Positions 1 through 53,530 are shown, numbered from the stretch's first letter. The stretch: 53,530 bases of DNA from a virus (IMGVR_UViG_3300035670_000278:1-53530), one strand, 5' to 3'. Made by a program: numbers and translations. Notes: generated by a model from the sequence alone, not told the origin.

Positions 1-3000
1 CAGGTCTCTTATTCAACAAACCTTGACCAAAGAATCCCTTTTCTCTTGCTTCTGCAATAATTCCGCCACGCTGATATCCTGGAACTAAGCCTCCTGAATT
101 ATATCCAGGAATAAGTCCTCCAGAATTACGCATTGCTGGAACTGGCCTGCGAGTAAATGCAGCCATGATAGCTCTTTGAATACTTCTTTGCATTGGAGAT
201 GCCGATCTGCGTGAAGCGGTTAAATCGCTTGCTGTAGGAACAGCAGAACCCCTATATCCTCCACGTTGAGATGCTGTAGATAGTATGCGCTGGAACATAG
301 CCCTTGCTCCGCCTCTTCCGCCAGCGACTGGTGGCAAGAGATCTCTTCCGTACCTTTTTCTTTCAGCATCATTCATAAATGCATTTACTGTTGCTGGAAT
401 AGGAGTTGTTTGATACAAGTACTCTGTTCCTTGTACATCTTGGCCTCCGTATCTTTCAAAATGAGCTCTGTGTGTATATCTAGATCCAGTCATCTGCATT
501 AAATCTAAACCTAATAAGTATTTCTTTGCAGAGGCACTAAATTTATTAGATTTAATAAGTCTTTGTTGTACAGAAGATATTCCTCTATCAAAATTTCCAA
601 AGCTTGGGTCTCTGGTTGCTCCTCTTCCGCCAGGAGTAACCTGTCTAATTGGTTTTCCAGATATACCTAATTCTTCTCTCCAAGAATGAACCTGTTTTAA
701 TAATTGATTTCTACGCTCAGTAAATCTCTTTAAGCTAAATGTTCCATCTCTTCCAGTAGCATATGCAATTGCGTCATCAAAGTCCGCAGTTGCCATCTGA
801 ATGGCAGCATTTGGATCCATTCCCATACCGCTTAAAATTGATGCATCAGATGCAATAGTACCGATTCTTATATTTTCATCATAACCCGCATTTTCAAAAA
901 ATCTTGCAGCAATTTGACTTCTAGTTAAATGATCTCGCTGATTAGTTCCATAATAATTTCTTGGAGTATTTACCATTCCGCCAGCATTCATTCCATTATT
1001 AATAGCCATAAGCAACGGAAGATTTTCAGCAGTTGCCTCTCTATTTACAACGAATTCTCCAGGAGTAAGCATTGCTGGAACTACGTCTGCATTTACATTT
1101 GGACCTGGAACCATAGCCCCAGAAGACATATATACTGGTCCACCAGAATTAAATTTACGTGGACGAGTAGTTTCAATATTATATCCAGCACCAGACGTTC
1201 TAACTCCAAGTGAGCGTGATATCTTATTAATTAGATCCCGTGTCTTGCTCTTTTTAAATAACTCACGCATATTGGATTTACCAGTAGGATCAACAACTGG
1301 CTGATCTAAAGTTGGAACTATTGTTGGATTTATTGTTCTTCCCATTGCTGCTGCTTGTGTTCCAACTGCTTGTCCAATCATTCTTTCAACTTCAAGATTT
1401 AGAGCAATAATCTGTTGACGTGCTTGTTCAACTGTTAATTTACCAGCACGTAATTCAGCAACAATTAATGAAGATTGCTGTGCTGCTTTATCTGTAATGC
1501 CAGAAACAATAGGAAGAATGTCATCAAATTGATTCATAAAGTCTTTGCTTACTACGCCAGTAGTAGCAATTTGTTTCTTTAATTGTTCAATTTCAGCCTT
1601 TGACTGCATTGCAAGAGTTGCCATCATTGAGTGCCATTTAGCTGCTTCTCCTGCTACAACTCCTGTTGAAACTCCGCCAACTGTTGTAACTCCAGGAACT
1701 GGAGGCAATGGCTCGTTCATATAAATCTGAGGAGCATTTCCAATTTTTCTATTTACTGGAATTGCACCTGGGACAAGACCAAATATAGTCTGCTGCATTC
1801 TCTGCTCTGCACTTAAAGCAGATCTTGGAACCATATGCGTAGAAGCACGAGTTCCAATAGCTCCAGCTAATGGATTATTTGGATCTACAACTCTAGGACC
1901 TGCACCCATTACTAAATTGCCAGCCATAGTGCTTACTGCTGGATTTACTGCAAGAGCTCCTGATTTTGCTTTTGCTTCTAATATAGAAAATTCATCAATT
2001 AAATTCTTTAATGCTAGTTGTAATACTGAAGCTGCCTTAGCATCTGAATAGAATGTTTGCTCTACTAATTTACCTGCTTTTTCTGCCGCCAACATTTCTG
2101 GCGTTAAATATTTCCATCCTTCTCCGCCTTTAAAGAATGCCTTCATATGCATTACACCCTTTAGAATATATCCAAAGAAGTTTGCAAGAACACCTGTGAG
2201 CATGATTAATGGACCAGCTAGAGCTGTGAGTGCTCCTAAGAATGTCATAGCTTGTTTTAATGGCTTTGGCAGCCCTTCAAAAAACTTTAATGCTTTATCT
2301 ACAATATTTATAACTGTTGTAGCAATGCTTAAAAATTGATCTCCCAATCCTGCTAAATCTGCTTTTAAGGATTCTATGGCTCTACGATATTTACCAGATG
2401 CAGATTCTGTTACTGCTGCCAACTCTCGACCAGCCACTTGCTCTAAATCTGCAGCGCTTACTTTCATTAAATCTAAAACCTGTAAAGTTTGGCTACCCTG
2501 TCTTCCTAAGTTATTAAGTAGTGCACTAATACGTGCAAATTGAAACTTTCCAAATAGCTGCTCGATAGCCTGTGCTTTTGATAATGGGTCTAGTCTATCT
2601 AATGCAGCCTGTAAATCAAACAATAAATTTGTAGTGTTTCCAGCATTTTTTTGTACCATTCCTAAAATGTCTATGCCGAAATCTGACATAACCCCTACAG
2701 ATTGTTTTGTTGGATTTATAAGAGAAGCTAATCCAGACTTAAGTGCGTTTGCAGACTCTGATGCATTAATTCCGCCTTCTCTCATAGCTGTAAGATATAA
2801 TGCTAAATCTTGAATGTCTCCGCCCAAACTTTTTACAACTGGACCAGCTTTAGGAATTGCCTCAACAAGATCTTGAAGAGTAGTAGAGGTTTGGTTTTCA
2901 ACGGCGTTTAAGAAGTTAATTGAATCAGACAATTCATCTGTGTTTTGTTTAAATGCAGTTTGAATAGCAAGAGTAGCCCTCATTGCTTCTTGTCTATCAA

Positions 3001-3862
3001 CTTCACCAAGAACTGCTAGACGGCTTGTTTCTCTAACTGAATTTAAAAGTTCATTTCCAGTTTTACCAGTAGCAGCAATATCAGCAGCTAAAGAAATTGT
3101 TTCTGTAAAATTAGTTCCAAATGCTGCGGATAATTCTTTAGATGTTGCAATTACTTCGTCACGGACTCTTCCTAATTCTGCTGCTGAAGTTCCAGCTACA
3201 TCTCCATAAACCTTAGTTAATCGGACGAGCTCTTGATCCGCAACTTTAAATGCATCTGCAGCAGCTTTACCGAATGCTGCTATTGGAAGAGTTAAACCAA
3301 CTGTTAGCTGGCGACCTGCCCATTGAGTATTTTTACCCCAGTTAATAAGTTGTCCTGCACCATCTTGAATAACACGATTCATAATCTGTAATTCTTGTTT
3401 TGCGATTGCAGTCTTATTTTTTATTTCATCAAGGCCCCTGGGTATGTGAACATTAAATTGTTGTAGACCTTGAGCATTACGACCTAGTGGTTGAAGTATG
3501 GCATTTTGCATAGCAACTTGCTGTCTAGCAAGATCTCTAATTAATCCACCAGATGTTTTAACATGTCCTTGAAATGTGCTAAAGTAATCTTTAAGCTTTA
3601 GTCTTCCGCCATCTAGATTCTTACCAAATTTTTCTACATCAGAAGTTAAGCTTACAAAGTGTGTTGAATATTGACCAGTGCTTCTAAGGGTATCAGAAAA
3701 GTTACGGTTCATCACCGCAACATTGTTAGCCAACATCTTATTGGAGTTGGCTAATTGTTCTTGGAGTTTAGATAGGCTAGCAGTAACCTTATGCACATCT
3801 GCAATAAGGGCTGAAAAGTCAGCATTAGCGACTATGCGTGTACTGATCGTTTCGTCAGCCAT
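1..3862 (-). CDS. Tail tape measure protein (3' end runs off the window)
   Basis: Not in the ORF track because it is truncated. Manual translation from ATG 3862 (MADETISTRIVANADFS...) is open to base 1. TP901-type core (WGKNTQWAGRQLTVG...LAVLGEVDRQEAM...NAVENQTSTTLQDLVEAIPKAGP), plus the TMP motif VPGPNVNADVVPAMLTPGEFVVN. Lies directly after the tail chaperone. Confidence 0.93.
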   Translation of the reverse strand, partial: MADETISTRIVANADFSALIADVHKVTASLSKLQEQLANSNKMLANNVAVMNRNFSDTLRSTGQYSTHFVSLTSDVEKFGKNLDGGRLKLKDYFSTFQGHVKTSGGLIRDLARQQVAMQNAILQPLGRNAQGLQQFNVHIPRGLDEIKNKTAIAKQELQIMNRVIQDGAGQLINWGKNTQWAGRQLTVGLTLPIAAFGKAAADAFKVADQELVRLTKVYGDVAGTSAAELGRVRDEVIATSKELSAAFGTNFTETISLAADIAATGKTGNELLNSVRETSRLAVLGEVDRQEAMRATLAIQTAFKQNTDELSDSINFLNAVENQTSTTLQDLVEAIPKAGPVVKSLGGDIQDLALYLTAMREGGINASESANALKSGLASLINPTKQSVGVMSDFGIDILGMVQKNAGNTTNLLFDLQAALDRLDPLSKAQAIEQLFGKFQFARISALLNNLGRQGSQTLQVLDLMKVSAADLEQVAGRELAAVTESASGKYRRAIESLKADLAGLGDQFLSIATTVINIVDKALKFFEGLPKPLKQAMTFLGALTALAGPLIMLTGVLANFFGYILKGVMHMKAFFKGGEGWKYLTPEMLAAEKAGKLVEQTFYSDAKAASVLQLALKNLIDEFSILEAKAKSGALAVNPAVSTMAGNLVMGAGPRVVDPNNPLAGAIGTRASTHMVPRSALSAEQRMQQTIFGLVPGAIPVNRKIGNAPQIYMNEPLPPVPGVTTVGGVSTGVVAGEAAKWHSMMATLAMQSKAEIEQLKKQIATTGVVSKDFMNQFDDILPIVSGITDKAAQQSSLIVAELRAGKLTVEQARQQIIALNLEVERMIGQAVGTQAAAMGRTINPTIVPTLDQPVVDPTGKSNMRELFKKSKTRDLINKISRSLGVRTSGAGYNIETTRPRKFNSGGPVYMSSGAMVPGPNVNADVVPAMLTPGEFVVNREATAENLPLLMAINNGMNAGGMVNTPRNYYGTNQRDHLTRSQIAARFFENAGYDENIRIGTIASDASILSGMGMDPNAAIQMATADFDDAIAYATGRDGTFSLKRFTERRNQLLKQVHSWREELGISGKPIRQVTPGGRGATRDPSFGNFDRGISSVQQRLIKSNKFSASAKKYLLGLDLMQMTGSRYTHRAHFERYGGQDVQGTEYLYQTTPIPATVNAFMNDAERKRYGRDLLPPVAGGRGGARAMFQRILSTASQRGGYRGSAVPTASDLTASRRSASPMQRSIQRAIMAAFTRRPVPAMRNSGGLIPGYNSGGLVPGYQRGGIIAEAREKGFFGQGLLNKRP

Positions 3863-3869
3863 TTAGTTA

Positions 3870-4241
3870 TTACTCCTTAAAGTATCCAAGTCCTGCCCCT
3901 ATTCCAAATCCAGCTTCTGCTGCAAATGAACCTTGAAGCGAAACCACATCATTTGCTGTTGCATCAATTCCTGCAGCTCGCAAACGAATGTCGTCAAACT
4001 TGGTACCCCCTTCTTCTGTTTCATATTCACCTATATCTACTCCCTTGAGAGAAGCCTGGAACTTTCTATCGTTATGTTCCTTCTTCTTTATAGCCTCAAG
4101 AGTAGCTATAAGTTCTGGCATTGAAAGGTTTTCTTCTAGTTCCTCGTAATTTTTCCAATGACCTAAAAGAAAAACTTCTCCTTCTAAAGCGGCTAGATCG
4201 AGTTCTGACCAGCCAGAACCGCTGCCGCTAGAAGGTTTGGG
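3870..4241 (-). CDS. Tail assembly chaperone, post-frameshift part (gpGT-like fusion 4531->3870)
   Basis: The -1 frame is open from the slippery site: PSSGSGSGWSELDLAALEGEVFLLGHWKNYEELEENLS then MPELIATLEAI...; this includes track ORF 3870..4121. Confidence 0.8.
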   Translation of the reverse strand, partial: PKPSSGSGSGWSELDLAALEGEVFLLGHWKNYEELEENLSMPELIATLEAIKKKEHNDRKFQASLKGVDIGEYETEEGGTKFDDIRLRAAGIDATANDVVSLQGSFAAEAGFGIGAGLGYFKE

Positions 4242-4531
4242 TCGTCAAGTTTTATTCCTCCGCAGACTTCGAGAATTCGATTCATTGTTGGAACATCTAG
4301 AGCATCCTCTAGCGCTTCACGATCCTTTACCAAATCTGGTAGCTGTTTTTCTAACGCAATTGCACACGCATCAATTAGTATTGTTAGCGTTTCATCTTCA
4401 GTTGTTACATCAGCAGTCTTTTGAATAGCCTGCATGAACTTACGTAGTTCTTTTATAGATAGTGGTTTGAGCTTTATATTTTGCCCATTTTGTAGTTGAA
4501 TTTCTTCTACATTATATACTGTTGTAGCCAA
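4193..4531 (-). CDS. Tail assembly chaperone (gpG-like)
   Basis: 112 aa between tail tube and TMP; KLKPLSIKELRKF motif; GGAGGA SD; slippery heptamer near the 3' end. Confidence 0.85.
   Translation of the reverse strand: MATTVYNVEEIQLQNGQNIKLKPLSIKELRKFMQAIQKTADVTTEDETLTILIDACAIALEKQLPDLVKDREALEDALDVPTMNRILEVCGGIKLDDPNLLAAAVLAGQNSI
4235..4241 (-). promoter_or_regulatory. -1 programmed ribosomal frameshift site C CCA AAC
   Basis: X XXY YYZ heptamer in frame (..GAC CCA AAC..); a -1 shift joins the downstream ORF frame. Confidence 0.8.
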
Positions 4532-4589
4532 TTTATCCTCCTTGGATAGTCTTAATTATTATAACAAATACATATTACTAATACAAGCA

Positions 4590-4614
4590 GAAAGCCCCCG
4601 AAAATTCGGGGGCC
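4590..4614 (-). terminator. Intrinsic terminator after the major tail gene
   Basis: GCCCCCGAA-TT-TTCGGGGGC hairpin followed by TTT on the minus strand. Confidence 0.75.
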
Positions 4615-4634
4615 TCCGACATTTTATTAAATTA

Positions 4635-5357
4635 TTAAGCTACCAATACACGGTCAATAATCTTGCCGTACTCCTGGCCCTCATAACCCGACATAGCGGT
4701 GGGGAGAAGACGGAAGGTTACTGGAAATGTAGTTGGAGTAGAACGTGCCAAAGTAAATTGCGACTGTTGTACTGAGAGAACACGACGTGCATAATATACA
4801 CGCTCTGTCTTTGAAGCTGAAGCGGTTGGTGCTTGACCAACAGCAATTAGCTGACGCTCAGTAGGAGCAATACCAAGGGCACCTGCTGCAATACCGAGTT
4901 CTGATTTTGCTGTTAGGCCAGTTCCTGTTTCAATAATAGTGTTATCTTGTGTGATAGCAGTATTATTTGTTGGATCATCTGGCTGACCGAATACTACTAG
5001 AACGTTCTCTAGTGTGCCTTCGCTCATTTCAGTCATAATCATAACCTCCATCGCAGACTTGAACAGCTTAGCTGTGTCAAGAAGCTGGTCAACGGTTACT
5101 GAATCGTATGTTGGATTATAAGTAATTTGAAGACCGTTATTGGTAAAACCTACGTTTCTGTAATAGAAAGTACCAGAGTCTTTTGCATTAAGGGTATCTG
5201 TGTAAGATGTTCCTGAAACAAAAGCGCTCGCATTGGTAGTACCTGGCTCTGAATTCTCATATGTTGCGTAACCTGCTGTTGTTGAATCGATATTCGAAAC
5301 GAACAATGGGGATGCACCTACGAGAATGTTTTTAGCATTACCTGCATTTTGTGCCAT
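4635..5357 (-). CDS. Major tail (tube) protein
   Basis: 240 aa; GFTNNGLQITYNPTY..VTVDQLLD motif typical of siphovirus tail tubes; strong GGAGGTGG SD; terminator downstream. Confidence 0.88.
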   Translation of the reverse strand: MAQNAGNAKNILVGASPLFVSNIDSTTAGYATYENSEPGTTNASAFVSGTSYTDTLNAKDSGTFYYRNVGFTNNGLQITYNPTYDSVTVDQLLDTAKLFKSAMEVMIMTEMSEGTLENVLVVFGQPDDPTNNTAITQDNTIIETGTGLTAKSELGIAAGALGIAPTERQLIAVGQAPTASASKTERVYYARRVLSVQQSQFTLARSTPTTFPVTFRLLPTAMSGYEGQEYGKIIDRVLVA

Positions 5358-5466
5358 ATCTTTATTTCCACCTCCTGGAATTCTGGATATTAAATTTTAA
5401 TCAAGCTGGCTAGGCTTCTTTCCTCTTGTAGTCTAATTCTAGGCCATAAGGGGTCAAAAGGCAAAC

Positions 5467-5979
5467 TTAGGCAAAACGTCCGACTGAATCGGTAATTCGA
5501 GAATATTTAATCTCAAGTATCACATCTGTAGAGAAAAATCCCTGAAGCTCTTCTGAAGGCTCTGTTGGAGATATGTCTGCAACAAATATGGCATGGAATT
5601 TGAATTTATCTGAAAGTCCTGACCACCAATTTATATCCCTAGCTGATTCGTCCATGCGTCTAAATTGATCTGTCATAAAGTTTCGAATCTCATTTATCTC
5701 AGAAAAGTCAGTTGAATATATGGTAAATAAGATCTGCTCACAGCATATTAGCCAATTATCTTCATAGGACATGCCTATCTTGTCATAGACTATATGCTTC
5801 TTCCCGCTCAAAAATTGATTCATTTCAGCAGTCTGCTGAACTGGAACAATTGGAATTATATTCTCATTTAGATTATCTGACCAATAATCTTCTTCATCAA
5901 ATATATTACGAGTCTTCAATTCATTCCACAGAAATTTACGCAATTCAAGCATTGCATCTAACTTATAGTTTGCTGTCAT
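5467..5979 (-). CDS. Putative tail terminator/completion protein
   Basis: 170 aa, directly upstream of tail tube; assigned by position. Confidence 0.6.
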   Translation of the reverse strand: MTANYKLDAMLELRKFLWNELKTRNIFDEEDYWSDNLNENIIPIVPVQQTAEMNQFLSGKKHIVYDKIGMSYEDNWLICCEQILFTIYSTDFSEINEIRNFMTDQFRRMDESARDINWWSGLSDKFKFHAIFVADISPTEPSEELQGFFSTDVILEIKYSRITDSVGRFA

Positions 5980-6761
5980 AGAGCACCTCCAAATGCTGAT
6001 GCAAGCGAAGCGTCTGCTTGGCTTCTAATTAAATTAGGACTAAAGGAATATTGTACCCTCTTTATATTGGTGGGTAGCCTTAAAGCTTTTGCCATTCCTG
6101 CACCAAATATTCTTTGAATGCCAGATTTTTTGATTGAATTATTAACAAGTTGTCCGCTAAAAAATCTAGAATGGGCTAATGAAAATTGATTCTTTACGCC
6201 AGGTCCGCCTGGTCTTTTTACTGTAACAGATTTTCCTTTAGGCATAAATACTGTTGCTCCGTTTACTTCAAAAACTAATCTATCTGCGTACTTTGGAGAA
6301 ATTGTTAAAGGTTGACCCATTTCCATAATGTTAGCTTTATCAACAAATACATGTCTACGCTTATAGTTTCCTTCTGCTGGAACAAATGATTTAGATGGCT
6401 TAAATGAATAGGCTATTTTAAAAGATAGGCCATCTTGAGATACTAATTTAAGATGAAATAATCTTGCTGTCTTGCTTCCTGCCTGCTTCCATTCATACAC
6501 ATGATGTAGTGATCTTGGCTTACTTCTTGCAAGTGCGTCTATATACTCTCCGAAGTCTTTATCTATCTGTTCAAATATAATCTTTGAAAATTTAGACTGA
6601 AATTGTTTATTTGTAGTTAGTTTAGATATTACGGCAGCATTATAATATACATAAGCTGATACCTGAGCTACTGTAGAATCTTTTAATACGCCGCCCTTGC
6701 TTCCAGCCATTAATCTTTCAAGACCGCTAGAAGCCTGAATTAGCATAGTACTATAATCCAA
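5976..6761 (-). CDS. Putative neck/tail-completion protein
   Basis: 261 aa basic protein (LHHVYEW, KANIMEMG) in the head-tail cluster; ATGA-coupled to the next gene. Confidence 0.55.
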   Translation of the reverse strand: MDYSTMLIQASSGLERLMAGSKGGVLKDSTVAQVSAYVYYNAAVISKLTTNKQFQSKFSKIIFEQIDKDFGEYIDALARSKPRSLHHVYEWKQAGSKTARLFHLKLVSQDGLSFKIAYSFKPSKSFVPAEGNYKRRHVFVDKANIMEMGQPLTISPKYADRLVFEVNGATVFMPKGKSVTVKRPGGPGVKNQFSLAHSRFFSGQLVNNSIKKSGIQRIFGAGMAKALRLPTNIKRVQYSFSPNLIRSQADASLASAFGGAL

Positions 6762-7179
6762 TTTGCTGATTCTCCGATCTCTTCATTGACGAGTTATATC
6801 CAAGCACTCTTCCGAATGGATCAGTAATTGGAGTTGTTCCAATAACTTCAAAAACAGTTGGTGTTTCTGTTGGATAATTTAATTCAGTCCAAATATATAT
6901 ACCTTCTGCATTTCTGATATTAGTAATTTTTTCTCTAGCAGTTAATCGTTCTGCAGTTCTTATTTGTATAACTTGATCGTTTTTATATTTATTATCAAAC
7001 ACCTGCTTGTCGCTCGATCTTGTGGTTGCTGAGTTGCTTATAACACCCTTAGCGTGACAATTTACTGTTCGGTGATAATTCCATTCTTTTTTAAGAGCAC
7101 CAGTATCTGGGTCTTGAATTTCAGACTGTCTATAGACATCCATCTTCATAGACAATACTGCATCTATGATCGCTGACAT
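6751..7179 (-). CDS. Putative head-closure/stopper protein
   Basis: 142 aa, beta-rich (DVYRQ..QDPDTG..KKEW; FEVIGTTPITDPFG); position. Confidence 0.6.
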   Translation of the reverse strand: MSAIIDAVLSMKMDVYRQSEIQDPDTGALKKEWNYHRTVNCHAKGVISNSATTRSSDKQVFDNKYKNDQVIQIRTAERLTAREKITNIRNAEGIYIWTELNYPTETPTVFEVIGTTPITDPFGRVLGYNSSMKRSENQQIGL

Positions 7180-8162
7180 TATATTAACGAGGCTTTATTT
7201 ACAACAAAATCTGCTAATAGCCGATCAGCGTAAGCATTGCCTGTCCCCACAAATACTTCTGGATTATACTCGAATTGCCAATCGAATGTCTGTATATTTT
7301 GAATATATTGATTTTTCCAAACTGTGTCTTTAGAGAAAAAGTCTTTCATTAACTCTATGGTTGCTAGGTCTACTTCTCTAGGAACTTTATTCCAGCCAAA
7401 TTTACCGTGAACTTCATACATAACATTATTTCTAAAAACTCCCTCTGAATCGTTTATGCTTGGAGGAATCATACCGTTTGATGTGTAAACTGTATTGTCT
7501 AACATGTTTGCACGATTTATTCTAACGCCAAAGCTTGTTTCAGAAACTTGTACTGAATACCCCCAATTATTTGTAACTGGGGTTGTTAAGTTGTCAAGAA
7601 GCAGCACATCGTTTACAAATAGTCTGTCTAAGGTATCTATTTTATCTGGTAAAGGTAATGTATCTGATCCAGATCCAAGAATTCTAAATACATCTGGATA
7701 CAAATAGAATCTTTGTCCTGTATAGTCCTCTACTCTTTTACGAGCATACCTTTCAGCTGCCGCCAATTCTCTATATGATTTATAGTTAGGATCTGAAGGA
7801 TCAGTACTGATTCCAAGACACCCGCATGCTTGATACAAGTCTGTATAAGGCGTTACTACAAATACGTCATGCTCATATGATACGAATTGTGATTCTACAT
7901 AGTATTCCCAGGTATATCTGAGTATAAAGTTTGAGCTTGAATATTGCAGAGGTATATATGCAGCGTAAAGACCAATATTGGTTTCATCTCTTTCTGCTGT
8001 AATTGTTATCAATAGCTTATCTAGAGAAGGATCATCTTCTTCTGGATTTTCTGTAATATCAAATACTTTTACTATTGGTAAAGCATCTGCATCTATTACA
8101 TTGCCCTTCCAGAATACCTGATGATAAACTGGGGAGTTGCTATTTTTTAATATCTCTGCCAT
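7179..8162 (-). CDS. Head-to-tail adaptor protein
   Basis: 327 aa; AERYAR..VEDYTGQRF and G.FGW..VP..V..ATIEL motifs of adaptor proteins. Confidence 0.72.
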   Translation of the reverse strand: MAEILKNSNSPVYHQVFWKGNVIDADALPIVKVFDITENPEEDDPSLDKLLITITAERDETNIGLYAAYIPLQYSSSNFILRYTWEYYVESQFVSYEHDVFVVTPYTDLYQACGCLGISTDPSDPNYKSYRELAAAERYARKRVEDYTGQRFYLYPDVFRILGSGSDTLPLPDKIDTLDRLFVNDVLLLDNLTTPVTNNWGYSVQVSETSFGVRINRANMLDNTVYTSNGMIPPSINDSEGVFRNNVMYEVHGKFGWNKVPREVDLATIELMKDFFSKDTVWKNQYIQNIQTFDWQFEYNPEVFVGTGNAYADRLLADFVVNKASLI

Positions 8163-8176
8163 TTAGTAGGCTTAGA

Positions 8177-8575
8177 TTAGTGGTAAAAGTCCTGAACCTC
8201 TTTAGGGGTTGCTAATCTGAAACCTTCCTCCTTATCAAAAATGTTTTGAGCCTGTTCCTTATTCATTGCTACATATGGATGCTCTTTTGTGAATGTGTGA
8301 CCTTGAATGTCATAACGGAAATTATCTCTTTCCATTTTAACAAGGACTGTGTCTTCAGCTAATTCTTTCTTTGGATCTAGTCTTACTGGTACTTCTACTG
8401 ACATGTCGTCTGCCTCTTCTATGTCTTTTACGGTCTTTTGGTATACCGCCCAGGTTACTCCCTCTTCTGAGAGCGCTGCAATAATGTCTGTTTTATTTTT
8501 TAGTCCGTCGATTTCGACTCCGAAATCTTCTGCTATTGTTTTTAATTCAGATACTTTTAATGTCTCAAATGACAT
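8177..8575 (-). CDS. Small acidic protein with Rho-N/HeH-like N-terminal domain
   Basis: LKVSELKTIAEDFGVEIDGLKNKTDIIAAL helix-extension-helix pattern; follows the capsid gene. Confidence 0.6.
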   Translation of the reverse strand: MSFETLKVSELKTIAEDFGVEIDGLKNKTDIIAALSEEGVTWAVYQKTVKDIEEADDMSVEVPVRLDPKKELAEDTVLVKMERDNFRYDIQGHTFTKEHPYVAMNKEQAQNIFDKEEGFRLATPKEVQDFYH

Positions 8576-8627
8576 GTAAATACTCCTTATCTTTGTAAAT
8601 CAATTATAGCACTAAGAAATTTAAATG

Positions 8628-8661
8628 AAAAGCCCCCCAAAAATTAAATTTGGGGGGCTTT
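8628..8661 (-). terminator. Intrinsic terminator after major capsid gene
   Basis: AAAGCCCCCCAAA...TTTGGGGGGCTTT inverted repeat with A/T tails on both sides. Confidence 0.8.
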
Positions 8662-8686
8662 ATTTTGCGGATCTAAATCCTATAAA

Positions 8687-9721
8687 TTAGGAAGCGACCT
8701 TAACGTTCTTTACAACTACCCAAGCATCTGCCTGCTCGATTTGGCATCCGACACGAGTATACATTGTGTACTCGATGGAGTCCTTACGAGGCCAGAAGAA
8801 GCGATATACGGTTACATCACGCTTGATACCAATAACTACGTTATTTGGGAATGTCAAGTGGATATCTCCGTGGCTTCCTGTTGCGCCTGTGTAATCACCA
8901 GTTTGTGTCTCTGGAAGTAGCGGTACTTCAACAATCGGAATACCGAATGCGAATGGCGCTACGAATCCTGCTGGACCACCAAGACCTGGTGTTGTACCAC
9001 GAATAATCGACGAAGCGATATCTTGTGGGTTGTTTGAACCATAGTCTCCGAGAACGGATGAAGAGTACAAGTAATCCTGTACTAGGTTCGATCCTGCTAG
9101 GAAACGTAGGTCTGGACGACGCTGCTTATACTTACGTGGAAGCGCCTTGAGTGCAGAGTTGAATACTGCACGTGATGCTGCTGCACCTGCTGCGTCAACG
9201 ACACGGCCTGTAGCCTTTGACTTAGCCACAATGCCCTGGAATGCTGAAAGCAATCCTGAACCTGTGCCTGTACCATTAAGAACTACATCTTCGATATCGT
9301 TACCAGCCTGTGTTGCCATCAGACGTGCAATATGATCTTCGAGATCAGCACCCTCGATGTTATCTTCGAGAGACTCTGTTGAAAGCTCCCAATCCAAGCG
9401 AAGCTTCTTTGTCGTAAGAGAGATCTTTGAGAATGTGACTGCTGCGTTAGAAGCTGTATCTGTAGCTTCAGTTGCAACTGTCATCAAACGCTCTCCAACA
9501 CCAATACGATCAATTTCTGTGGTGTCTGCTCGCATGCGAACAGTACGTGCCACTTTACCAATTACAGTAGCGTCGAACATGTAGTCGAGGAATCGTGCGG
9601 ACTGCTCAGGATTGAGGAGACCACCTTTGCCTTCGTTACCACGGTGAATGCCTGTGTCGCTAAAAGCGCTACCAGTCATATCTGCTGTTTCTACTGCTTT
9701 TTCTAGTGTTTCATTGCTCAT
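8687..9721 (-). CDS. Major capsid protein (HK97 fold)
   Basis: GGLLNPEQSARFLDYM, KKLRLDWELSTESLEDNIEG, ALKALPRKY motifs. ATG 9721 preferred over GTG 9736, which lies inside the AGGTAGGTGA SD. Confidence 0.92.
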   Translation of the reverse strand: MSNETLEKAVETADMTGSAFSDTGIHRGNEGKGGLLNPEQSARFLDYMFDATVIGKVARTVRMRADTTEIDRIGVGERLMTVATEATDTASNAAVTFSKISLTTKKLRLDWELSTESLEDNIEGADLEDHIARLMATQAGNDIEDVVLNGTGTGSGLLSAFQGIVAKSKATGRVVDAAGAAASRAVFNSALKALPRKYKQRRPDLRFLAGSNLVQDYLYSSSVLGDYGSNNPQDIASSIIRGTTPGLGGPAGFVAPFAFGIPIVEVPLLPETQTGDYTGATGSHGDIHLTFPNNVVIGIKRDVTVYRFFWPRKDSIEYTMYTRVGCQIEQADAWVVVKNVKVAS

Positions 9722-9744
9722 TGTTTTTTGTTTCACCTACCTTT

Positions 9745-11073
9745 TCAGTTAAAAAGTTCATTTACGGAACCGAGGAAAGAACCGTTCCATTTTGATTTGG
9801 ATTTTGTTATTACTTCCTGAGACCCGCCAAGGTCTGAGGACTTCTTAATTGCGGTCTCTGATTCTACCGCTACGACACGCTTTTCAACGCCATCAATTGT
9901 GCCCTTGATATCTTCTACAGCCTTTGAAAGTGCTGCATGTTGTTCTGCCAATTCTGAAATTCGAGTATCTACGCTCTTGCTGAAAGTTTCAACTGTTTCC
10001 TTGATGGCGGAAACTTGAGCTGCATTTGCCTCTGATGCCTTATTAAGAGTATCTGAGAAGAATCCCTTAAGATCACCGAGCATCTTTGCAAAATCAGGTT
10101 CATCAACCTCAACTTCTGATACATCGGCTGCTTTTTCCAGAACTTCAGCAGAAGTATCTTCGACAACTGGTGCTTCCTCAGCAACAGGTGCCTCTTCAAC
10201 AACAGGAGCTTCTTCAACAGGAGCTGCTGCTTCTTCGACAACAGGAGTCTCTTCGACTACTGCGTTTTCTGTGTTTTCTGACACTTCATTACCTCCTTCT
10301 GCGTTTGCCTGTTTTGCAATTTTGTTTGTATCAGGCAACGTTACTCTTGAATTCTTATATGAATCAAGAATCTTATCTATTTCCTTTGACTTGTTTACAT
10401 CGTTACTCTCTACCCATCCAATTAGTGTTGCTGGTTTTCCAGTAACTGGGGAGTCATAAGATGAATCTGTTGAGATGAATACCGAATCAGAATCTGCACA
10501 ATAAAAAATATTTTCTGTAATTACTTCTGCCGCCATACCCTTAAATACAAGTTGTCCGTTCATTTTCTGAATTGACAAAACATTGCAAAGTTCATTTGCA
10601 GGAGAATCAACAATTGATAGCTCCATCAAAGAGTAGTCTTTAATAAATCGTGTTGTCTTCCCTGTAGCCTTATTTACTTCATTGTCTGCGTCTACAATCT
10701 TTCCGCCGATTGAAAATCCTTGTAGGGTTCCGTCCAAAATCTTTTCCCATGTATCTTGTGCGCCTTTTGATACATAAACATCAACATAAATTCCATTATA
10801 AAATTCTTTTGACTTTGGATCATAATATGTTTCTGGCTTAAATGAGAGCATCTTGCCAACAGCGTTTGGTCCATGCATTTCACGAATGTTGCCACGGAAA
10901 GATTCAAATGCCTTAAGTGATGCTTCTGCAAGAACCACATCGCCTGTCTGATCTAGATTGTCTAGCGTTGCAAATCCAGAAACAGTTCTCTTTTCACGAT
11001 TAACCTTAGTAAAGGGTACGGAAAGGCTGATATTGTCGCCATGAGAGGACCACAAAGATTTCTCAATATTCAT
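9745..11073 (-). CDS. Prohead protease with C-terminal scaffold-like extension
   Basis: VSGFAT, IREMH, GFSIGG, ELSIVDSPAN motifs of HK97-type proteases; acidic EEAPV repeats and coiled coil at the C-terminus. Confidence 0.88.
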   Translation of the reverse strand: MNIEKSLWSSHGDNISLSVPFTKVNREKRTVSGFATLDNLDQTGDVVLAEASLKAFESFRGNIREMHGPNAVGKMLSFKPETYYDPKSKEFYNGIYVDVYVSKGAQDTWEKILDGTLQGFSIGGKIVDADNEVNKATGKTTRFIKDYSLMELSIVDSPANELCNVLSIQKMNGQLVFKGMAAEVITENIFYCADSDSVFISTDSSYDSPVTGKPATLIGWVESNDVNKSKEIDKILDSYKNSRVTLPDTNKIAKQANAEGGNEVSENTENAVVEETPVVEEAAAPVEEAPVVEEAPVAEEAPVVEDTSAEVLEKAADVSEVEVDEPDFAKMLGDLKGFFSDTLNKASEANAAQVSAIKETVETFSKSVDTRISELAEQHAALSKAVEDIKGTIDGVEKRVVAVESETAIKKSSDLGGSQEVITKSKSKWNGSFLGSVNELFN

Positions 11074-11098
11074 ATGCTTAATTATAAATTTTTATATA

Positions 11099-11123
11099 TA
11101 AAAAGGCAAATAATCAGTTGCCT
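11099..11123 (-). terminator. Probable terminator after portal
   Basis: AGGCAA-N8-TTGCCT followed by TTTT on the minus strand. Confidence 0.5.
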
Positions 11124-11128
11124 AATAA

Positions 11129-12709
11129 TTATTCGACCTGTCTACCTGCACCCTGCTCATTTCGGCCTTCTCCAGAAATATCTGGCGAGTTATTCTCTCT
11201 TTCCTGATCCCGCCTTCTGGTATTTCCAGCCTGAGCCCTTACTTCTGACTGTTGTTGTGGTTTTAAAACTACAACCTCATCACCACTATCCAAAGCCACC
11301 ATACCCTTGCGGGTTCTAATTTCATTTGGAGTAATTACCTGCATTCTCAAATATCTCTCATCAATCTTAGATTGAGTATCTTCATCCGTGAGAGCCAATT
11401 CATTAAATTTAAGTTGTAGGGCATCTGTCATTTCTTGAATAAGTCTATTTAATTTCTTTTCAAGAATATCCTGTGCTGGACGACATACCTGCTCTTTAAA
11501 TGTTTTATCTGCATCTCTTGCTGCCGCCAAATTAATTCCTTCTGGAGTTCCAATTTTATTTATTGGGGTTCTATGAGCCATCAATATTTCATCACGGTTC
11601 ATTTTACGATATGTGTTAAATGATGACTCTTGGGTTCCCGCCTCAACTGGCTCCATCTTAAATTCTGTCTTAGAATCTGGAGTATCTGGCGGTAGTGGAA
11701 TATAGAGTGAACGATGATTCTTTCCCTTTAATCCTACCTGGAAAAACTCAAGCAATTTACGCTCAGACTCCGTAGAAAGCTTTGCGCCTTTTACAGTAAT
11801 AATATATCTTGGAACAGCCTTGTTCTCAAAATAATCAAGGTTGTACTTGCTTGCCAATTCATTTCCAGCCATTGCATTTGAGGCTGAAACAATATCTGGG
11901 ATTCCATAATAATTATTTTGTGGCGTGTATTTCTTAATGTGAATAATCTCATTAGGTCTATCTAATCCGCCTGCAATTGGGTTAGGAGTTTCCTGATCTC
12001 CAAAGTTACGGAAGAACACTGCTTTGCCATAAAGTAATTGAACAAAGCCGTCACGGAGACGTCGGACACGCATTGTCTTTGACGGAATATGTCCAATATA
12101 TCCAATCTTGCCAGAAGTTGTTCTGCCTATTTCTAAGAACCCGTTTCCTGTTGCTTCGATATCTGTATAAAACTTAATTAATGTTTCTTTAAATGTTTCT
12201 TCTTCATTGCAATCTTCTAGCCAGTCGTGTAGATCTTGACGAATTCTGTCTAGCTTTCTACGTGCTCTAACAACCTGCTCATCAGACAATTCTTCCATTG
12301 CTTCAACGGTTCTGCGAGTTTCAATAAAATCAAATCCTAATCCTACAATATTTGAAACCTTAGCATTAATTGCTGCGTAATTGTAAGGAGAGATTTCGTA
12401 TATCTTAGAAAGATACTCAAGGTTGTATGGGGGTTCGACAAGATCGAACATGGCATAACCTGTAATTGCCGCCTGCAATAAATTCTGTTGTGTTTCTGCG
12501 CCATCAATTCCAGCAAATCTTTTCTGGATATCTCTATTCATTTTACGACGAAATGCTGGAGAGAGTCCAGAAACCTTTACCAAATCATCGCCTTCTATTT
12601 TAAATGGATCATTACTTTTTTCAATTGGCTGATTATGAAACCTCATCCAATCAGAAGTATTAGAAATGTGAATTTCCTGACTATTGTCGTCTTCAATATA
12701 ATCTGACAT
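11129..12709 (-). CDS. Portal protein (PBSX/HK97-like)
   Basis: TGNGFLEI, NEIIHIK, YYGIP, YFENKAVP, RDEILMAHRTP, ITPNEIR motifs. Start moved to ATG 12709 (TAATG overlap). Confidence 0.92.
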   Translation of the reverse strand: MSDYIEDDNSQEIHISNTSDWMRFHNQPIEKSNDPFKIEGDDLVKVSGLSPAFRRKMNRDIQKRFAGIDGAETQQNLLQAAITGYAMFDLVEPPYNLEYLSKIYEISPYNYAAINAKVSNIVGLGFDFIETRRTVEAMEELSDEQVVRARRKLDRIRQDLHDWLEDCNEEETFKETLIKFYTDIEATGNGFLEIGRTTSGKIGYIGHIPSKTMRVRRLRDGFVQLLYGKAVFFRNFGDQETPNPIAGGLDRPNEIIHIKKYTPQNNYYGIPDIVSASNAMAGNELASKYNLDYFENKAVPRYIITVKGAKLSTESERKLLEFFQVGLKGKNHRSLYIPLPPDTPDSKTEFKMEPVEAGTQESSFNTYRKMNRDEILMAHRTPINKIGTPEGINLAAARDADKTFKEQVCRPAQDILEKKLNRLIQEMTDALQLKFNELALTDEDTQSKIDERYLRMQVITPNEIRTRKGMVALDSGDEVVVLKPQQQSEVRAQAGNTRRRDQERENNSPDISGEGRNEQGAGRQVE

Positions 12710-13044
12710 TATTTGCCTGCCTTTTTCATTTCGTCCTTGTAATTTCCAATATCGAGCGGGTCTGGGACCAATCCCCATTCCAGCCTCTGCTTCTGGTATT
12801 CAAATTCTTCATCATCAATCTTTCTTCGACCTGATAAAAATTTTGGCTGACCTTCATAAATACCGTATGATTGAACCGCATTTGCCAAAGCATCTATCCT
12901 TGCCTTGTTGTTTTTCATGGCAGTAACAGAAAGGTAATTTCCGTCATCATCGCCAATCCAGCGTCCATCTGGCATTTCCCAGACGTATATACCTAGGCGG
13001 GTCTCTTCTCCAAGATCAGTGTATTTAATCTTTCCAGTATCCAT
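12709..13044 (-). CDS. Hypothetical protein upstream of portal
   Basis: 111 aa; probably leaderless; translationally coupled to portal. Confidence 0.7.
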   Translation of the reverse strand: MDTGKIKYTDLGEETRLGIYVWEMPDGRWIGDDDGNYLSVTAMKNNKARIDALANAVQSYGIYEGQPKFLSGRRKIDDEEFEYQKQRLEWGLVPDPLDIGNYKDEMKKAGK

Positions 13045-13106
13045 TGTTTTTATTTTACCACTCTTTATGGTCTAAGTCCAGCTTTTTGTCATGCTATATG
13101 ACAAAA

Positions 13107-14852
13107 TTATACAGATTGGAGCACGATCCAGTCATTATTATAATATACTGGACTCAATTCTGTCAGGGTGATTGCAGATTCTGATATTGATTCTACTGGC
13201 TTACCTGTATATAGTTCAAAATGTGTCTCTACCTTATCCGCCGTTAATTCAGAATCGTATATAGCAATGTTCTTATATAAATTGCTTGGGCCACCAGTAG
13301 TTTCATAATTAAATTGAAGAGTCCCAGATATTGAATTTGTAAATATAATAACGATATGATGAGGCTCTTCTTCTACTAAATAATTAGTTATATCTGTAGC
13401 CGACGAGACATCTACATCATTTATGTATACCTTGCTTATATTGGCCTTAGAAATTGCCCCAGAGCCATTCCAGCCGAATCTGGTGGTTGTACCTTCAGAT
13501 CCATACAAAAGGGTGCTAGCGGCCAACGTGAGGGGTGTAAAGAGCATTTCTACAGACTTCACAGAATTGGCGGTGGTCAAATCAAATCCCGCTCCATCTT
13601 TAGCCCTAATTCCATTCATATAATTACGAGATAGAGTAGGATAATTTAAAGATCCTAAATAATAATCTGAATTAGATGTAATTTTGTCTCCATAATTATC
13701 TGCATAAATAGTTCGATCTGAATAAAATGTCACACAGAAAAATGATAATTTAGGCAAGAACTTGCTGGCATCTGTAGTAGACATTGTTATTTTTATATAA
13801 ACCTTATTGTTCGAATCAAAGGAATCTTTTGTATATTGTGGTAGTGGTTGTCCATTACTGCATGCCGCCCAATTTATTCCATCAACGCTTGACTCTACGG
13901 ATATTCCTAAATCATTTCGCCATTCAACTTTAGATGTAACTAATCCAATTTGAGACGGGATTAAGAAAAAGTCTTCCATAACAAATGTTTTAGATTGAAC
14001 GGTTTCTGTTTCATAAAAAGTAATATGTCTTTTATTTATATCGTAATAAGTGTTGTCATCTACAAAATCTGTCCATGGTCTATTTACTGGATAAGAGTAA
14101 TCAAATGAGGCACGAATATTGGCATCAGTACCACTAAATAAAATTCCATTGTCTGGATATACAACATGAATTGGAGAAACTGTAATGTTTCCATCTACAT
14201 AATGACGTCTCAAAGACGCAGGAGTTAGACTATATCGATATACCGCTGGAGCATCAACAATAAATGTGTCTCCTGAATTTAAGGTTGGTCCAGCCTGTAA
14301 AGTCAATGTAGTATTTATAAATTTAAAATCAGATAAAGATTTAGAGGCAACTGGTACTGAGTCAACATAAAGAGTAATTCCGTTTACAGAATATGTTCCA
14401 GCAAGGTGTAGGGCTTTCTTACTATATGGCACACAATATCTAACTAATTCTGTGTCAGAGACACGAAATACGATATCGCCTTTATGCCAATATAATCCTA
14501 TATCATTTGTAGTATCTGCAAAGAGTGGGGTTTCGTCAGATGATTCTATCGATTGATTAATCCAGACTTCTAGGGTGAAGTCATTATCTGATGTGTATTT
14601 TGTTCCGAATCCCGCCCCAACTGTTGCGCCATAATAATCTTTTGTAATTGGAAATGTTGCATAGGCAGTATTAGTAATACGAGTACCAGAAATTCCGCCT
14701 GGAACAAGTGGAAGCATATTAGATAAAGGTGATCCTACATATGTTCCATTGTTGCCGCATCCAGATATATCTGCGGCGGTGGCACCAGAAGACTCATCGA
14801 GTGGCCAAAAGCCAATCGGATAATCTTTGATTACCTTTAATTGATAACTCAT
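13107..14852 (-). CDS. Virion protein with LamG/concanavalin A-like domains
   Basis: PIGFWPLDESSG...DISG.GNNGTY, FTLEVW, HLAGTY....LYVD signatures. Confidence 0.75.
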   Translation of the reverse strand: MSYQLKVIKDYPIGFWPLDESSGATAADISGCGNNGTYVGSPLSNMLPLVPGGISGTRITNTAYATFPITKDYYGATVGAGFGTKYTSDNDFTLEVWINQSIESSDETPLFADTTNDIGLYWHKGDIVFRVSDTELVRYCVPYSKKALHLAGTYSVNGITLYVDSVPVASKSLSDFKFINTTLTLQAGPTLNSGDTFIVDAPAVYRYSLTPASLRRHYVDGNITVSPIHVVYPDNGILFSGTDANIRASFDYSYPVNRPWTDFVDDNTYYDINKRHITFYETETVQSKTFVMEDFFLIPSQIGLVTSKVEWRNDLGISVESSVDGINWAACSNGQPLPQYTKDSFDSNNKVYIKITMSTTDASKFLPKLSFFCVTFYSDRTIYADNYGDKITSNSDYYLGSLNYPTLSRNYMNGIRAKDGAGFDLTTANSVKSVEMLFTPLTLAASTLLYGSEGTTTRFGWNGSGAISKANISKVYINDVDVSSATDITNYLVEEEPHHIVIIFTNSISGTLQFNYETTGGPSNLYKNIAIYDSELTADKVETHFELYTGKPVESISESAITLTELSPVYYNNDWIVLQSV

Positions 14853-14887
14853 ATTGTTATTATACCAACTAATTGGTATTGAGCAGA

Positions 14888-15157
14888 TTACTCTTCTTGG
14901 CTTGTATTTTGAGCCTTAATCAATGCCGCCACAGTTTGTGCTGTTTGACGAATATCAAGGGCTCTTGAAATTTCATAGCATCCCAGGCGGATATCGGTGA
15001 CATTTGCTACTCTGTCAAGCTTTAGCTTCTGCCCAATATCTGTTACTACTTTGAATTGACCGTCTTTATCTTTGATTACAAAGAATACGGTTTCTACTTC
15101 CGCCGCTTCTGGGGCGGCAACTTCTGTTGATTCAACTGAATCTACATCTTCTGACAT
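14888..15157 (-). CDS. Hypothetical protein
   Basis: 89 aa, AGGA SD, TGnTATACT promoter upstream. Confidence 0.65.
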   Translation of the reverse strand: MSEDVDSVESTEVAAPEAAEVETVFFVIKDKDGQFKVVTDIGQKLKLDRVANVTDIRLGCYEISRALDIRQTAQTVAALIKAQNTSQEE

Positions 15158-15245
15158 AATTATCCTATCTCTTAAAAGTCAGTATATCAAATTGTTTTAT
15201 AAATGTCTATATTAAATTATATAATTTAATTAATTAATTTAAAAT

Positions 15246-16046
15246 CTATACCATATTGTCTGGTGAAAATCCCATAAAAAGCCATCGATAGTAGTTCCAT
15301 CCGCCAAAACCGCCAGTATCACCGTTGCCTTTGTAATAATTACCTTCACCAGTACTAAATACTACGCCAGTATGGTTTGTATCACCACCACCAGTTCTTG
15401 TTTCCATCCAAAGTCTACTATTTACCCCGCCACCAGAAGTTCTATACATTTGCCAAATAGAGTTTCCATGTGTAGATGACCAAGAATAGTTTGTTAATCC
15501 ACTGCCAGTCGATGAAGCAATGACATTTGCGTTAAATTCAGGTGTTCCTGGATTGTTGTCAAACCAAGCTTTTGCCGTTCCTGGAGATATATTTAAAACA
15601 AACCAGTTTTTAGCTCCAGCACTTGAAATATCGGTGCCACTGTTTGATGTTTGACCAAGTATAAACCTACTACTAGTATCACCCGTCCACCCAGTTAATA
15701 TTGAATTATTAGTATAAAAATTATTTTTATATCCAGGGGTTCCGCTATTAGAGGTAGCCTCTGTACCCCACTGACTCCACGACACTATACCATCGTTTGA
15801 AATAGCATAACCGCAAGTAATTATAAATCCGTCTCCAATTGATAAATCAGCATATGCCTGAAAAGCATTTCCTGAATTATATCCTGCATTTTTAAACCAG
15901 TAAATACCAGAAGCAGTTGTGCCTTCATTTTTTAAATATTTTGGTGATGGTGCAGCAGCGGCAGCGGTTAGACCATTTCTGCCACCCTTGTGAGTAACCT
16001 TGCCTTGTGCTCCAAAAATCCCTCTTGCGCTATTAATAAATGGCAT
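15246..16046 (-). CDS. Fibre tip / receptor-binding-like protein (module copy A)
   Basis: N-terminus MPFINSARGIFGAQGK matches that of 22327..23271; SGIYWFK...FQAYADL resembles a fibrinogen-like domain start. Confidence 0.55.
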   Translation of the reverse strand: MPFINSARGIFGAQGKVTHKGGRNGLTAAAAAPSPKYLKNEGTTASGIYWFKNAGYNSGNAFQAYADLSIGDGFIITCGYAISNDGIVSWSQWGTEATSNSGTPGYKNNFYTNNSILTGWTGDTSSRFILGQTSNSGTDISSAGAKNWFVLNISPGTAKAWFDNNPGTPEFNANVIASSTGSGLTNYSWSSTHGNSIWQMYRTSGGGVNSRLWMETRTGGGDTNHTGVVFSTGEGNYYKGNGDTGGFGGWNYYRWLFMGFSPDNMV

Positions 16047-16055
16047 TTTTATCCT

Positions 16056-18254
16056 TTAGTAGTTTAGATTTGAGTTTGCAAGAACTATCCAAGCGCTTCC
16101 AGATCTCATAAATGTAAATGAGAAAATATCTAGCTTGTTTGCAGAAGATGTTGGAACTGGGGCAGCTCCGTTAGGCCAACGAATTGTTTGATTAGTTCCA
16201 GCAATTTGCAAAGTAGTTGGCAAATATCCAGTTGATCCCTGTGTAACAACTACGTTAACAGTCATAACCTTATCATTATCTGTAGGAACATTTGTAAAGT
16301 TAAATGTCATGTTTCCAGTTGGGGCTGTTGAAATATAATAAATATTTCCAAGCGACCAATCGCATGTGGCTGTATTTGTAGATAATGTGACTGGAACTAA
16401 GTTTTCTCTTAATTCTTGAATATCTACAGTACCACTAAGAGATACAGCTCCAGTAGCAGTTAATGATGTTGTAGATAGTCCAGTTGCTGTAATCGCTCCT
16501 GAATCAATTGCACCAGTTTTAATGTCTGTATAAGCAATTCCTGCTCCTGAAAAATTAACAATTCCGTTATATGGAGCTTCTATTGTATCCTTATAGAATT
16601 TTACAACACCATCTGTAGCATCACGTACTACACCAGTGTATTTGGTTACTCCTCCAGCAGTATACTCACCAACAAGGCCTAGATCTACAGCATCTGTTGT
16701 ATTTCCAGTACCGATAAATACTATTGGATCATTAACAGATAGCGTTGTAGTTGAAAGAGTTGTTCCCGAACCACCAAAAACAATATCTCCAGCTATATTT
16801 ACATCACCAGAAATACCTACACCTCCAACAACTGTTAGTGCACCTGTTGTAGGGGAAGTAGAAGGAGTTGCAATTTCGATATGTACATTAAGATCTGGAG
16901 TAATAGACATTTGTTCATTTCCAGAATCATATCCACCAGCGGCAAATACTATTTTATTTTCAGAACCGTTTGCACCAGTTGCAATAACAAGATTTCCAGC
17001 ACCTGTAGTTACTGCGGGTGCTTCATAAAATATATATCCGTCATGTGGTCCTGTAATTCCAAATGTTGCTTGATTAAATGATGAGCCAGTAACGCCCATG
17101 TCAATCCAGCCAGCTGCATCTGTTCCAGTATCTGCATATGCAATATAATCAGTTGAAGAGTTTGCAGACTGATTATGAATTGAAATCTGAGCATAAGGCT
17201 CACCATTTAATTCAAATACTGCTCCTGGATTTGTAAGATCTGCGGATGTTTCAAAAGTTCTAGCATTTGAACCAACATATACTGTTCCTGTAAGAGATGT
17301 ATCTCCAGTAATGTTTACATCTTGTAGGAATTCAACTTCTGTTGTTGAGATAATAACTTGTTCGTTACCACTTTGAAGCCCGCCCGCTGCAATTACAATA
17401 TTATTTGTAAGACCTGTGCTGTCTGTAGCTAGTACAAGATTTCCATCACCAGTAAACTTATTAATCTGTGAGTTAATAACGCTTGTTAGAGATACGTTTC
17501 CACCTGTATAACTAGCAGGAACTGGAACAACAACTTGTGTCGTTGTTGGAGCTGAAGCAACTGTATATCGTCCTTCGAGTGCTGGAACTGATGGAAGAAC
17601 TAAATCAAAAATAACTCCAGTAATCATTTGATGAGGAGTTCCAGTAATAATATTTAAATTGCCAGAGTTTACGCTAAATTGAGAAACTGTAACTTCGCCT
17701 GCAATTGCACCTGACATAAATATATAACCATCACCAGGTCCTGTTAATGAGAAAGTAGGATCGTTAAATGACTGGTTTGTAATGCCCATGTCGACCCAGC
17801 CAGATTCATTGGTGCCATTTGAGGCATATGCAATAAAGTCGGCGGATGAAGAAGTTCCTGTTCCTGTATTAACTAAAGCTGTTTGAACAAAGGAGCTTGA
17901 TTGTCCTTGAATACCTAATGCGACATCTGTTAATGCCGCCGCCGTAATAAATGTTGTAATGTCTTGGCCGATTTTAAATGTATCAAATGAATCAGACCAG
18001 AATGTGAGGGTTCCGTCTGTCTTTAATACTTTACCTGCTTGACCTTCAGTTGGCGGAATTTCAGAGCCTTCCACCATTCGTGTCCAATAATCTGTATCTG
18101 TAATGGCTTCGCCAGTTGATGGAATCTCATTTGTATAAATCCAAACAATGTTGTTATATCGAACAACATCATTTAGTTTATATTCTGTTGTATTACTCCA
18201 ATCACCCTTCCAAATAAAGCGGATTGATCCAAGATTAATAATTTGCGTTGCCAT
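16056..18254 (-). CDS. Tail fibre-like protein (module copy A)
   Basis: 732 aa G/T/S-rich; WKGDW...Y..NDVVRY N-terminus; internal duplication; paralog of 23283..25691. Confidence 0.72.
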   Translation of the reverse strand: MATQIINLGSIRFIWKGDWSNTTEYKLNDVVRYNNIVWIYTNEIPSTGEAITDTDYWTRMVEGSEIPPTEGQAGKVLKTDGTLTFWSDSFDTFKIGQDITTFITAAALTDVALGIQGQSSSFVQTALVNTGTGTSSSADFIAYASNGTNESGWVDMGITNQSFNDPTFSLTGPGDGYIFMSGAIAGEVTVSQFSVNSGNLNIITGTPHQMITGVIFDLVLPSVPALEGRYTVASAPTTTQVVVPVPASYTGGNVSLTSVINSQINKFTGDGNLVLATDSTGLTNNIVIAAGGLQSGNEQVIISTTEVEFLQDVNITGDTSLTGTVYVGSNARTFETSADLTNPGAVFELNGEPYAQISIHNQSANSSTDYIAYADTGTDAAGWIDMGVTGSSFNQATFGITGPHDGYIFYEAPAVTTGAGNLVIATGANGSENKIVFAAGGYDSGNEQMSITPDLNVHIEIATPSTSPTTGALTVVGGVGISGDVNIAGDIVFGGSGTTLSTTTLSVNDPIVFIGTGNTTDAVDLGLVGEYTAGGVTKYTGVVRDATDGVVKFYKDTIEAPYNGIVNFSGAGIAYTDIKTGAIDSGAITATGLSTTSLTATGAVSLSGTVDIQELRENLVPVTLSTNTATCDWSLGNIYYISTAPTGNMTFNFTNVPTDNDKVMTVNVVVTQGSTGYLPTTLQIAGTNQTIRWPNGAAPVPTSSANKLDIFSFTFMRSGSAWIVLANSNLNY

Positions 18255-18565
18255 TAGTTTACCCTCACGATAAGATTAGATTTGTCTGCTTCAGACCATT
18301 CGAATTCCAATTCTCGTGTGGTGAATGTCCATTCACGATAATCAGTACTTCTACGATTTTGATCTGGCAGTACTACTTCTGTTGTTCCATCTTCTATAAT
18401 TTCTAAAGATAATTGTCCAGAAACTGGAAGATACTTAAAACCATAAAACGATCCAAGATTGGATCCTGGAATTTGTTGCCAATAATCGCCTGTCCATTCC
18501 CATGTAGCTTCGCCTAATGTGTAGGTATCACCTACAGATGGCGATGCTGGAAATGTAACTGGCAT
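18254..18565 (-). CDS. Small fibre adaptor protein (module copy A)
   Basis: FP.SP.VG..Y......WEWTG..W motif; paralog of 25695..26057. Confidence 0.6.
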   Translation of the reverse strand: MPVTFPASPSVGDTYTLGEATWEWTGDYWQQIPGSNLGSFYGFKYLPVSGQLSLEIIEDGTTEVVLPDQNRRSTDYREWTFTTRELEFEWSEADKSNLIVRVN

Positions 18566-18577
18566 TTTTGTCTCCTA

Positions 18578-18943
18578 TTATACTTCGACCCAAAGATCGT
18601 CATAGTATATAAACAACTTTGCTATAGAAGAATTGTACCAGATATTGCCTTCTATAGGACTTGCAGGGGCTGTATCTGAGACTGTTACTGTAGATCCTGC
18701 TTCTTCCGCCGTCAAAATAATCTTATTGTTAGTATCATCATAGGATGCCGTTATATTAGAGTGGCTTGAATGATCTAAAAGAGGTGCTACAAAATCCTGA
18801 ATTTCTTCTTGAGTTAAAACTGGGTCTTCTTCTGAGACTGCTAAAATTCTCCAGGCTGTTCCGTCCCAAGAAAAGGTGCGGGTTCCAACAGTAAACTGCT
18901 GTCCACTAGTAGGATTTGACGGGAAATTCAAGGCGGAGGTCAT
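18578..18943 (-). CDS. Small virion/fibre adaptor protein
   Basis: FPSNPT.GQ.F......FSWDG..W and P..G.IWYNS....LFIYYD..WVE motifs shared with other fibre genes here. Confidence 0.6.
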   Translation of the reverse strand: MTSALNFPSNPTSGQQFTVGTRTFSWDGTAWRILAVSEEDPVLTQEEIQDFVAPLLDHSSHSNITASYDDTNNKIILTAEEAGSTVTVSDTAPASPIEGNIWYNSSIAKLFIYYDDLWVEV

Positions 18944-18976
18944 GAAATAATTATACCTTATTTCCCATTAAACCTA

Positions 18977-19005
18977 TTGAATCTAAGGTATAGAAATGGT
19001 ATACT
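18977..19005 (+). promoter_or_regulatory. SigA-type promoter for the plus-strand cassette
   Basis: TTGAAT-N17-TATACT with extended TG, back-to-back with the promoter of 18943. Confidence 0.6.
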
Positions 19006-19031
19006 AAGAATCAAATAGAAAGAGCGTATTA

Positions 19032-19766
19032 GTGGAAAAAAATATAGTTTTTTATCCAACCTTTGATGAGGCTATTGGGTTTATAGATCCACCTAAGCCT
19101 GCAATTAATTTTAATATTCCAGCATGGCTCAGGAATACACCCAAGTATAAATTTAATCAAAGTACGTTTGATGTTAACGGTGGAGAAAATAATTTAACAA
19201 TAAGACATTGTATTCCTATGCTTGAGGGATTTACATCTGGATATGTATTAACAACTCATATGGACCTTATGGTGTCTAAAAATTCTGAGGGTCGACATTT
19301 AATAAAATGGGTTGAGGGTGACATTAATATGTATTCTCCAGTCAGACTTAGACCAGCATATGAAGAGTTAAAGGAAAATACATCTTTTCCTCAAATGCCT
19401 GGTTATGAGCGAACAGAATTTAATTGGGTTCCAGCATGGTCAATTAAAACTCCTAAAGGTTATTCCTGTATGTTTATACATCCTATTAATAGAATAGATC
19501 TTCCATTTTACACATTGGGTGGAATTGTAGATACAGATAAATGGGGAGAAGCTGGAAACCACCCATTTGTATTTAAAAAAAATTGGGAAGGCATAATCCC
19601 TAAAGGAACACCTTATGCACAAATAATTCCATTTAAAAGAGATCTATGGAATAGCTCTATAGATACAACTGATATAAATACTCATAAGATAAATATTAGA
19701 AAACGTGATAGCGTTCTTAGGGGATGGTACAAGAAAAATGCTTGGTCTACAAAAAAATACAAATAA
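19032..19766 (+). CDS. dUTPase-fold-like (DUF6065-like) protein, paralog 1
   Basis: P.W...C.P..EG..SGY, KTPKGYS, GIVDTD, GIIPKGTPYAQIIPFKR. Confidence 0.6.
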   Translation: MEKNIVFYPTFDEAIGFIDPPKPAINFNIPAWLRNTPKYKFNQSTFDVNGGENNLTIRHCIPMLEGFTSGYVLTTHMDLMVSKNSEGRHLIKWVEGDINMYSPVRLRPAYEELKENTSFPQMPGYERTEFNWVPAWSIKTPKGYSCMFIHPINRIDLPFYTLGGIVDTDKWGEAGNHPFVFKKNWEGIIPKGTPYAQIIPFKRDLWNSSIDTTDINTHKINIRKRDSVLRGWYKKNAWSTKKYK

Positions 19767-20487
19767 TGAATTAACTGTATATTGGGCTTCTGCAATTCCT
19801 CCGCATCATGGAAATTGGACCATGCTTTATAGTGAGCCAAAGAACCTGTACAAGATGCTGATGGAACAAAGAAATCCTGAAAGAGAAATAAATAATTATT
19901 TACTCTGCCCCGCAGCTAGTGGTGATTTTAAAAAAACATTTGTTACATCTTTTCCACATGACGCCTCATATAAATATAATTTTGAAAATGGTAATCAGGA
20001 GATATTCCCAACAAGTAAAGAATATATTAATTTTAATATAAAAAGAAATCCTACGGTTTTACAGGGTCCAACAGTGGAATTCTCTATGGCATATTCATTT
20101 TTTTGTGAAGAAGATCTAATCGCTAGATTTACTCCACCTATGTTTCACCAGCCTAAACACACTCGTTATGCCACTGTAATTCCTGGAAGCTTTAATATAG
20201 GATCTTGGTTTAGGCCATACCCATTAGAAATGCAATTATGGAATAACTCTGGAGAAATATTTTTTGAAGAAGATGAACCTCTTTTTTATGTAACTTTTGA
20301 AACGGATAGACCAATTAAACTTAAAAGATTTGTATTTACTGAAGAAATACATGCGCTTCAAACTCATTGTATTAAATACTATAGCCAGGAATACAGTCTT
20401 ATTAAAAGATATAATACATTTAAAAAATCTGACATGCATAAATTAGTTTTGCATGAAATAAAGAAAAACCTAATAGATAAGGACTAG
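19738..20487 (+). CDS. Divergent dUTPase-fold-like protein, paralog 2
   Basis: VYWAS, CPA, PG.FNIG.WFRP, FEEDEPLFYVTF. ATG 19738 preferred over GTG 19705. Confidence 0.55.
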   Translation: MLGLQKNTNNELTVYWASAIPPHHGNWTMLYSEPKNLYKMLMEQRNPEREINNYLLCPAASGDFKKTFVTSFPHDASYKYNFENGNQEIFPTSKEYINFNIKRNPTVLQGPTVEFSMAYSFFCEEDLIARFTPPMFHQPKHTRYATVIPGSFNIGSWFRPYPLEMQLWNNSGEIFFEEDEPLFYVTFETDRPIKLKRFVFTEEIHALQTHCIKYYSQEYSLIKRYNTFKKSDMHKLVLHEIKKNLIDKD

Positions 20488-20488
20488 T

Positions 20489-21202
20489 ATGCCTAAAATT
20501 ACTTTTAGATATATAGATGATTTTAGTTTTAATGTGCATGAAAGACCTAAGCCAGCAAAGAATTTTGTTCCTGATTGGTTTAAAAATATATCTCCATACT
20601 TTAAAACACCAGGAAATATGGAAGGAAAGCTTATTGTTGAAAACTTTCATTCTAATGCTTCCGCAAAAAAGTGTACTCCAATGTTAGACGCAATGACTGC
20701 TGGGTATATTATTCCCTTGTGGACAGATGTTCAAGTAAGGCAAGTTAATGGGATGCCAGTAATTACTTGGAAGGTTCAACAAGACGTTTTTGAATTACAT
20801 GGACCAAATTCTCGTGAAGTTCCTGCTCCTCCTGGATATGATCCTATTGTTTTTAAATATATAAATAAGTTATGGATAAAAACAGAACCTGGATATTCTA
20901 TTTCTGTTTTGCCTCCAGCTGGACATTATGATCAGGCATTTCTTCAAATACCTGCCGTAATAGATACTGATTCAGAAGACTTAACTCCAACTCCATTTCC
21001 TATGTGGATCAAAAGTGGGTTCGAAGGAATCATAGAAAAAGGAACACCTTTAGCTCAAGTAATTCCATTTAAGCGTGAATCTTGGACACACGAAATTGAA
21101 GTTGCTGAAGAAAATGAATATTGGTATTCATTAAATAGGTGGAAGACACGGATCGGTCATCAGTATATAAGAAAATCTTGGTCCAGAAAGAAGTATGAAT
21201 AA
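20489..21202 (+). CDS. dUTPase-fold-like (DUF6065-like) protein, paralog 3
   Basis: PKPA...VPDWFK, KKCTPMLDAMTAGY, AVIDTD, GIIEKGTPLAQVIPFKR. Confidence 0.6.
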   Translation: MPKITFRYIDDFSFNVHERPKPAKNFVPDWFKNISPYFKTPGNMEGKLIVENFHSNASAKKCTPMLDAMTAGYIIPLWTDVQVRQVNGMPVITWKVQQDVFELHGPNSREVPAPPGYDPIVFKYINKLWIKTEPGYSISVLPPAGHYDQAFLQIPAVIDTDSEDLTPTPFPMWIKSGFEGIIEKGTPLAQVIPFKRESWTHEIEVAEENEYWYSLNRWKTRIGHQYIRKSWSRKKYE

Positions 21203-21903
21203 TGACTATAAATGTATATTGGTCTTGTATAGAAAGAGAGTGGATGAGGGCACAAGAACCTGAGCCAATACTGAATACTTTTTATAGAAGTAAACTTTTT
21301 GATAAAAATGATAGTGGGCTAGATATGCGTAGCTGTGGAGCATTCAATGATCATATGAACAATGTATTTGCTTTAAAATCTATGTATTCATATGAATTTT
21401 TCACATCAGATAATAAAGTACATTCGGATATGTATGACCAAGCCTTTTTTGATAGACATGTTGTTATAAAATCTTTACAAAAAAATTTATACTCTTTTAC
21501 ACAAGGTTACATATTTTTTACTGATGTACCGTCTTTAAAAGTAACTGTTAGCGAATATCCATATCTAGAAGACAATGAGGTTACTAAAAGGTGTATTTTA
21601 TTACCAGGCCAACTTGATATAGGTAAATGGTATAGAAGCTTAGATACAATGTTTTATTTAAAAAAAGATTATGATTCATTTAAGATATCAGAAGGTGATA
21701 TATATAGCTACTTAAGATTTCATACAGATGAAAAAATTAATTTTATTCAATATAGGCAAAATGACATATTGAATAAATATATGCTTGATTCAATAAATGC
21801 AAAATCAAATAAAACTACTGTATATAAAATAAATCAATATTATAAAATGTTTAAAACAAAAGATTTGATTTTAAAAGAAATAAAAAATAATATGTTGTCT
21901 TAA
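21202..21903 (+). CDS. Divergent dUTPase-fold-like protein, paralog 4
   Basis: Similar to 19738..20487 (VYWS, CGA, PG.LDIGKWYR, ISEGDIYSYLRF). Confidence 0.55.
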   Translation: MTINVYWSCIEREWMRAQEPEPILNTFYRSKLFDKNDSGLDMRSCGAFNDHMNNVFALKSMYSYEFFTSDNKVHSDMYDQAFFDRHVVIKSLQKNLYSFTQGYIFFTDVPSLKVTVSEYPYLEDNEVTKRCILLPGQLDIGKWYRSLDTMFYLKKDYDSFKISEGDIYSYLRFHTDEKINFIQYRQNDILNKYMLDSINAKSNKTTVYKINQYYKMFKTKDLILKEIKNNMLS

Positions 21904-22325
21904 TCTTTTGTGTATAGCCACATATCGTCTGGCTCAACCCAAACATCATTTGTTATAAAATTAACATTTAATTCTTTTAATCTTTTTTGAACTGCTGCTT
22001 GTGCACCCTTGCCATAATGTGTCTCAAATTCAAAATTTCTTTTTTTGTCTAGTACATTTTGTTGCCAATCAACATTTGGATTAGTGTAATCTTTATCAAA
22101 TCTTATTAGGTAAAATTCAGCATAGGGATCCCATGCTGCGTATACTCCGATATCCCACGGTTCTGTAATCATTTCCCAGACATTAACATCTTCAACTCTT
22201 AATTCTCTTTGATAATCCCAGTAATCTCTAGGGGGCAATATTAGCTTATCTGAATCCATCCAGTTTGGGTCAAAATACTCGCCCTCACCAGTTACTATTT
22301 GATATGTTGTACGAAATATTGGCAT
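21900..22325 (-). CDS. Hypothetical protein
   Basis: 141 aa, Trp/Asp-rich, coupled to the Gly-rich tip gene. Confidence 0.7.
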   Translation of the reverse strand: MPIFRTTYQIVTGEGEYFDPNWMDSDKLILPPRDYWDYQRELRVEDVNVWEMITEPWDIGVYAAWDPYAEFYLIRFDKDYTNPNVDWQQNVLDKKRNFEFETHYGKGAQAAVQKRLKELNVNFITNDVWVEPDDMWLYTKD

Positions 22326-22326
22326 A

Positions 22327-23271
22327 TTAAATTAGATATCTAATAACTACTTGGCCCTGCTGTCCAGCACTCTCTCTCGCTGTTGATCCATTACCATAAG
22401 AACCGTTATAGTAAGTTCCTTGAGGAGGAGCATTGTAAGATGCTTGTTGTAATGATGCATTAGCTACTGTTGATGCGGCATAAGAAGATCCTCCGCCACC
22501 GCCACCCATATCATTTGGCTCATAATATGATCCGCCAGATCCGCCATAATATCCTCCACCGCCACCGCCACCATGTGGCTCTGGGTGTCCTCCAGTTAAT
22601 TGTCCTGGTGAAAACCATCCTCCAGAGCTATAATCTCCAGCACTTGGCAATTGAATGCCAGATTGTGTGCCACCCCTACCGTGCCTATTTCCACTATAAG
22701 AAGTACCATCCTGACCAGTACTTCCACCTCCACCACCTCCACGGTTAACTCCTTGACCTGATGCACGAGATGTTCCACCACCACCGCCACCACCTGCAAT
22801 TAATATTGCATTAGAAAATGAATAACTATTTTCAAAAATACCAGACAATCCTCCTCCGCCGCCATTGCCCCAAGAAGTTCCTCCAGCTCCGCCACCCTCA
22901 TTAAGAGTTCCTCCGCTAGCATGTGCTCCACCTTGTCCAACTTTTACTATATAAGAAGAAGATGCTGCATTAATTACTCCATATGTATATCCCCCGCCAC
23001 CGCCATAGCTCCATCCGCTGCTATTGCCCCAGTTGTCACTTCCTGATGCTCCACCTGCACCGTAAGCAAAGACTTCTATATTTAAATTTAAGTTTCCTAA
23101 ATTACCTTTGCTAAAAGTATTATTACCAACTGTTGTAAATGTATGAATTCTGTAACCGCCAGCAGTCGTTACCGATCCGCCAGTTAGTGTTGATAGCATA
23201 TCTATATTAACCCTTGGCTTTAATTTTCCTTGTGCGCCAAAAGTACCTCTGATGCTGCTAATAAATGGCAT
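22327..23271 (-). CDS. Glycine-rich fibre tip protein (module copy B)
   Basis: GYRIHTFT..G, GAGG..., AGGGGGG runs, G.VVIRY C-terminus. Confidence 0.7.
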   Translation of the reverse strand: MPFISSIRGTFGAQGKLKPRVNIDMLSTLTGGSVTTAGGYRIHTFTTVGNNTFSKGNLGNLNLNIEVFAYGAGGASGSDNWGNSSGWSYGGGGGYTYGVINAASSSYIVKVGQGGAHASGGTLNEGGGAGGTSWGNGGGGGLSGIFENSYSFSNAILIAGGGGGGGTSRASGQGVNRGGGGGGSTGQDGTSYSGNRHGRGGTQSGIQLPSAGDYSSGGWFSPGQLTGGHPEPHGGGGGGGYYGGSGGSYYEPNDMGGGGGGSSYAASTVANASLQQASYNAPPQGTYYNGSYGNGSTARESAGQQGQVVIRYLI

Positions 23272-23282
23272 TTATTTCTCCT

Positions 23283-25691
23283 TTAGAAATTTAAATTAAA
23301 TGAACCTAGTACTAACCATACATTTGCTGATGTTCTTAGCAGAGTAAATGTAAATATATCAAGCTTTCCTGCTCCCGAAGTTCCTATTGGGGTTGCTCCG
23401 CCAGCCCATTTAATTGTTTGATTAGTTCCTGCAATTTGTAATGTTGTCGGTGCATATCCTGTAGAACCTTGAGTTACAATAACGTTAATTGTCATTGCTT
23501 TTGCTGAATCATCAGGAATATTTGTAACATTAAGTGTCATGTTAGCTGTTGGAGCGGTTCCAATATAATAAATATTTCCTGCCGTCCAATCAAGTGTTCC
23601 AACATTTGAAGCAAGGGTTACATCTACGATTTGCTCACGCATTTCTTGTATATCAACTGTACCGCTAAGTGTAACTGTTCCAGATGCTGTTAAGCCTCCT
23701 GGAGCCTGTAGCAATCCAGAGAATGTGCCAGTTGCTGCATCAAGATTGTTTAATTTAACATCAGCATAGGTTAGACCTGTTCCGCTAAAATCAACAATTC
23801 CATTTGCAGGAGCATCATTTGCACCAGTATAAACCTTAATAACTCCATCTGATGCATCTCTAACCAAACCAGCATATCTACGATTTCCAGTTACTTGAGC
23901 TGAACCATTTGCTGAAGCTGAAGCAACATTTGCATTTGTTTTATCATATGTAAATGTTGTTGAATTTACGCTTCTAATTACATGTGTTCCATTATATGTT
24001 GCATTTATACCAGTAACAACTACTGTATCTCCAACCAAGAATCCGTGTGCTGCAGATGTTGTTAATGTAACAACATTGTCTGTTAGTTGTGTATTACTTA
24101 CGGTAAATACGCTTGAAAGATTTGCTGCAGAATATTCTCCAACTACTCCAAAGTCTAGTGAGTCTCCTGTATTATCCTTAGCTACACGAATAATTGGATC
24201 ATTAACTGTTAGTGTTGTAGTAGTAAGAGTTGTTCCTGATCCGCCGAAAATAATATCTCCAGCGATATTAACATCTCCTTGAATACCAACGCCACCGACA
24301 ACTGTTAATGCACCTGTAGTTGGTGATGTTGAAGGTGTTGCAATTTCAATATGAACGTTTACATTTGGTGTAATCGACATTTGCTCAAGGCCAGACTCAA
24401 AACCGCCTGCCGCAAATATGATCTTGTTTTCAGATCCATTTGCACCTGTTGCTAAAACTAAATTACCAGCACCAGATGTTCCTACTGGAGCCTCCATAAA
24501 GATATATCCATCATTTGGCCCTGTAATTCCAAACTCTTCTTGAACGAAGGCAGAACCAGTAATACCCATGTCAATCCAACCTGCAGCATCTACTCCATTG
24601 CTTGCATAAGCAATATAGTCTGTGGATGAATTTGTTGAAGCATTATGAATTGCAATTTGAGCATATGGACTACCATTTAGCTCAAATACTGCAGCAGCAT
24701 TTGTTAAATCTGCGTTTGTATTAAATGCTTTTGCGCCAGTACCGAAGAAAATTTCATCATAGATTTCAATTCCTTCATCTGGAGTAAAGATCATTTGCTG
24801 GCTACCACTTTGTAGTCCGCCTGAAGCAATAATGATATCATTTGACAAACCAGTAGAATCTGTTGCAAGAACTAGGTTTCCGTCACCAGTAAACTTGTTG
24901 ATTTGTGAGTTAATAACAGGCGTAAGAGGTACGTTTCCACCAGTATATCCAGCAGGAGTTGTAACTACAATCTGAGTAGATGTAGGGGCGGAAGCAACTG
25001 TATATCGTCCTTCTAATGTAGGCTCTACTGGAAGAATAAGGTCAAATATAACTCCAGCAATTACTTGATGTGGTGTTGAAGTAATAAGATTTAGACTTGT
25101 TCCAGCAACGCTGTATTCATCTATAGATACAACGCCAGCAATTGCGCCTGACATGAAGATATATCCATCGCCAGGTCCTGTTAGTGAAAATGTTGGGTCA
25201 TTGAAGGTTTGATTTGTAATACCCATATCAATCCATCCAGACTCATTTGTACCATTTGAAGCATATGCAATAAAATCGGCAGAAGAAGATGTACCAGAAC
25301 CAGTATTTACAAGAGCAGTTTGTACGAAGGATGTTGAACTACCTTCAATACCAAGAGCAACATCTGTTAGTTGACCAGCAGCAATGAATGTTGTGATGTC
25401 TTGACCAATTAAGAATGTATCGAATGAGTCAGACCAAAATGTTAGTGTACCATCGGTCTTAAGGACTTTTCCTGCCTGCCCTTCAGTTGGAGGAATTTCA
25501 GATCCTTCAACCATGCGTGACCAATATGTGGTGTTTGTAATTAGAGTGTCTGCTGCGGGTATCTGATTAATGTATACCCAAACAATATTATTGTAACGAA
25601 CTACGTCATTGAGTTCATATGTGTTTGCCTGTACCCAATCGCCTTTCCAAATGAAGCGAAGGTTGCCGAGGTCAATTAGTTGTGTTGCCAT
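23283..25691 (-). CDS. Tail fibre-like protein (module copy B)
   Basis: 802 aa paralog of 16056..18254 with an extra ~70-aa beta domain (TLTTSAAHGFLVGDTVVVTG...YNGTH). Confidence 0.72.
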   Translation of the reverse strand: MATQLIDLGNLRFIWKGDWVQANTYELNDVVRYNNIVWVYINQIPAADTLITNTTYWSRMVEGSEIPPTEGQAGKVLKTDGTLTFWSDSFDTFLIGQDITTFIAAGQLTDVALGIEGSSTSFVQTALVNTGSGTSSSADFIAYASNGTNESGWIDMGITNQTFNDPTFSLTGPGDGYIFMSGAIAGVVSIDEYSVAGTSLNLITSTPHQVIAGVIFDLILPVEPTLEGRYTVASAPTSTQIVVTTPAGYTGGNVPLTPVINSQINKFTGDGNLVLATDSTGLSNDIIIASGGLQSGSQQMIFTPDEGIEIYDEIFFGTGAKAFNTNADLTNAAAVFELNGSPYAQIAIHNASTNSSTDYIAYASNGVDAAGWIDMGITGSAFVQEEFGITGPNDGYIFMEAPVGTSGAGNLVLATGANGSENKIIFAAGGFESGLEQMSITPNVNVHIEIATPSTSPTTGALTVVGGVGIQGDVNIAGDIIFGGSGTTLTTTTLTVNDPIIRVAKDNTGDSLDFGVVGEYSAANLSSVFTVSNTQLTDNVVTLTTSAAHGFLVGDTVVVTGINATYNGTHVIRSVNSTTFTYDKTNANVASASANGSAQVTGNRRYAGLVRDASDGVIKVYTGANDAPANGIVDFSGTGLTYADVKLNNLDAATGTFSGLLQAPGGLTASGTVTLSGTVDIQEMREQIVDVTLASNVGTLDWTAGNIYYIGTAPTANMTLNVTNIPDDSAKAMTINVIVTQGSTGYAPTTLQIAGTNQTIKWAGGATPIGTSGAGKLDIFTFTLLRTSANVWLVLGSFNLNF

Positions 25692-25694
25692 TTG

Positions 25695-26057
25695 CTATGC
25701 TCCTGCCTGTACTAGTAAGTGTGATGGATTATTCTCATCCCACTCAAATGTGAGTGGTACTGCCGTGAATATCCATTCCTTGTATTCGTCATTTTTACGA
25801 ACTCGAATACCGTTCGAATATATACTACTTTGTGGAAGTGCTATTTTTGATCCATCATCTACTACTTGAAGGTATAGTCTTCCCAAATCATTGCTTGTTT
25901 TGAAGCCATAGAAGACTCCAATATCTGTTGCTGAACCGCCGCCGCCTGATTGTCCTGCTACTGAATCCCAAGTTGTACCGTTCCAGGTCCATGTTCTGTC
26001 GTCGGTAGCGAAAAGCTGTCCTACGACGGGATTAGTGGGAAAATCTAATGCTGGCAT
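25695..26057 (-). CDS. Small fibre adaptor protein (module copy B)
   Basis: Paralog of 18254..18565 (FYGFK, DG...LP, Y.EW.FT...L.FEW). Confidence 0.6.
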   Translation of the reverse strand: MPALDFPTNPVVGQLFATDDRTWTWNGTTWDSVAGQSGGGGSATDIGVFYGFKTSNDLGRLYLQVVDDGSKIALPQSSIYSNGIRVRKNDEYKEWIFTAVPLTFEWDENNPSHLLVQAGA

Positions 26058-26143
26058 AGTCTAAAGTATAGCATGGGATACATTAAAATAGCTATATTCA
26101 TTTATTAATGCTAATTTATATATATTCATGCTTATCCTCCTTT

Positions 26144-27745
26144 TTAAATTGTAATTGTTCCAGTTCCTGCTGTAAATCTATAAACACGATATCCTGCACG
26201 AGTTGGCTGATCATAAGTTAATCCAGCAGATATGCTTAATACTGGATAAATATCTGGATATGCAATAATTACAACTCCTCCAGCTCCATTTCCACCTTTA
26301 GAAAATACGCTAGTATCATTAGATCCAGAACCAGCTCCACCGCCTCCTGAACCATAAGCAGTTGCTACAGCATTGCCTCCTGGAGAGTTTGCTTGCTTGG
26401 TTCCACCATTTCCACCTACTCCAGAACCACCAGATCCACTCCAAGAATATCCGCTTTCAGATGAACTACCTTTTCCTCCGCCACCGCCTGCTGCGTAAAC
26501 TATAGAGCTGCCAGTTATGCTAGATGTAAAACCAGACCCTCCCTGAGAACCTCTTCCTCCAACTATTCCTGCTGCGGATTGTCCTCCTCCGCCACCGCCA
26601 TCACCATCACCAGATTGATAATTTCCTCCAGCATTTCCTTGCCCTGATATTCCAGTACCAGCAGTAGCATAATTTGACGAAGCATCAGGACGTACGCCAC
26701 CGCCGCCTGAACCTCCAGAACCAGCTACAGATGCATTTGTTGAGACGCTAGAATTTCCTGATCCACCACGGCCACCTCCTGTTGCTGTAAATAATCCAAA
26801 TGTAGAATTTCCTCCATTAGATGCATATCCACCACTTGTATTTGATGTAGCTGTTGAAACTCCTGCCGATCCTACAGAAATTGTAGTATTATTTAAAAAT
26901 GTATTATAACTGCTGGAATATAGTACTCCTCCCGCACCTCCACCGCCGCCTGCTGCATTATATCCTCCACCCTGGAAATAGTCTCCTCCTGCACCTCCTC
27001 CGCCAACAACCAAGTATTCAACTGGTAACACATACTGTGACGTTATACTAAAAGTTCTAGAAGTTACAGAATTTAATCCGTCTGATGCGTTTACTGTAAA
27101 TGTGTATGTTGTAGTTGCAGATATATCTGGTAGTGTTCCAGAAATTACTCCTGTTGAAGAATTAAGTGTTAGTCCAGAAGGCAAAGAAGAGCCACTTGCT
27201 AAAGAATATGTAATGCTATTATTTTCTTCATCTGTTGCTAGTACTGATACAGATATTGAGGTTTGTTCTTGAAAAGAACCCAAACTTCCTGCCGCTGTTT
27301 GCCAAACTGGTCTATCGTTTACAGTTAATATATCATAATAAACTCCATACAAATTAGATGGATTTGTAACACGAACATCATAGGGCTCTTTATCTCCTGC
27401 AATTGGGCCAAAAACAGCAGTAAGTGAAGTTAAATTATTTACAGTAACAGAAGAAGCATTGTACTCAGTTCCATCACTTCCTATTAAAGAAACTGTTGCT
27501 CCTGAAGCAAAGTTTGTTCCTGTAATTGTAATTGTTCCGCCAGATGTTTCATATAATGTTCCCGTATATCCAGATACTCCTGGTGTTTCAGCAACAATAT
27601 TTTGCCAACCATAAGTTGCGCCAGTATAAAGTTCTAGTCTTTGTAATTCGCCATTAAAATATGGCTGACCTGTAGATGGAGATGCAGGGCGACCAGAAGT
27701 ATTACCGAAGGGTATTCCTGAATTTGATGACTTTCTAATAGCCAT
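26144..27745 (-). CDS. Virion protein: IPT/Ig-like domains plus glycine-rich C-terminus
   Basis: TITITGTNF.SGA.V, LPSGLTLNSSTGVISGT (putative Ig domain), Gly-rich tail; N-terminus paralogous to 28199..29644. Confidence 0.7.
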   Translation of the reverse strand: MAIRKSSNSGIPFGNTSGRPASPSTGQPYFNGELQRLELYTGATYGWQNIVAETPGVSGYTGTLYETSGGTITITGTNFASGATVSLIGSDGTEYNASSVTVNNLTSLTAVFGPIAGDKEPYDVRVTNPSNLYGVYYDILTVNDRPVWQTAAGSLGSFQEQTSISVSVLATDEENNSITYSLASGSSLPSGLTLNSSTGVISGTLPDISATTTYTFTVNASDGLNSVTSRTFSITSQYVLPVEYLVVGGGGAGGDYFQGGGYNAAGGGGGAGGVLYSSSYNTFLNNTTISVGSAGVSTATSNTSGGYASNGGNSTFGLFTATGGGRGGSGNSSVSTNASVAGSGGSGGGGVRPDASSNYATAGTGISGQGNAGGNYQSGDGDGGGGGGQSAAGIVGGRGSQGGSGFTSSITGSSIVYAAGGGGGKGSSSESGYSWSGSGGSGVGGNGGTKQANSPGGNAVATAYGSGGGGAGSGSNDTSVFSKGGNGAGGVVIIAYPDIYPVLSISAGLTYDQPTRAGYRVYRFTAGTGTITI

Positions 27746-28149
27746 TATTCAAACCTCCAACCTAAAGTTGTACCTGTGTAAACAAATATTGATATTGATT
27801 GATCTACGTCTATTATAGCATTTTCTGTTTGTCCATTAATCTTATTGCCGTTTCTATCTATTGTGATATTATTTGTTGCCGCCGTCCCAGAAGCATCAAA
27901 AATTATAACTTCTTGTCCTAATGTTGGACTTTCTGGAAGCGTTAATGTTATTGCTGTTGCTGTATCAACAAAATACCTGCGTCCCGCCACCAATGTTGTA
28001 TTTGCAGAGATTGCAAGGTTTACTTCTTGTTTATATGAGGCAAGGGCGGAATTAAGAGCAGTAGTATCTACATAATCTGAAGGTAGGGCTGCTTGAACTC
28101 CAACATCTACCCATTCTGTTCCGCTCCATACTTTAATACGCTTAGCCAT
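27745..28149 (-). CDS. Small fibre adaptor protein
   Basis: C-terminal GRRYFV...TLTLP.SP.LG...DASG.A.TNNIT.DRNG.KING...YTG.T.GW domain, also at the end of 29644..31953. Confidence 0.62.
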   Translation of the reverse strand: MAKRIKVWSGTEWVDVGVQAALPSDYVDTTALNSALASYKQEVNLAISANTTLVAGRRYFVDTATAITLTLPESPTLGQEVIIFDASGTAATNNITIDRNGNKINGQTENAIIDVDQSISIFVYTGTTLGWRFE

Positions 28150-28196
28150 TATTTGTTGCCCCCATTTTTATTTGCTATATCTCTGGCTTTAGACAT
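28149..28196 (-). pseudogene. 15-aa remnant ORF MSKARDIANKNGGNK
   Basis: Fills the intergenic gap; its TAA overlaps the next ATG; the start resembles the MSKARDIA N-terminus of phage fibre proteins. Confidence 0.4.
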
Positions 28197-28198
28197 CT

Positions 28199-29644
28199 TT
28201 AGCTAATCCCATACTTTGCCTTGCCGTAAGCAATAACTCTGGCAACCTCGGCATCCGTCAAATATCTATCAAATACCATCCACTCTGCAATATATCCATA
28301 TGGATACGATGTACCGCTATCATCTCTCCATTGAGTCCACAGATAACTTGGACCATCTGTGTAATACTGAGTTCCGCTAACATCTGCAATTGTTCCAGTT
28401 TCTGACTGTGACTTTGTATTCCACTTAAAGTTTCTAGCATCAGTATCGTTTCTTAAAACATAAATATCTTTTGATCCAATCGCTGCAGATATAGTCATTA
28501 GGGTGTCATTGCTATACCACACGTTTCTAGCAACAGAGCCATTTGATGCAATAGCTCTTGTTTTATTTGACCCATTATTTCCAAAGTTAAGGCCGATATG
28601 ATACGAGCTACTGTTGGCGTTTCCGCTTGGGCTATTTACTTCTCCAATTAATATCATTGTTGATGGCTGTAGTCCAACAACTGGAATGTTAGCAGTAGAT
28701 CTCCAGGCTTTACCGCCTCTTTGATCAAATGCTTTTCCAGAACCCCATTCGACAACTGGTACTGATTGCGAAGAAGCGTCATATGTTGGTCCTGCTCCTC
28801 CACCAGTTCTTCCTACATAAGTTCCACCAATCGAACCAGCAATTGGTGTGAGTGCTGAATAAGATGATCCAACTGTTAAAGATTCAGCAGAAGCTTGAGT
28901 TAATAGGCCATTAGAAGTAATATCGCTAATATCAAGTGCTCCTAAGACTGTTATGCTAAATGATCTAGAACTAAAATCGTTTCCATCAGAGGCTATTACA
29001 GTAAATGTATAAGTAGTTGTGTTGTTAATAATAGGGGTTGTTCCAGTAATTGAACCAGTTGATGAATTTAGAGATAATCCAGTAGGTAGTGCTCCAGATG
29101 TAATTGTGTATGTAAGATTTGCTGACTCTTGGTCTTCTGCAACTAAATTAATATTTGCAGTATCGCCAGTATAAAAAGAACCTACTGAACCAGAAGATGT
29201 AGTCCAGACTGGAGTATTATTTATATATAAAGCTCCTGGCAAAAATCCAAACAAGTTAGATGTATTTGTTACTTTAATATCATATGGTTCATAATCTGGA
29301 GATAAATTATCAAATACAGCTGTTACAGAAACAATAGAATTTACTGTAGTTGTTGTTGCAGTTATTTCAACATCATTTGTTCCTACGGCTGAGGCAATAG
29401 CGCCAGAAGTAAAATTAGTTCCAGTTATTTCTATGGTGCCAGAGCCAGCAGATTGATTATATATGCCAGAAATAGAGACTACTCCTGGGGTTTCTGAGAC
29501 AATATTTTGCCAACCAGATGGTGTATAAAGCTCTAATCTTCTTTCTTCGCCGTTAAAATAAGGCTGACCAACAGAACCAGTAGGACGATTAGCTGAATTA
29601 CCAAAAGGGATTCCTCCTAAAGCCGATGTTCTAATATCAGTCAT
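28199..29644 (-). CDS. Virion protein: Ig-like domains plus LamG/lectin-like C-terminus
   Basis: Start set to ATG 29644 (TAATG overlap); LPTGLSLNSSTGSITGT; C-terminal GYIAEWMVFDRYLTDAEV...KYGI LamG-type ending. Confidence 0.68.
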   Translation of the reverse strand: MTDIRTSALGGIPFGNSANRPTGSVGQPYFNGEERRLELYTPSGWQNIVSETPGVVSISGIYNQSAGSGTIEITGTNFTSGAIASAVGTNDVEITATTTTVNSIVSVTAVFDNLSPDYEPYDIKVTNTSNLFGFLPGALYINNTPVWTTSSGSVGSFYTGDTANINLVAEDQESANLTYTITSGALPTGLSLNSSTGSITGTTPIINNTTTYTFTVIASDGNDFSSRSFSITVLGALDISDITSNGLLTQASAESLTVGSSYSALTPIAGSIGGTYVGRTGGGAGPTYDASSQSVPVVEWGSGKAFDQRGGKAWRSTANIPVVGLQPSTMILIGEVNSPSGNANSSSYHIGLNFGNNGSNKTRAIASNGSVARNVWYSNDTLMTISAAIGSKDIYVLRNDTDARNFKWNTKSQSETGTIADVSGTQYYTDGPSYLWTQWRDDSGTSYPYGYIAEWMVFDRYLTDAEVARVIAYGKAKYGIS

Positions 29645-31953
29645 TATCCAACCTTCCATCCATAAGTGCTACCAGTATAAAGTAATGTATACCAGCCACC
29701 ATTTGTATCTATAATTAAATTTCCTGTTCCGCCATTTATTAAATTGCCATTACGATCTACTGTTATATTATACGTTGAAGCATTTCCAGAAGCATCTATG
29801 ATCTGAATTTCATCGTTAAGCGCAGGGGACGCAGGTAGCGTCAGAGTAAGCGCAGAAGACGATGTAACAAAATATCTTCTTCCTGTAGATAAATTTGTAT
29901 TTGTAGAAATAGATGTGGGGATTTCTGTTTTCTTTAAATTTAAATCAAACGCCTCTATGTCATTATCTGACTCTACCCAAATTTGCCCTACTTCTGGAGA
30001 TGTTGGGGCATCTGCTTGATATGTCGTTAGTGTAACTCCATCTTCTCCATCCGCCCCTGCTGGTCCTGCAGGACCCTGTTGCCCTGTAAATCCTGGAGAG
30101 AATTCAATCCAGAAACTATCATAATAAACATATGCTCTACCTGATACGGTGTTGTACCAAACCTGTCCAGTTAATGGATTTGCTGGAGGATTTTCTCCAG
30201 GCTGAAAATCTCCAGGAATACCTTGTGGTATTGAAAAATTAAATATAGCATCAGACGTTGTACCAACATTTTCAATTGTTGCTGATGATGAATATGATCC
30301 AGTTGTAACTGTGCCTACTGCAAGAGTAGATGCTCGACCAGTTTGTAACTCAAAATCAAATATAGCATCGCTAGAATCTCCGACATTTGTTACTGTTGAA
30401 GGATTACCAAAATCTACATCTACTACATCGCCAATTTGAATTGTAGATCTTGGACCTGCTGGAATTGTAAAATCAAATACGGCATCGCTAGTGTCGCCTG
30501 AATTTGTTACAACGGCTGGATTTCCATCTACTACTGTTGTTACTGTTCCTACGTTTATTGTTGCTGCCCGCCCTGCAGGAATTTCAAAATCAAATACTGC
30601 GTCGCTAGTTGTACCAGAATTTATTACAGTTGGAGGATTTCCATAAAGAACATCATCTACTGTACCAACTTGAATTGTAGCTGCTCTACCAGCAGGAATC
30701 TCAAAATCGAATATGGCATCACTGGAATCACCGCTATTTGTTACTGTTGGCGGATTCCCGTACAGAACATCATCAACTGTGCCTACCGTTATCGTTGAAG
30801 CACGGCCAGCTGGAATTTCAAAATTTAATATTGCATCTGTTGTTGTGCCAACATTTGTAATTGTTGGAGGGGCGCCAAATAGCACAGTAGTTACTGTGCC
30901 TACTGTCATTTCTCCAGTATCACCTTTATCGCCTTTTTCAATTACTAATTGCCAATTTGGAGTAGATGGAGCAGTTCCTGCTGGGCTGTTTATTTCATTT
31001 AATCTCCAGAGAGACCCTTGATATGTTACGCCATCGTTTTCAAGATAAGATACTCCTGAATCCCATGCGCCTAAATAATTTACAAATGCTGGGCCTTCTG
31101 GACCTGTTGGACCTGGAGCAACTGCTTCAATCCAAAATGAATCGTAATATACATATAGTTTTGCATTTACCGTATCAAACCATGCAGATCCTTCTACTGG
31201 TGTAGCTGGTGCGGTTGCAGATGCTGTAAATCCTCCACCTGTTCCGCCACCGCCACCACCTGAACCTGAAATTTCTACCCAGAAAGCACCATCATAAATA
31301 TAAAGAATTGCTGTATCTGAATCCAACCAAAGATCTCCGACATTAGGCTCTGCGGGAGGCGTAGCAGAAATATCAGCAGACGTTCCACCAGTTGATGTTA
31401 AAGCTAATCTTCCAGTTTCATCATCGTAGTCTACTGTTATATTTGTATGAGTAGCGCTTGTAAACATTAAAGCGGCGGTATCTTGAATCCGCTCATCAAT
31501 ATTTAATTGTTCATTAGGAACAAATCCATTCTCATCTAGAGAGGCTACACCATCTGGATTTCCTAAATCTGCAATTGGAATATATCCTGTAATTGCGTCT
31601 GTTAGAGTATTATTTAAAGAGGTAGTGGTTACAACATCTGGGCCAGTTTCAAAATTAAGCTTCCCATTTTCATCATCATATGTAACGACAACATTGGTCT
31701 CAACATTATCTGAAACCATTGCACCAACAATATCTTGAATTGCCTCTGTATCGACAGCGGCAGTTTCAAGGGTTCTAACCCTATAATCAAGGGTAGTGGT
31801 TACTGCCGAATTGTCTGCGCCTACTTTGGCCTGTAAGGCCTCAATGGCGTCATTGGCATCCGCATGCTGTTCGGCATGGCTAGGATTTGCAACCGAACTA
31901 TTTGAGGACGGGTTGGTAAAAGCGTCCAGACTAGCTGGAAAATTTGTTGCCAT
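29644..31953 (-). CDS. Long fibre protein with 39-aa repeats and collagen-like segments
   Basis: MATNFPASLD..NP...HA.QH.DANDAIEALQAKVG N-terminus; repeated P..G..W motifs; GXY triplets. Confidence 0.72.
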   Translation of the reverse strand: MATNFPASLDAFTNPSSNSSVANPSHAEQHADANDAIEALQAKVGADNSAVTTTLDYRVRTLETAAVDTEAIQDIVGAMVSDNVETNVVVTYDDENGKLNFETGPDVVTTTSLNNTLTDAITGYIPIADLGNPDGVASLDENGFVPNEQLNIDERIQDTAALMFTSATHTNITVDYDDETGRLALTSTGGTSADISATPPAEPNVGDLWLDSDTAILYIYDGAFWVEISGSGGGGGGTGGGFTASATAPATPVEGSAWFDTVNAKLYVYYDSFWIEAVAPGPTGPEGPAFVNYLGAWDSGVSYLENDGVTYQGSLWRLNEINSPAGTAPSTPNWQLVIEKGDKGDTGEMTVGTVTTVLFGAPPTITNVGTTTDAILNFEIPAGRASTITVGTVDDVLYGNPPTVTNSGDSSDAIFDFEIPAGRAATIQVGTVDDVLYGNPPTVINSGTTSDAVFDFEIPAGRAATINVGTVTTVVDGNPAVVTNSGDTSDAVFDFTIPAGPRSTIQIGDVVDVDFGNPSTVTNVGDSSDAIFDFELQTGRASTLAVGTVTTGSYSSSATIENVGTTSDAIFNFSIPQGIPGDFQPGENPPANPLTGQVWYNTVSGRAYVYYDSFWIEFSPGFTGQQGPAGPAGADGEDGVTLTTYQADAPTSPEVGQIWVESDNDIEAFDLNLKKTEIPTSISTNTNLSTGRRYFVTSSSALTLTLPASPALNDEIQIIDASGNASTYNITVDRNGNLINGGTGNLIIDTNGGWYTLLYTGSTYGWKVG
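30220..30910 (-). repeat. Six tandem ~117-bp coding repeats
   Basis: TI.VGTV..V..GNP.TVTNSG..SDA.FDFEIPAGRA. repeated six times; boundaries approximate. Confidence 0.8.
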
Positions 31954-32000
31954 ATGCTATATACTCCTACCCCCTAATTATACATCTAAATTCACTAAAA

Positions 32001-32708
32001 CTATCTGTATGGCTTATTCTGCCTTAAGTGATTTCTATAATAGCCATAGACTTCTTTTCTTTTATTATCAAAATCTTGGTGTCCTCTAGACCTACCTGTA
32101 TGATCTACTTCCATTTCCCATGGTTCCCTTTTTATAGGAATTATCTGATATATTGGGGTGCTTTTTTTTATTACACCGCTAAAACCCTCTTTGATATAAA
32201 ACCCAAGATTTCCTGGAGCTGTATATTTATCGTAATCTACTAAGCCTGACAGAGTAAAGAATGGTAGATCAGTTCTATTAACTGGGTGACAGACAAATGC
32301 TGACCAGCCTTCTGGCAAAATAGTTCCCCACCACATTTGCCAAAAATATGACCTATTGCTAAATCCTGGAGGAGAAGGAACTTCTTCTATAGACTTATCT
32401 TGTATTGGCTGTATTTCTGAATCCCATTTTAACACTGGAACTCCATTATATTGCTCTACTAAAATATCGCAATGCAACAAATACTGATATCCAGATACAG
32501 TAGCATCTAAGAAAGGCATACAATGCTTAAGGCCAAGGTTAGGGATCTCGTAGTCTCCTTGCTTTACAGTATTTAAAGTATTACTTTCTCCTAAAAACCT
32601 TTCGCTTATTTTCCAATATTCTGGAACATTTTTTGAAGAAGGAACTGGAGGCATTGTTAAATTTTCTGCTCTAATATCCCAAGAATAAAACTTTATCTTA
32701 TTACTCAT
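32001..32708 (-). CDS. dUTPase-fold-like (DUF6065-like) protein, paralog 5
   Basis: KHCMPFLDATVSGY, HPVNRTDLPFFTLSGLVDYDKY, GVIKKSTPIYQIIPIKR. Start ATG 32708 (MSNKIKF). Confidence 0.6.
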   Translation of the reverse strand: MSNKIKFYSWDIRAENLTMPPVPSSKNVPEYWKISERFLGESNTLNTVKQGDYEIPNLGLKHCMPFLDATVSGYQYLLHCDILVEQYNGVPVLKWDSEIQPIQDKSIEEVPSPPGFSNRSYFWQMWWGTILPEGWSAFVCHPVNRTDLPFFTLSGLVDYDKYTAPGNLGFYIKEGFSGVIKKSTPIYQIIPIKREPWEMEVDHTGRSRGHQDFDNKRKEVYGYYRNHLRQNKPYR

Positions 32709-33345
32709 ATTTAGTTCTCTCCCATATTTTATCTTTATATAAATTCTGTATTCTGCCACTTCCTGGCTTAAAAAATTCTATAGTTTCTGTATCTAATATT
32801 TTTTTACCAGAGACCCAATTTTCTCTTTTCAATGGTATTACTTGAAGATATGGAGTTCCTTTTTCTATTATTCCAGAGAATTCCTTTTTAATAAAAAACG
32901 GGAGATTACCTGGATGATGAGTTTTATCATTATTAATTATTCCCATAGTGTTTACAAATGGCAATCCTTGTCCGTTAAATGGAGTCATGTATAAAACATT
33001 ATATCCTTCTGGGACCTCTACTCCCCACTGAGGAAGCCAAGCAAAGTGTTCTTTGTGACATCCGTATGGAACCTCATATTCACTCATGGGAGATCTTTTT
33101 GTTATAAAATTTTTATACTCATCTTGTATTTTAAAGTCTATTCTTTCATTAGAAATATAAAACTCTATATCACACGGAGTAAGATATATATATCCAGAAT
33201 ACATTCCCTCAAAAAATGGCATACAATTTTTGTATGTGCTAGATCCATCTTTATGATATTTTTTTGCTTTTCTATACCATTCGGGTAATGCCTTTATTGC
33301 TGGTATTGGAAAATTATCATTATCTTTAAATGCAACAAAATTAAT
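32701..33345 (-). CDS. dUTPase-fold-like protein, paralog 6 (start codon anomalous)
   Basis: Homology extends about 41 codons upstream of track start 33222 (INFVAF...PIPAIKALPEWYRK...YKNCMPF) with no ATG/GTG/TTG; see findings. Confidence 0.55.
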   Translation of the reverse strand: MNFVAFKDNDNFPIPAIKALPEWYRKAKKYHKDGSSTYKNCMPFFEGMYSGYIYLTPCDIEFYISNERIDFKIQDEYKNFITKRSPMSEYEVPYGCHKEHFAWLPQWGVEVPEGYNVLYMTPFNGQGLPFVNTMGIINNDKTHHPGNLPFFIKKEFSGIIEKGTPYLQVIPLKRENWVSGKKILDTETIEFFKPGSGRIQNLYKDKIWERTKYE

Positions 33346-33346
33346 A

Positions 33347-34363
33347 TTATTGATTTTTTGTCACATCCATTTCATACATTTGTTTAGCCAAAAAGTTCCT
33401 GTCATAATTATTTTTGACATAATCATAAATATTTTTATATACTTCTTCATGATTAATTCCAGCAGCCGCCTCATATTCTTTAAGAAGCTCTATGCTTGGA
33501 GCTCCATATATTCCAATTTCTTTGCCAAGTAGAATATCTTTACATCTAATAGCTCCCCTTACTATTCTGTCAAAATAACTCTCGCCATTTTTATCTACTC
33601 TAAAAGATTTTTTTCTCCATGATTTTTCGTCAACTACTCCATGGTACATTTCTCTTGTCCACAAAATATCTTTATTGATCGCAAATATCCTATATCCTCT
33701 AGTCCATGCCCTCATGGCTGTAGTATTTTCTTCATGATAAGTGATATATGGATCAAATGGGACTTCTTTTAAATAAGAAGATTCTGCAAAAAGTAGATGT
33801 GCTCCTATTAAGTAATGTTCTTCGTATAAATCTTTTACCTGATCTCCCCATGTTGGCGTTGGCATTATATAAAAATCATTATTTAATTCATCGTTTTCTT
33901 TAAACTTTAACTTATAAATTGGCATTTCTTCATCCATGCTATTATTTTTATTTTGATTAAAAAACATACCATTAGAATCTCTATACCAGTATGGAGAATA
34001 AGTGCTTATTATTGGCTTGTCAAAATTTTCTTTTAATATAGAGTGATACTCTAATAAATTTTTATCCCAATCTTTTTTAAATACCGTATGGCAGTCTATT
34101 GATAAAAAATATGACTCATCTTCAATAAGTTCTGCAGCTGGTATTCTGCTTGGACTAGTCCCTATAGGATAATCTATATCTATAACTGAAGTTCTAACAT
34201 TTTTATACTTAGAAAAATCTGGCATTGGAAGATCTGGATACTGTAAGGCTATGCCAAAATATACATCTTCTGGATTAGCCGCTCTATCAAATGCAGTACT
34301 TAATGTTATATCTAAATCCGTATCATTATAGGCAGAAGTGCATATAAATATCTTTTTGTTCAC
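33347..34363 (-). CDS. Glycosyltransferase resembling Skp1-hydroxyproline GlcNAc transferase (GT60/GT-A fold)
   Basis: KIFI..SAY.D..L..T...AF..A.NP..VYFGI..Q, G....R, YFLSIDCHTVF.KDWD..L, KPIISTY, VPFDP.I...EE....RAWT.GY. Confidence 0.72.
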   Translation of the reverse strand: MNKKIFICTSAYNDTDLDITLSTAFDRAANPEDVYFGIALQYPDLPMPDFSKYKNVRTSVIDIDYPIGTSPSRIPAAELIEDESYFLSIDCHTVFKKDWDKNLLEYHSILKENFDKPIISTYSPYWYRDSNGMFFNQNKNNSMDEEMPIYKLKFKENDELNNDFYIMPTPTWGDQVKDLYEEHYLIGAHLLFAESSYLKEVPFDPYITYHEENTTAMRAWTRGYRIFAINKDILWTREMYHGVVDEKSWRKKSFRVDKNGESYFDRIVRGAIRCKDILLGKEIGIYGAPSIELLKEYEAAAGINHEEVYKNIYDYVKNNYDRNFLAKQMYEMDVTKNQ

Positions 34364-34366
34364 AGT

Positions 34367-34594
34367 TTACCATTTGCCTATCGGACAAGAGGCTGCTTTT
34401 AATTTAGTTTTTCCAGTCATAAAGCAACCACATAACTTACATTGACTTGTTAATTTAATAAGTTCTGGACATTGTAAGCAAATATCATATCTATTTTTTT
34501 CTATAGATTCTTCTACGTAATTATTTTTATTTAACAAATCCCACGGTCTTGAGTCTCCAAGATTTTTTTTCCACTCTTGCCAAGCTGAAGACAC
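34367..34594 (-). CDS. Small Cys-rich protein (CxxC...CxxCGC...CPxxKW)
   Basis: 75 aa; RYDICLQC...QCKLCGCFM..K......SCPIGKW. Confidence 0.7.
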   Translation of the reverse strand: MSSAWQEWKKNLGDSRPWDLLNKNNYVEESIEKNRYDICLQCPELIKLTSQCKLCGCFMTGKTKLKAASCPIGKW

Positions 34595-34597
34595 TTT

Positions 34598-34801
34598 TTA
34601 CTCCTGCTCTAAAATAAAATTAATTCCGTCCCACTTCCAGCCAAATGCTACTGGTTGATCTGTTGTAATAGGTACGATTTTTGGATCTGAGTCATATGCC
34701 GCAACAAATCTAGGAATTGATGTGGCAGGATTTGATGTATCAATAGATATAGTTCCAGCCACATCTCCATCTACAACTACTGCCCATTTTCTTATAGTCA
34801 T
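34598..34801 (-). CDS. Small hypothetical (possible fibre chaperone)
   Basis: 67 aa, AVVVDGDV...GWKWDG.NF; AGGAG SD. Confidence 0.6.
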   Translation of the reverse strand: MTIRKWAVVVDGDVAGTISIDTSNPATSIPRFVAAYDSDPKIVPITTDQPVAFGWKWDGINFILEQE

Positions 34802-34853
34802 TTTTTTTCTCCTTATTATTATTATACTATTTTTATAGATATCTTGTCAATAA

Positions 34854-35459
34854 TTAACAGAATACTTGTCCAAAATCACAGAAACAATTACAGCAGTCAT
34901 ATGAAACTCCTCCGCATGGGGCACATTGACATGGTGGAGCATGATATACAGATGGCGCATGGTATGGCGCATGATATGGCGCATGATATGGCGCATGGTA
35001 TGGCGCATGGTACGGCGCATGATATACAGGCGCATGATATGGCGCATGATATACAGGCGCATGATATGGTGCATGATATACAGGCGCATGATATGGCGCA
35101 TGATATACAGATGGCGCATGGTACGGCGCATGGTATGGCGCATGATATACAGATGGCGCATGGTACGGCGCATGGTACGGCGCATGATATACAGATGGCG
35201 CATGGTATGGCGCATGATATGGAGCTACATAATTATAGTAAACAAATGACACTGTATCTCCAATTAGGACAACATTGCTTGCCGCAGTTCCTTGAGATTG
35301 AACTTGATTTGATAATCCAGAGTTAGATGTATTTGTTGTAGACTCGGAATAATTTAATCCGACAGCATTTAATGCAGATTGACCAGCTGATCTAGAAAGT
35401 CCAATTATATTTGGAACATTTACTTTACGTCTGCCATGCCTGCCAAAAAGTCTAGCCAT
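34854..35459 (-). CDS. PASTA-like domain + (YHAP)21 repeat + Cys-rich tail protein
   Basis: VPNIIGLS...AQ.AL..VGL...V.SQ....G..V PASTA pattern; 21 YHAP units; 8 Cys in the last 25 aa. Confidence 0.75.
   Translation of the reverse strand: MARLFGRHGRRKVNVPNIIGLSRSAGQSALNAVGLNYSESTTNTSNSGLSNQVQSQGTAASNVVLIGDTVSFVYYNYVAPYHAPYHAPSVYHAPYHAPYHAPSVYHAPYHAPYHAPSVYHAPYHAPVYHAPYHAPVYHAPYHAPVYHAPYHAPYHAPYHAPYHAPYHAPSVYHAPPCQCAPCGGVSYDCCNCFCDFGQVFC
34935..35219 (-). repeat. 12-bp coding tandem repeat (TAYCATGCDCCD) with 3/6-bp spacers
   Basis: 285 bp; groups of 2,3,3,2,2,2,6,1 units separated by SV or V codons. Confidence 0.95.
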
Positions 35460-35460
35460 G

Positions 35461-36915
35461 TCATGCGCTCAAATCGCCCATTACAACCCAGCTGTTTAGG
35501 GATCTTTTAACTAATGTGGCGGAACTCCATTGTTGTCTTAATTTTAACCCAGGCGTAGCATTTGGCGTAAATCCAGATCCTTGAATTGTTACTTGAGAGC
35601 TACCTGTTTGTAAAACATCACAAGTAAATCCTATTGGGAATGCAGTTGAATCTGCTATTGTTAAAAATCCGCCGCCTGACATTTCTATTAATCTTCCAGA
35701 ATCTGAAGTTGTTACAGTATATCCAGAACTTTGAGGATTAAAAACAACATTATCTGTTCTTACAAGCACTGCTCCAGCCATCGATGAATGAAATTGGCAG
35801 GCATAGTATAAATTGTCTGGGGCATTTTGAGGAAGCTCTACAATTATATGCCCAACTTGAGTTCCATTTCCAGTAATTCCAGTGCTATAAACATTTCCTG
35901 AAGAATATGCACCTGAAACAGTTTGAATCCAAAACGGGTGTCCTGAAGCATTTATATGAATTCTATATTTTTTACCTTTTACAAATTCTATAGGACCATT
36001 TGCTACACCATTTACTGTATATGATCCAGAACCGCTATTAGTTATATAGTAATCAATTGAAGGGTCTGTTAAAGATAATTTTAAATCTAGCGCTGTTTGT
36101 GTGGCGGTAGAAACAGGCTTATTCGCATCTGATGTATTATCAACATCCCCTAATCCAACCATTGATTTTGTAATTCCGCCCACTGTTCCTGTAAATGTTG
36201 GTGATGCTATCGGAGCATATGTAGTAGATGCATTTGTTTGAGTTAAATATGTAGATGCAGCTGTAGTTGAATCTAGTTTATTACCAAGAGCAGTAGATAT
36301 TGTTGTAGCGTAATTAGGATCGTCTCCTAATGCTGCCGCCAATTCATTTAAAGTATCTAGAGTTTGTGGAGCAGCATCAACAAGATTTGATATTGCTGTT
36401 GTTACGTATGTTTCTGTAGCATATCCTGTTAAGCTTGGTATAGTTGGCTTATCTGTAAGATCATCATATGATCCACTAAAAAGCTCTGAATCTCTTGCTA
36501 TTGTAGATGGAATATATTCATCTGGTATTAATGAATTTTCATCAAGTGGAGCAACTCCGTCAGCATTTCCAACATCTGCTAATGGAACATAATCTCCCAA
36601 ACTATTTCCAAGGTCTGAAGATGTAACGACATCTGGACCAGTAGATAAAGTTATTTTGTTATTGCTATCATCATAAGTAACTACTATGTTTGAATGATCT
36701 TGGTGATTAAAAGCCGATGCGATTGCATCTTGAGCTAATTCATCTACCTGTGATGCAGATAATGTTAGTCCTGAAAGAGAGTTCCATAAAGCAGTTCCAT
36801 TTCCTACTTTAAGAATATTATTGCTTGTATCTAAACCAAGCTCTCCAGAAAGAAGTGGTGTTGCAGAATTTGTCCATTGCGTAGCTGTTCCACGCTTGAT
36901 TAATATTTTTGTCAC
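35461..36915 (-). CDS. Fibre protein with Mtd-like N-terminus and cupredoxin-like domain
   Basis: KRGTA.QW....P.L.SGELGLDT....KVGNG...W; PQTLDTLNELAAALGDD; GHPFWI...YYACQFHSSM. Confidence 0.7.
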   Translation of the reverse strand: MTKILIKRGTATQWTNSATPLLSGELGLDTSNNILKVGNGTALWNSLSGLTLSASQVDELAQDAIASAFNHQDHSNIVVTYDDSNNKITLSTGPDVVTSSDLGNSLGDYVPLADVGNADGVAPLDENSLIPDEYIPSTIARDSELFSGSYDDLTDKPTIPSLTGYATETYVTTAISNLVDAAPQTLDTLNELAAALGDDPNYATTISTALGNKLDSTTAASTYLTQTNASTTYAPIASPTFTGTVGGITKSMVGLGDVDNTSDANKPVSTATQTALDLKLSLTDPSIDYYITNSGSGSYTVNGVANGPIEFVKGKKYRIHINASGHPFWIQTVSGAYSSGNVYSTGITGNGTQVGHIIVELPQNAPDNLYYACQFHSSMAGAVLVRTDNVVFNPQSSGYTVTTSDSGRLIEMSGGGFLTIADSTAFPIGFTCDVLQTGSSQVTIQGSGFTPNATPGLKLRQQWSSATLVKRSLNSWVVMGDLSA

Positions 36916-37163
36916 GGAGTACCGCCATCAATTATTCCAGAACTAGGAACAGTTACTGATTCTACTGAATAGATATCTCCATCATAGGTATGAACATGAT
37001 CCAAAATACCAGTTATTGCTCCAGCAACTGGAGCCCAGACAGATCCGTTATAAAACCTTAATTCGTTTGCCGTAGTATTGAAATAAAGTTCACCAATTCT
37101 AGATCCAATTGGATCAGATGCTAATGCAACGGCATGTAAAGGAACTAATCGCTGTACTGACAT
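36912..37163 (-). CDS. Small virion protein
   Basis: GELYFNT...LRFYNGSVW motif. Confidence 0.6.
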   Translation of the reverse strand: MSVQRLVPLHAVALASDPIGSRIGELYFNTTANELRFYNGSVWAPVAGAITGILDHVHTYDGDIYSVESVTVPSSGIIDGGTP

Positions 37164-37173
37164 TCAGCTCCTC

Positions 37174-38622
37174 CTAGCCTACGATAACGACTCTAAATTG
37201 ATCCTGTGTAGGGGTTACTGAGAATCCAATCGTTGCTGTATTTGCACCAGCAAGAGTTACATCTGCTTCTACAAGTTCTGTTCCTTGAAATACTTGAACA
37301 TTTACCCATTGATTGTTTAGATTGTGTGTTACTGTAATTGGATTTGTAGATCCATCACCAATTAAAGATGTATATTTACGAGCAACTATTGCAGCATCTA
37401 CTTGAATGCTATCTGCATTTACAGTAATTCCGCCACCGACAACAGAGCCGATGTTAAACTCTGTGCCGCTTAGTGCAAGACCAGCGCCAGCAGTAAATGT
37501 ACCTACACCAGAGAATTGAAGCCATTGTACAGCATCTGTTCCAACTGTATCTACTTCATTCTCTTGTACCCAGCCAGTGCTGTTGTATAAAGTTCCGTTT
37601 TCTACGAATACGAAATCTCCACCATGCATTTCTATGGCTGTATTAAAATCATCAGCTCTTGTCAATACCGTTGAGCTTGTGTATACATAAATACCATTAT
37701 GTGCTGCAGTAGATTCATTCTTAACAAGAATTCTATCTCCAGTATTTAGAGTGTGACCGTCTAATACTGTTAGAGGATTTTCTAAAGTAAGTGTTGCTCC
37801 TACTCCAGCGGTTCCGTTATCATAAGTTACAAGTCCATCAGAAGTAAGAGATGTTAGGCTTGCTGTTGTTGCTACATGTGCTGCTTCATGAACATGAAGT
37901 CCTTGTGCAACTGCATCAACATATCGCTTATTAGCTGCATCTGTGTCTGCGGTTGGATCTGCAAGTTCTGTGATCTTATTACCATTTGCATCAATACTGT
38001 TTGCAAATGCTACTAGGTTTACATGACCATCTGTTACACTAAATGCCGTTTCATTGAAAGATGCAATACCTTTATTTGTAGAACTTGCATTTTCTCCAGC
38101 GATTGTAATTGTATTATCAGAAATTGTTACATCTACGCCTTCACCACCAAGAATGCTTAGATCTTCTGTAAGAAGGTTAATTGCACCTGTTGCTCCGCCA
38201 TCTACAATTAAATCAAGCGTAGTAGCGACATCTACTTCACCAGCTGCAGTCAAACGACCTTGTGCATCTACTGTAAATGTTGGGATCTTTGTTTGAGATC
38301 CATAAGATGCTGCTGTTACTGTTGTATTATCTAAATCTAAAGTTGTGATTCCTGTTGAATCAACATATGTTGCTGTTAAGCCTGTTCCGCCAGAAACAGA
38401 AGCGCCAATTACATCTTGGATAACCTCTGTTGAACCAGACATTGGCATCCATGGACCATCTGGTGCAGACAATCCATTGTAGTAGTACATGATATTGTCT
38501 GATGTGTTGTAGTAAATCTGTCCAGTAACTGGAGCAGATGGGGCATTTGTAAGCCCTTGAATTCTGGCATTCTGAAGCTCATTCTTGTTCAGATTAATGT
38601 CAGTTACAAATAATCTTGCCAT
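37174..38622 (-). CDS. Virion/baseplate fibre-like structural protein
   Basis: DAANKRYVD, GDRILVKNE....NGIY, LTRADD, GDFVFVENG motifs; VTHNL C-terminus. Confidence 0.65.
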   Translation of the reverse strand: MARLFVTDINLNKNELQNARIQGLTNAPSAPVTGQIYYNTSDNIMYYYNGLSAPDGPWMPMSGSTEVIQDVIGASVSGGTGLTATYVDSTGITTLDLDNTTVTAASYGSQTKIPTFTVDAQGRLTAAGEVDVATTLDLIVDGGATGAINLLTEDLSILGGEGVDVTISDNTITIAGENASSTNKGIASFNETAFSVTDGHVNLVAFANSIDANGNKITELADPTADTDAANKRYVDAVAQGLHVHEAAHVATTASLTSLTSDGLVTYDNGTAGVGATLTLENPLTVLDGHTLNTGDRILVKNESTAAHNGIYVYTSSTVLTRADDFNTAIEMHGGDFVFVENGTLYNSTGWVQENEVDTVGTDAVQWLQFSGVGTFTAGAGLALSGTEFNIGSVVGGGITVNADSIQVDAAIVARKYTSLIGDGSTNPITVTHNLNNQWVNVQVFQGTELVEADVTLAGANTATIGFSVTPTQDQFRVVIVG

Positions 38623-38635
38623 TTTCTAATCTCCC

Positions 38636-39094
38636 TTAAGACAGATATGCTGTCCCACCGAATGGTTGTGCCATAGTCAGTGTTATCTTATTAAGACTAT
38701 TATAATCTATTCCTGTTTCTAATATGTCCCCTGCGCTGTTTTTGACAGTCACATTTGGGTTATATCCCATATTATGGTTAATTTCAACATACCAGTACGA
38801 CCCAGCATCTTGAACTTGAGCTATTGAAAACGGATAGGTCAAAGTACTCGTGCTAAGCAAATAGTTTGTAGCTCCTGCCCAAGAGGCATCTGTAGGCTTT
38901 GGACCATAGAACCTTGTGGTATTTTTATCATAATAAAAATCGCCTTCAAAACCAAGGTTGTCTGCTGGAACACCGTTTCCATTTAGGATGGTTTTTCCAC
39001 GAGGTCCTTGTGGACCTGTAGTATTTATTACTACCTTATTTACTTGCTCTGTTACTACAACTGTAGGGTTATTATTATTATTTGTGATTGGCAT
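38636..39094 (-). CDS. Virion structural protein
   Basis: GPQGPRG...G.G.P...G..GDFY; HNMGY.P.V.V domain. Confidence 0.6.
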   Translation of the reverse strand: MPITNNNNNPTVVVTEQVNKVVINTTGPQGPRGKTILNGNGVPADNLGFEGDFYYDKNTTRFYGPKPTDASWAGATNYLLSTSTLTYPFSIAQVQDAGSYWYVEINHNMGYNPNVTVKNSAGDILETGIDYNSLNKITLTMAQPFGGTAYLS

Positions 39095-39441
39095 TATATT
39101 GTTACCGATCTGCTCAAAGTAATAAACCCTTCAAGCAATTTAATTTTATTTAAATTGCTATCCGTCAACATAAGGTCATATGAGGATTTAGGATAGAATA
39201 ACTTGTTAGTCTGTGTTGGAGTCATCTTAATGGTTAATTTACCATTTGGCTCATCTATAATTATTCCGCCTGCTGGTGATGTAAGGGTAAAGGCTAATTT
39301 ACTGCCGCCCTTTGTATCACGAACCTGCATTTTTGCGGAACAGTCTGTAAGATCAATAGGATCACCGTCGTTGTCTTTATATTCAACGGTAAATGTGAAG
39401 GTAGTGTTTTGATCCACTTCCCAATTTTTTTGTCCTGCCAT
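39094..39441 (-). CDS. Ig-like tail/baseplate adaptor protein
   Basis: PIDLT..SAKMQVR...YDL.L.......LLEG.I motif. Confidence 0.6.
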   Translation of the reverse strand: MAGQKNWEVDQNTTFTFTVEYKDNDGDPIDLTDCSAKMQVRDTKGGSKLAFTLTSPAGGIIIDEPNGKLTIKMTPTQTNKLFYPKSSYDLMLTDSNLNKIKLLEGFITLSRSVTI

Positions 39442-39515
39442 TTGCTAAAATCTCCTAAAATAGGAAAACTCCTATGCCCATTTTAGCATAGGAGTCATCC
39501 TAATTGATTATTAAA

Positions 39516-39746
39516 TTATGCGGCTGGTTTTGTAAACCCAAAGCTACTTTCGTTTGGATTTAGAGCCTTTAGAATAACTGGCAAGCATGCTGCGATACCA
39601 CCCTTAATTAAATCTCCTGGGTCAGTATTTCCAGTCATGTAAAGAGCAATGGCAGCACCAAGAAAATGGCGGCCATAGCTTGCTAACGCTGCTAGAATTT
39701 TTTCCTGCATTGTTACCTTTCCATCATTGTTTAGATCTTGTTTCAT
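39516..39746 (-). CDS. Putative holin
   Basis: 76 aa, two short hydrophobic helices, LKALNP...FG ending; AGGAGG SD. Confidence 0.5.
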   Translation of the reverse strand: MKQDLNNDGKVTMQEKILAALASYGRHFLGAAIALYMTGNTDPGDLIKGGIAACLPVILKALNPNESSFGFTKPAA

Positions 39747-39814
39747 AAGACCTCCTATTTCTGGGCACTGTGCCCAGGAATTTTAGGGTTGCCCCTAAAT
39801 CTATTATACGCCTA

Positions 39815-41749
39815 TTATGCGGAAATGTCTACAATCTCACAATTTCCGTCTGAAGTACAGGCTAATGTTTGTGTTCCGCTTGTTCCATCTTCTGTTTCAT
39901 AGAAGGATAAATCTTCCCATCGAATTGACGACGGCATCTTAGCAAGAAGTTCTAAGTATTCTGTTTCTGTAACTTCCTGATATGGAGCCTGCTTATATGA
40001 ATGATCTGAGTGTGGCAAGAACGAAATGCCTGATACCTCATCAAAATGTTTATACACCCAAGCACCTACTTCCATCCACTCGTCTTCTTTTACAGATACA
40101 GTGATAGATGGCTTATGCTCACACCATTCACGTTGATACACAAGCCATGTATTAAGATGATCAATTGCTGTAAGGTCATCACGAACAATTGCACCTTCTG
40201 GCGCTTTTACTGGAAATGAGAATACGTAAGTATCATTTGGCTTCATGAAGTCGTCTTCATATGGAATTCCGACCTCTTTTAAAAATACAGACAAAGGATC
40301 TTTCTTGTCGCCACGAACTGTGCGAATATAATATGGGGAATGCCATGGATGCATTCCTGAAGATACGCCAGTTAGCTGTGAAACAGTTCCTGATGGCTTA
40401 ACGCAGGTAATTGCAGCAGATTCATTGATTCCAATCTTTGCTGCCTCTTCCTTATTTGTTTCTCTGGCATAGCTTCTCATGTCGTTTAAGAATTGACCTA
40501 AGCCTTCCAAATCCTGCTTTCCAGACATAAACTCATGCCCAAACTGTCCAGTTATAGAAACGCCAAGCAGTCTTTCTTCTTCCGTGTTATCTTTCCAAAT
40601 TTTACGAAGATACTTGAAATCCGTGAGTGTTGATTGCCAAGTTCCAAGTATTGTTGCTAGGGCTATTTTCTTTTGTATGTCTTTTCTAGAGTCGTGCTCC
40701 CTGATGACAACTTCCGAAAGATTGCAAAATTGGTATGGACGAAGAATGATTTCAGAGCAAGGATTGGTACCATAATGAATATCAGGGTCCCTTCTACCAA
40801 ACTTAGCGGCTTGTGATTGTGCAGCCTTGACATTATATATACCTCTTTCTCCAGATTTTGAATCATATAGATTTTTCCACTCAGCAATAAACTGCTCCAT
40901 CTCTGGTTTACGTGAATATGCCACTGAGTTGTTTGAAAGTGCACGTTGTGCATTATTCTCCCACCAATTTCCTGACTTGGCCTGTGCCATTTCTATATCA
41001 TTAATATTAGAAAGTGAAATCATAGCGGAACGACGAACTCCACCAACTACTACAACTTCGCCAATTTTACACATAATGTCATGAGCCTCAATAGGCTTTA
41101 GTTGGCGACCTGCTGCTGCTTTAAACTTTGCAATTGTAAAATCAAAAAGATTTATTAATGGCTGAGGGCCTGAAGAACGACCTCCCATTGTTTTAAGACG
41201 TGCGCCTGCTGGGCGAAGTTTTGATACATCTATTGCTGGGACCTGTCCCGCCCAAAGCATTGCAAGAAGTTCACGGTAGGCTTTAGCCCACCCATTCTTT
41301 GAATCTTCAACTACGATAACGGTTGTTGATTTCTCAAATGATTCGGGCACGGCAGGAAGTTTATTAACATACTTGTATTCAACAGAAAATCCAACACCAG
41401 TTCCACACATTAAGATATACATTGTTTCATCAAATGATCGTGGATTATCAACTGGAACAAACGAGCAGTTGTATCCTGCAACATGGTCTCTGTCAAGAGC
41501 AGCACCTGCAGTCATTACTGCTCGCATCGAAGGCATTACGTTTCTATTATAAACAGCATCTTTAAGTTCTTCTATAAGTTCTGCAGCTGGCTCATAGTTA
41601 TATCTTGTAAATAGATGATCTAGCATAAATGCAAAATATCTATCTACTGTTTCACCCCATGTCTCACGACGGTTTTCATCAGATAACCATCTTGCATATC
41701 TTGATAAAGCAATAAAATTTTCGTAGGGGTTTTCAATAACTTTCGCCAT
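39815..41749 (-). CDS. nrdJ: Class II (adenosylcobalamin-dependent) ribonucleotide reductase
   Basis: SRYARW..RRETW, YNCSF, GGVRRSA, TNPCSEI, FCNLSE, CVKPSGTVS, C-terminal AC....C pair; monomeric RTPR size. Confidence 0.93.
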   Translation of the reverse strand: MAKVIENPYENFIALSRYARWLSDENRRETWGETVDRYFAFMLDHLFTRYNYEPAAELIEELKDAVYNRNVMPSMRAVMTAGAALDRDHVAGYNCSFVPVDNPRSFDETMYILMCGTGVGFSVEYKYVNKLPAVPESFEKSTTVIVVEDSKNGWAKAYRELLAMLWAGQVPAIDVSKLRPAGARLKTMGGRSSGPQPLINLFDFTIAKFKAAAGRQLKPIEAHDIMCKIGEVVVVGGVRRSAMISLSNINDIEMAQAKSGNWWENNAQRALSNNSVAYSRKPEMEQFIAEWKNLYDSKSGERGIYNVKAAQSQAAKFGRRDPDIHYGTNPCSEIILRPYQFCNLSEVVIREHDSRKDIQKKIALATILGTWQSTLTDFKYLRKIWKDNTEEERLLGVSITGQFGHEFMSGKQDLEGLGQFLNDMRSYARETNKEEAAKIGINESAAITCVKPSGTVSQLTGVSSGMHPWHSPYYIRTVRGDKKDPLSVFLKEVGIPYEDDFMKPNDTYVFSFPVKAPEGAIVRDDLTAIDHLNTWLVYQREWCEHKPSITVSVKEDEWMEVGAWVYKHFDEVSGISFLPHSDHSYKQAPYQEVTETEYLELLAKMPSSIRWEDLSFYETEDGTSGTQTLACTSDGNCEIVDISA

Positions 41750-41841
41750 TTTAGTGTAAAGCTCCTTCTCCGCCTTGCGGTTAATATAAAAAATGAATAG
41801 ATACCAATTCTACCAAACTTTAATTAGTGTGGGAAGGGGTT

Positions 41842-42837
41842 TTAAAATTTTTCTTCTAAATGCTTAAAGGCATTCTTAGTCAACTTAATCCAATTAAATT
41901 CTTCATGTATTTCAGTTGACTGAGCATAATAGTAGCCAGAATATGCTCTAAAGTTTTCAGTTACATCTAGCATTTGCTTTTCAAGATGTTCTTGATCTGG
42001 TTTAAACATTTGACCAACATGTGGATCTCCAACAGCTTTTGGCAAAGTCTCATTAGTAAGTGTAGACTTTAACTTTAGCGGACCTATATATTTTTCATAT
42101 TGAGCCCAGGGGTAGGTTGTTATTGTTGGCATTCCGCTTGCTAATCCTTGAAGCGGGATAAAACCAAAACCTTCTCCCCATGTAGGATAAACTAAACAAT
42201 GGTGGGTATGATAAAGATCTACGAGATTCTTTATATCAAAATCGTCTGTTATTACTGTTATATTAGAATACTTTTCATTTGGCATTATTACATTACCAAA
42301 TTTATCATAATATCTTAATGTATGAGAATTATGAGCTTTTATGGTTAATCTATATTTAGGATTATTGCCAAATAGCTTGGTAAAAGCATTAAGAACATTT
42401 TCGCCGCCTTTTCTTGGCGCAGGTTCTCCAACATGTAAAAATCTAAATGTATCTCCAACTACCCTACGGTACGGCTTCCAAATATCTTCTATACCATGTG
42501 GATATACTTTTATATCTTTTGTTACTCCATTATTTTTAAAAACTTCTGCATTCCAATTTGATGTAGCCCACACTTCATCGCAATCATTATTATACGAATT
42601 TACCCAATCTCTTCTCATCCCTGTAGATTCCCACGGAGTATAACCAATTTGATATTGATTTCTATGTAATTTAAAATGTTGAGGCTGTGTAAAATTTAAT
42701 TGTATTTGAGCTCTAGGGTCTGACCAACGAACTTCATGTCCTAATTTATGCAAAGAATTAACTATATTTTGTGCAGCATATCCAAATCCAACAGAAGGAT
42801 TTAACCCAGAACGGGGAACATACAAAGAAATACGCAT
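41842..42837 (-). CDS. Glycosyltransferase family 4 (GT-B)
   Basis: YTPWE, DEVW..S, PHG, FLHVG...RKG, VYPT.GEGFG.IPLQ.LASG.P; ATG 42837. Confidence 0.85.
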   Translation of the reverse strand: MRISLYVPRSGLNPSVGFGYAAQNIVNSLHKLGHEVRWSDPRAQIQLNFTQPQHFKLHRNQYQIGYTPWESTGMRRDWVNSYNNDCDEVWATSNWNAEVFKNNGVTKDIKVYPHGIEDIWKPYRRVVGDTFRFLHVGEPAPRKGGENVLNAFTKLFGNNPKYRLTIKAHNSHTLRYYDKFGNVIMPNEKYSNITVITDDFDIKNLVDLYHTHHCLVYPTWGEGFGFIPLQGLASGMPTITTYPWAQYEKYIGPLKLKSTLTNETLPKAVGDPHVGQMFKPDQEHLEKQMLDVTENFRAYSGYYYAQSTEIHEEFNWIKLTKNAFKHLEEKF

Positions 42838-42857
42838 TAAATTCCTAGTCAACTAAC

Positions 42858-42887
42858 TTGACAGTTGTTCACCGCCAATGCTATTAT
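42858..42887 (+). promoter_or_regulatory. SigA-type promoter
   Basis: TTGACA-N18-TATTAT (TGn-extended) before the GGAGGA SD of 42920. Confidence 0.6.
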
Positions 42888-42919
42888 TATAGTTCGTTAT
42901 CTCTATAGGAGGAATACCC

Positions 42920-43492
42920 ATGGAGAATATCAAACAACGTTTGAGCGAAGTTGCTCATAGTTGGACATCTATAGGAATGATAACATTATTTCTATTTGGA
43001 GTCCAGCCCCAAGCAATAGAAGTTCAAGCAAATGCTGTGCAGCCAGAAATAGCTGTAGAGCAAGTAGTACTACCAAAACAACTGAAAAGAGAAACGCTGG
43101 AAAAATTCAGCAACACTGTATACAAGCCTTCGGAGACACTTACAGATAAAGAACTTAAAGAGTTATTAAAAGCTGTAGGTTTTGAAGGAAAAGCCCTTAA
43201 AACGGCTTGGGCTGTTGCTAAGGCAGAGTCTAATGGTAGACCGATGGCTTACAACGGTAACAGGAATACTGGAGACAGTTCCTACGGAATTTTTCAGATT
43301 AATATGTTGGGAAAACTCGGCATTGATCGAAAAGAGAAATTCGAACTGCGATCAAATATACTTTTATTTGATCCTGTTATAAACGCAGAGATAACGTATT
43401 ACATGACTCAAGGCGGAAATGACTGGAGCTCATGGACATCCATTAGGAGTGGAGCCACCCAAAGATGGTTGGCAAAATTCCCTGAACAGTAA
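42920..43492 (+). CDS. Lysozyme-like/lytic transglycosylase with N-terminal signal or anchor
   Basis: AWAVAKAES.G...A.N......SYGIFQIN...L.DP..NA......G..W..W. Confidence 0.8.
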   Translation: MENIKQRLSEVAHSWTSIGMITLFLFGVQPQAIEVQANAVQPEIAVEQVVLPKQLKRETLEKFSNTVYKPSETLTDKELKELLKAVGFEGKALKTAWAVAKAESNGRPMAYNGNRNTGDSSYGIFQINMLGKLGIDRKEKFELRSNILLFDPVINAEITYYMTQGGNDWSSWTSIRSGATQRWLAKFPEQ

Positions 43493-43507
43493 GAATGGAG
43501 AAAGTCA

Positions 43508-43720
43508 TTGAAGATACAAATAGTATCTAAATATTTGGCTTTAGCAGAAGAGGGCCTTGTTCCTGGAATATTATGTCCAGTAGATCAAGGCCTTCTAATG
43601 CCTAATTTAGATTTAAATGATACAATTTACCTATATTGCTTATCTTGCAATTATAAGAACAGTATGGGATTAGAAGTTTATGACGGAATTGAAAAAGCAG
43701 TCAGAAAACATACAAACTGA
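43508..43720 (+). CDS. Small Zn-ribbon-like protein
   Basis: CPVD...YCLSC; TTG start after GGAG. Confidence 0.6.
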   Translation: MKIQIVSKYLALAEEGLVPGILCPVDQGLLMPNLDLNDTIYLYCLSCNYKNSMGLEVYDGIEKAVRKHTN

Positions 43721-43796
43721 CGGCGAAAGAATAAAAGAAACAGACCAAATGGGTCGTGAAAAATTTTGGGAAGATATTGGAAGACCAAATGACTGA
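43680..43796 (+). CDS. Possible 38-aa hypothetical protein
   Basis: MTELKKQ...MGREKFWEDIGRPND; overlaps both neighbours. Confidence 0.35.
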   Translation: MTELKKQSENIQTDGERIKETDQMGREKFWEDIGRPND

Positions 43797-43992
43797 ACAA
43801 AATCAAAATTTAGAAGATAACCTAGATATGGTTAATTATATTATGCTACATCGTATATATGACCTACTTACACTTATTGCAAATAAATTGGTGGGGCCAG
43901 AAGATACATCCAAACTTATAGAATATCATGATCAAGGATTTTTATTGGGCCCCACCCCATCATATACACCACAAGAATCTGAAGAAAAGTAG
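43789..43992 (+). CDS. Hypothetical protein
   Basis: ATG 43789 (MTEQNQ...YIMLHRIYD). Confidence 0.65.
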   Translation: MTEQNQNLEDNLDMVNYIMLHRIYDLLTLIANKLVGPEDTSKLIEYHDQGFLLGPTPSYTPQESEEK

Positions 43993-44027
43993 TTGACTTA
44001 AAAAATTTCATATGTGATAATAATGTT

Positions 44028-44125
44028 GCGCTGGTTGTAGCATCCCACCACTTTTGCTCCCAGCGTTTGTGCTTCGGCGCAGCAAGACCCATTCGGATCC
44101 GCCTCTGAATGGGTTTTGTCCTTTT
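44028..44125 (+). ncRNA. Candidate small structured RNA
   Basis: TTGACT-N17-GATAAT promoter 6 nt upstream; three stems including a cUUCGg tetraloop and a 15-bp terminator-like stem. Confidence 0.55.
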
Positions 44126-44143
44126 TGGAGGTATAATAAGATA

Positions 44144-44416
44144 ATGCAGTTAAAACATAAATTATTAACTCTAAACTCTACGCCTCAAAATCTGGTTACG
44201 AGAGAAGACGTACATTCCTTAAATACCTTATCTGTACAAAACATAATGACTGCGGGTTATGCATATTTGGGAAACGAAAATGTCAGTACTTCAAATTATG
44301 GACATAAGCTTTATCCTGGACAATCTTTTACAATAGAATTAGCCTGGTCTGATAATCTATACGCAATAGGAGATAGCGGAGTTCAGGTTGCTATATTAGA
44401 AATAGATAGACGATGA
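44144..44416 (+). CDS. Hypothetical protein (leaderless)
   Basis: TATAAT-N6-ATG at 44144; track start 44054 lies inside the structured RNA. Confidence 0.65.
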   Translation: MQLKHKLLTLNSTPQNLVTREDVHSLNTLSVQNIMTAGYAYLGNENVSTSNYGHKLYPGQSFTIELAWSDNLYAIGDSGVQVAILEIDRR

Positions 44417-44853
44417 CAAGCATTTCAATAACCCCTCCTACAACTATTGAAGATACCTGGCAAATTCAAGGCGGGACAATAGGAGGAACCCAACCTACAT
44501 TTAATGGATCTCCTCTATTCTCTGGTACATATATAAAAGTAGGAAATTTAGTACATTTCGAAATTCAAGTAGATATGGATAATATTACATCATTTGGAAC
44601 TGGTCAGTATTATATGACTCTTCCATTTCCTGCCCGTGTTGGATATAACTTTAAAGATGGCTGTTTGCACCATGTCAGCGAAAATAGAACATTTCATATC
44701 TCTGGACATGTATATGCTGGAAGCAATCAACTAACTCTATGGAGTGCTGATAAAGTTTCTAGTGGAGTTGAAGATACACCATTTACAGCTACATTTCCAC
44801 ATGCCATTACTACCGCTGACAACTTTCATATAGCTGGTACATATATAGTCTGA
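44413..44853 (+). CDS. Beta-rich protein resembling fibre C-terminal domains
   Basis: G.YIKVG.LVHF.I.......FGTGQYY.TLPF. Confidence 0.6.
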   Translation: MTSISITPPTTIEDTWQIQGGTIGGTQPTFNGSPLFSGTYIKVGNLVHFEIQVDMDNITSFGTGQYYMTLPFPARVGYNFKDGCLHHVSENRTFHISGHVYAGSNQLTLWSADKVSSGVEDTPFTATFPHAITTADNFHIAGTYIV

Positions 44854-44924
44854 GCCTCCTGTCAGGATTGAACTGACGGCCTTCCGCTTACAAGGCGGAT
44901 GCTATACCACTTAGCTAAGGAGGC
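44853..44924 (-). tRNA. tRNA-Thr (anticodon UGU), CCA not encoded
   Basis: GCCTCCT acceptor stem, AGTGGTA D-loop, TCCGC-CTTGTAA-GCGGA anticodon arm, GTTCAATC T-loop. Confidence 0.93.
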
Positions 44925-44929
44925 GGAAA

Positions 44930-45346
44930 TTAAGAAATATAATCTAATAAATTATTTATCTTAACAGCATCATCTTTTAATAATCCTAAAGCTGTATTAC
45001 ATTGACTACATAGTAGTCCTCTTACACATTTCCCACAAGAATAGGATCCTGGGCAGCATAAATGATCATGATCAATATTGATTGCATCTCTATCTTTACA
45101 AGAATGGCACTTTCCATCATGCAGAGCAAGCATGCTGTTATATTTATCTTCCGTTAGGCCATGACGTTTAAATTTTCTTTTAGGGCTATCCTTAGTTCTT
45201 TTATGAGGATTAGATTTTGTATACTGAACAACATAATTTGAATGACATTTTTTGCAGTAATTTCTTCTACCATCAGAGTATTTGCTGCCTTTAGCAAACA
45301 TTTCTATATTTTTAATAATGCCACATTTTATACATTTTTTATCCAT
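44930..45346 (-). CDS. Endonuclease VII-like HNH nuclease
   Basis: CxxC...CxxC N-terminus; IDHDH...VRGLLCSQCNTALG. Confidence 0.85.
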   Translation of the reverse strand: MDKKCIKCGIIKNIEMFAKGSKYSDGRRNYCKKCHSNYVVQYTKSNPHKRTKDSPKRKFKRHGLTEDKYNSMLALHDGKCHSCKDRDAINIDHDHLCCPGSYSCGKCVRGLLCSQCNTALGLLKDDAVKINNLLDYIS

Positions 45347-45424
45347 AGCTCAATATTAACATATACTGAGCTACTAGTCAATTAAAAGTGCGCCCGAAAA
45401 TTGCGGCGGCGGTAGAAGAGAAAC

Positions 45425-45493
45425 CTAAATCCAATATCCCATTAACACAATAATACCCATAACAATAAATAAACTAGATATATACAATATCAT
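45425..45493 (-). CDS. Possible 22-aa membrane peptide
   Basis: MILYISSLFIVMGIIVLMGYWI; ATGA overlap with the HNH stop. Confidence 0.4.
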   Translation of the reverse strand: MILYISSLFIVMGIIVLMGYWI

Positions 45494-45783
45494 GATGCCT
45501 TCTTATTTCCCTTAATAGTCTTTCTCATATGTGTTCTATATCGATGACAATTAGAACAAACTATCTCACATTTAGCAATTTCTTCATCTATCTTTTTCTT
45601 GGACAGAGTAGGGATCAATTCCATTACATTTTTATGCTTTTTACCACGGACGTGGTCAAAGTCCATCACATAATATGGATATTTGATCCCACAGTCCAAA
45701 CAAGGAGTCTTCTCCTTAAGATCTCGTATGTATTGCGCCAAATAAGCCTTCTGCTTGGCAATAGAGACCTTTTCAGTCTTCAT
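45490..45783 (-). CDS. HNH endonuclease
   Basis: CLDCG...MDFDHV...EEIAKCEIVCSNCHR.RT. Confidence 0.85.
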   Translation of the reverse strand: MKTEKVSIAKQKAYLAQYIRDLKEKTPCLDCGIKYPYYVMDFDHVRGKKHKNVMELIPTLSKKKIDEEIAKCEIVCSNCHRYRTHMRKTIKGNKKAS

Positions 45784-45858
45784 CTATGATAATACCTACA
45801 AAGAAGCATCATATGGCTTAATTATAGCAAGGAGAATTTTTTAATTACCCGCCCAAAA

Positions 45859-46200
45859 TTATTTTGATAAATATGCGATAGCTTTATTAAGTAAATCTAT
45901 GTCATCTCTAAACTGACCTAAACCAATATTACATGAATTACATAACCAAGATCTAAACTCACCAGTTTCCCAGTTATGGTCTAAGTACCATTTTGGTGAA
46001 GTTTTGTTACAAATAGGACATAGGTATCCATCTTCTGGATATGGAAATTGTTTTTTTAGTTGACTAGTTATTTTTTGAGATTCACCTTGACATAATTTGC
46101 AAACAGATTTGTAATGAATCTTTTTCAAGCTTGTTACAGCAATGACCATTTCTGATAATGGTTTTTCTATTTTACATACTCGACATGTTTTCATTTGCAT
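45859..46200 (-). CDS. Endonuclease VII-like HNH nuclease
   Basis: CPIC...LDHNW.TG.FR.WLCNSCNIGLG.F.D; real start may be ATG 46194. Confidence 0.82.
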   Translation of the reverse strand: MQMKTCRVCKIEKPLSEMVIAVTSLKKIHYKSVCKLCQGESQKITSQLKKQFPYPEDGYLCPICNKTSPKWYLDHNWETGEFRSWLCNSCNIGLGQFRDDIDLLNKAIAYLSK

Positions 46201-46298
46201 ACCTTATAGTGATTGTATAGTGTCATATGGGCAAAGTCAGATCTACTTTCGATCTCCTGCCCACATTTATCACAAATTATTATCCGATTAGCCGCCAT
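46191..46298 (-). CDS. 35-aa Zn-finger-like peptide (leaderless)
   Basis: MAANRIIICDKCGQEI...LYNHYKVCK; TATAAT-N6-ATG; ATGA overlap with 46194. Confidence 0.55.
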   Translation of the reverse strand: MAANRIIICDKCGQEIESRSDFAHMTLYNHYKVCK

Positions 46299-46507
46299 AT
46301 ATTTATTATATATTATCCAATTATTCTAGTCAACTGCTTTATTACATAGATATCATATAGATATATATTGATATCTGGGTATTTAGATTTTTTAGCAAAG
46401 CCCCCCTTTCCCCCCATTGAAAAATATTCTACAATGTTGGGAAAAGAGGAAAGCTGACATCTGGTACATTTGAGTTCCTTAGTGTAAGCCCCCCACAAAC
46501 CATGACA

Positions 46508-46537
46508 AGTATAACATCTAAGATTTTCTGTAGTCAA
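46508..46537 (-). promoter_or_regulatory. Leftward SigA-type promoter
   Basis: TTGACT-N18-TATACT with TG extension. Confidence 0.6.
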
Positions 46538-46802
46538 GACATTACGAAAACTTTTTTAAAATCGCAGAATTTTTGATCAACTAAAAATCAAGTTTTCTAA
46601 AATGTTAATATATTTTTTATTTGTATGATGCGGGGTTTGGCAATGTCCGATTTGTCTAATTAGTGCGCCCATATGTGACTTAACTCACAGAAAAAAGTAT
46701 GTGACGCTCCTCACAATGTCCTAGTATGTCCGAATTGTCCCCTTGAAAATGTCAGTGGTCTATGATTGAATTAAGGTATTAGATAAAAGAAAGGTTCAAC
46801 AG

Positions 46803-46919
46803 ATGAACACTATATATGAATCAAGAAACGACTACATGATAGTAGACCCTAACGACTACATCACCTGCCCAGTATGGGGCTTTCAAGTTTACAAGTCTCA
46901 CGATTGCTCAAAGCACTAA
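46803..46919 (+). CDS. 38-aa early hypothetical protein
   Basis: GAAAGG SD; MNTIYESR...CPVWG...HDCSKH. Confidence 0.6.
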   Translation: MNTIYESRNDYMIVDPNDYITCPVWGFQVYKSHDCSKH

Positions 46920-46935
46920 CGAAAGGAGCATATAA

Positions 46936-47100
46936 ATGCTAACTCAAAAAACATTAGATAAAATCGTCTATGAATATCAACATGGAGGTGTTCAAGGTAA
47001 TCACCCTGAACTAACCGCATATGAGCGTAAGGCTCTTCTAAAGTATCTCTTTAGACTTCCCGCTCATTGCTCTACATGTGAGCAAGGTCACACACACTAA
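46936..47100 (+). CDS. 54-aa early hypothetical protein
   Basis: GAAAGGAG SD; MLTQKTLDKIVYEYQHGG... Confidence 0.65.
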   Translation: MLTQKTLDKIVYEYQHGGVQGNHPELTAYERKALLKYLFRLPAHCSTCEQGHTH

Positions 47101-47168
47101 GCGTGTGTCTGACTTGAAAATGTCGGTGGCATAGTGTAGCCTAAAGGCATAACAATTAAATAAGGGTA

Positions 47169-47213
47169 TGAGCCTAGCAAATAAACCGCCTAGCGGGTGA
47201 GCCTAGCAAATAA
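47169..47213 (+). repeat. 16-bp direct repeat TGAGCCTAGCAAATAA x2 around a hairpin
   Basis: Copies at 47169-84 and 47198-213, in a 5' leader. Confidence 0.9.
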
Positions 47214-47249
47214 GACCCACTAACTACTAAACGAATAGGAAATAAATAA

Positions 47250-47414
47250 ATGAAAATCACTTACTCAGTATGGCAAGGCTCTATCATCAAGGGCACAGGA
47301 TTTACCGCTAGCACAATGAAAGAAGTTATTAAAACAATAGATGAACTAAATGAGGGCGGATTAAAGCCTAAGTTTGAGGCGTTTATCTCTAAGGTAGAAC
47401 AGGAAGTAAAATAA
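47250..47414 (+). CDS. 54-aa early hypothetical protein
   Basis: AGGA SD; MKITYSVWQG... Confidence 0.65.
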   Translation: MKITYSVWQGSIIKGTGFTASTMKEVIKTIDELNEGGLKPKFEAFISKVEQEVK

Positions 47415-47588
47415 ATGTATCAAATGTCATGGGAAAGAAACTCACAAGAATATAAATATGAAAGTATTCAATATGAAGATGATGTAGCGGAATACTTTGA
47501 TGAAGAACCGCTTGAAATATCTCTAGAGGAAATGCTAGAATTAGAAGATGAAGAAATTGAATTTGAAGAACTTATGGAGGCGATATAA
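47415..47588 (+). CDS. 57-aa highly acidic protein
   Basis: 22 D/E versus 2 K/R; abuts both neighbours. Confidence 0.65.
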   Translation: MYQMSWERNSQEYKYESIQYEDDVAEYFDEEPLEISLEEMLELEDEEIEFEELMEAI

Positions 47589-47589
47589 A

Positions 47590-47685
47590 ATGAAAAATTG
47601 CTCTATCTGCTACGGAAGAAAAGTCGTGTATATCGGTGATAGACATGATTACACAATAGAACCATGCGAAAGATGCGCTAAATGA
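47590..47685 (+). CDS. 31-aa CxxC...CxxC peptide
   Basis: GGAGG SD; MKNCSICYG...IEPCERC. Confidence 0.6.
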   Translation: MKNCSICYGRKVVYIGDRHDYTIEPCERCAK

Positions 47686-47768
47686 TTTGGCAATTTCTTC
47701 AGACCGCCTCCCTCCTTGCGCTATGCGTAGGGCTAGGCTTTTGTGTGGCGTATCTCATAATAAATTAA
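47682..47768 (+). CDS. 28-aa membrane peptide
   Basis: MIWQFLQTASLLALCVGLGFCVAYLIIN; ATGA overlap. Confidence 0.45.
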   Translation: MIWQFLQTASLLALCVGLGFCVAYLIIN

Positions 47769-47971
47769 CGGCGTGTTGGCTTGACAAAAGCTGATCGGCC
47801 CCCACGCTTTTGCGGGCCCGATTTGTACCATTATGTCCGATTTTAAAAACCCCTGAAAAATGTGAGATTTATCACAAAACGAAATGTCCGATTTGTACGC
47901 ATACTGGTCAGTAGAATGTCAGACCCCCCTGCTAGAATACTTGTATTAAATTAAATGAAAGGTAGGTCAAA

Positions 47972-48160
47972 ATGACTACACTAAATAAAATCCGAGAGAT
48001 TACTCTCGAAAATGTAAGTGCCGATGAGGCAAATCTAATTGTCTGCGTTTTTTGCTCAGACTACGCAGGAAATGTTTTCTGCGGAAATTGTAATGAGTAT
48101 AAAGGAATAATGACTCTTGGCGAGTGGTTATCCTATACCCAAGAAAGTTGGGTGATGTAA
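47972..48160 (+). CDS. Zn-binding-like hypothetical protein
   Basis: CVFC...CGNC; GAAAGGTAGG SD. Confidence 0.7.
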   Translation: MTTLNKIREITLENVSADEANLIVCVFCSDYAGNVFCGNCNEYKGIMTLGEWLSYTQESWVM

Positions 48161-48162
48161 TA

Positions 48163-48372
48163 ATGTCTATTGAAATTTTTGAAATGAATTCTAATGGTGC
48201 TGGTTGGGTATCATTAGAAAATGCTTCTGATGAAACTAAACTAGATTTAGAATTAGCAATAATTACTAATGCTGAAGTAAAAATGTTATGCTTCAAATGC
48301 CATGTTGAAATTCCTCGTGGTAATGTTTGCGTAAATCATAAAAATGTAAAGGGTGGTATTTATCTTGACTAA
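48163..48372 (+). CDS. Hypothetical protein (CxxC...CxxH)
   Basis: ATG 48163 after GGTGA SD. Confidence 0.65.
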   Translation: MSIEIFEMNSNGAGWVSLENASDETKLDLELAIITNAEVKMLCFKCHVEIPRGNVCVNHKNVKGGIYLD

Positions 48373-48508
48373 AGAATATATTTTTGGAACTTACCTAACA
48401 ATAAATGCTGAAAATGAAAATGAAGCAATTTATGCTTATGATCAAATAACTAAAAATAATATTTGGATTTCTGACTCTTATTGTTTTGAATGGCAAGAAG
48501 CAGAATAA
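48365..48508 (+). CDS. 47-aa hypothetical protein
   Basis: TTG start after GGTGG; fills the gap before a hairpin. Confidence 0.5.
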   Translation: MTKEYIFGTYLTINAENENEAIYAYDQITKNNIWISDSYCFEWQEAE

Positions 48509-48732
48509 AAAATAATAGTTGAAATTTCAATAACGCCCGCAGCTTTGCTGTGGGCCCGAAATGTCCGATTTATGAAGATCACGAAAAACGCCCTAAAAAT
48601 TTTCGACACGCCCGAAATTTTGTGATTTTTATCACACGATTTGAGCGTCTCATTATTTGGAATTACTGGCGAGTAAGTAGAAAAATGTCAGACCGCTAGG
48701 CTATAATAGCGACATAACGAAAGGAAAACTAA

Positions 48733-48933
48733 ATGTCAGCAAATGTCTATTCAATTGAAAACCTACTTGTAGGAAAAACTTATCGCTCAAAAACTTTGAC
48801 GGGCGAAATTATCTCTGCCGAAATTCACCCAAAAGGTATTTGGTATGAGGGTTGCGAAAGTTATCTTGTAGAAATTCGCAATTCTAACGGCGGTTATTCT
48901 TACCGCACAATTGCCGTAAAGGTTGGTGAATAA
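48733..48933 (+). CDS. Hypothetical protein (SH3-like pattern)
   Basis: GAAAGGA SD; LVGKTY...TGEI; resembles 52525..52680. Confidence 0.7.
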   Translation: MSANVYSIENLLVGKTYRSKTLTGEIISAEIHPKGIWYEGCESYLVEIRNSNGGYSYRTIAVKVGE

Positions 48934-49062
48934 ATGAATTTAGATGAATTCAGAAATTATGTAAAGGCTGAGCGTGAAGCAACACGCCAGCAAAACCTAT
49001 CCGCTATTTTGTCGGTGGCTTCTGCTACAATTACCAACAACAACGAACGAAAGGAAAACTAA
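48934..49062 (+). CDS. 42-aa hypothetical protein (contains an internal promoter)
   Basis: MNLDEFRNYVKAERE... Confidence 0.5.
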   Translation: MNLDEFRNYVKAEREATRQQNLSAILSVASATITNNNERKEN

Positions 49063-49064
49063 AA

Positions 49065-49226
49065 ATGAAACTAATCAAAACGATTGACTTTGATTGCTCT
49101 GCTTGTCATGGAAAGGGTTATCTCTACTATGGCGGTGCTGAGGATTGGAACATTGAAACTTGCGATTGTAATCTCAATGATGAATTGTTTGACGGCTCTC
49201 TATTCACAGAAGGAGAAGCGGAATAA
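49065..49226 (+). CDS. 53-aa Zn-finger-like protein
   Basis: CSACHGKG...IETCDC; similar to 47590..47685; GAAAGGA SD. Confidence 0.6.
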   Translation: MKLIKTIDFDCSACHGKGYLYYGGAEDWNIETCDCNLNDELFDGSLFTEGEAE

Positions 49227-49432
49227 TGTATAAAATTACTTGCGCCTATGATGAGCAACCTGCTCATTGGACACAACAGATTTCTGATGAGTTAGAGGCT
49301 CATAAAGAATTTGCTAAATTTATAGATTGGGGATTTGCTGACGAATACGCAACAGTAAATCTCTACACACCTAGCGGAAAATGCTATACAAAAATTTTCT
49401 ATCGTGAAGGTAGAAGGGTGGTAGAAAAATAA
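49226..49432 (+). CDS. Hypothetical protein
   Basis: 68 aa; TAATG coupling. Confidence 0.7.
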   Translation: MYKITCAYDEQPAHWTQQISDELEAHKEFAKFIDWGFADEYATVNLYTPSGKCYTKIFYREGRRVVEK

Positions 49433-49623
49433 TGATGACCCGAAAAGATTATATTTCTACTGCTGAAATTTTGCGCTATGTTTCAGATAAAACTCACCCA
49501 GCCGTTTTTTCTAAAATGGTAAATGATTTTGCTGAAATGTTCGCAAAAGACAATCCCCGATTTGATGTAAAAAGATTTCACGAAGCGAGCAATTATCGTG
49601 TTCCAAAATTTACCTCGAATTAG
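49432..49623 (+). CDS. Hypothetical protein
   Basis: MTRKDY...A......FA..F..DNPRFD..RF..A, a pattern typical of small phage proteins. Confidence 0.72.
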   Translation: MMTRKDYISTAEILRYVSDKTHPAVFSKMVNDFAEMFAKDNPRFDVKRFHEASNYRVPKFTSN

Positions 49624-49729
49624 AAAGGTTTTGGAATTGCGCCGTAGTAATGCGGCGCAACCAATTCCATCTAAGAAAAAATATAAAAGAAAACAAAAAC
49701 ATAAACGGCGTTTTGATTTGACAGAATAG
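49598..49729 (+). CDS. 43-aa basic peptide
   Basis: ELRRSNAAQPIPSKKKYKRKQKHK; GTG start uncertain. Confidence 0.5.
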   Translation: MFQNLPRIRKVLELRRSNAAQPIPSKKKYKRKQKHKRRFDLTE

Positions 49730-49868
49730 ATCGATGCCCGCATGTACGTGTGGGGGCTTTTTGTCAATTACGAACACTGTGATTTTTCCCACAAAATTTT
49801 GCGGAAAATTGTAAATGTCGGCGGCCTTTGCTATAATGTCAGCCTAAACCTAACGAAAGGAAAAACAA

Positions 49869-50366
49869 ATGGGATTAGATATGTATTTATCAGCTCGCAA
49901 GCATGTTGAAAAAACTGACTGGAGCAAATTAGATCGTGAGAATGGTATCTCTTATGCTGAGGCTACCTTCCCACAATTCAATGATGTAGTAGAGGCTGCT
50001 GGTGTTGCTACTCTTGTCGATAAGGATAGTATCTATGGCGTAGATGTATCCGTCAATGTTGCTTATTGGCGTAAGTCTAATCAAATACATAATTGGTTCG
50101 TGATTAATGTTCAGCGTGGGGAAGATGACTGCGGTGAATACTATGTGTCTAATGAAAAGATAAAGGAATTATTGGAAACCTGCCGTCAAGCGTTATTCAA
50201 TAAAGACCCTAATCTGCTACCGCCACGAGAGGGATTTTTCTTTGGCTCTACTGATGTCGATGAATGGTATTGGCAGGACATAAAAGATACCATCAAGCAA
50301 CTAAAACGCTTGACCGAATTGCCCGATTTTGACCGTTTATCGTTCTACTATCAGTCCTCTTGGTGA
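49869..50366 (+). CDS. Conserved phage hypothetical protein
   Basis: MGLDMYL...YWRK.NQIH.WF...DDC...GFFFGS...YYQSSW. Confidence 0.8.
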   Translation: MGLDMYLSARKHVEKTDWSKLDRENGISYAEATFPQFNDVVEAAGVATLVDKDSIYGVDVSVNVAYWRKSNQIHNWFVINVQRGEDDCGEYYVSNEKIKELLETCRQALFNKDPNLLPPREGFFFGSTDVDEWYWQDIKDTIKQLKRLTELPDFDRLSFYYQSSW

Positions 50367-50415
50367 TGTCGGTGGGGTAGGCTATAATCTACCCCATAAC
50401 GAAAGGAATTAATTA

Positions 50416-51132
50416 ATGTTAAAACGCTCTAAAGATAGAAAGGTCGCTAATGCCGTCTCCCCTAATGGAAAAACCCCAACAATTGCCAACACTTTTGGAT
50501 TGCCTGCTGGAAAGGCTTTCTCGTGCCCTGGTGCCACAAGTATTTGTGAAAGCGTATGCTATGCAGGAAAACTCGAAAAAGTCTACAAGGGAGTAAAAGC
50601 CGTACTCTTACACAATTGGGAATTACTTAAGAATGCGGACCATGACACCATGGTGCAATTAATTAATGACATGATTGTGGAATTTAAAGCGGAATGCGAT
50701 AAGCGGTCTGCAGATAAACTCTTCCGCATACACTGGGACGGAGATTTCTTTAACGATACTTATGCATATGCATGGAAGACCGTAATCGAAAAGCATTCCG
50801 ATGTTCAATTTTGGGTATATACTCGTGTCTCTTCTGCTGCCGTCATTCTAAAAGATATCTCTAACCTATCTCTTTATTATTCTACGGATGATGAGAATAA
50901 ACAGATTGCTGCCGAATTACGCAATGAGCATGGTACACGCCTTGCATATCTAGGAAAGACTTTTGCAGTCACCGAAAGCGTAATGAAAGAATTAACGGGC
51001 AAGCCTGGTGCTAAATGTCCTGAGAATAATAAATCTATTCCGCTAATCTCTACTAAGGGTAGCGCATGCGTGTCATGTGGGCTCTGCGTATTTAATAAAG
51101 CAGACATTCGATTTTCTGCGAGTAAAAAATAA
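50416..51132 (+). CDS. GP88-like Cys-rich protein
   Basis: F.LPAG..FSCPGA...C...CYA, FRIHW.GDF, FWVYTR, CP...C..C..C. Confidence 0.7.
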   Translation: MLKRSKDRKVANAVSPNGKTPTIANTFGLPAGKAFSCPGATSICESVCYAGKLEKVYKGVKAVLLHNWELLKNADHDTMVQLINDMIVEFKAECDKRSADKLFRIHWDGDFFNDTYAYAWKTVIEKHSDVQFWVYTRVSSAAVILKDISNLSLYYSTDDENKQIAAELRNEHGTRLAYLGKTFAVTESVMKELTGKPGAKCPENNKSIPLISTKGSACVSCGLCVFNKADIRFSASKK

Positions 51133-51317
51133 TGGCCTCTAATATTTTCACAAAACAAATTGCAGAATATTTAGAGGTCCCCTTAGATAAAGCGGAAGAG
51201 ATCCAAAATATTATCGATCAATATTTTTATTTAGATTGGTCGGAGGCTGATGATTTTGAAATGCGGGCCGCATTCCTTGCAGCTTATGAATTTTATAAAA
51301 TGCAGCTAAAGCTATAA
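51132..51317 (+). CDS. Hypothetical protein
   Basis: 61 aa, acidic; TAATG coupling. Confidence 0.62.
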   Translation: MASNIFTKQIAEYLEVPLDKAEEIQNIIDQYFYLDWSEADDFEMRAAFLAAYEFYKMQLKL

Positions 51318-51477
51318 AAGGCCCGCACAACTGTGGGGGCCCAAAGCGCTTTACGTCAAGTTGAAAATACGCCTGAAATTTGTGAGATCTATCACAAAGA
51401 CACGCCGATGCTCAAATTGTAAATGTCAGTAGTCTAATGTATAATTCCTAGCCTAACGACAAACGAAAGGAAAATAA

Positions 51478-51732
51478 ATGTCTTTAGATACAACTAACTG
51501 GGTGAAATACCCGTTTTCCGTTGATGGCGTGGATTTTGTATCCTTGCTTGACCCTAATGGAAGTTTTGCTCCGCAAATAGCACGACTACCTGAAGGTGTT
51601 TTTGCTAATGAGAATGCTCAGATGGTAGCCGAACTTATCGGTAATCCTGCCAAATTTACTCGTAATGAGTTAGAGGCAGAATTAGCCCGTGTCAATGATG
51701 GCGCTACGCAGGCTCTCTTAGCCTTAGCCTAA
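51478..51732 (+). CDS. Hypothetical protein
   Basis: GAAAGGA SD after promoter. Confidence 0.7.
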   Translation: MSLDTTNWVKYPFSVDGVDFVSLLDPNGSFAPQIARLPEGVFANENAQMVAELIGNPAKFTRNELEAELARVNDGATQALLALA

Positions 51733-51787
51733 AAATGTCGGTGGGCTAGTGTATAATCTAGCCCACTAACAACAACGAAAGGAAAAA

Positions 51788-52063
51788 ATGATAGCAACTG
51801 CTACTGCTCTTATTCAGGCAACTGAAAAAGCAATTATGGAAGATGACTCAATGGGTCTTGCCCAATTTATTACACACGAAAGAAATAATCTATCCCAAGA
51901 TGATTTTGCTAAAGCCATGTTCATGTATGCGACAATGATAGCGTCTAACGCCGTAGATAGCGTGACTAAAACACTACTAACTAAAGACCAATTCCAAGAA
52001 CTTATGGCTACTATTGACGAAATGGAAGAACTAAGAAACGAGGTATTATCAGATGGGGAGTAA
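51788..52063 (+). CDS. Hypothetical helical protein
   Basis: GAAAGGA SD after promoter. Confidence 0.7.
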   Translation: MIATATALIQATEKAIMEDDSMGLAQFITHERNNLSQDDFAKAMFMYATMIASNAVDSVTKTLLTKDQFQELMATIDEMEELRNEVLSDGE

Positions 52064-52334
52064 TTTTGCTACCGATTTAGCCAACTATGATTTAGGATTA
52101 GATTTATCTACTGCTATCTCAATACACCTATCCGCTAATCATTACCCGCCCGTTCCTCAAAGCATGGTGCTACCTTGTATTGAGGCACTTGAGGCTTATC
52201 ACGAATTAGATAATGATAGAGAAATTGCTATGCCCGAAGGCGTATCCTACAAAGGCAGGAATACCGCACCCGCATGGGCTATTATTGAACAACACCACCT
52301 AGAGGCGTGGCTCTACAATGACGAGGAGGAATAA
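52053..52334 (+). CDS. Hypothetical protein
   Basis: HL.ANHYPPVP...HHL.AW; GAGG SD. Confidence 0.72.
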   Translation: MGSNFATDLANYDLGLDLSTAISIHLSANHYPPVPQSMVLPCIEALEAYHELDNDREIAMPEGVSYKGRNTAPAWAIIEQHHLEAWLYNDEEE

Positions 52335-52471
52335 TGGCTAAAGTAAAAGAGCTATGGTCGTCAAGCCTAACTAGCGACATGGTATCAGATCTAGACGAAG
52401 ATACCATAGCCGATTTAGTAGAGGCTCTAAATGACGCAGTAATGCTTACCTGCCAAGACTACGGGGTATAA
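52334..52471 (+). CDS. 45-aa acidic hypothetical protein
   Basis: GGAGGA SD; MAKVKELWSS...CQDYGV. Confidence 0.6.
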   Translation: MAKVKELWSSSLTSDMVSDLDEDTIADLVEALNDAVMLTCQDYGV

Positions 52472-52524
52472 ATGTCGGTGGGCTATGATAAGATAGCCCT
52501 TCAACAACTAACGAAAGGAAAAAA

Positions 52525-52680
52525 ATGGCTACAACGCTAGAAGTAGGACAGACCTACACAACCACTCAAAGTGGTATCACAGGAATAATCAAGGCAGTAG
52601 ATAATCACCCTTCAGGTGTAAATCGTATTCTCCTTGATGTCAATGGCAAGGAACGCTGGACAAGCGCAACTGCTAAATAA
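52525..52680 (+). CDS. 51-aa hypothetical protein (SH3-like pattern)
   Basis: GAAAGGA SD; LEVGQTYTT..SGITGII....RILLDV.G.ERWT. Confidence 0.65.
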   Translation: MATTLEVGQTYTTTQSGITGIIKAVDNHPSGVNRILLDVNGKERWTSATAK

Positions 52681-52753
52681 ATAAAAGTAATGGGCTACTG
52701 CTTGTCAGTAGCCCATGCTACAATTCTCGCTCATAACTAACGAAAGGAAAATA

Positions 52754-53173
52754 ATGTCAAGAGGCAAAGCGATAAATGTCAAGATTGCTACAACCAAAGT
52801 AATCAAGGCACTAGAAACTAAATTGGCTCAAATCCAAAAGGATAAGGCTAACCAAGCAAATAACGAGGCTAAGTTCAAGAAACTTACTGATAAGCATAAC
52901 AAGGAAGTAGCGAAACTTGCGGTATCTGCTATTGCGAAAGCAACAGACCTATCTGCTCACACTCGCTACAATGGCGAAATCGCAGTATCTTTCAATCTCC
53001 CTGCTGGAAGTATTGAATTACCTGATGAACCTCAAAAAGACTACGAGTCTTACCACGATTGGCAGTATCGTGAGATGATAGAGGAAATTGAGAACGCAAT
53101 TCGTATTCTCAAGATGACAGATGAGGAAGTAGTTAGCACCTCAACTTACAACGCTATCGCTCGTTATCTATAA
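52754..53173 (+). CDS. Hypothetical coiled-coil protein
   Basis: ATG 52754 after GAAAGGA SD; track start 52715 lies in the promoter. Confidence 0.75.
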   Translation: MSRGKAINVKIATTKVIKALETKLAQIQKDKANQANNEAKFKKLTDKHNKEVAKLAVSAIAKATDLSAHTRYNGEIAVSFNLPAGSIELPDEPQKDYESYHDWQYREMIEEIENAIRILKMTDEEVVSTSTYNAIARYL

Positions 53174-53244
53174 AAGATTGGGGGCTAGACAAAAATCTAG
53201 CCCCCATGCTATAATTCTCTCTCCTACTAACAGAAAGTAAATAA

Positions 53245-53469
53245 ATGGAAATAGATATTTTTGAGGTAGAATACTCAGTATCTCCTGGCGGTGTTGATTG
53301 TTGGGAAGCAGAAGTCAGAGGTTATGGTCAAACCACAAACTATTCTGAATATAAAACTGCTGGCGAAGCCCTAAATCATATGCTATCGCTCTATGGCGAC
53401 AACGAACTAAATGTAAATGTAATAAGCCTAACCGCTTATGCTAAATTAGAAGAAGGTGCGTATGCGTAA
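53245..53469 (+). CDS. Hypothetical protein
   Basis: 74 aa, downstream of a TAGACA-N18-TATAAT promoter. Confidence 0.68.
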   Translation: MEIDIFEVEYSVSPGGVDCWEAEVRGYGQTTNYSEYKTAGEALNHMLSLYGDNELNVNVISLTAYAKLEEGAYA

Positions 53470-53530
53470 TCGTTATCGTGTTGAGATTTATGATGAAGAC
53501 AAGAATAATGACATCACATTCTTTTCTGAA
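53462..53530 (+). CDS. Hypothetical protein (truncated at window end)
   Basis: MRNRYRVEIYDE...; AAGGTG SD. Confidence 0.55.
   Translation, partial: MRNRYRVEIYDEDKNNDITFFSE

Follow-up and report, generated by a model that had tools for sequence, protein, structure and literature searches.

The early genes of this virus raise the question of which protein recognizes the TGTCRG hexamer that precedes them at a fixed distance from the -10 sequence. We analyzed a stretch of 53,530 nucleotides (IMGVR_UViG_3300035670_000278, hereafter the window), which represents half of a phage of ~107 kb. The first-pass annotation had listed eleven TGTCRG sites and proposed that they are promoters read by the DNA-damage activator PafBC of the host or by a phage-encoded mimic of PafBC. 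All eleven sites were found again on the plus strand (Table 1), and ten of them are exact matches to TGTCRG-N10-TANNNT located between 47.1 and 52.7 kb. The whole window, searched on both strands, contains 11 exact matches, whereas 0.78 were expected (mean of 100 shuffles); the largest number in a single shuffle was 3 and none of the 100 shuffles reached 11. The eleventh exact match (14453, plus strand) lies within a minus-strand ORF and looks like a chance occurrence.

Promoter sites in the window

The spacer was claimed to be invariant at 10 nt, and this was borne out: the N10 pattern occurs 11 times on the plus strand and not at all on the minus strand, and other spacers gave hardly any matches (plus/minus: N8 0/0, N9 0/1, N11 0/1, N12 3/1). 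The three plus-strand N12 matches are located at motif sites with a TATAAT -10 and are therefore taken to be a by-product of that hexamer. The bare hexamer shows no strand bias (20 copies on the plus and 22 on the minus strand), and most of its minus-strand copies represent start codons (ATG-TCA-G) or lie in coding sequence. A Shine-Dalgarno sequence of the GAAAGG type follows ~15-40 nt past the site in 10 of 11 cases, a -35-like hexamer is present at four sites, and no site was found before structural genes or on the minus strand, all in agreement with the earlier description. A generic sigma-70 scan of the region was not enriched (27 promoters found, 22.9 expected). Seven CRP/GlxR-like palindromes (TGTGA-N6-TCACA) lie upstream of motif promoters.

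Table 1. Features of the early region of the window.
Feature	Position	Strand	Remarks
CRP/GlxR-like palindromes, within 46674..51396	46674, 46700, 47077, 47861, 48621, 49778 (1 mismatch), 51381	.	
TGTCAG-N10-TTGAAT, imperfect -10	46750..46771	+	TTGAAA, -35-like, at 17 nt; first among the early-block promoters
Early block, ~23 small genes	46803..53530	+	ended by contig end; syntenic with the terminal-repeat early block of Karimac
TGTCGG-N10-TAGCCT	47121..47142	+	TTGAAA at 17 nt; leader ~105 nt
TGTCAG-N10-TAGAAT	47917..47938	+	TGc extended -10
TGTCAG-N10-TATAAT	48686..48707	+	
TGTCGG-N10-TACAAT	49010..49031	+	in the end of small ORF 48934-49062, ahead of gene 49065-49226
TGTCGG-N10-TATAAT	49816..49837	+	TTGTAA at 17 nt
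TGTCGG-N10-TATAAT	50367..50388	+	ahead of GP88-family gene
GP88-family gene	50416..51132	+	profile match to PF17338 (E 1.9e-54)
TGTCAG-N10-TATAAT	51424..51445	+	TTGTAA at 17 nt
TGTCGG-N10-TATAAT	51736..51757	+	
Conserved early protein, 93 aa	52053..52334	+	in 73/80 related loci; also present in lineages B and C
TGTCGG-N10-TAAGAT	52473..52494	+	
TGTCAG-N10-TACAAT	52703..52724	+	hexamer within loop and 3' arm of a terminator-like hairpin
TAGACA-18-TATAAT, promoter without TGTCRG	53186..53215	+	TG extended -10; in early block

Conservation of the element in related phages

Relatives were retrieved with the GP88-family gene, which yielded 80 related contigs or loci (1.26 Mb). In these loci the N10 motif is present at 1090 positions on the gene strand, compared to 6 on the opposite strand. 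Other spacers on the plus strand are rare (N7 9, N8 18, N9 11, N11 3, N13 27), apart from 106 N12 matches, again interpreted as a side effect of TATAAT. Hexamers with one base changed do not rise above background in the related loci (2-25 matches, compared to 1100), so that every position is near-invariant. The sequence between the hexamer and the -10 varies freely while its length stays at 10 nt. Judging from this pattern, the TGTCRG element and the -10 are read together.

A logo of 744 unique sites shows T (73%) and G (54%) at the two bases after the hexamer and an extended -10, with T at -15 in 63% and G at -14 in 79%. Information content is 0.14 bits or less at positions -5 to -12 from the hexamer, where a -35 would lie, but 4 of the 11 window sites carry a -35-like hexamer. 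Each of five complete relatives contains 15-20 sites on one strand, nearly all in one early block of 10-12 kb, so that the confinement to early genes noted for the window holds there as well; controls gave 0-1 sites on the other strand and 0-3 for the reversed pattern. Six cultured relatives infecting Streptomyces and Rhodococcus contain 0-2 matches each, which is chance level; the wider phage group thus does not use the motif as a rule. The conservation suggests that nearly all early genes start from PafBC-type promoters in low-GC aquatic actinophages, which form a widespread group.

Relationship to actinophages and predicted host

The major capsid protein (MCP) and portal are ~57% identical to those of Streptomyces BE-cluster phages; among the best 40 matches listed, Rhodococcus phages follow with 40-42% and all others are at 37% or less. 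The MCP tree places the window together with the phages of Streptomyces and Rhodococcus, separated from the outgroup with 100/100 support. WhiB scored above the Pfam cut-off in all five complete relatives and in G010, a phage of lineage B (see below), and whiB is described as an actinophage marker in the parts consulted of two studies (PMC10202952; PMC6802176). The MCP and portal kinship, WhiB and the GP88-family gene predict that the host is an actinobacterium. Relatives of the portal are also present in three MAGs labelled Bacteroidia, Cytophagaceae or Bacteroidetes, which counts against this reading.

Gene order resembles that of Karimac (Stanwilliamsviridae, BE-cluster), with ribonucleotide reductase, glycosyltransferase, transglycosylase, tRNA-Thr and HNH genes followed by many small genes with their own promoters, and a GP88 homologue is present in Karimac-type phages as well. 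Common core genes, conserved gene order and a marker gene for actinobacteria place the phage among actinophages related to the Stanwilliamsviridae. In contrast, the Karimac promoters pair a TTGaca-like -35 with a TAGACT -10, are accompanied by a GC-rich motif upstream and include not a single TGTCRG-N10 site, and the GC content is 49% in Karimac compared to 38% here. Since the syntenic block of Karimac has ordinary host-type -35/-10 promoters, host machinery alone should transcribe the block.

Distribution of the element over phage lineages

Motif-bearing phages form two groups on the MCP tree (lineages A and B), which are parted by soil actinophages without the motif; the Rhodococcus phages are the sister group of lineage B (96/98), and monophyly of the motif bearers gave p = 0.0265 in an AU test. 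A third lineage (C, G007) has structural genes from other PHROG families (portal phrog_776, head phrog_777) and contains 8 motif sites on one strand, with TTGACA at 18 nt in 4 of 5 convincing sites. Many sites of lineage B have a weak -10 (TAAAAT, TAAGAT) and neither TG nor a -35; the conserved TGTCGGTGG is the sole strong element there, so that an activator should be needed. In all three lineages the promoter-leader cassettes have the same leader ATAACGAAAGGAAA and look related by descent, which indicates that they spread by exchange and not by independent invention.

About 20 proteins, most of them without a known family, are common to lineages A and B (G001 and G010) and missing from Karimac and Weasels2, and three small proteins and one domain among them also occur in G007. 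A Pfam scan of ten A+B-specific proteins identified MazG, Hsp20, a subtilase and a sub-threshold Zn ribbon, with six proteins lacking a match and no known DNA-binding regulator among the ten. The conserved 93-aa early protein has a confident structural model (pLDDT 90.4) without a match in the PDB and is a candidate for a phage-encoded partner of the TGTCRG element.

Comparison with known promoter systems

In the part of PMC8635444 that we consulted, the PafBC consensus obtained by ChIP is given as tGTCgg(N10)tA(N3)T, with the 5' part at -28 to -23 followed by a canonical SigA -10, while a -35 is lacking; actinobacteria share the GTC triplet almost without exception, and the lower-case t, g and g of the mycobacterial consensus are conserved to 50% or less. 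TGTCRG-N10-TANNNT equals this consensus in sequence and geometry, as the first-pass annotation had asserted. The phage hexamer lies at -28 to -23, counted from the predicted -10 and not from mapped starts (hexamer and -10 begin 16 nt apart), with the exact 10-nt spacer, a SigA-type TANNNT, apparently no -35 at most sites, 'TG' past the hexamer and an actinobacterial setting. Unlike RecA-NDp promoters of bacteria, the phage sites lie in phage genomes, at 15-25 per genome, ahead of small early genes and not of DNA-repair genes. They are also distinguished by a hexamer that is near-invariant at all six positions, an A-rich 5' flank, a frequent extended -10 TG and a subset with a -35.

Middle promoters of phage T4 combine a MotA box at -30 with a -10 and involve sigma appropriation by MotA/AsiA. 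Here too, the place of the -35 is taken by an element closer to the start, which would be recognized via a protein that forms a bridge to region 4 of sigma, and PafBC promoters have themselves been likened to T4 middle promoters (PMC8635444, consulted in part). Unlike in T4, AsiA and MotA homologues were found in 0 of 5 genomes, the element has the sequence read by a host activator, and the block is expected to be the earliest. The SiwR promoter of Mycobacterium smegmatis is likewise served by a WYL-class activator through the -26 region, but as described in the consulted part of PMC10693628 it has a GGA triplet and a palindrome between -35 and -10, is limited to a single operon and does not resemble TGTCRG.

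Candidate readers of the element

We favor the reading that the phage hijacks host PafBC for the early promoters of this low-GC aquatic actinophage, with a probability of roughly 0.5 on the sequence comparisons made here. The presence of the motif in several phage lineages speaks for this reading, and the apparent common descent of the promoter-leader cassettes speaks against it. The earlier interpretation as PafBC promoters stands with regard to motif and geometry, actinophage kinship, WhiB and early confinement; it is weakened by the six cultured relatives that lack the motif and by the -35-like hexamers, both in the window and in G007. The hexamer is stricter than the mycobacterial consensus, which could point to another reader. 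The extended -10 may allow firing that is independent of PafBC.

A phage-encoded mimic of PafBC of the WYL type, as suggested earlier, is unlikely, since no WYL domain was detected in the window or in six genomes that are complete or 99% complete (0 of 5 complete relatives), nor above the cut-off in five further records. More broadly, a phage factor expressed from the -35 promoters or delivered with the virion could read TGTCRG and recruit or remodel host SigA-RNAP, as an analogue of MotA/AsiA or a WYL-less mimic of the PafB HTH, in which case the likeness to PafBC sites would be mimicry or coincidence. The restriction of the motif to aquatic low-GC lineages fits such a factor, as the host groups of the six cultured relatives do have RecA-NDp promoters according to the consulted part of PMC5087735. 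The proteins shared by lineages A and B, those also present in G007 (one of which is the 93-aa early protein) and the strict hexamer point the same way and count against PafBC, and the -35-bearing subset of sites could fire first. We nevertheless regard a phage factor, the strongest alternative to PafBC, as unlikely. The five complete relatives contain no Sigma70_r2, AsiA (PF09010) or MotCF/MotA (PF09158) domain, which leaves room for sequence-divergent AsiA and MotA analogues, and HTH_11 gave only sub-threshold matches, which fall in an open frame of 47-66 aa that is not part of the early block. The ten A+B-specific proteins scanned offer no known regulator, and it would be remarkable if a six-of-six agreement with the PafBC site in sequence, position and spacer had arisen by chance. 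Moreover, the element is present at almost all promoters of the block, and little of the block could therefore be expressed before the factor exists.

The sites might instead be ordinary SigA promoters (-10 and extended -10, with or without a -35) in which TGTCRG is a spacer operator for a phage or host repressor that shuts off the block at the switch to middle genes. Mycobacterial promoters commonly depend on the -10 alone, an extended -10 is frequent at the phage sites, the G007 sites are full TTGACA-18-TATAAT-type promoters with TGTCAG in the spacer, and a block-wide common site would suit co-ordinated shut-off. An operator is nonetheless improbable: an invariant distance with a freely varying spacer sequence argues that one complex reads both elements, whereas a repressor needs overlap and not register. 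The site is also asymmetric, with neither a dyad partner nor hairpin covariation seen at the element, the weak -10 hexamers of lineage B have neither TG nor a -35, and sigma-70 promoters are not enriched in the region. We consider it very unlikely that the reader is another host factor docking at -26, such as a different WYL activator of the PafBC/SiwR class or one special to streamlined freshwater Actinobacteria. We know of no such factor, even if the strict hexamer and the absence of the motif from Streptomyces and Rhodococcus phages would fit one. SiwR, the second mycobacterial WYL activator, also works via the -26 region, so that this position serves as a general docking place, but the sequence of the element is that of PafBC and not of SiwR (PMC8635444 and PMC10693628, both consulted in part).

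Proposed control of the early promoters by PafBC

Under PafBC control, the early promoters would be hybrids of AAATGTCRGT at -31 to -22, an exact 10-nt spacer and a SigA-type -10 (TAnAAT), mostly with an extended TG and in most cases without a -35. The presumed reader is the WYL-domain activator PafBC, which the host is expected to possess. PafBC is active only with ssDNA according to the consulted part of PMC10693628, and its ssDNA-bound form would dock between region 4 of the housekeeping sigma factor and the element ('sigma adaptation'). The ssDNA may arise from entry of the phage DNA or from breakdown of host DNA, and the takeover genes would start via the LexA-independent DNA-damage sensor of the host.

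We propose more tentatively, with somewhat less than even confidence, that several abundant freshwater actinophage lineages, one of them unrelated in its structural genes, have wired their whole takeover to PafBC, with an ssDNA alarm igniting 15-25 early promoters, a cassette that moves by recombination and CRP/GlxR-like sites that add cAMP. If this is true, these phages use the alarm system of the host to begin infection, and the signal that ignites early transcription is the alarm set off by phage DNA, incoming or resected, or by host DNA breakdown. Because the phased CRP/GlxR-like sites occur at many of the same promoters, early transcription would then integrate DNA damage and cAMP.

Sequence and Position of the Promoter Element in the Window

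The window comprises an entire IMG/VR record, a linear virus contig 53,530 bp long that CheckV estimates to be 50% complete; its open frames are truncated at either end and its GC content is 0.30-0.42. The first-pass annotation had described a series of sites consisting of TGTCRG, a fixed 10-nt spacer and a -10 hexamer, and a pattern search confirmed both the sites and the spacing. TGTCRG-N10-TANNNT occurs 11 times in the window (0.78 expected; maximum of 3 in 100 shuffles). Ten of these matches are on the plus strand from 47121 to 52703 and the eleventh, at 14453, lies within a minus-strand gene, while the site at 46750, with TTGAAT as -10, falls outside the exact pattern. No match with an N10 spacer was found on the minus strand of the window. 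Other spacer lengths gave 0-1 matches, except N12 with 3, which we read as a by-product of TATAAT. The described set of four -35-like hexamers was also confirmed, as were the GAAAGG-type ribosome sites that follow the motif sites.

Features of the window and of the lineage C fragment G007
Feature	Source	Position	Strand	Remark
Structural and nucleotide-metabolism genes	Window	1-46.5 kb	-	PHROGs
tRNA-Thr	Window	44852-44924
About 23 small genes	Window	46.8-53.5 kb	+
CRP/GlxR-like palindromes	Window	46674-46689, 46700-46715, 47077-47092, 47861-47876, 48621-48636, 49778-49793, 51381-51396
1102-aa protein	G007 (loci L249-L252)	38047-41355		Weak match (E 1.1e-07) to Alt-like RNA polymerase ADP-ribosyltransferase family
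3338-aa protein	G007 (loci L249-L252)	42026-52042		Low-GC phage fragment

PHROGs matches in the structural and nucleotide-metabolism region include a portal (phrog_12), a head protease, the major capsid protein (MCP; phrog_1623), tail fibre proteins, a ribonucleotide reductase and glycosyltransferases. In its capsid and portal proteins the phage shares about 57% identity with Streptomyces BE-cluster phages (Stanwilliamsviridae); among the 40 matches listed, Rhodococcus phages come next with 40-42% and all other phages have at most 37%. The MCP was matched in 210 records, including 127 Streptomyces phages and 9 Rhodococcus phages. The window and Streptomyces phage Karimac share the order reductase, glycosyltransferase, transglycosylase, tRNA-Thr, HNH and then small genes with individual promoters. 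The small-gene run of Karimac is the first 11.6 kb of its genome, and the terminal repeats of cluster BE1 phages are about 11 kb long (PMC5764925). Because of this common gene order and the length of the BE1 repeats, we consider the motif region to be the early, host-takeover block. Three Cys-rich ORFs (97-138 aa) are located on the minus strand at 44930-46200, with the tRNA on one side and the early block on the other; visual inspection suggests HNH-type endonucleases, and Karimac has annotated HNH genes there.

The Element Represents a Promoter Class in Relatives

The GP88-family gene of the window (50416-51132) has relatives in at least 595 IMG/VR stretches, and the best 80 of these (78-96% identical) were taken with their flanks, 1.26 Mb in total. 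In the 80 loci the motif was found 1090 times on the gene strand versus 6 times on the opposite strand. Spacers of N7, N8, N9, N11 and N13 gave 3-27 matches and N12 gave 106, the latter again read as a TATAAT by-product, and single-base variants of the hexamer remained at background (2-25 versus 1100). A set of 744 unique sites gave the logo aAAA-TGTC(A 70%/G 30%)G-T-(G/C)(G/C)-nnnn-T-G-n-TA-t-A-A-T, with hardly any information (at most 0.14 bits) at the expected -35 location. Five complete relatives (107-115 kb, CheckV 100) carry 15-20 sites each, on a single strand and nearly all inside one 10-12-kb block; the opposite strand has 0-1 sites and a reversed-pattern control 0-3. Since the spacer is invariant in length and freely variable in sequence, the element and the -10 are most likely read jointly, by one complex.

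A hairpin promoter was considered and rejected, as covariation is lacking between positions 4 and 13 and the highest mutual-information pairs are adjacent positions. Inverted repeats around the -10 are not a general feature either, stems of at least 5 bp being present in 6.4% of 753 sites versus 6.1% of re-paired controls. Stems of at least 7 bp flank the -10 in only 17 of the 753 unique sites, too few for such a hairpin to belong to the promoter in general. At 51741-51766, 52690-52716 and 53179-53206 the window has strong hairpins that overlap a -10 hexamer or stand before it; in minus-strand orientation they resemble terminators with a T run behind them.

Two aquatic metatranscriptome runs from two studies contained 13 and 5% of the sampled words. 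At 90% likeness, the RNA contigs of these runs, mostly from relatives, reach 28 and 23 of the 30 bins, and those of a third run reach 1; being assembled contigs only, from libraries possibly with DNA, they give no starts, strand or levels.

Distribution of the Element Over Phage Lineages

Six cultured relatives, the Streptomyces phages Karimac, Faust, Naboo and Gilson and the Rhodococcus phages Weasels2 and Dorin, have 0-2 motif matches each, which is chance level. The early promoters of Karimac are of the ordinary -35/-10 type. Many early genes in positions 1-11600 of Karimac (L001) are preceded by a terminator hairpin, a GC-rich motif (GCCGCCCCGG..AAAGATCTTG), a TTGaca-like -35 and a TAGACT -10, and this series is a different early-promoter architecture in cultured relatives.

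A pattern scan of IMG/VR identified at least 120 stretches with the motif; among the matches listed, most belong to lineage A, the lineage of the window itself, and some to lineage B (G006, G008, G009 and G010; GC 0.39-0.43). The MCP of lineage B is 42-47% identical to that of the window and 37% identical to that of the complete relative G001. In the MCP tree lineage B is sister to the Rhodococcus phages (96/98) and separate from lineage A. Forcing all motif bearers into one group was 15.2 log-likelihood units worse (AU p = 0.0265), in an MCP tree that has lineage B on a long branch and for a group chosen after the identities had been seen. The 99% complete lineage B genome G010 has 14 sites on one strand (12.9-23.0 kb) and encodes WhiB; no WYL domain was found in it.

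Lineage C, consisting of L206 and the 61.9-kb fragment G007, has structural genes of other PHROG families (portal phrog_776, head phrog_777) and only 7-12 ORFs (at least 60 aa), mostly for small accessory proteins, in common with lineages A and B. Eight motif sites are present on one strand and 0 on the other. Five of the eight are convincing, all with the same leader, ATAACGAAAGGAAA, and four of them with TTGACA at 18 nt. Lineages A, B and C share three small proteins and one domain that are missing in Karimac and Weasels2. Because its bearers comprise all three lineages, the element tracks a low-GC aquatic setting rather than phage phylogeny, and it probably travels with promoter-leader cassettes.

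Genes Related to the Host and to a Possible Reader of the Element

WhiB was detected above the Pfam cut-off in all five complete relatives and, among 14 control genomes, only in Corynebacterium; whiB has been used as an actinophage marker in freshwater phage studies (PMC10202952, PMC6802176). Genes of G001 further encode a DnaE-type polymerase, RecA, DnaB, primase, thioredoxin, Hsp20 and a CHAP lysin. A portal profile identified four loci in binned-genome contigs, from three MAGs labelled Bacteroidia, Cytophagaceae or Bacteroidetes. The MAG-borne contigs of this phage group (L086-L089; G011 contigs C49 and C51) have portals that are 71-84% identical, and one of the three MAGs also has two WhiB genes, on other contigs. 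A Bacteroidetes-type host was rejected: because the phage has strong SD sites, TATAAT -10s and whiB, these contigs were probably mis-binned by composition.

The WYL domain was found neither in the window nor in the five complete relatives, nor above the cut-off in five further records. Sigma70_r2, AsiA and MotCF were each absent from the five complete relatives, and HTH_11 gave sub-threshold matches only, in an open frame of 47-66 aa. These results make a phage-borne copy of PafBC unlikely; the first-pass annotation had offered a phage-encoded PafBC mimic as one option.

One of the small proteins common to the three lineages, encoded at 52053-52334, is an acidic early protein of 93 aa with invariant NHYPP and HL..W motifs that is present in 73 of the 80 loci. 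Its AlphaFold model is confident, with a pLDDT of 90.4. Other conserved early proteins of the window are encoded at 49432-49623, 52525-52680 and 52751-53173. For the 93-aa protein, a Foldseek search against the PDB (best E 2.4, TM at most 0.31) gave no match and thus no functional lead, and the protein atlas gave no usable match.

Resemblance to PafBC Promoters and Possible Readers

PafBC is the WYL-domain activator of the actinobacterial LexA-independent DNA-damage response, whose RecA-NDp promoters reportedly follow the consensus tTGTCRgtg-8nt-TAnnnT of Gamulin. The in vivo PafBC consensus is described as tGTCgg(N10)tA(N3)T, with its 5' part, named the "-26 element," at -23 to -28, in promoters with a canonical SigA -10 and without a -35; the GTC triplet is read by PafB and is near-invariant throughout actinobacteria (PMC8635444). 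Such promoters are also reported outside mycobacteria, including Streptomyces (PMC8223512, PMC5087735). The claim that the phage motif corresponds to the PafBC element holds for sequence, predicted position and spacing (PMC8635444).

We therefore regard initiation of the early genes via a putative host PafBC as the most likely reading, with a probability of about one half. PafBC is described as constitutively present and turned on by ssDNA (PMC10693628). Single-stranded DNA, which might come from resected ends of the phage DNA or from degraded host DNA, would activate host PafBC, PafBC would link SigA region 4 to the -26 element, and the early genes of the phage would then start. The presence of the element in phages with different cores favours a host-supplied reader; a common small phage gene would fit too. 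Against host PafBC stand the absence of the motif from the six cultured Streptomyces and Rhodococcus phages, a hexamer stricter than the PafBC consensus, and the -35 or TG of some phage sites.

An unrecognised reader encoded by the phages themselves is a tentative and rather unlikely alternative, for which the small proteins and the domain shared by lineages A, B and C are candidates, whereas the failure to find WYL, Sigma70_r2, AsiA or MotCF, with HTH_11 only below threshold, argues against it. It is improbable that the element is an operator for block-wide shut-off of otherwise ordinary extended -10 promoters, since a spacer of invariant length and variable sequence points to one complex that reads element and -10 together. 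We give still less credence to a different host factor docking at -26, although SiwR, a second WYL activator, is described to act likewise via the -26 region with another triplet (PMC10693628).

In agreement with the annotation, which was not aware of such a use of PafBC by phages having been described, phage promoters of the PafBC type were not described in the titles and abstracts listed for the PafBC, RecA-NDp, sigma adaptation, mycobacteriophage and Streptomyces phage early-promoter literature, and no literature joining Nanopelagicales and PafBC was found. To our knowledge, PafBC "sigma adaptation" has so far been known solely as a bacterial DNA-damage response. Known is the PafBC-type -26/-10 promoter; new is such a promoter as a multi-copy phage early promoter. 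If phages use PafBC, the virus would exploit a host stress or defence sensor as start signal, with a possible bearing on phage resistance, as a 2025 study cited in PMC12848934 ties pafBC to mycobacteriophage resistance. The element could then also serve as a host marker, readable from sequence, for an uncultured and very abundant freshwater phage group, and its more than 700 distinct promoter variants as a natural library to dissect the -26 element. A phage-encoded reader would instead represent a new sigma-appropriation system in actinophages, which would also be novel.

Neighbouring Elements in the Early Region

CRP/GlxR-like palindromes (TGTGA-N6-TCACA, which we take to be the actinobacterial Crp consensus) occur seven times in the window, six perfect and one with one mismatch, versus 1.9 expected, and all are in the early region. 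All 81 sources, namely the 80 loci and the window, contain the palindrome, which has 293 unique copies altogether. Counted from the assumed start, its centres cluster at -54.5, -64.5, -74.5 and -84.5, with a further group at -69.5, and this 10-bp phasing would be typical of a class I activator. ATGTCCGAWTT has five perfect plus-strand copies (46643, 46726, 47833, 47884 and 48561) upstream of palindromes and promoters, is also present in three relatives examined, and resembles the promoter hexamer, with C in place of R.

Most promoters have a conserved leader, TAACGAAAGGAAAA, 3' of the -10. In contigs of two RNA libraries 50396 is joined to 52735; the intervening 2338 nt are missing, and the junction falls exactly at two leaders. 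Few early genes are near-universal and many occur in 1-40 of the 80 loci; gene cassettes appear to be shuffled at promoter-leader repeats. Downstream of the 47121 promoter, the leader is about 105 nt long (47143-47250), and the direct repeat GAGCCTAGCAAATAA occurs twice in it.
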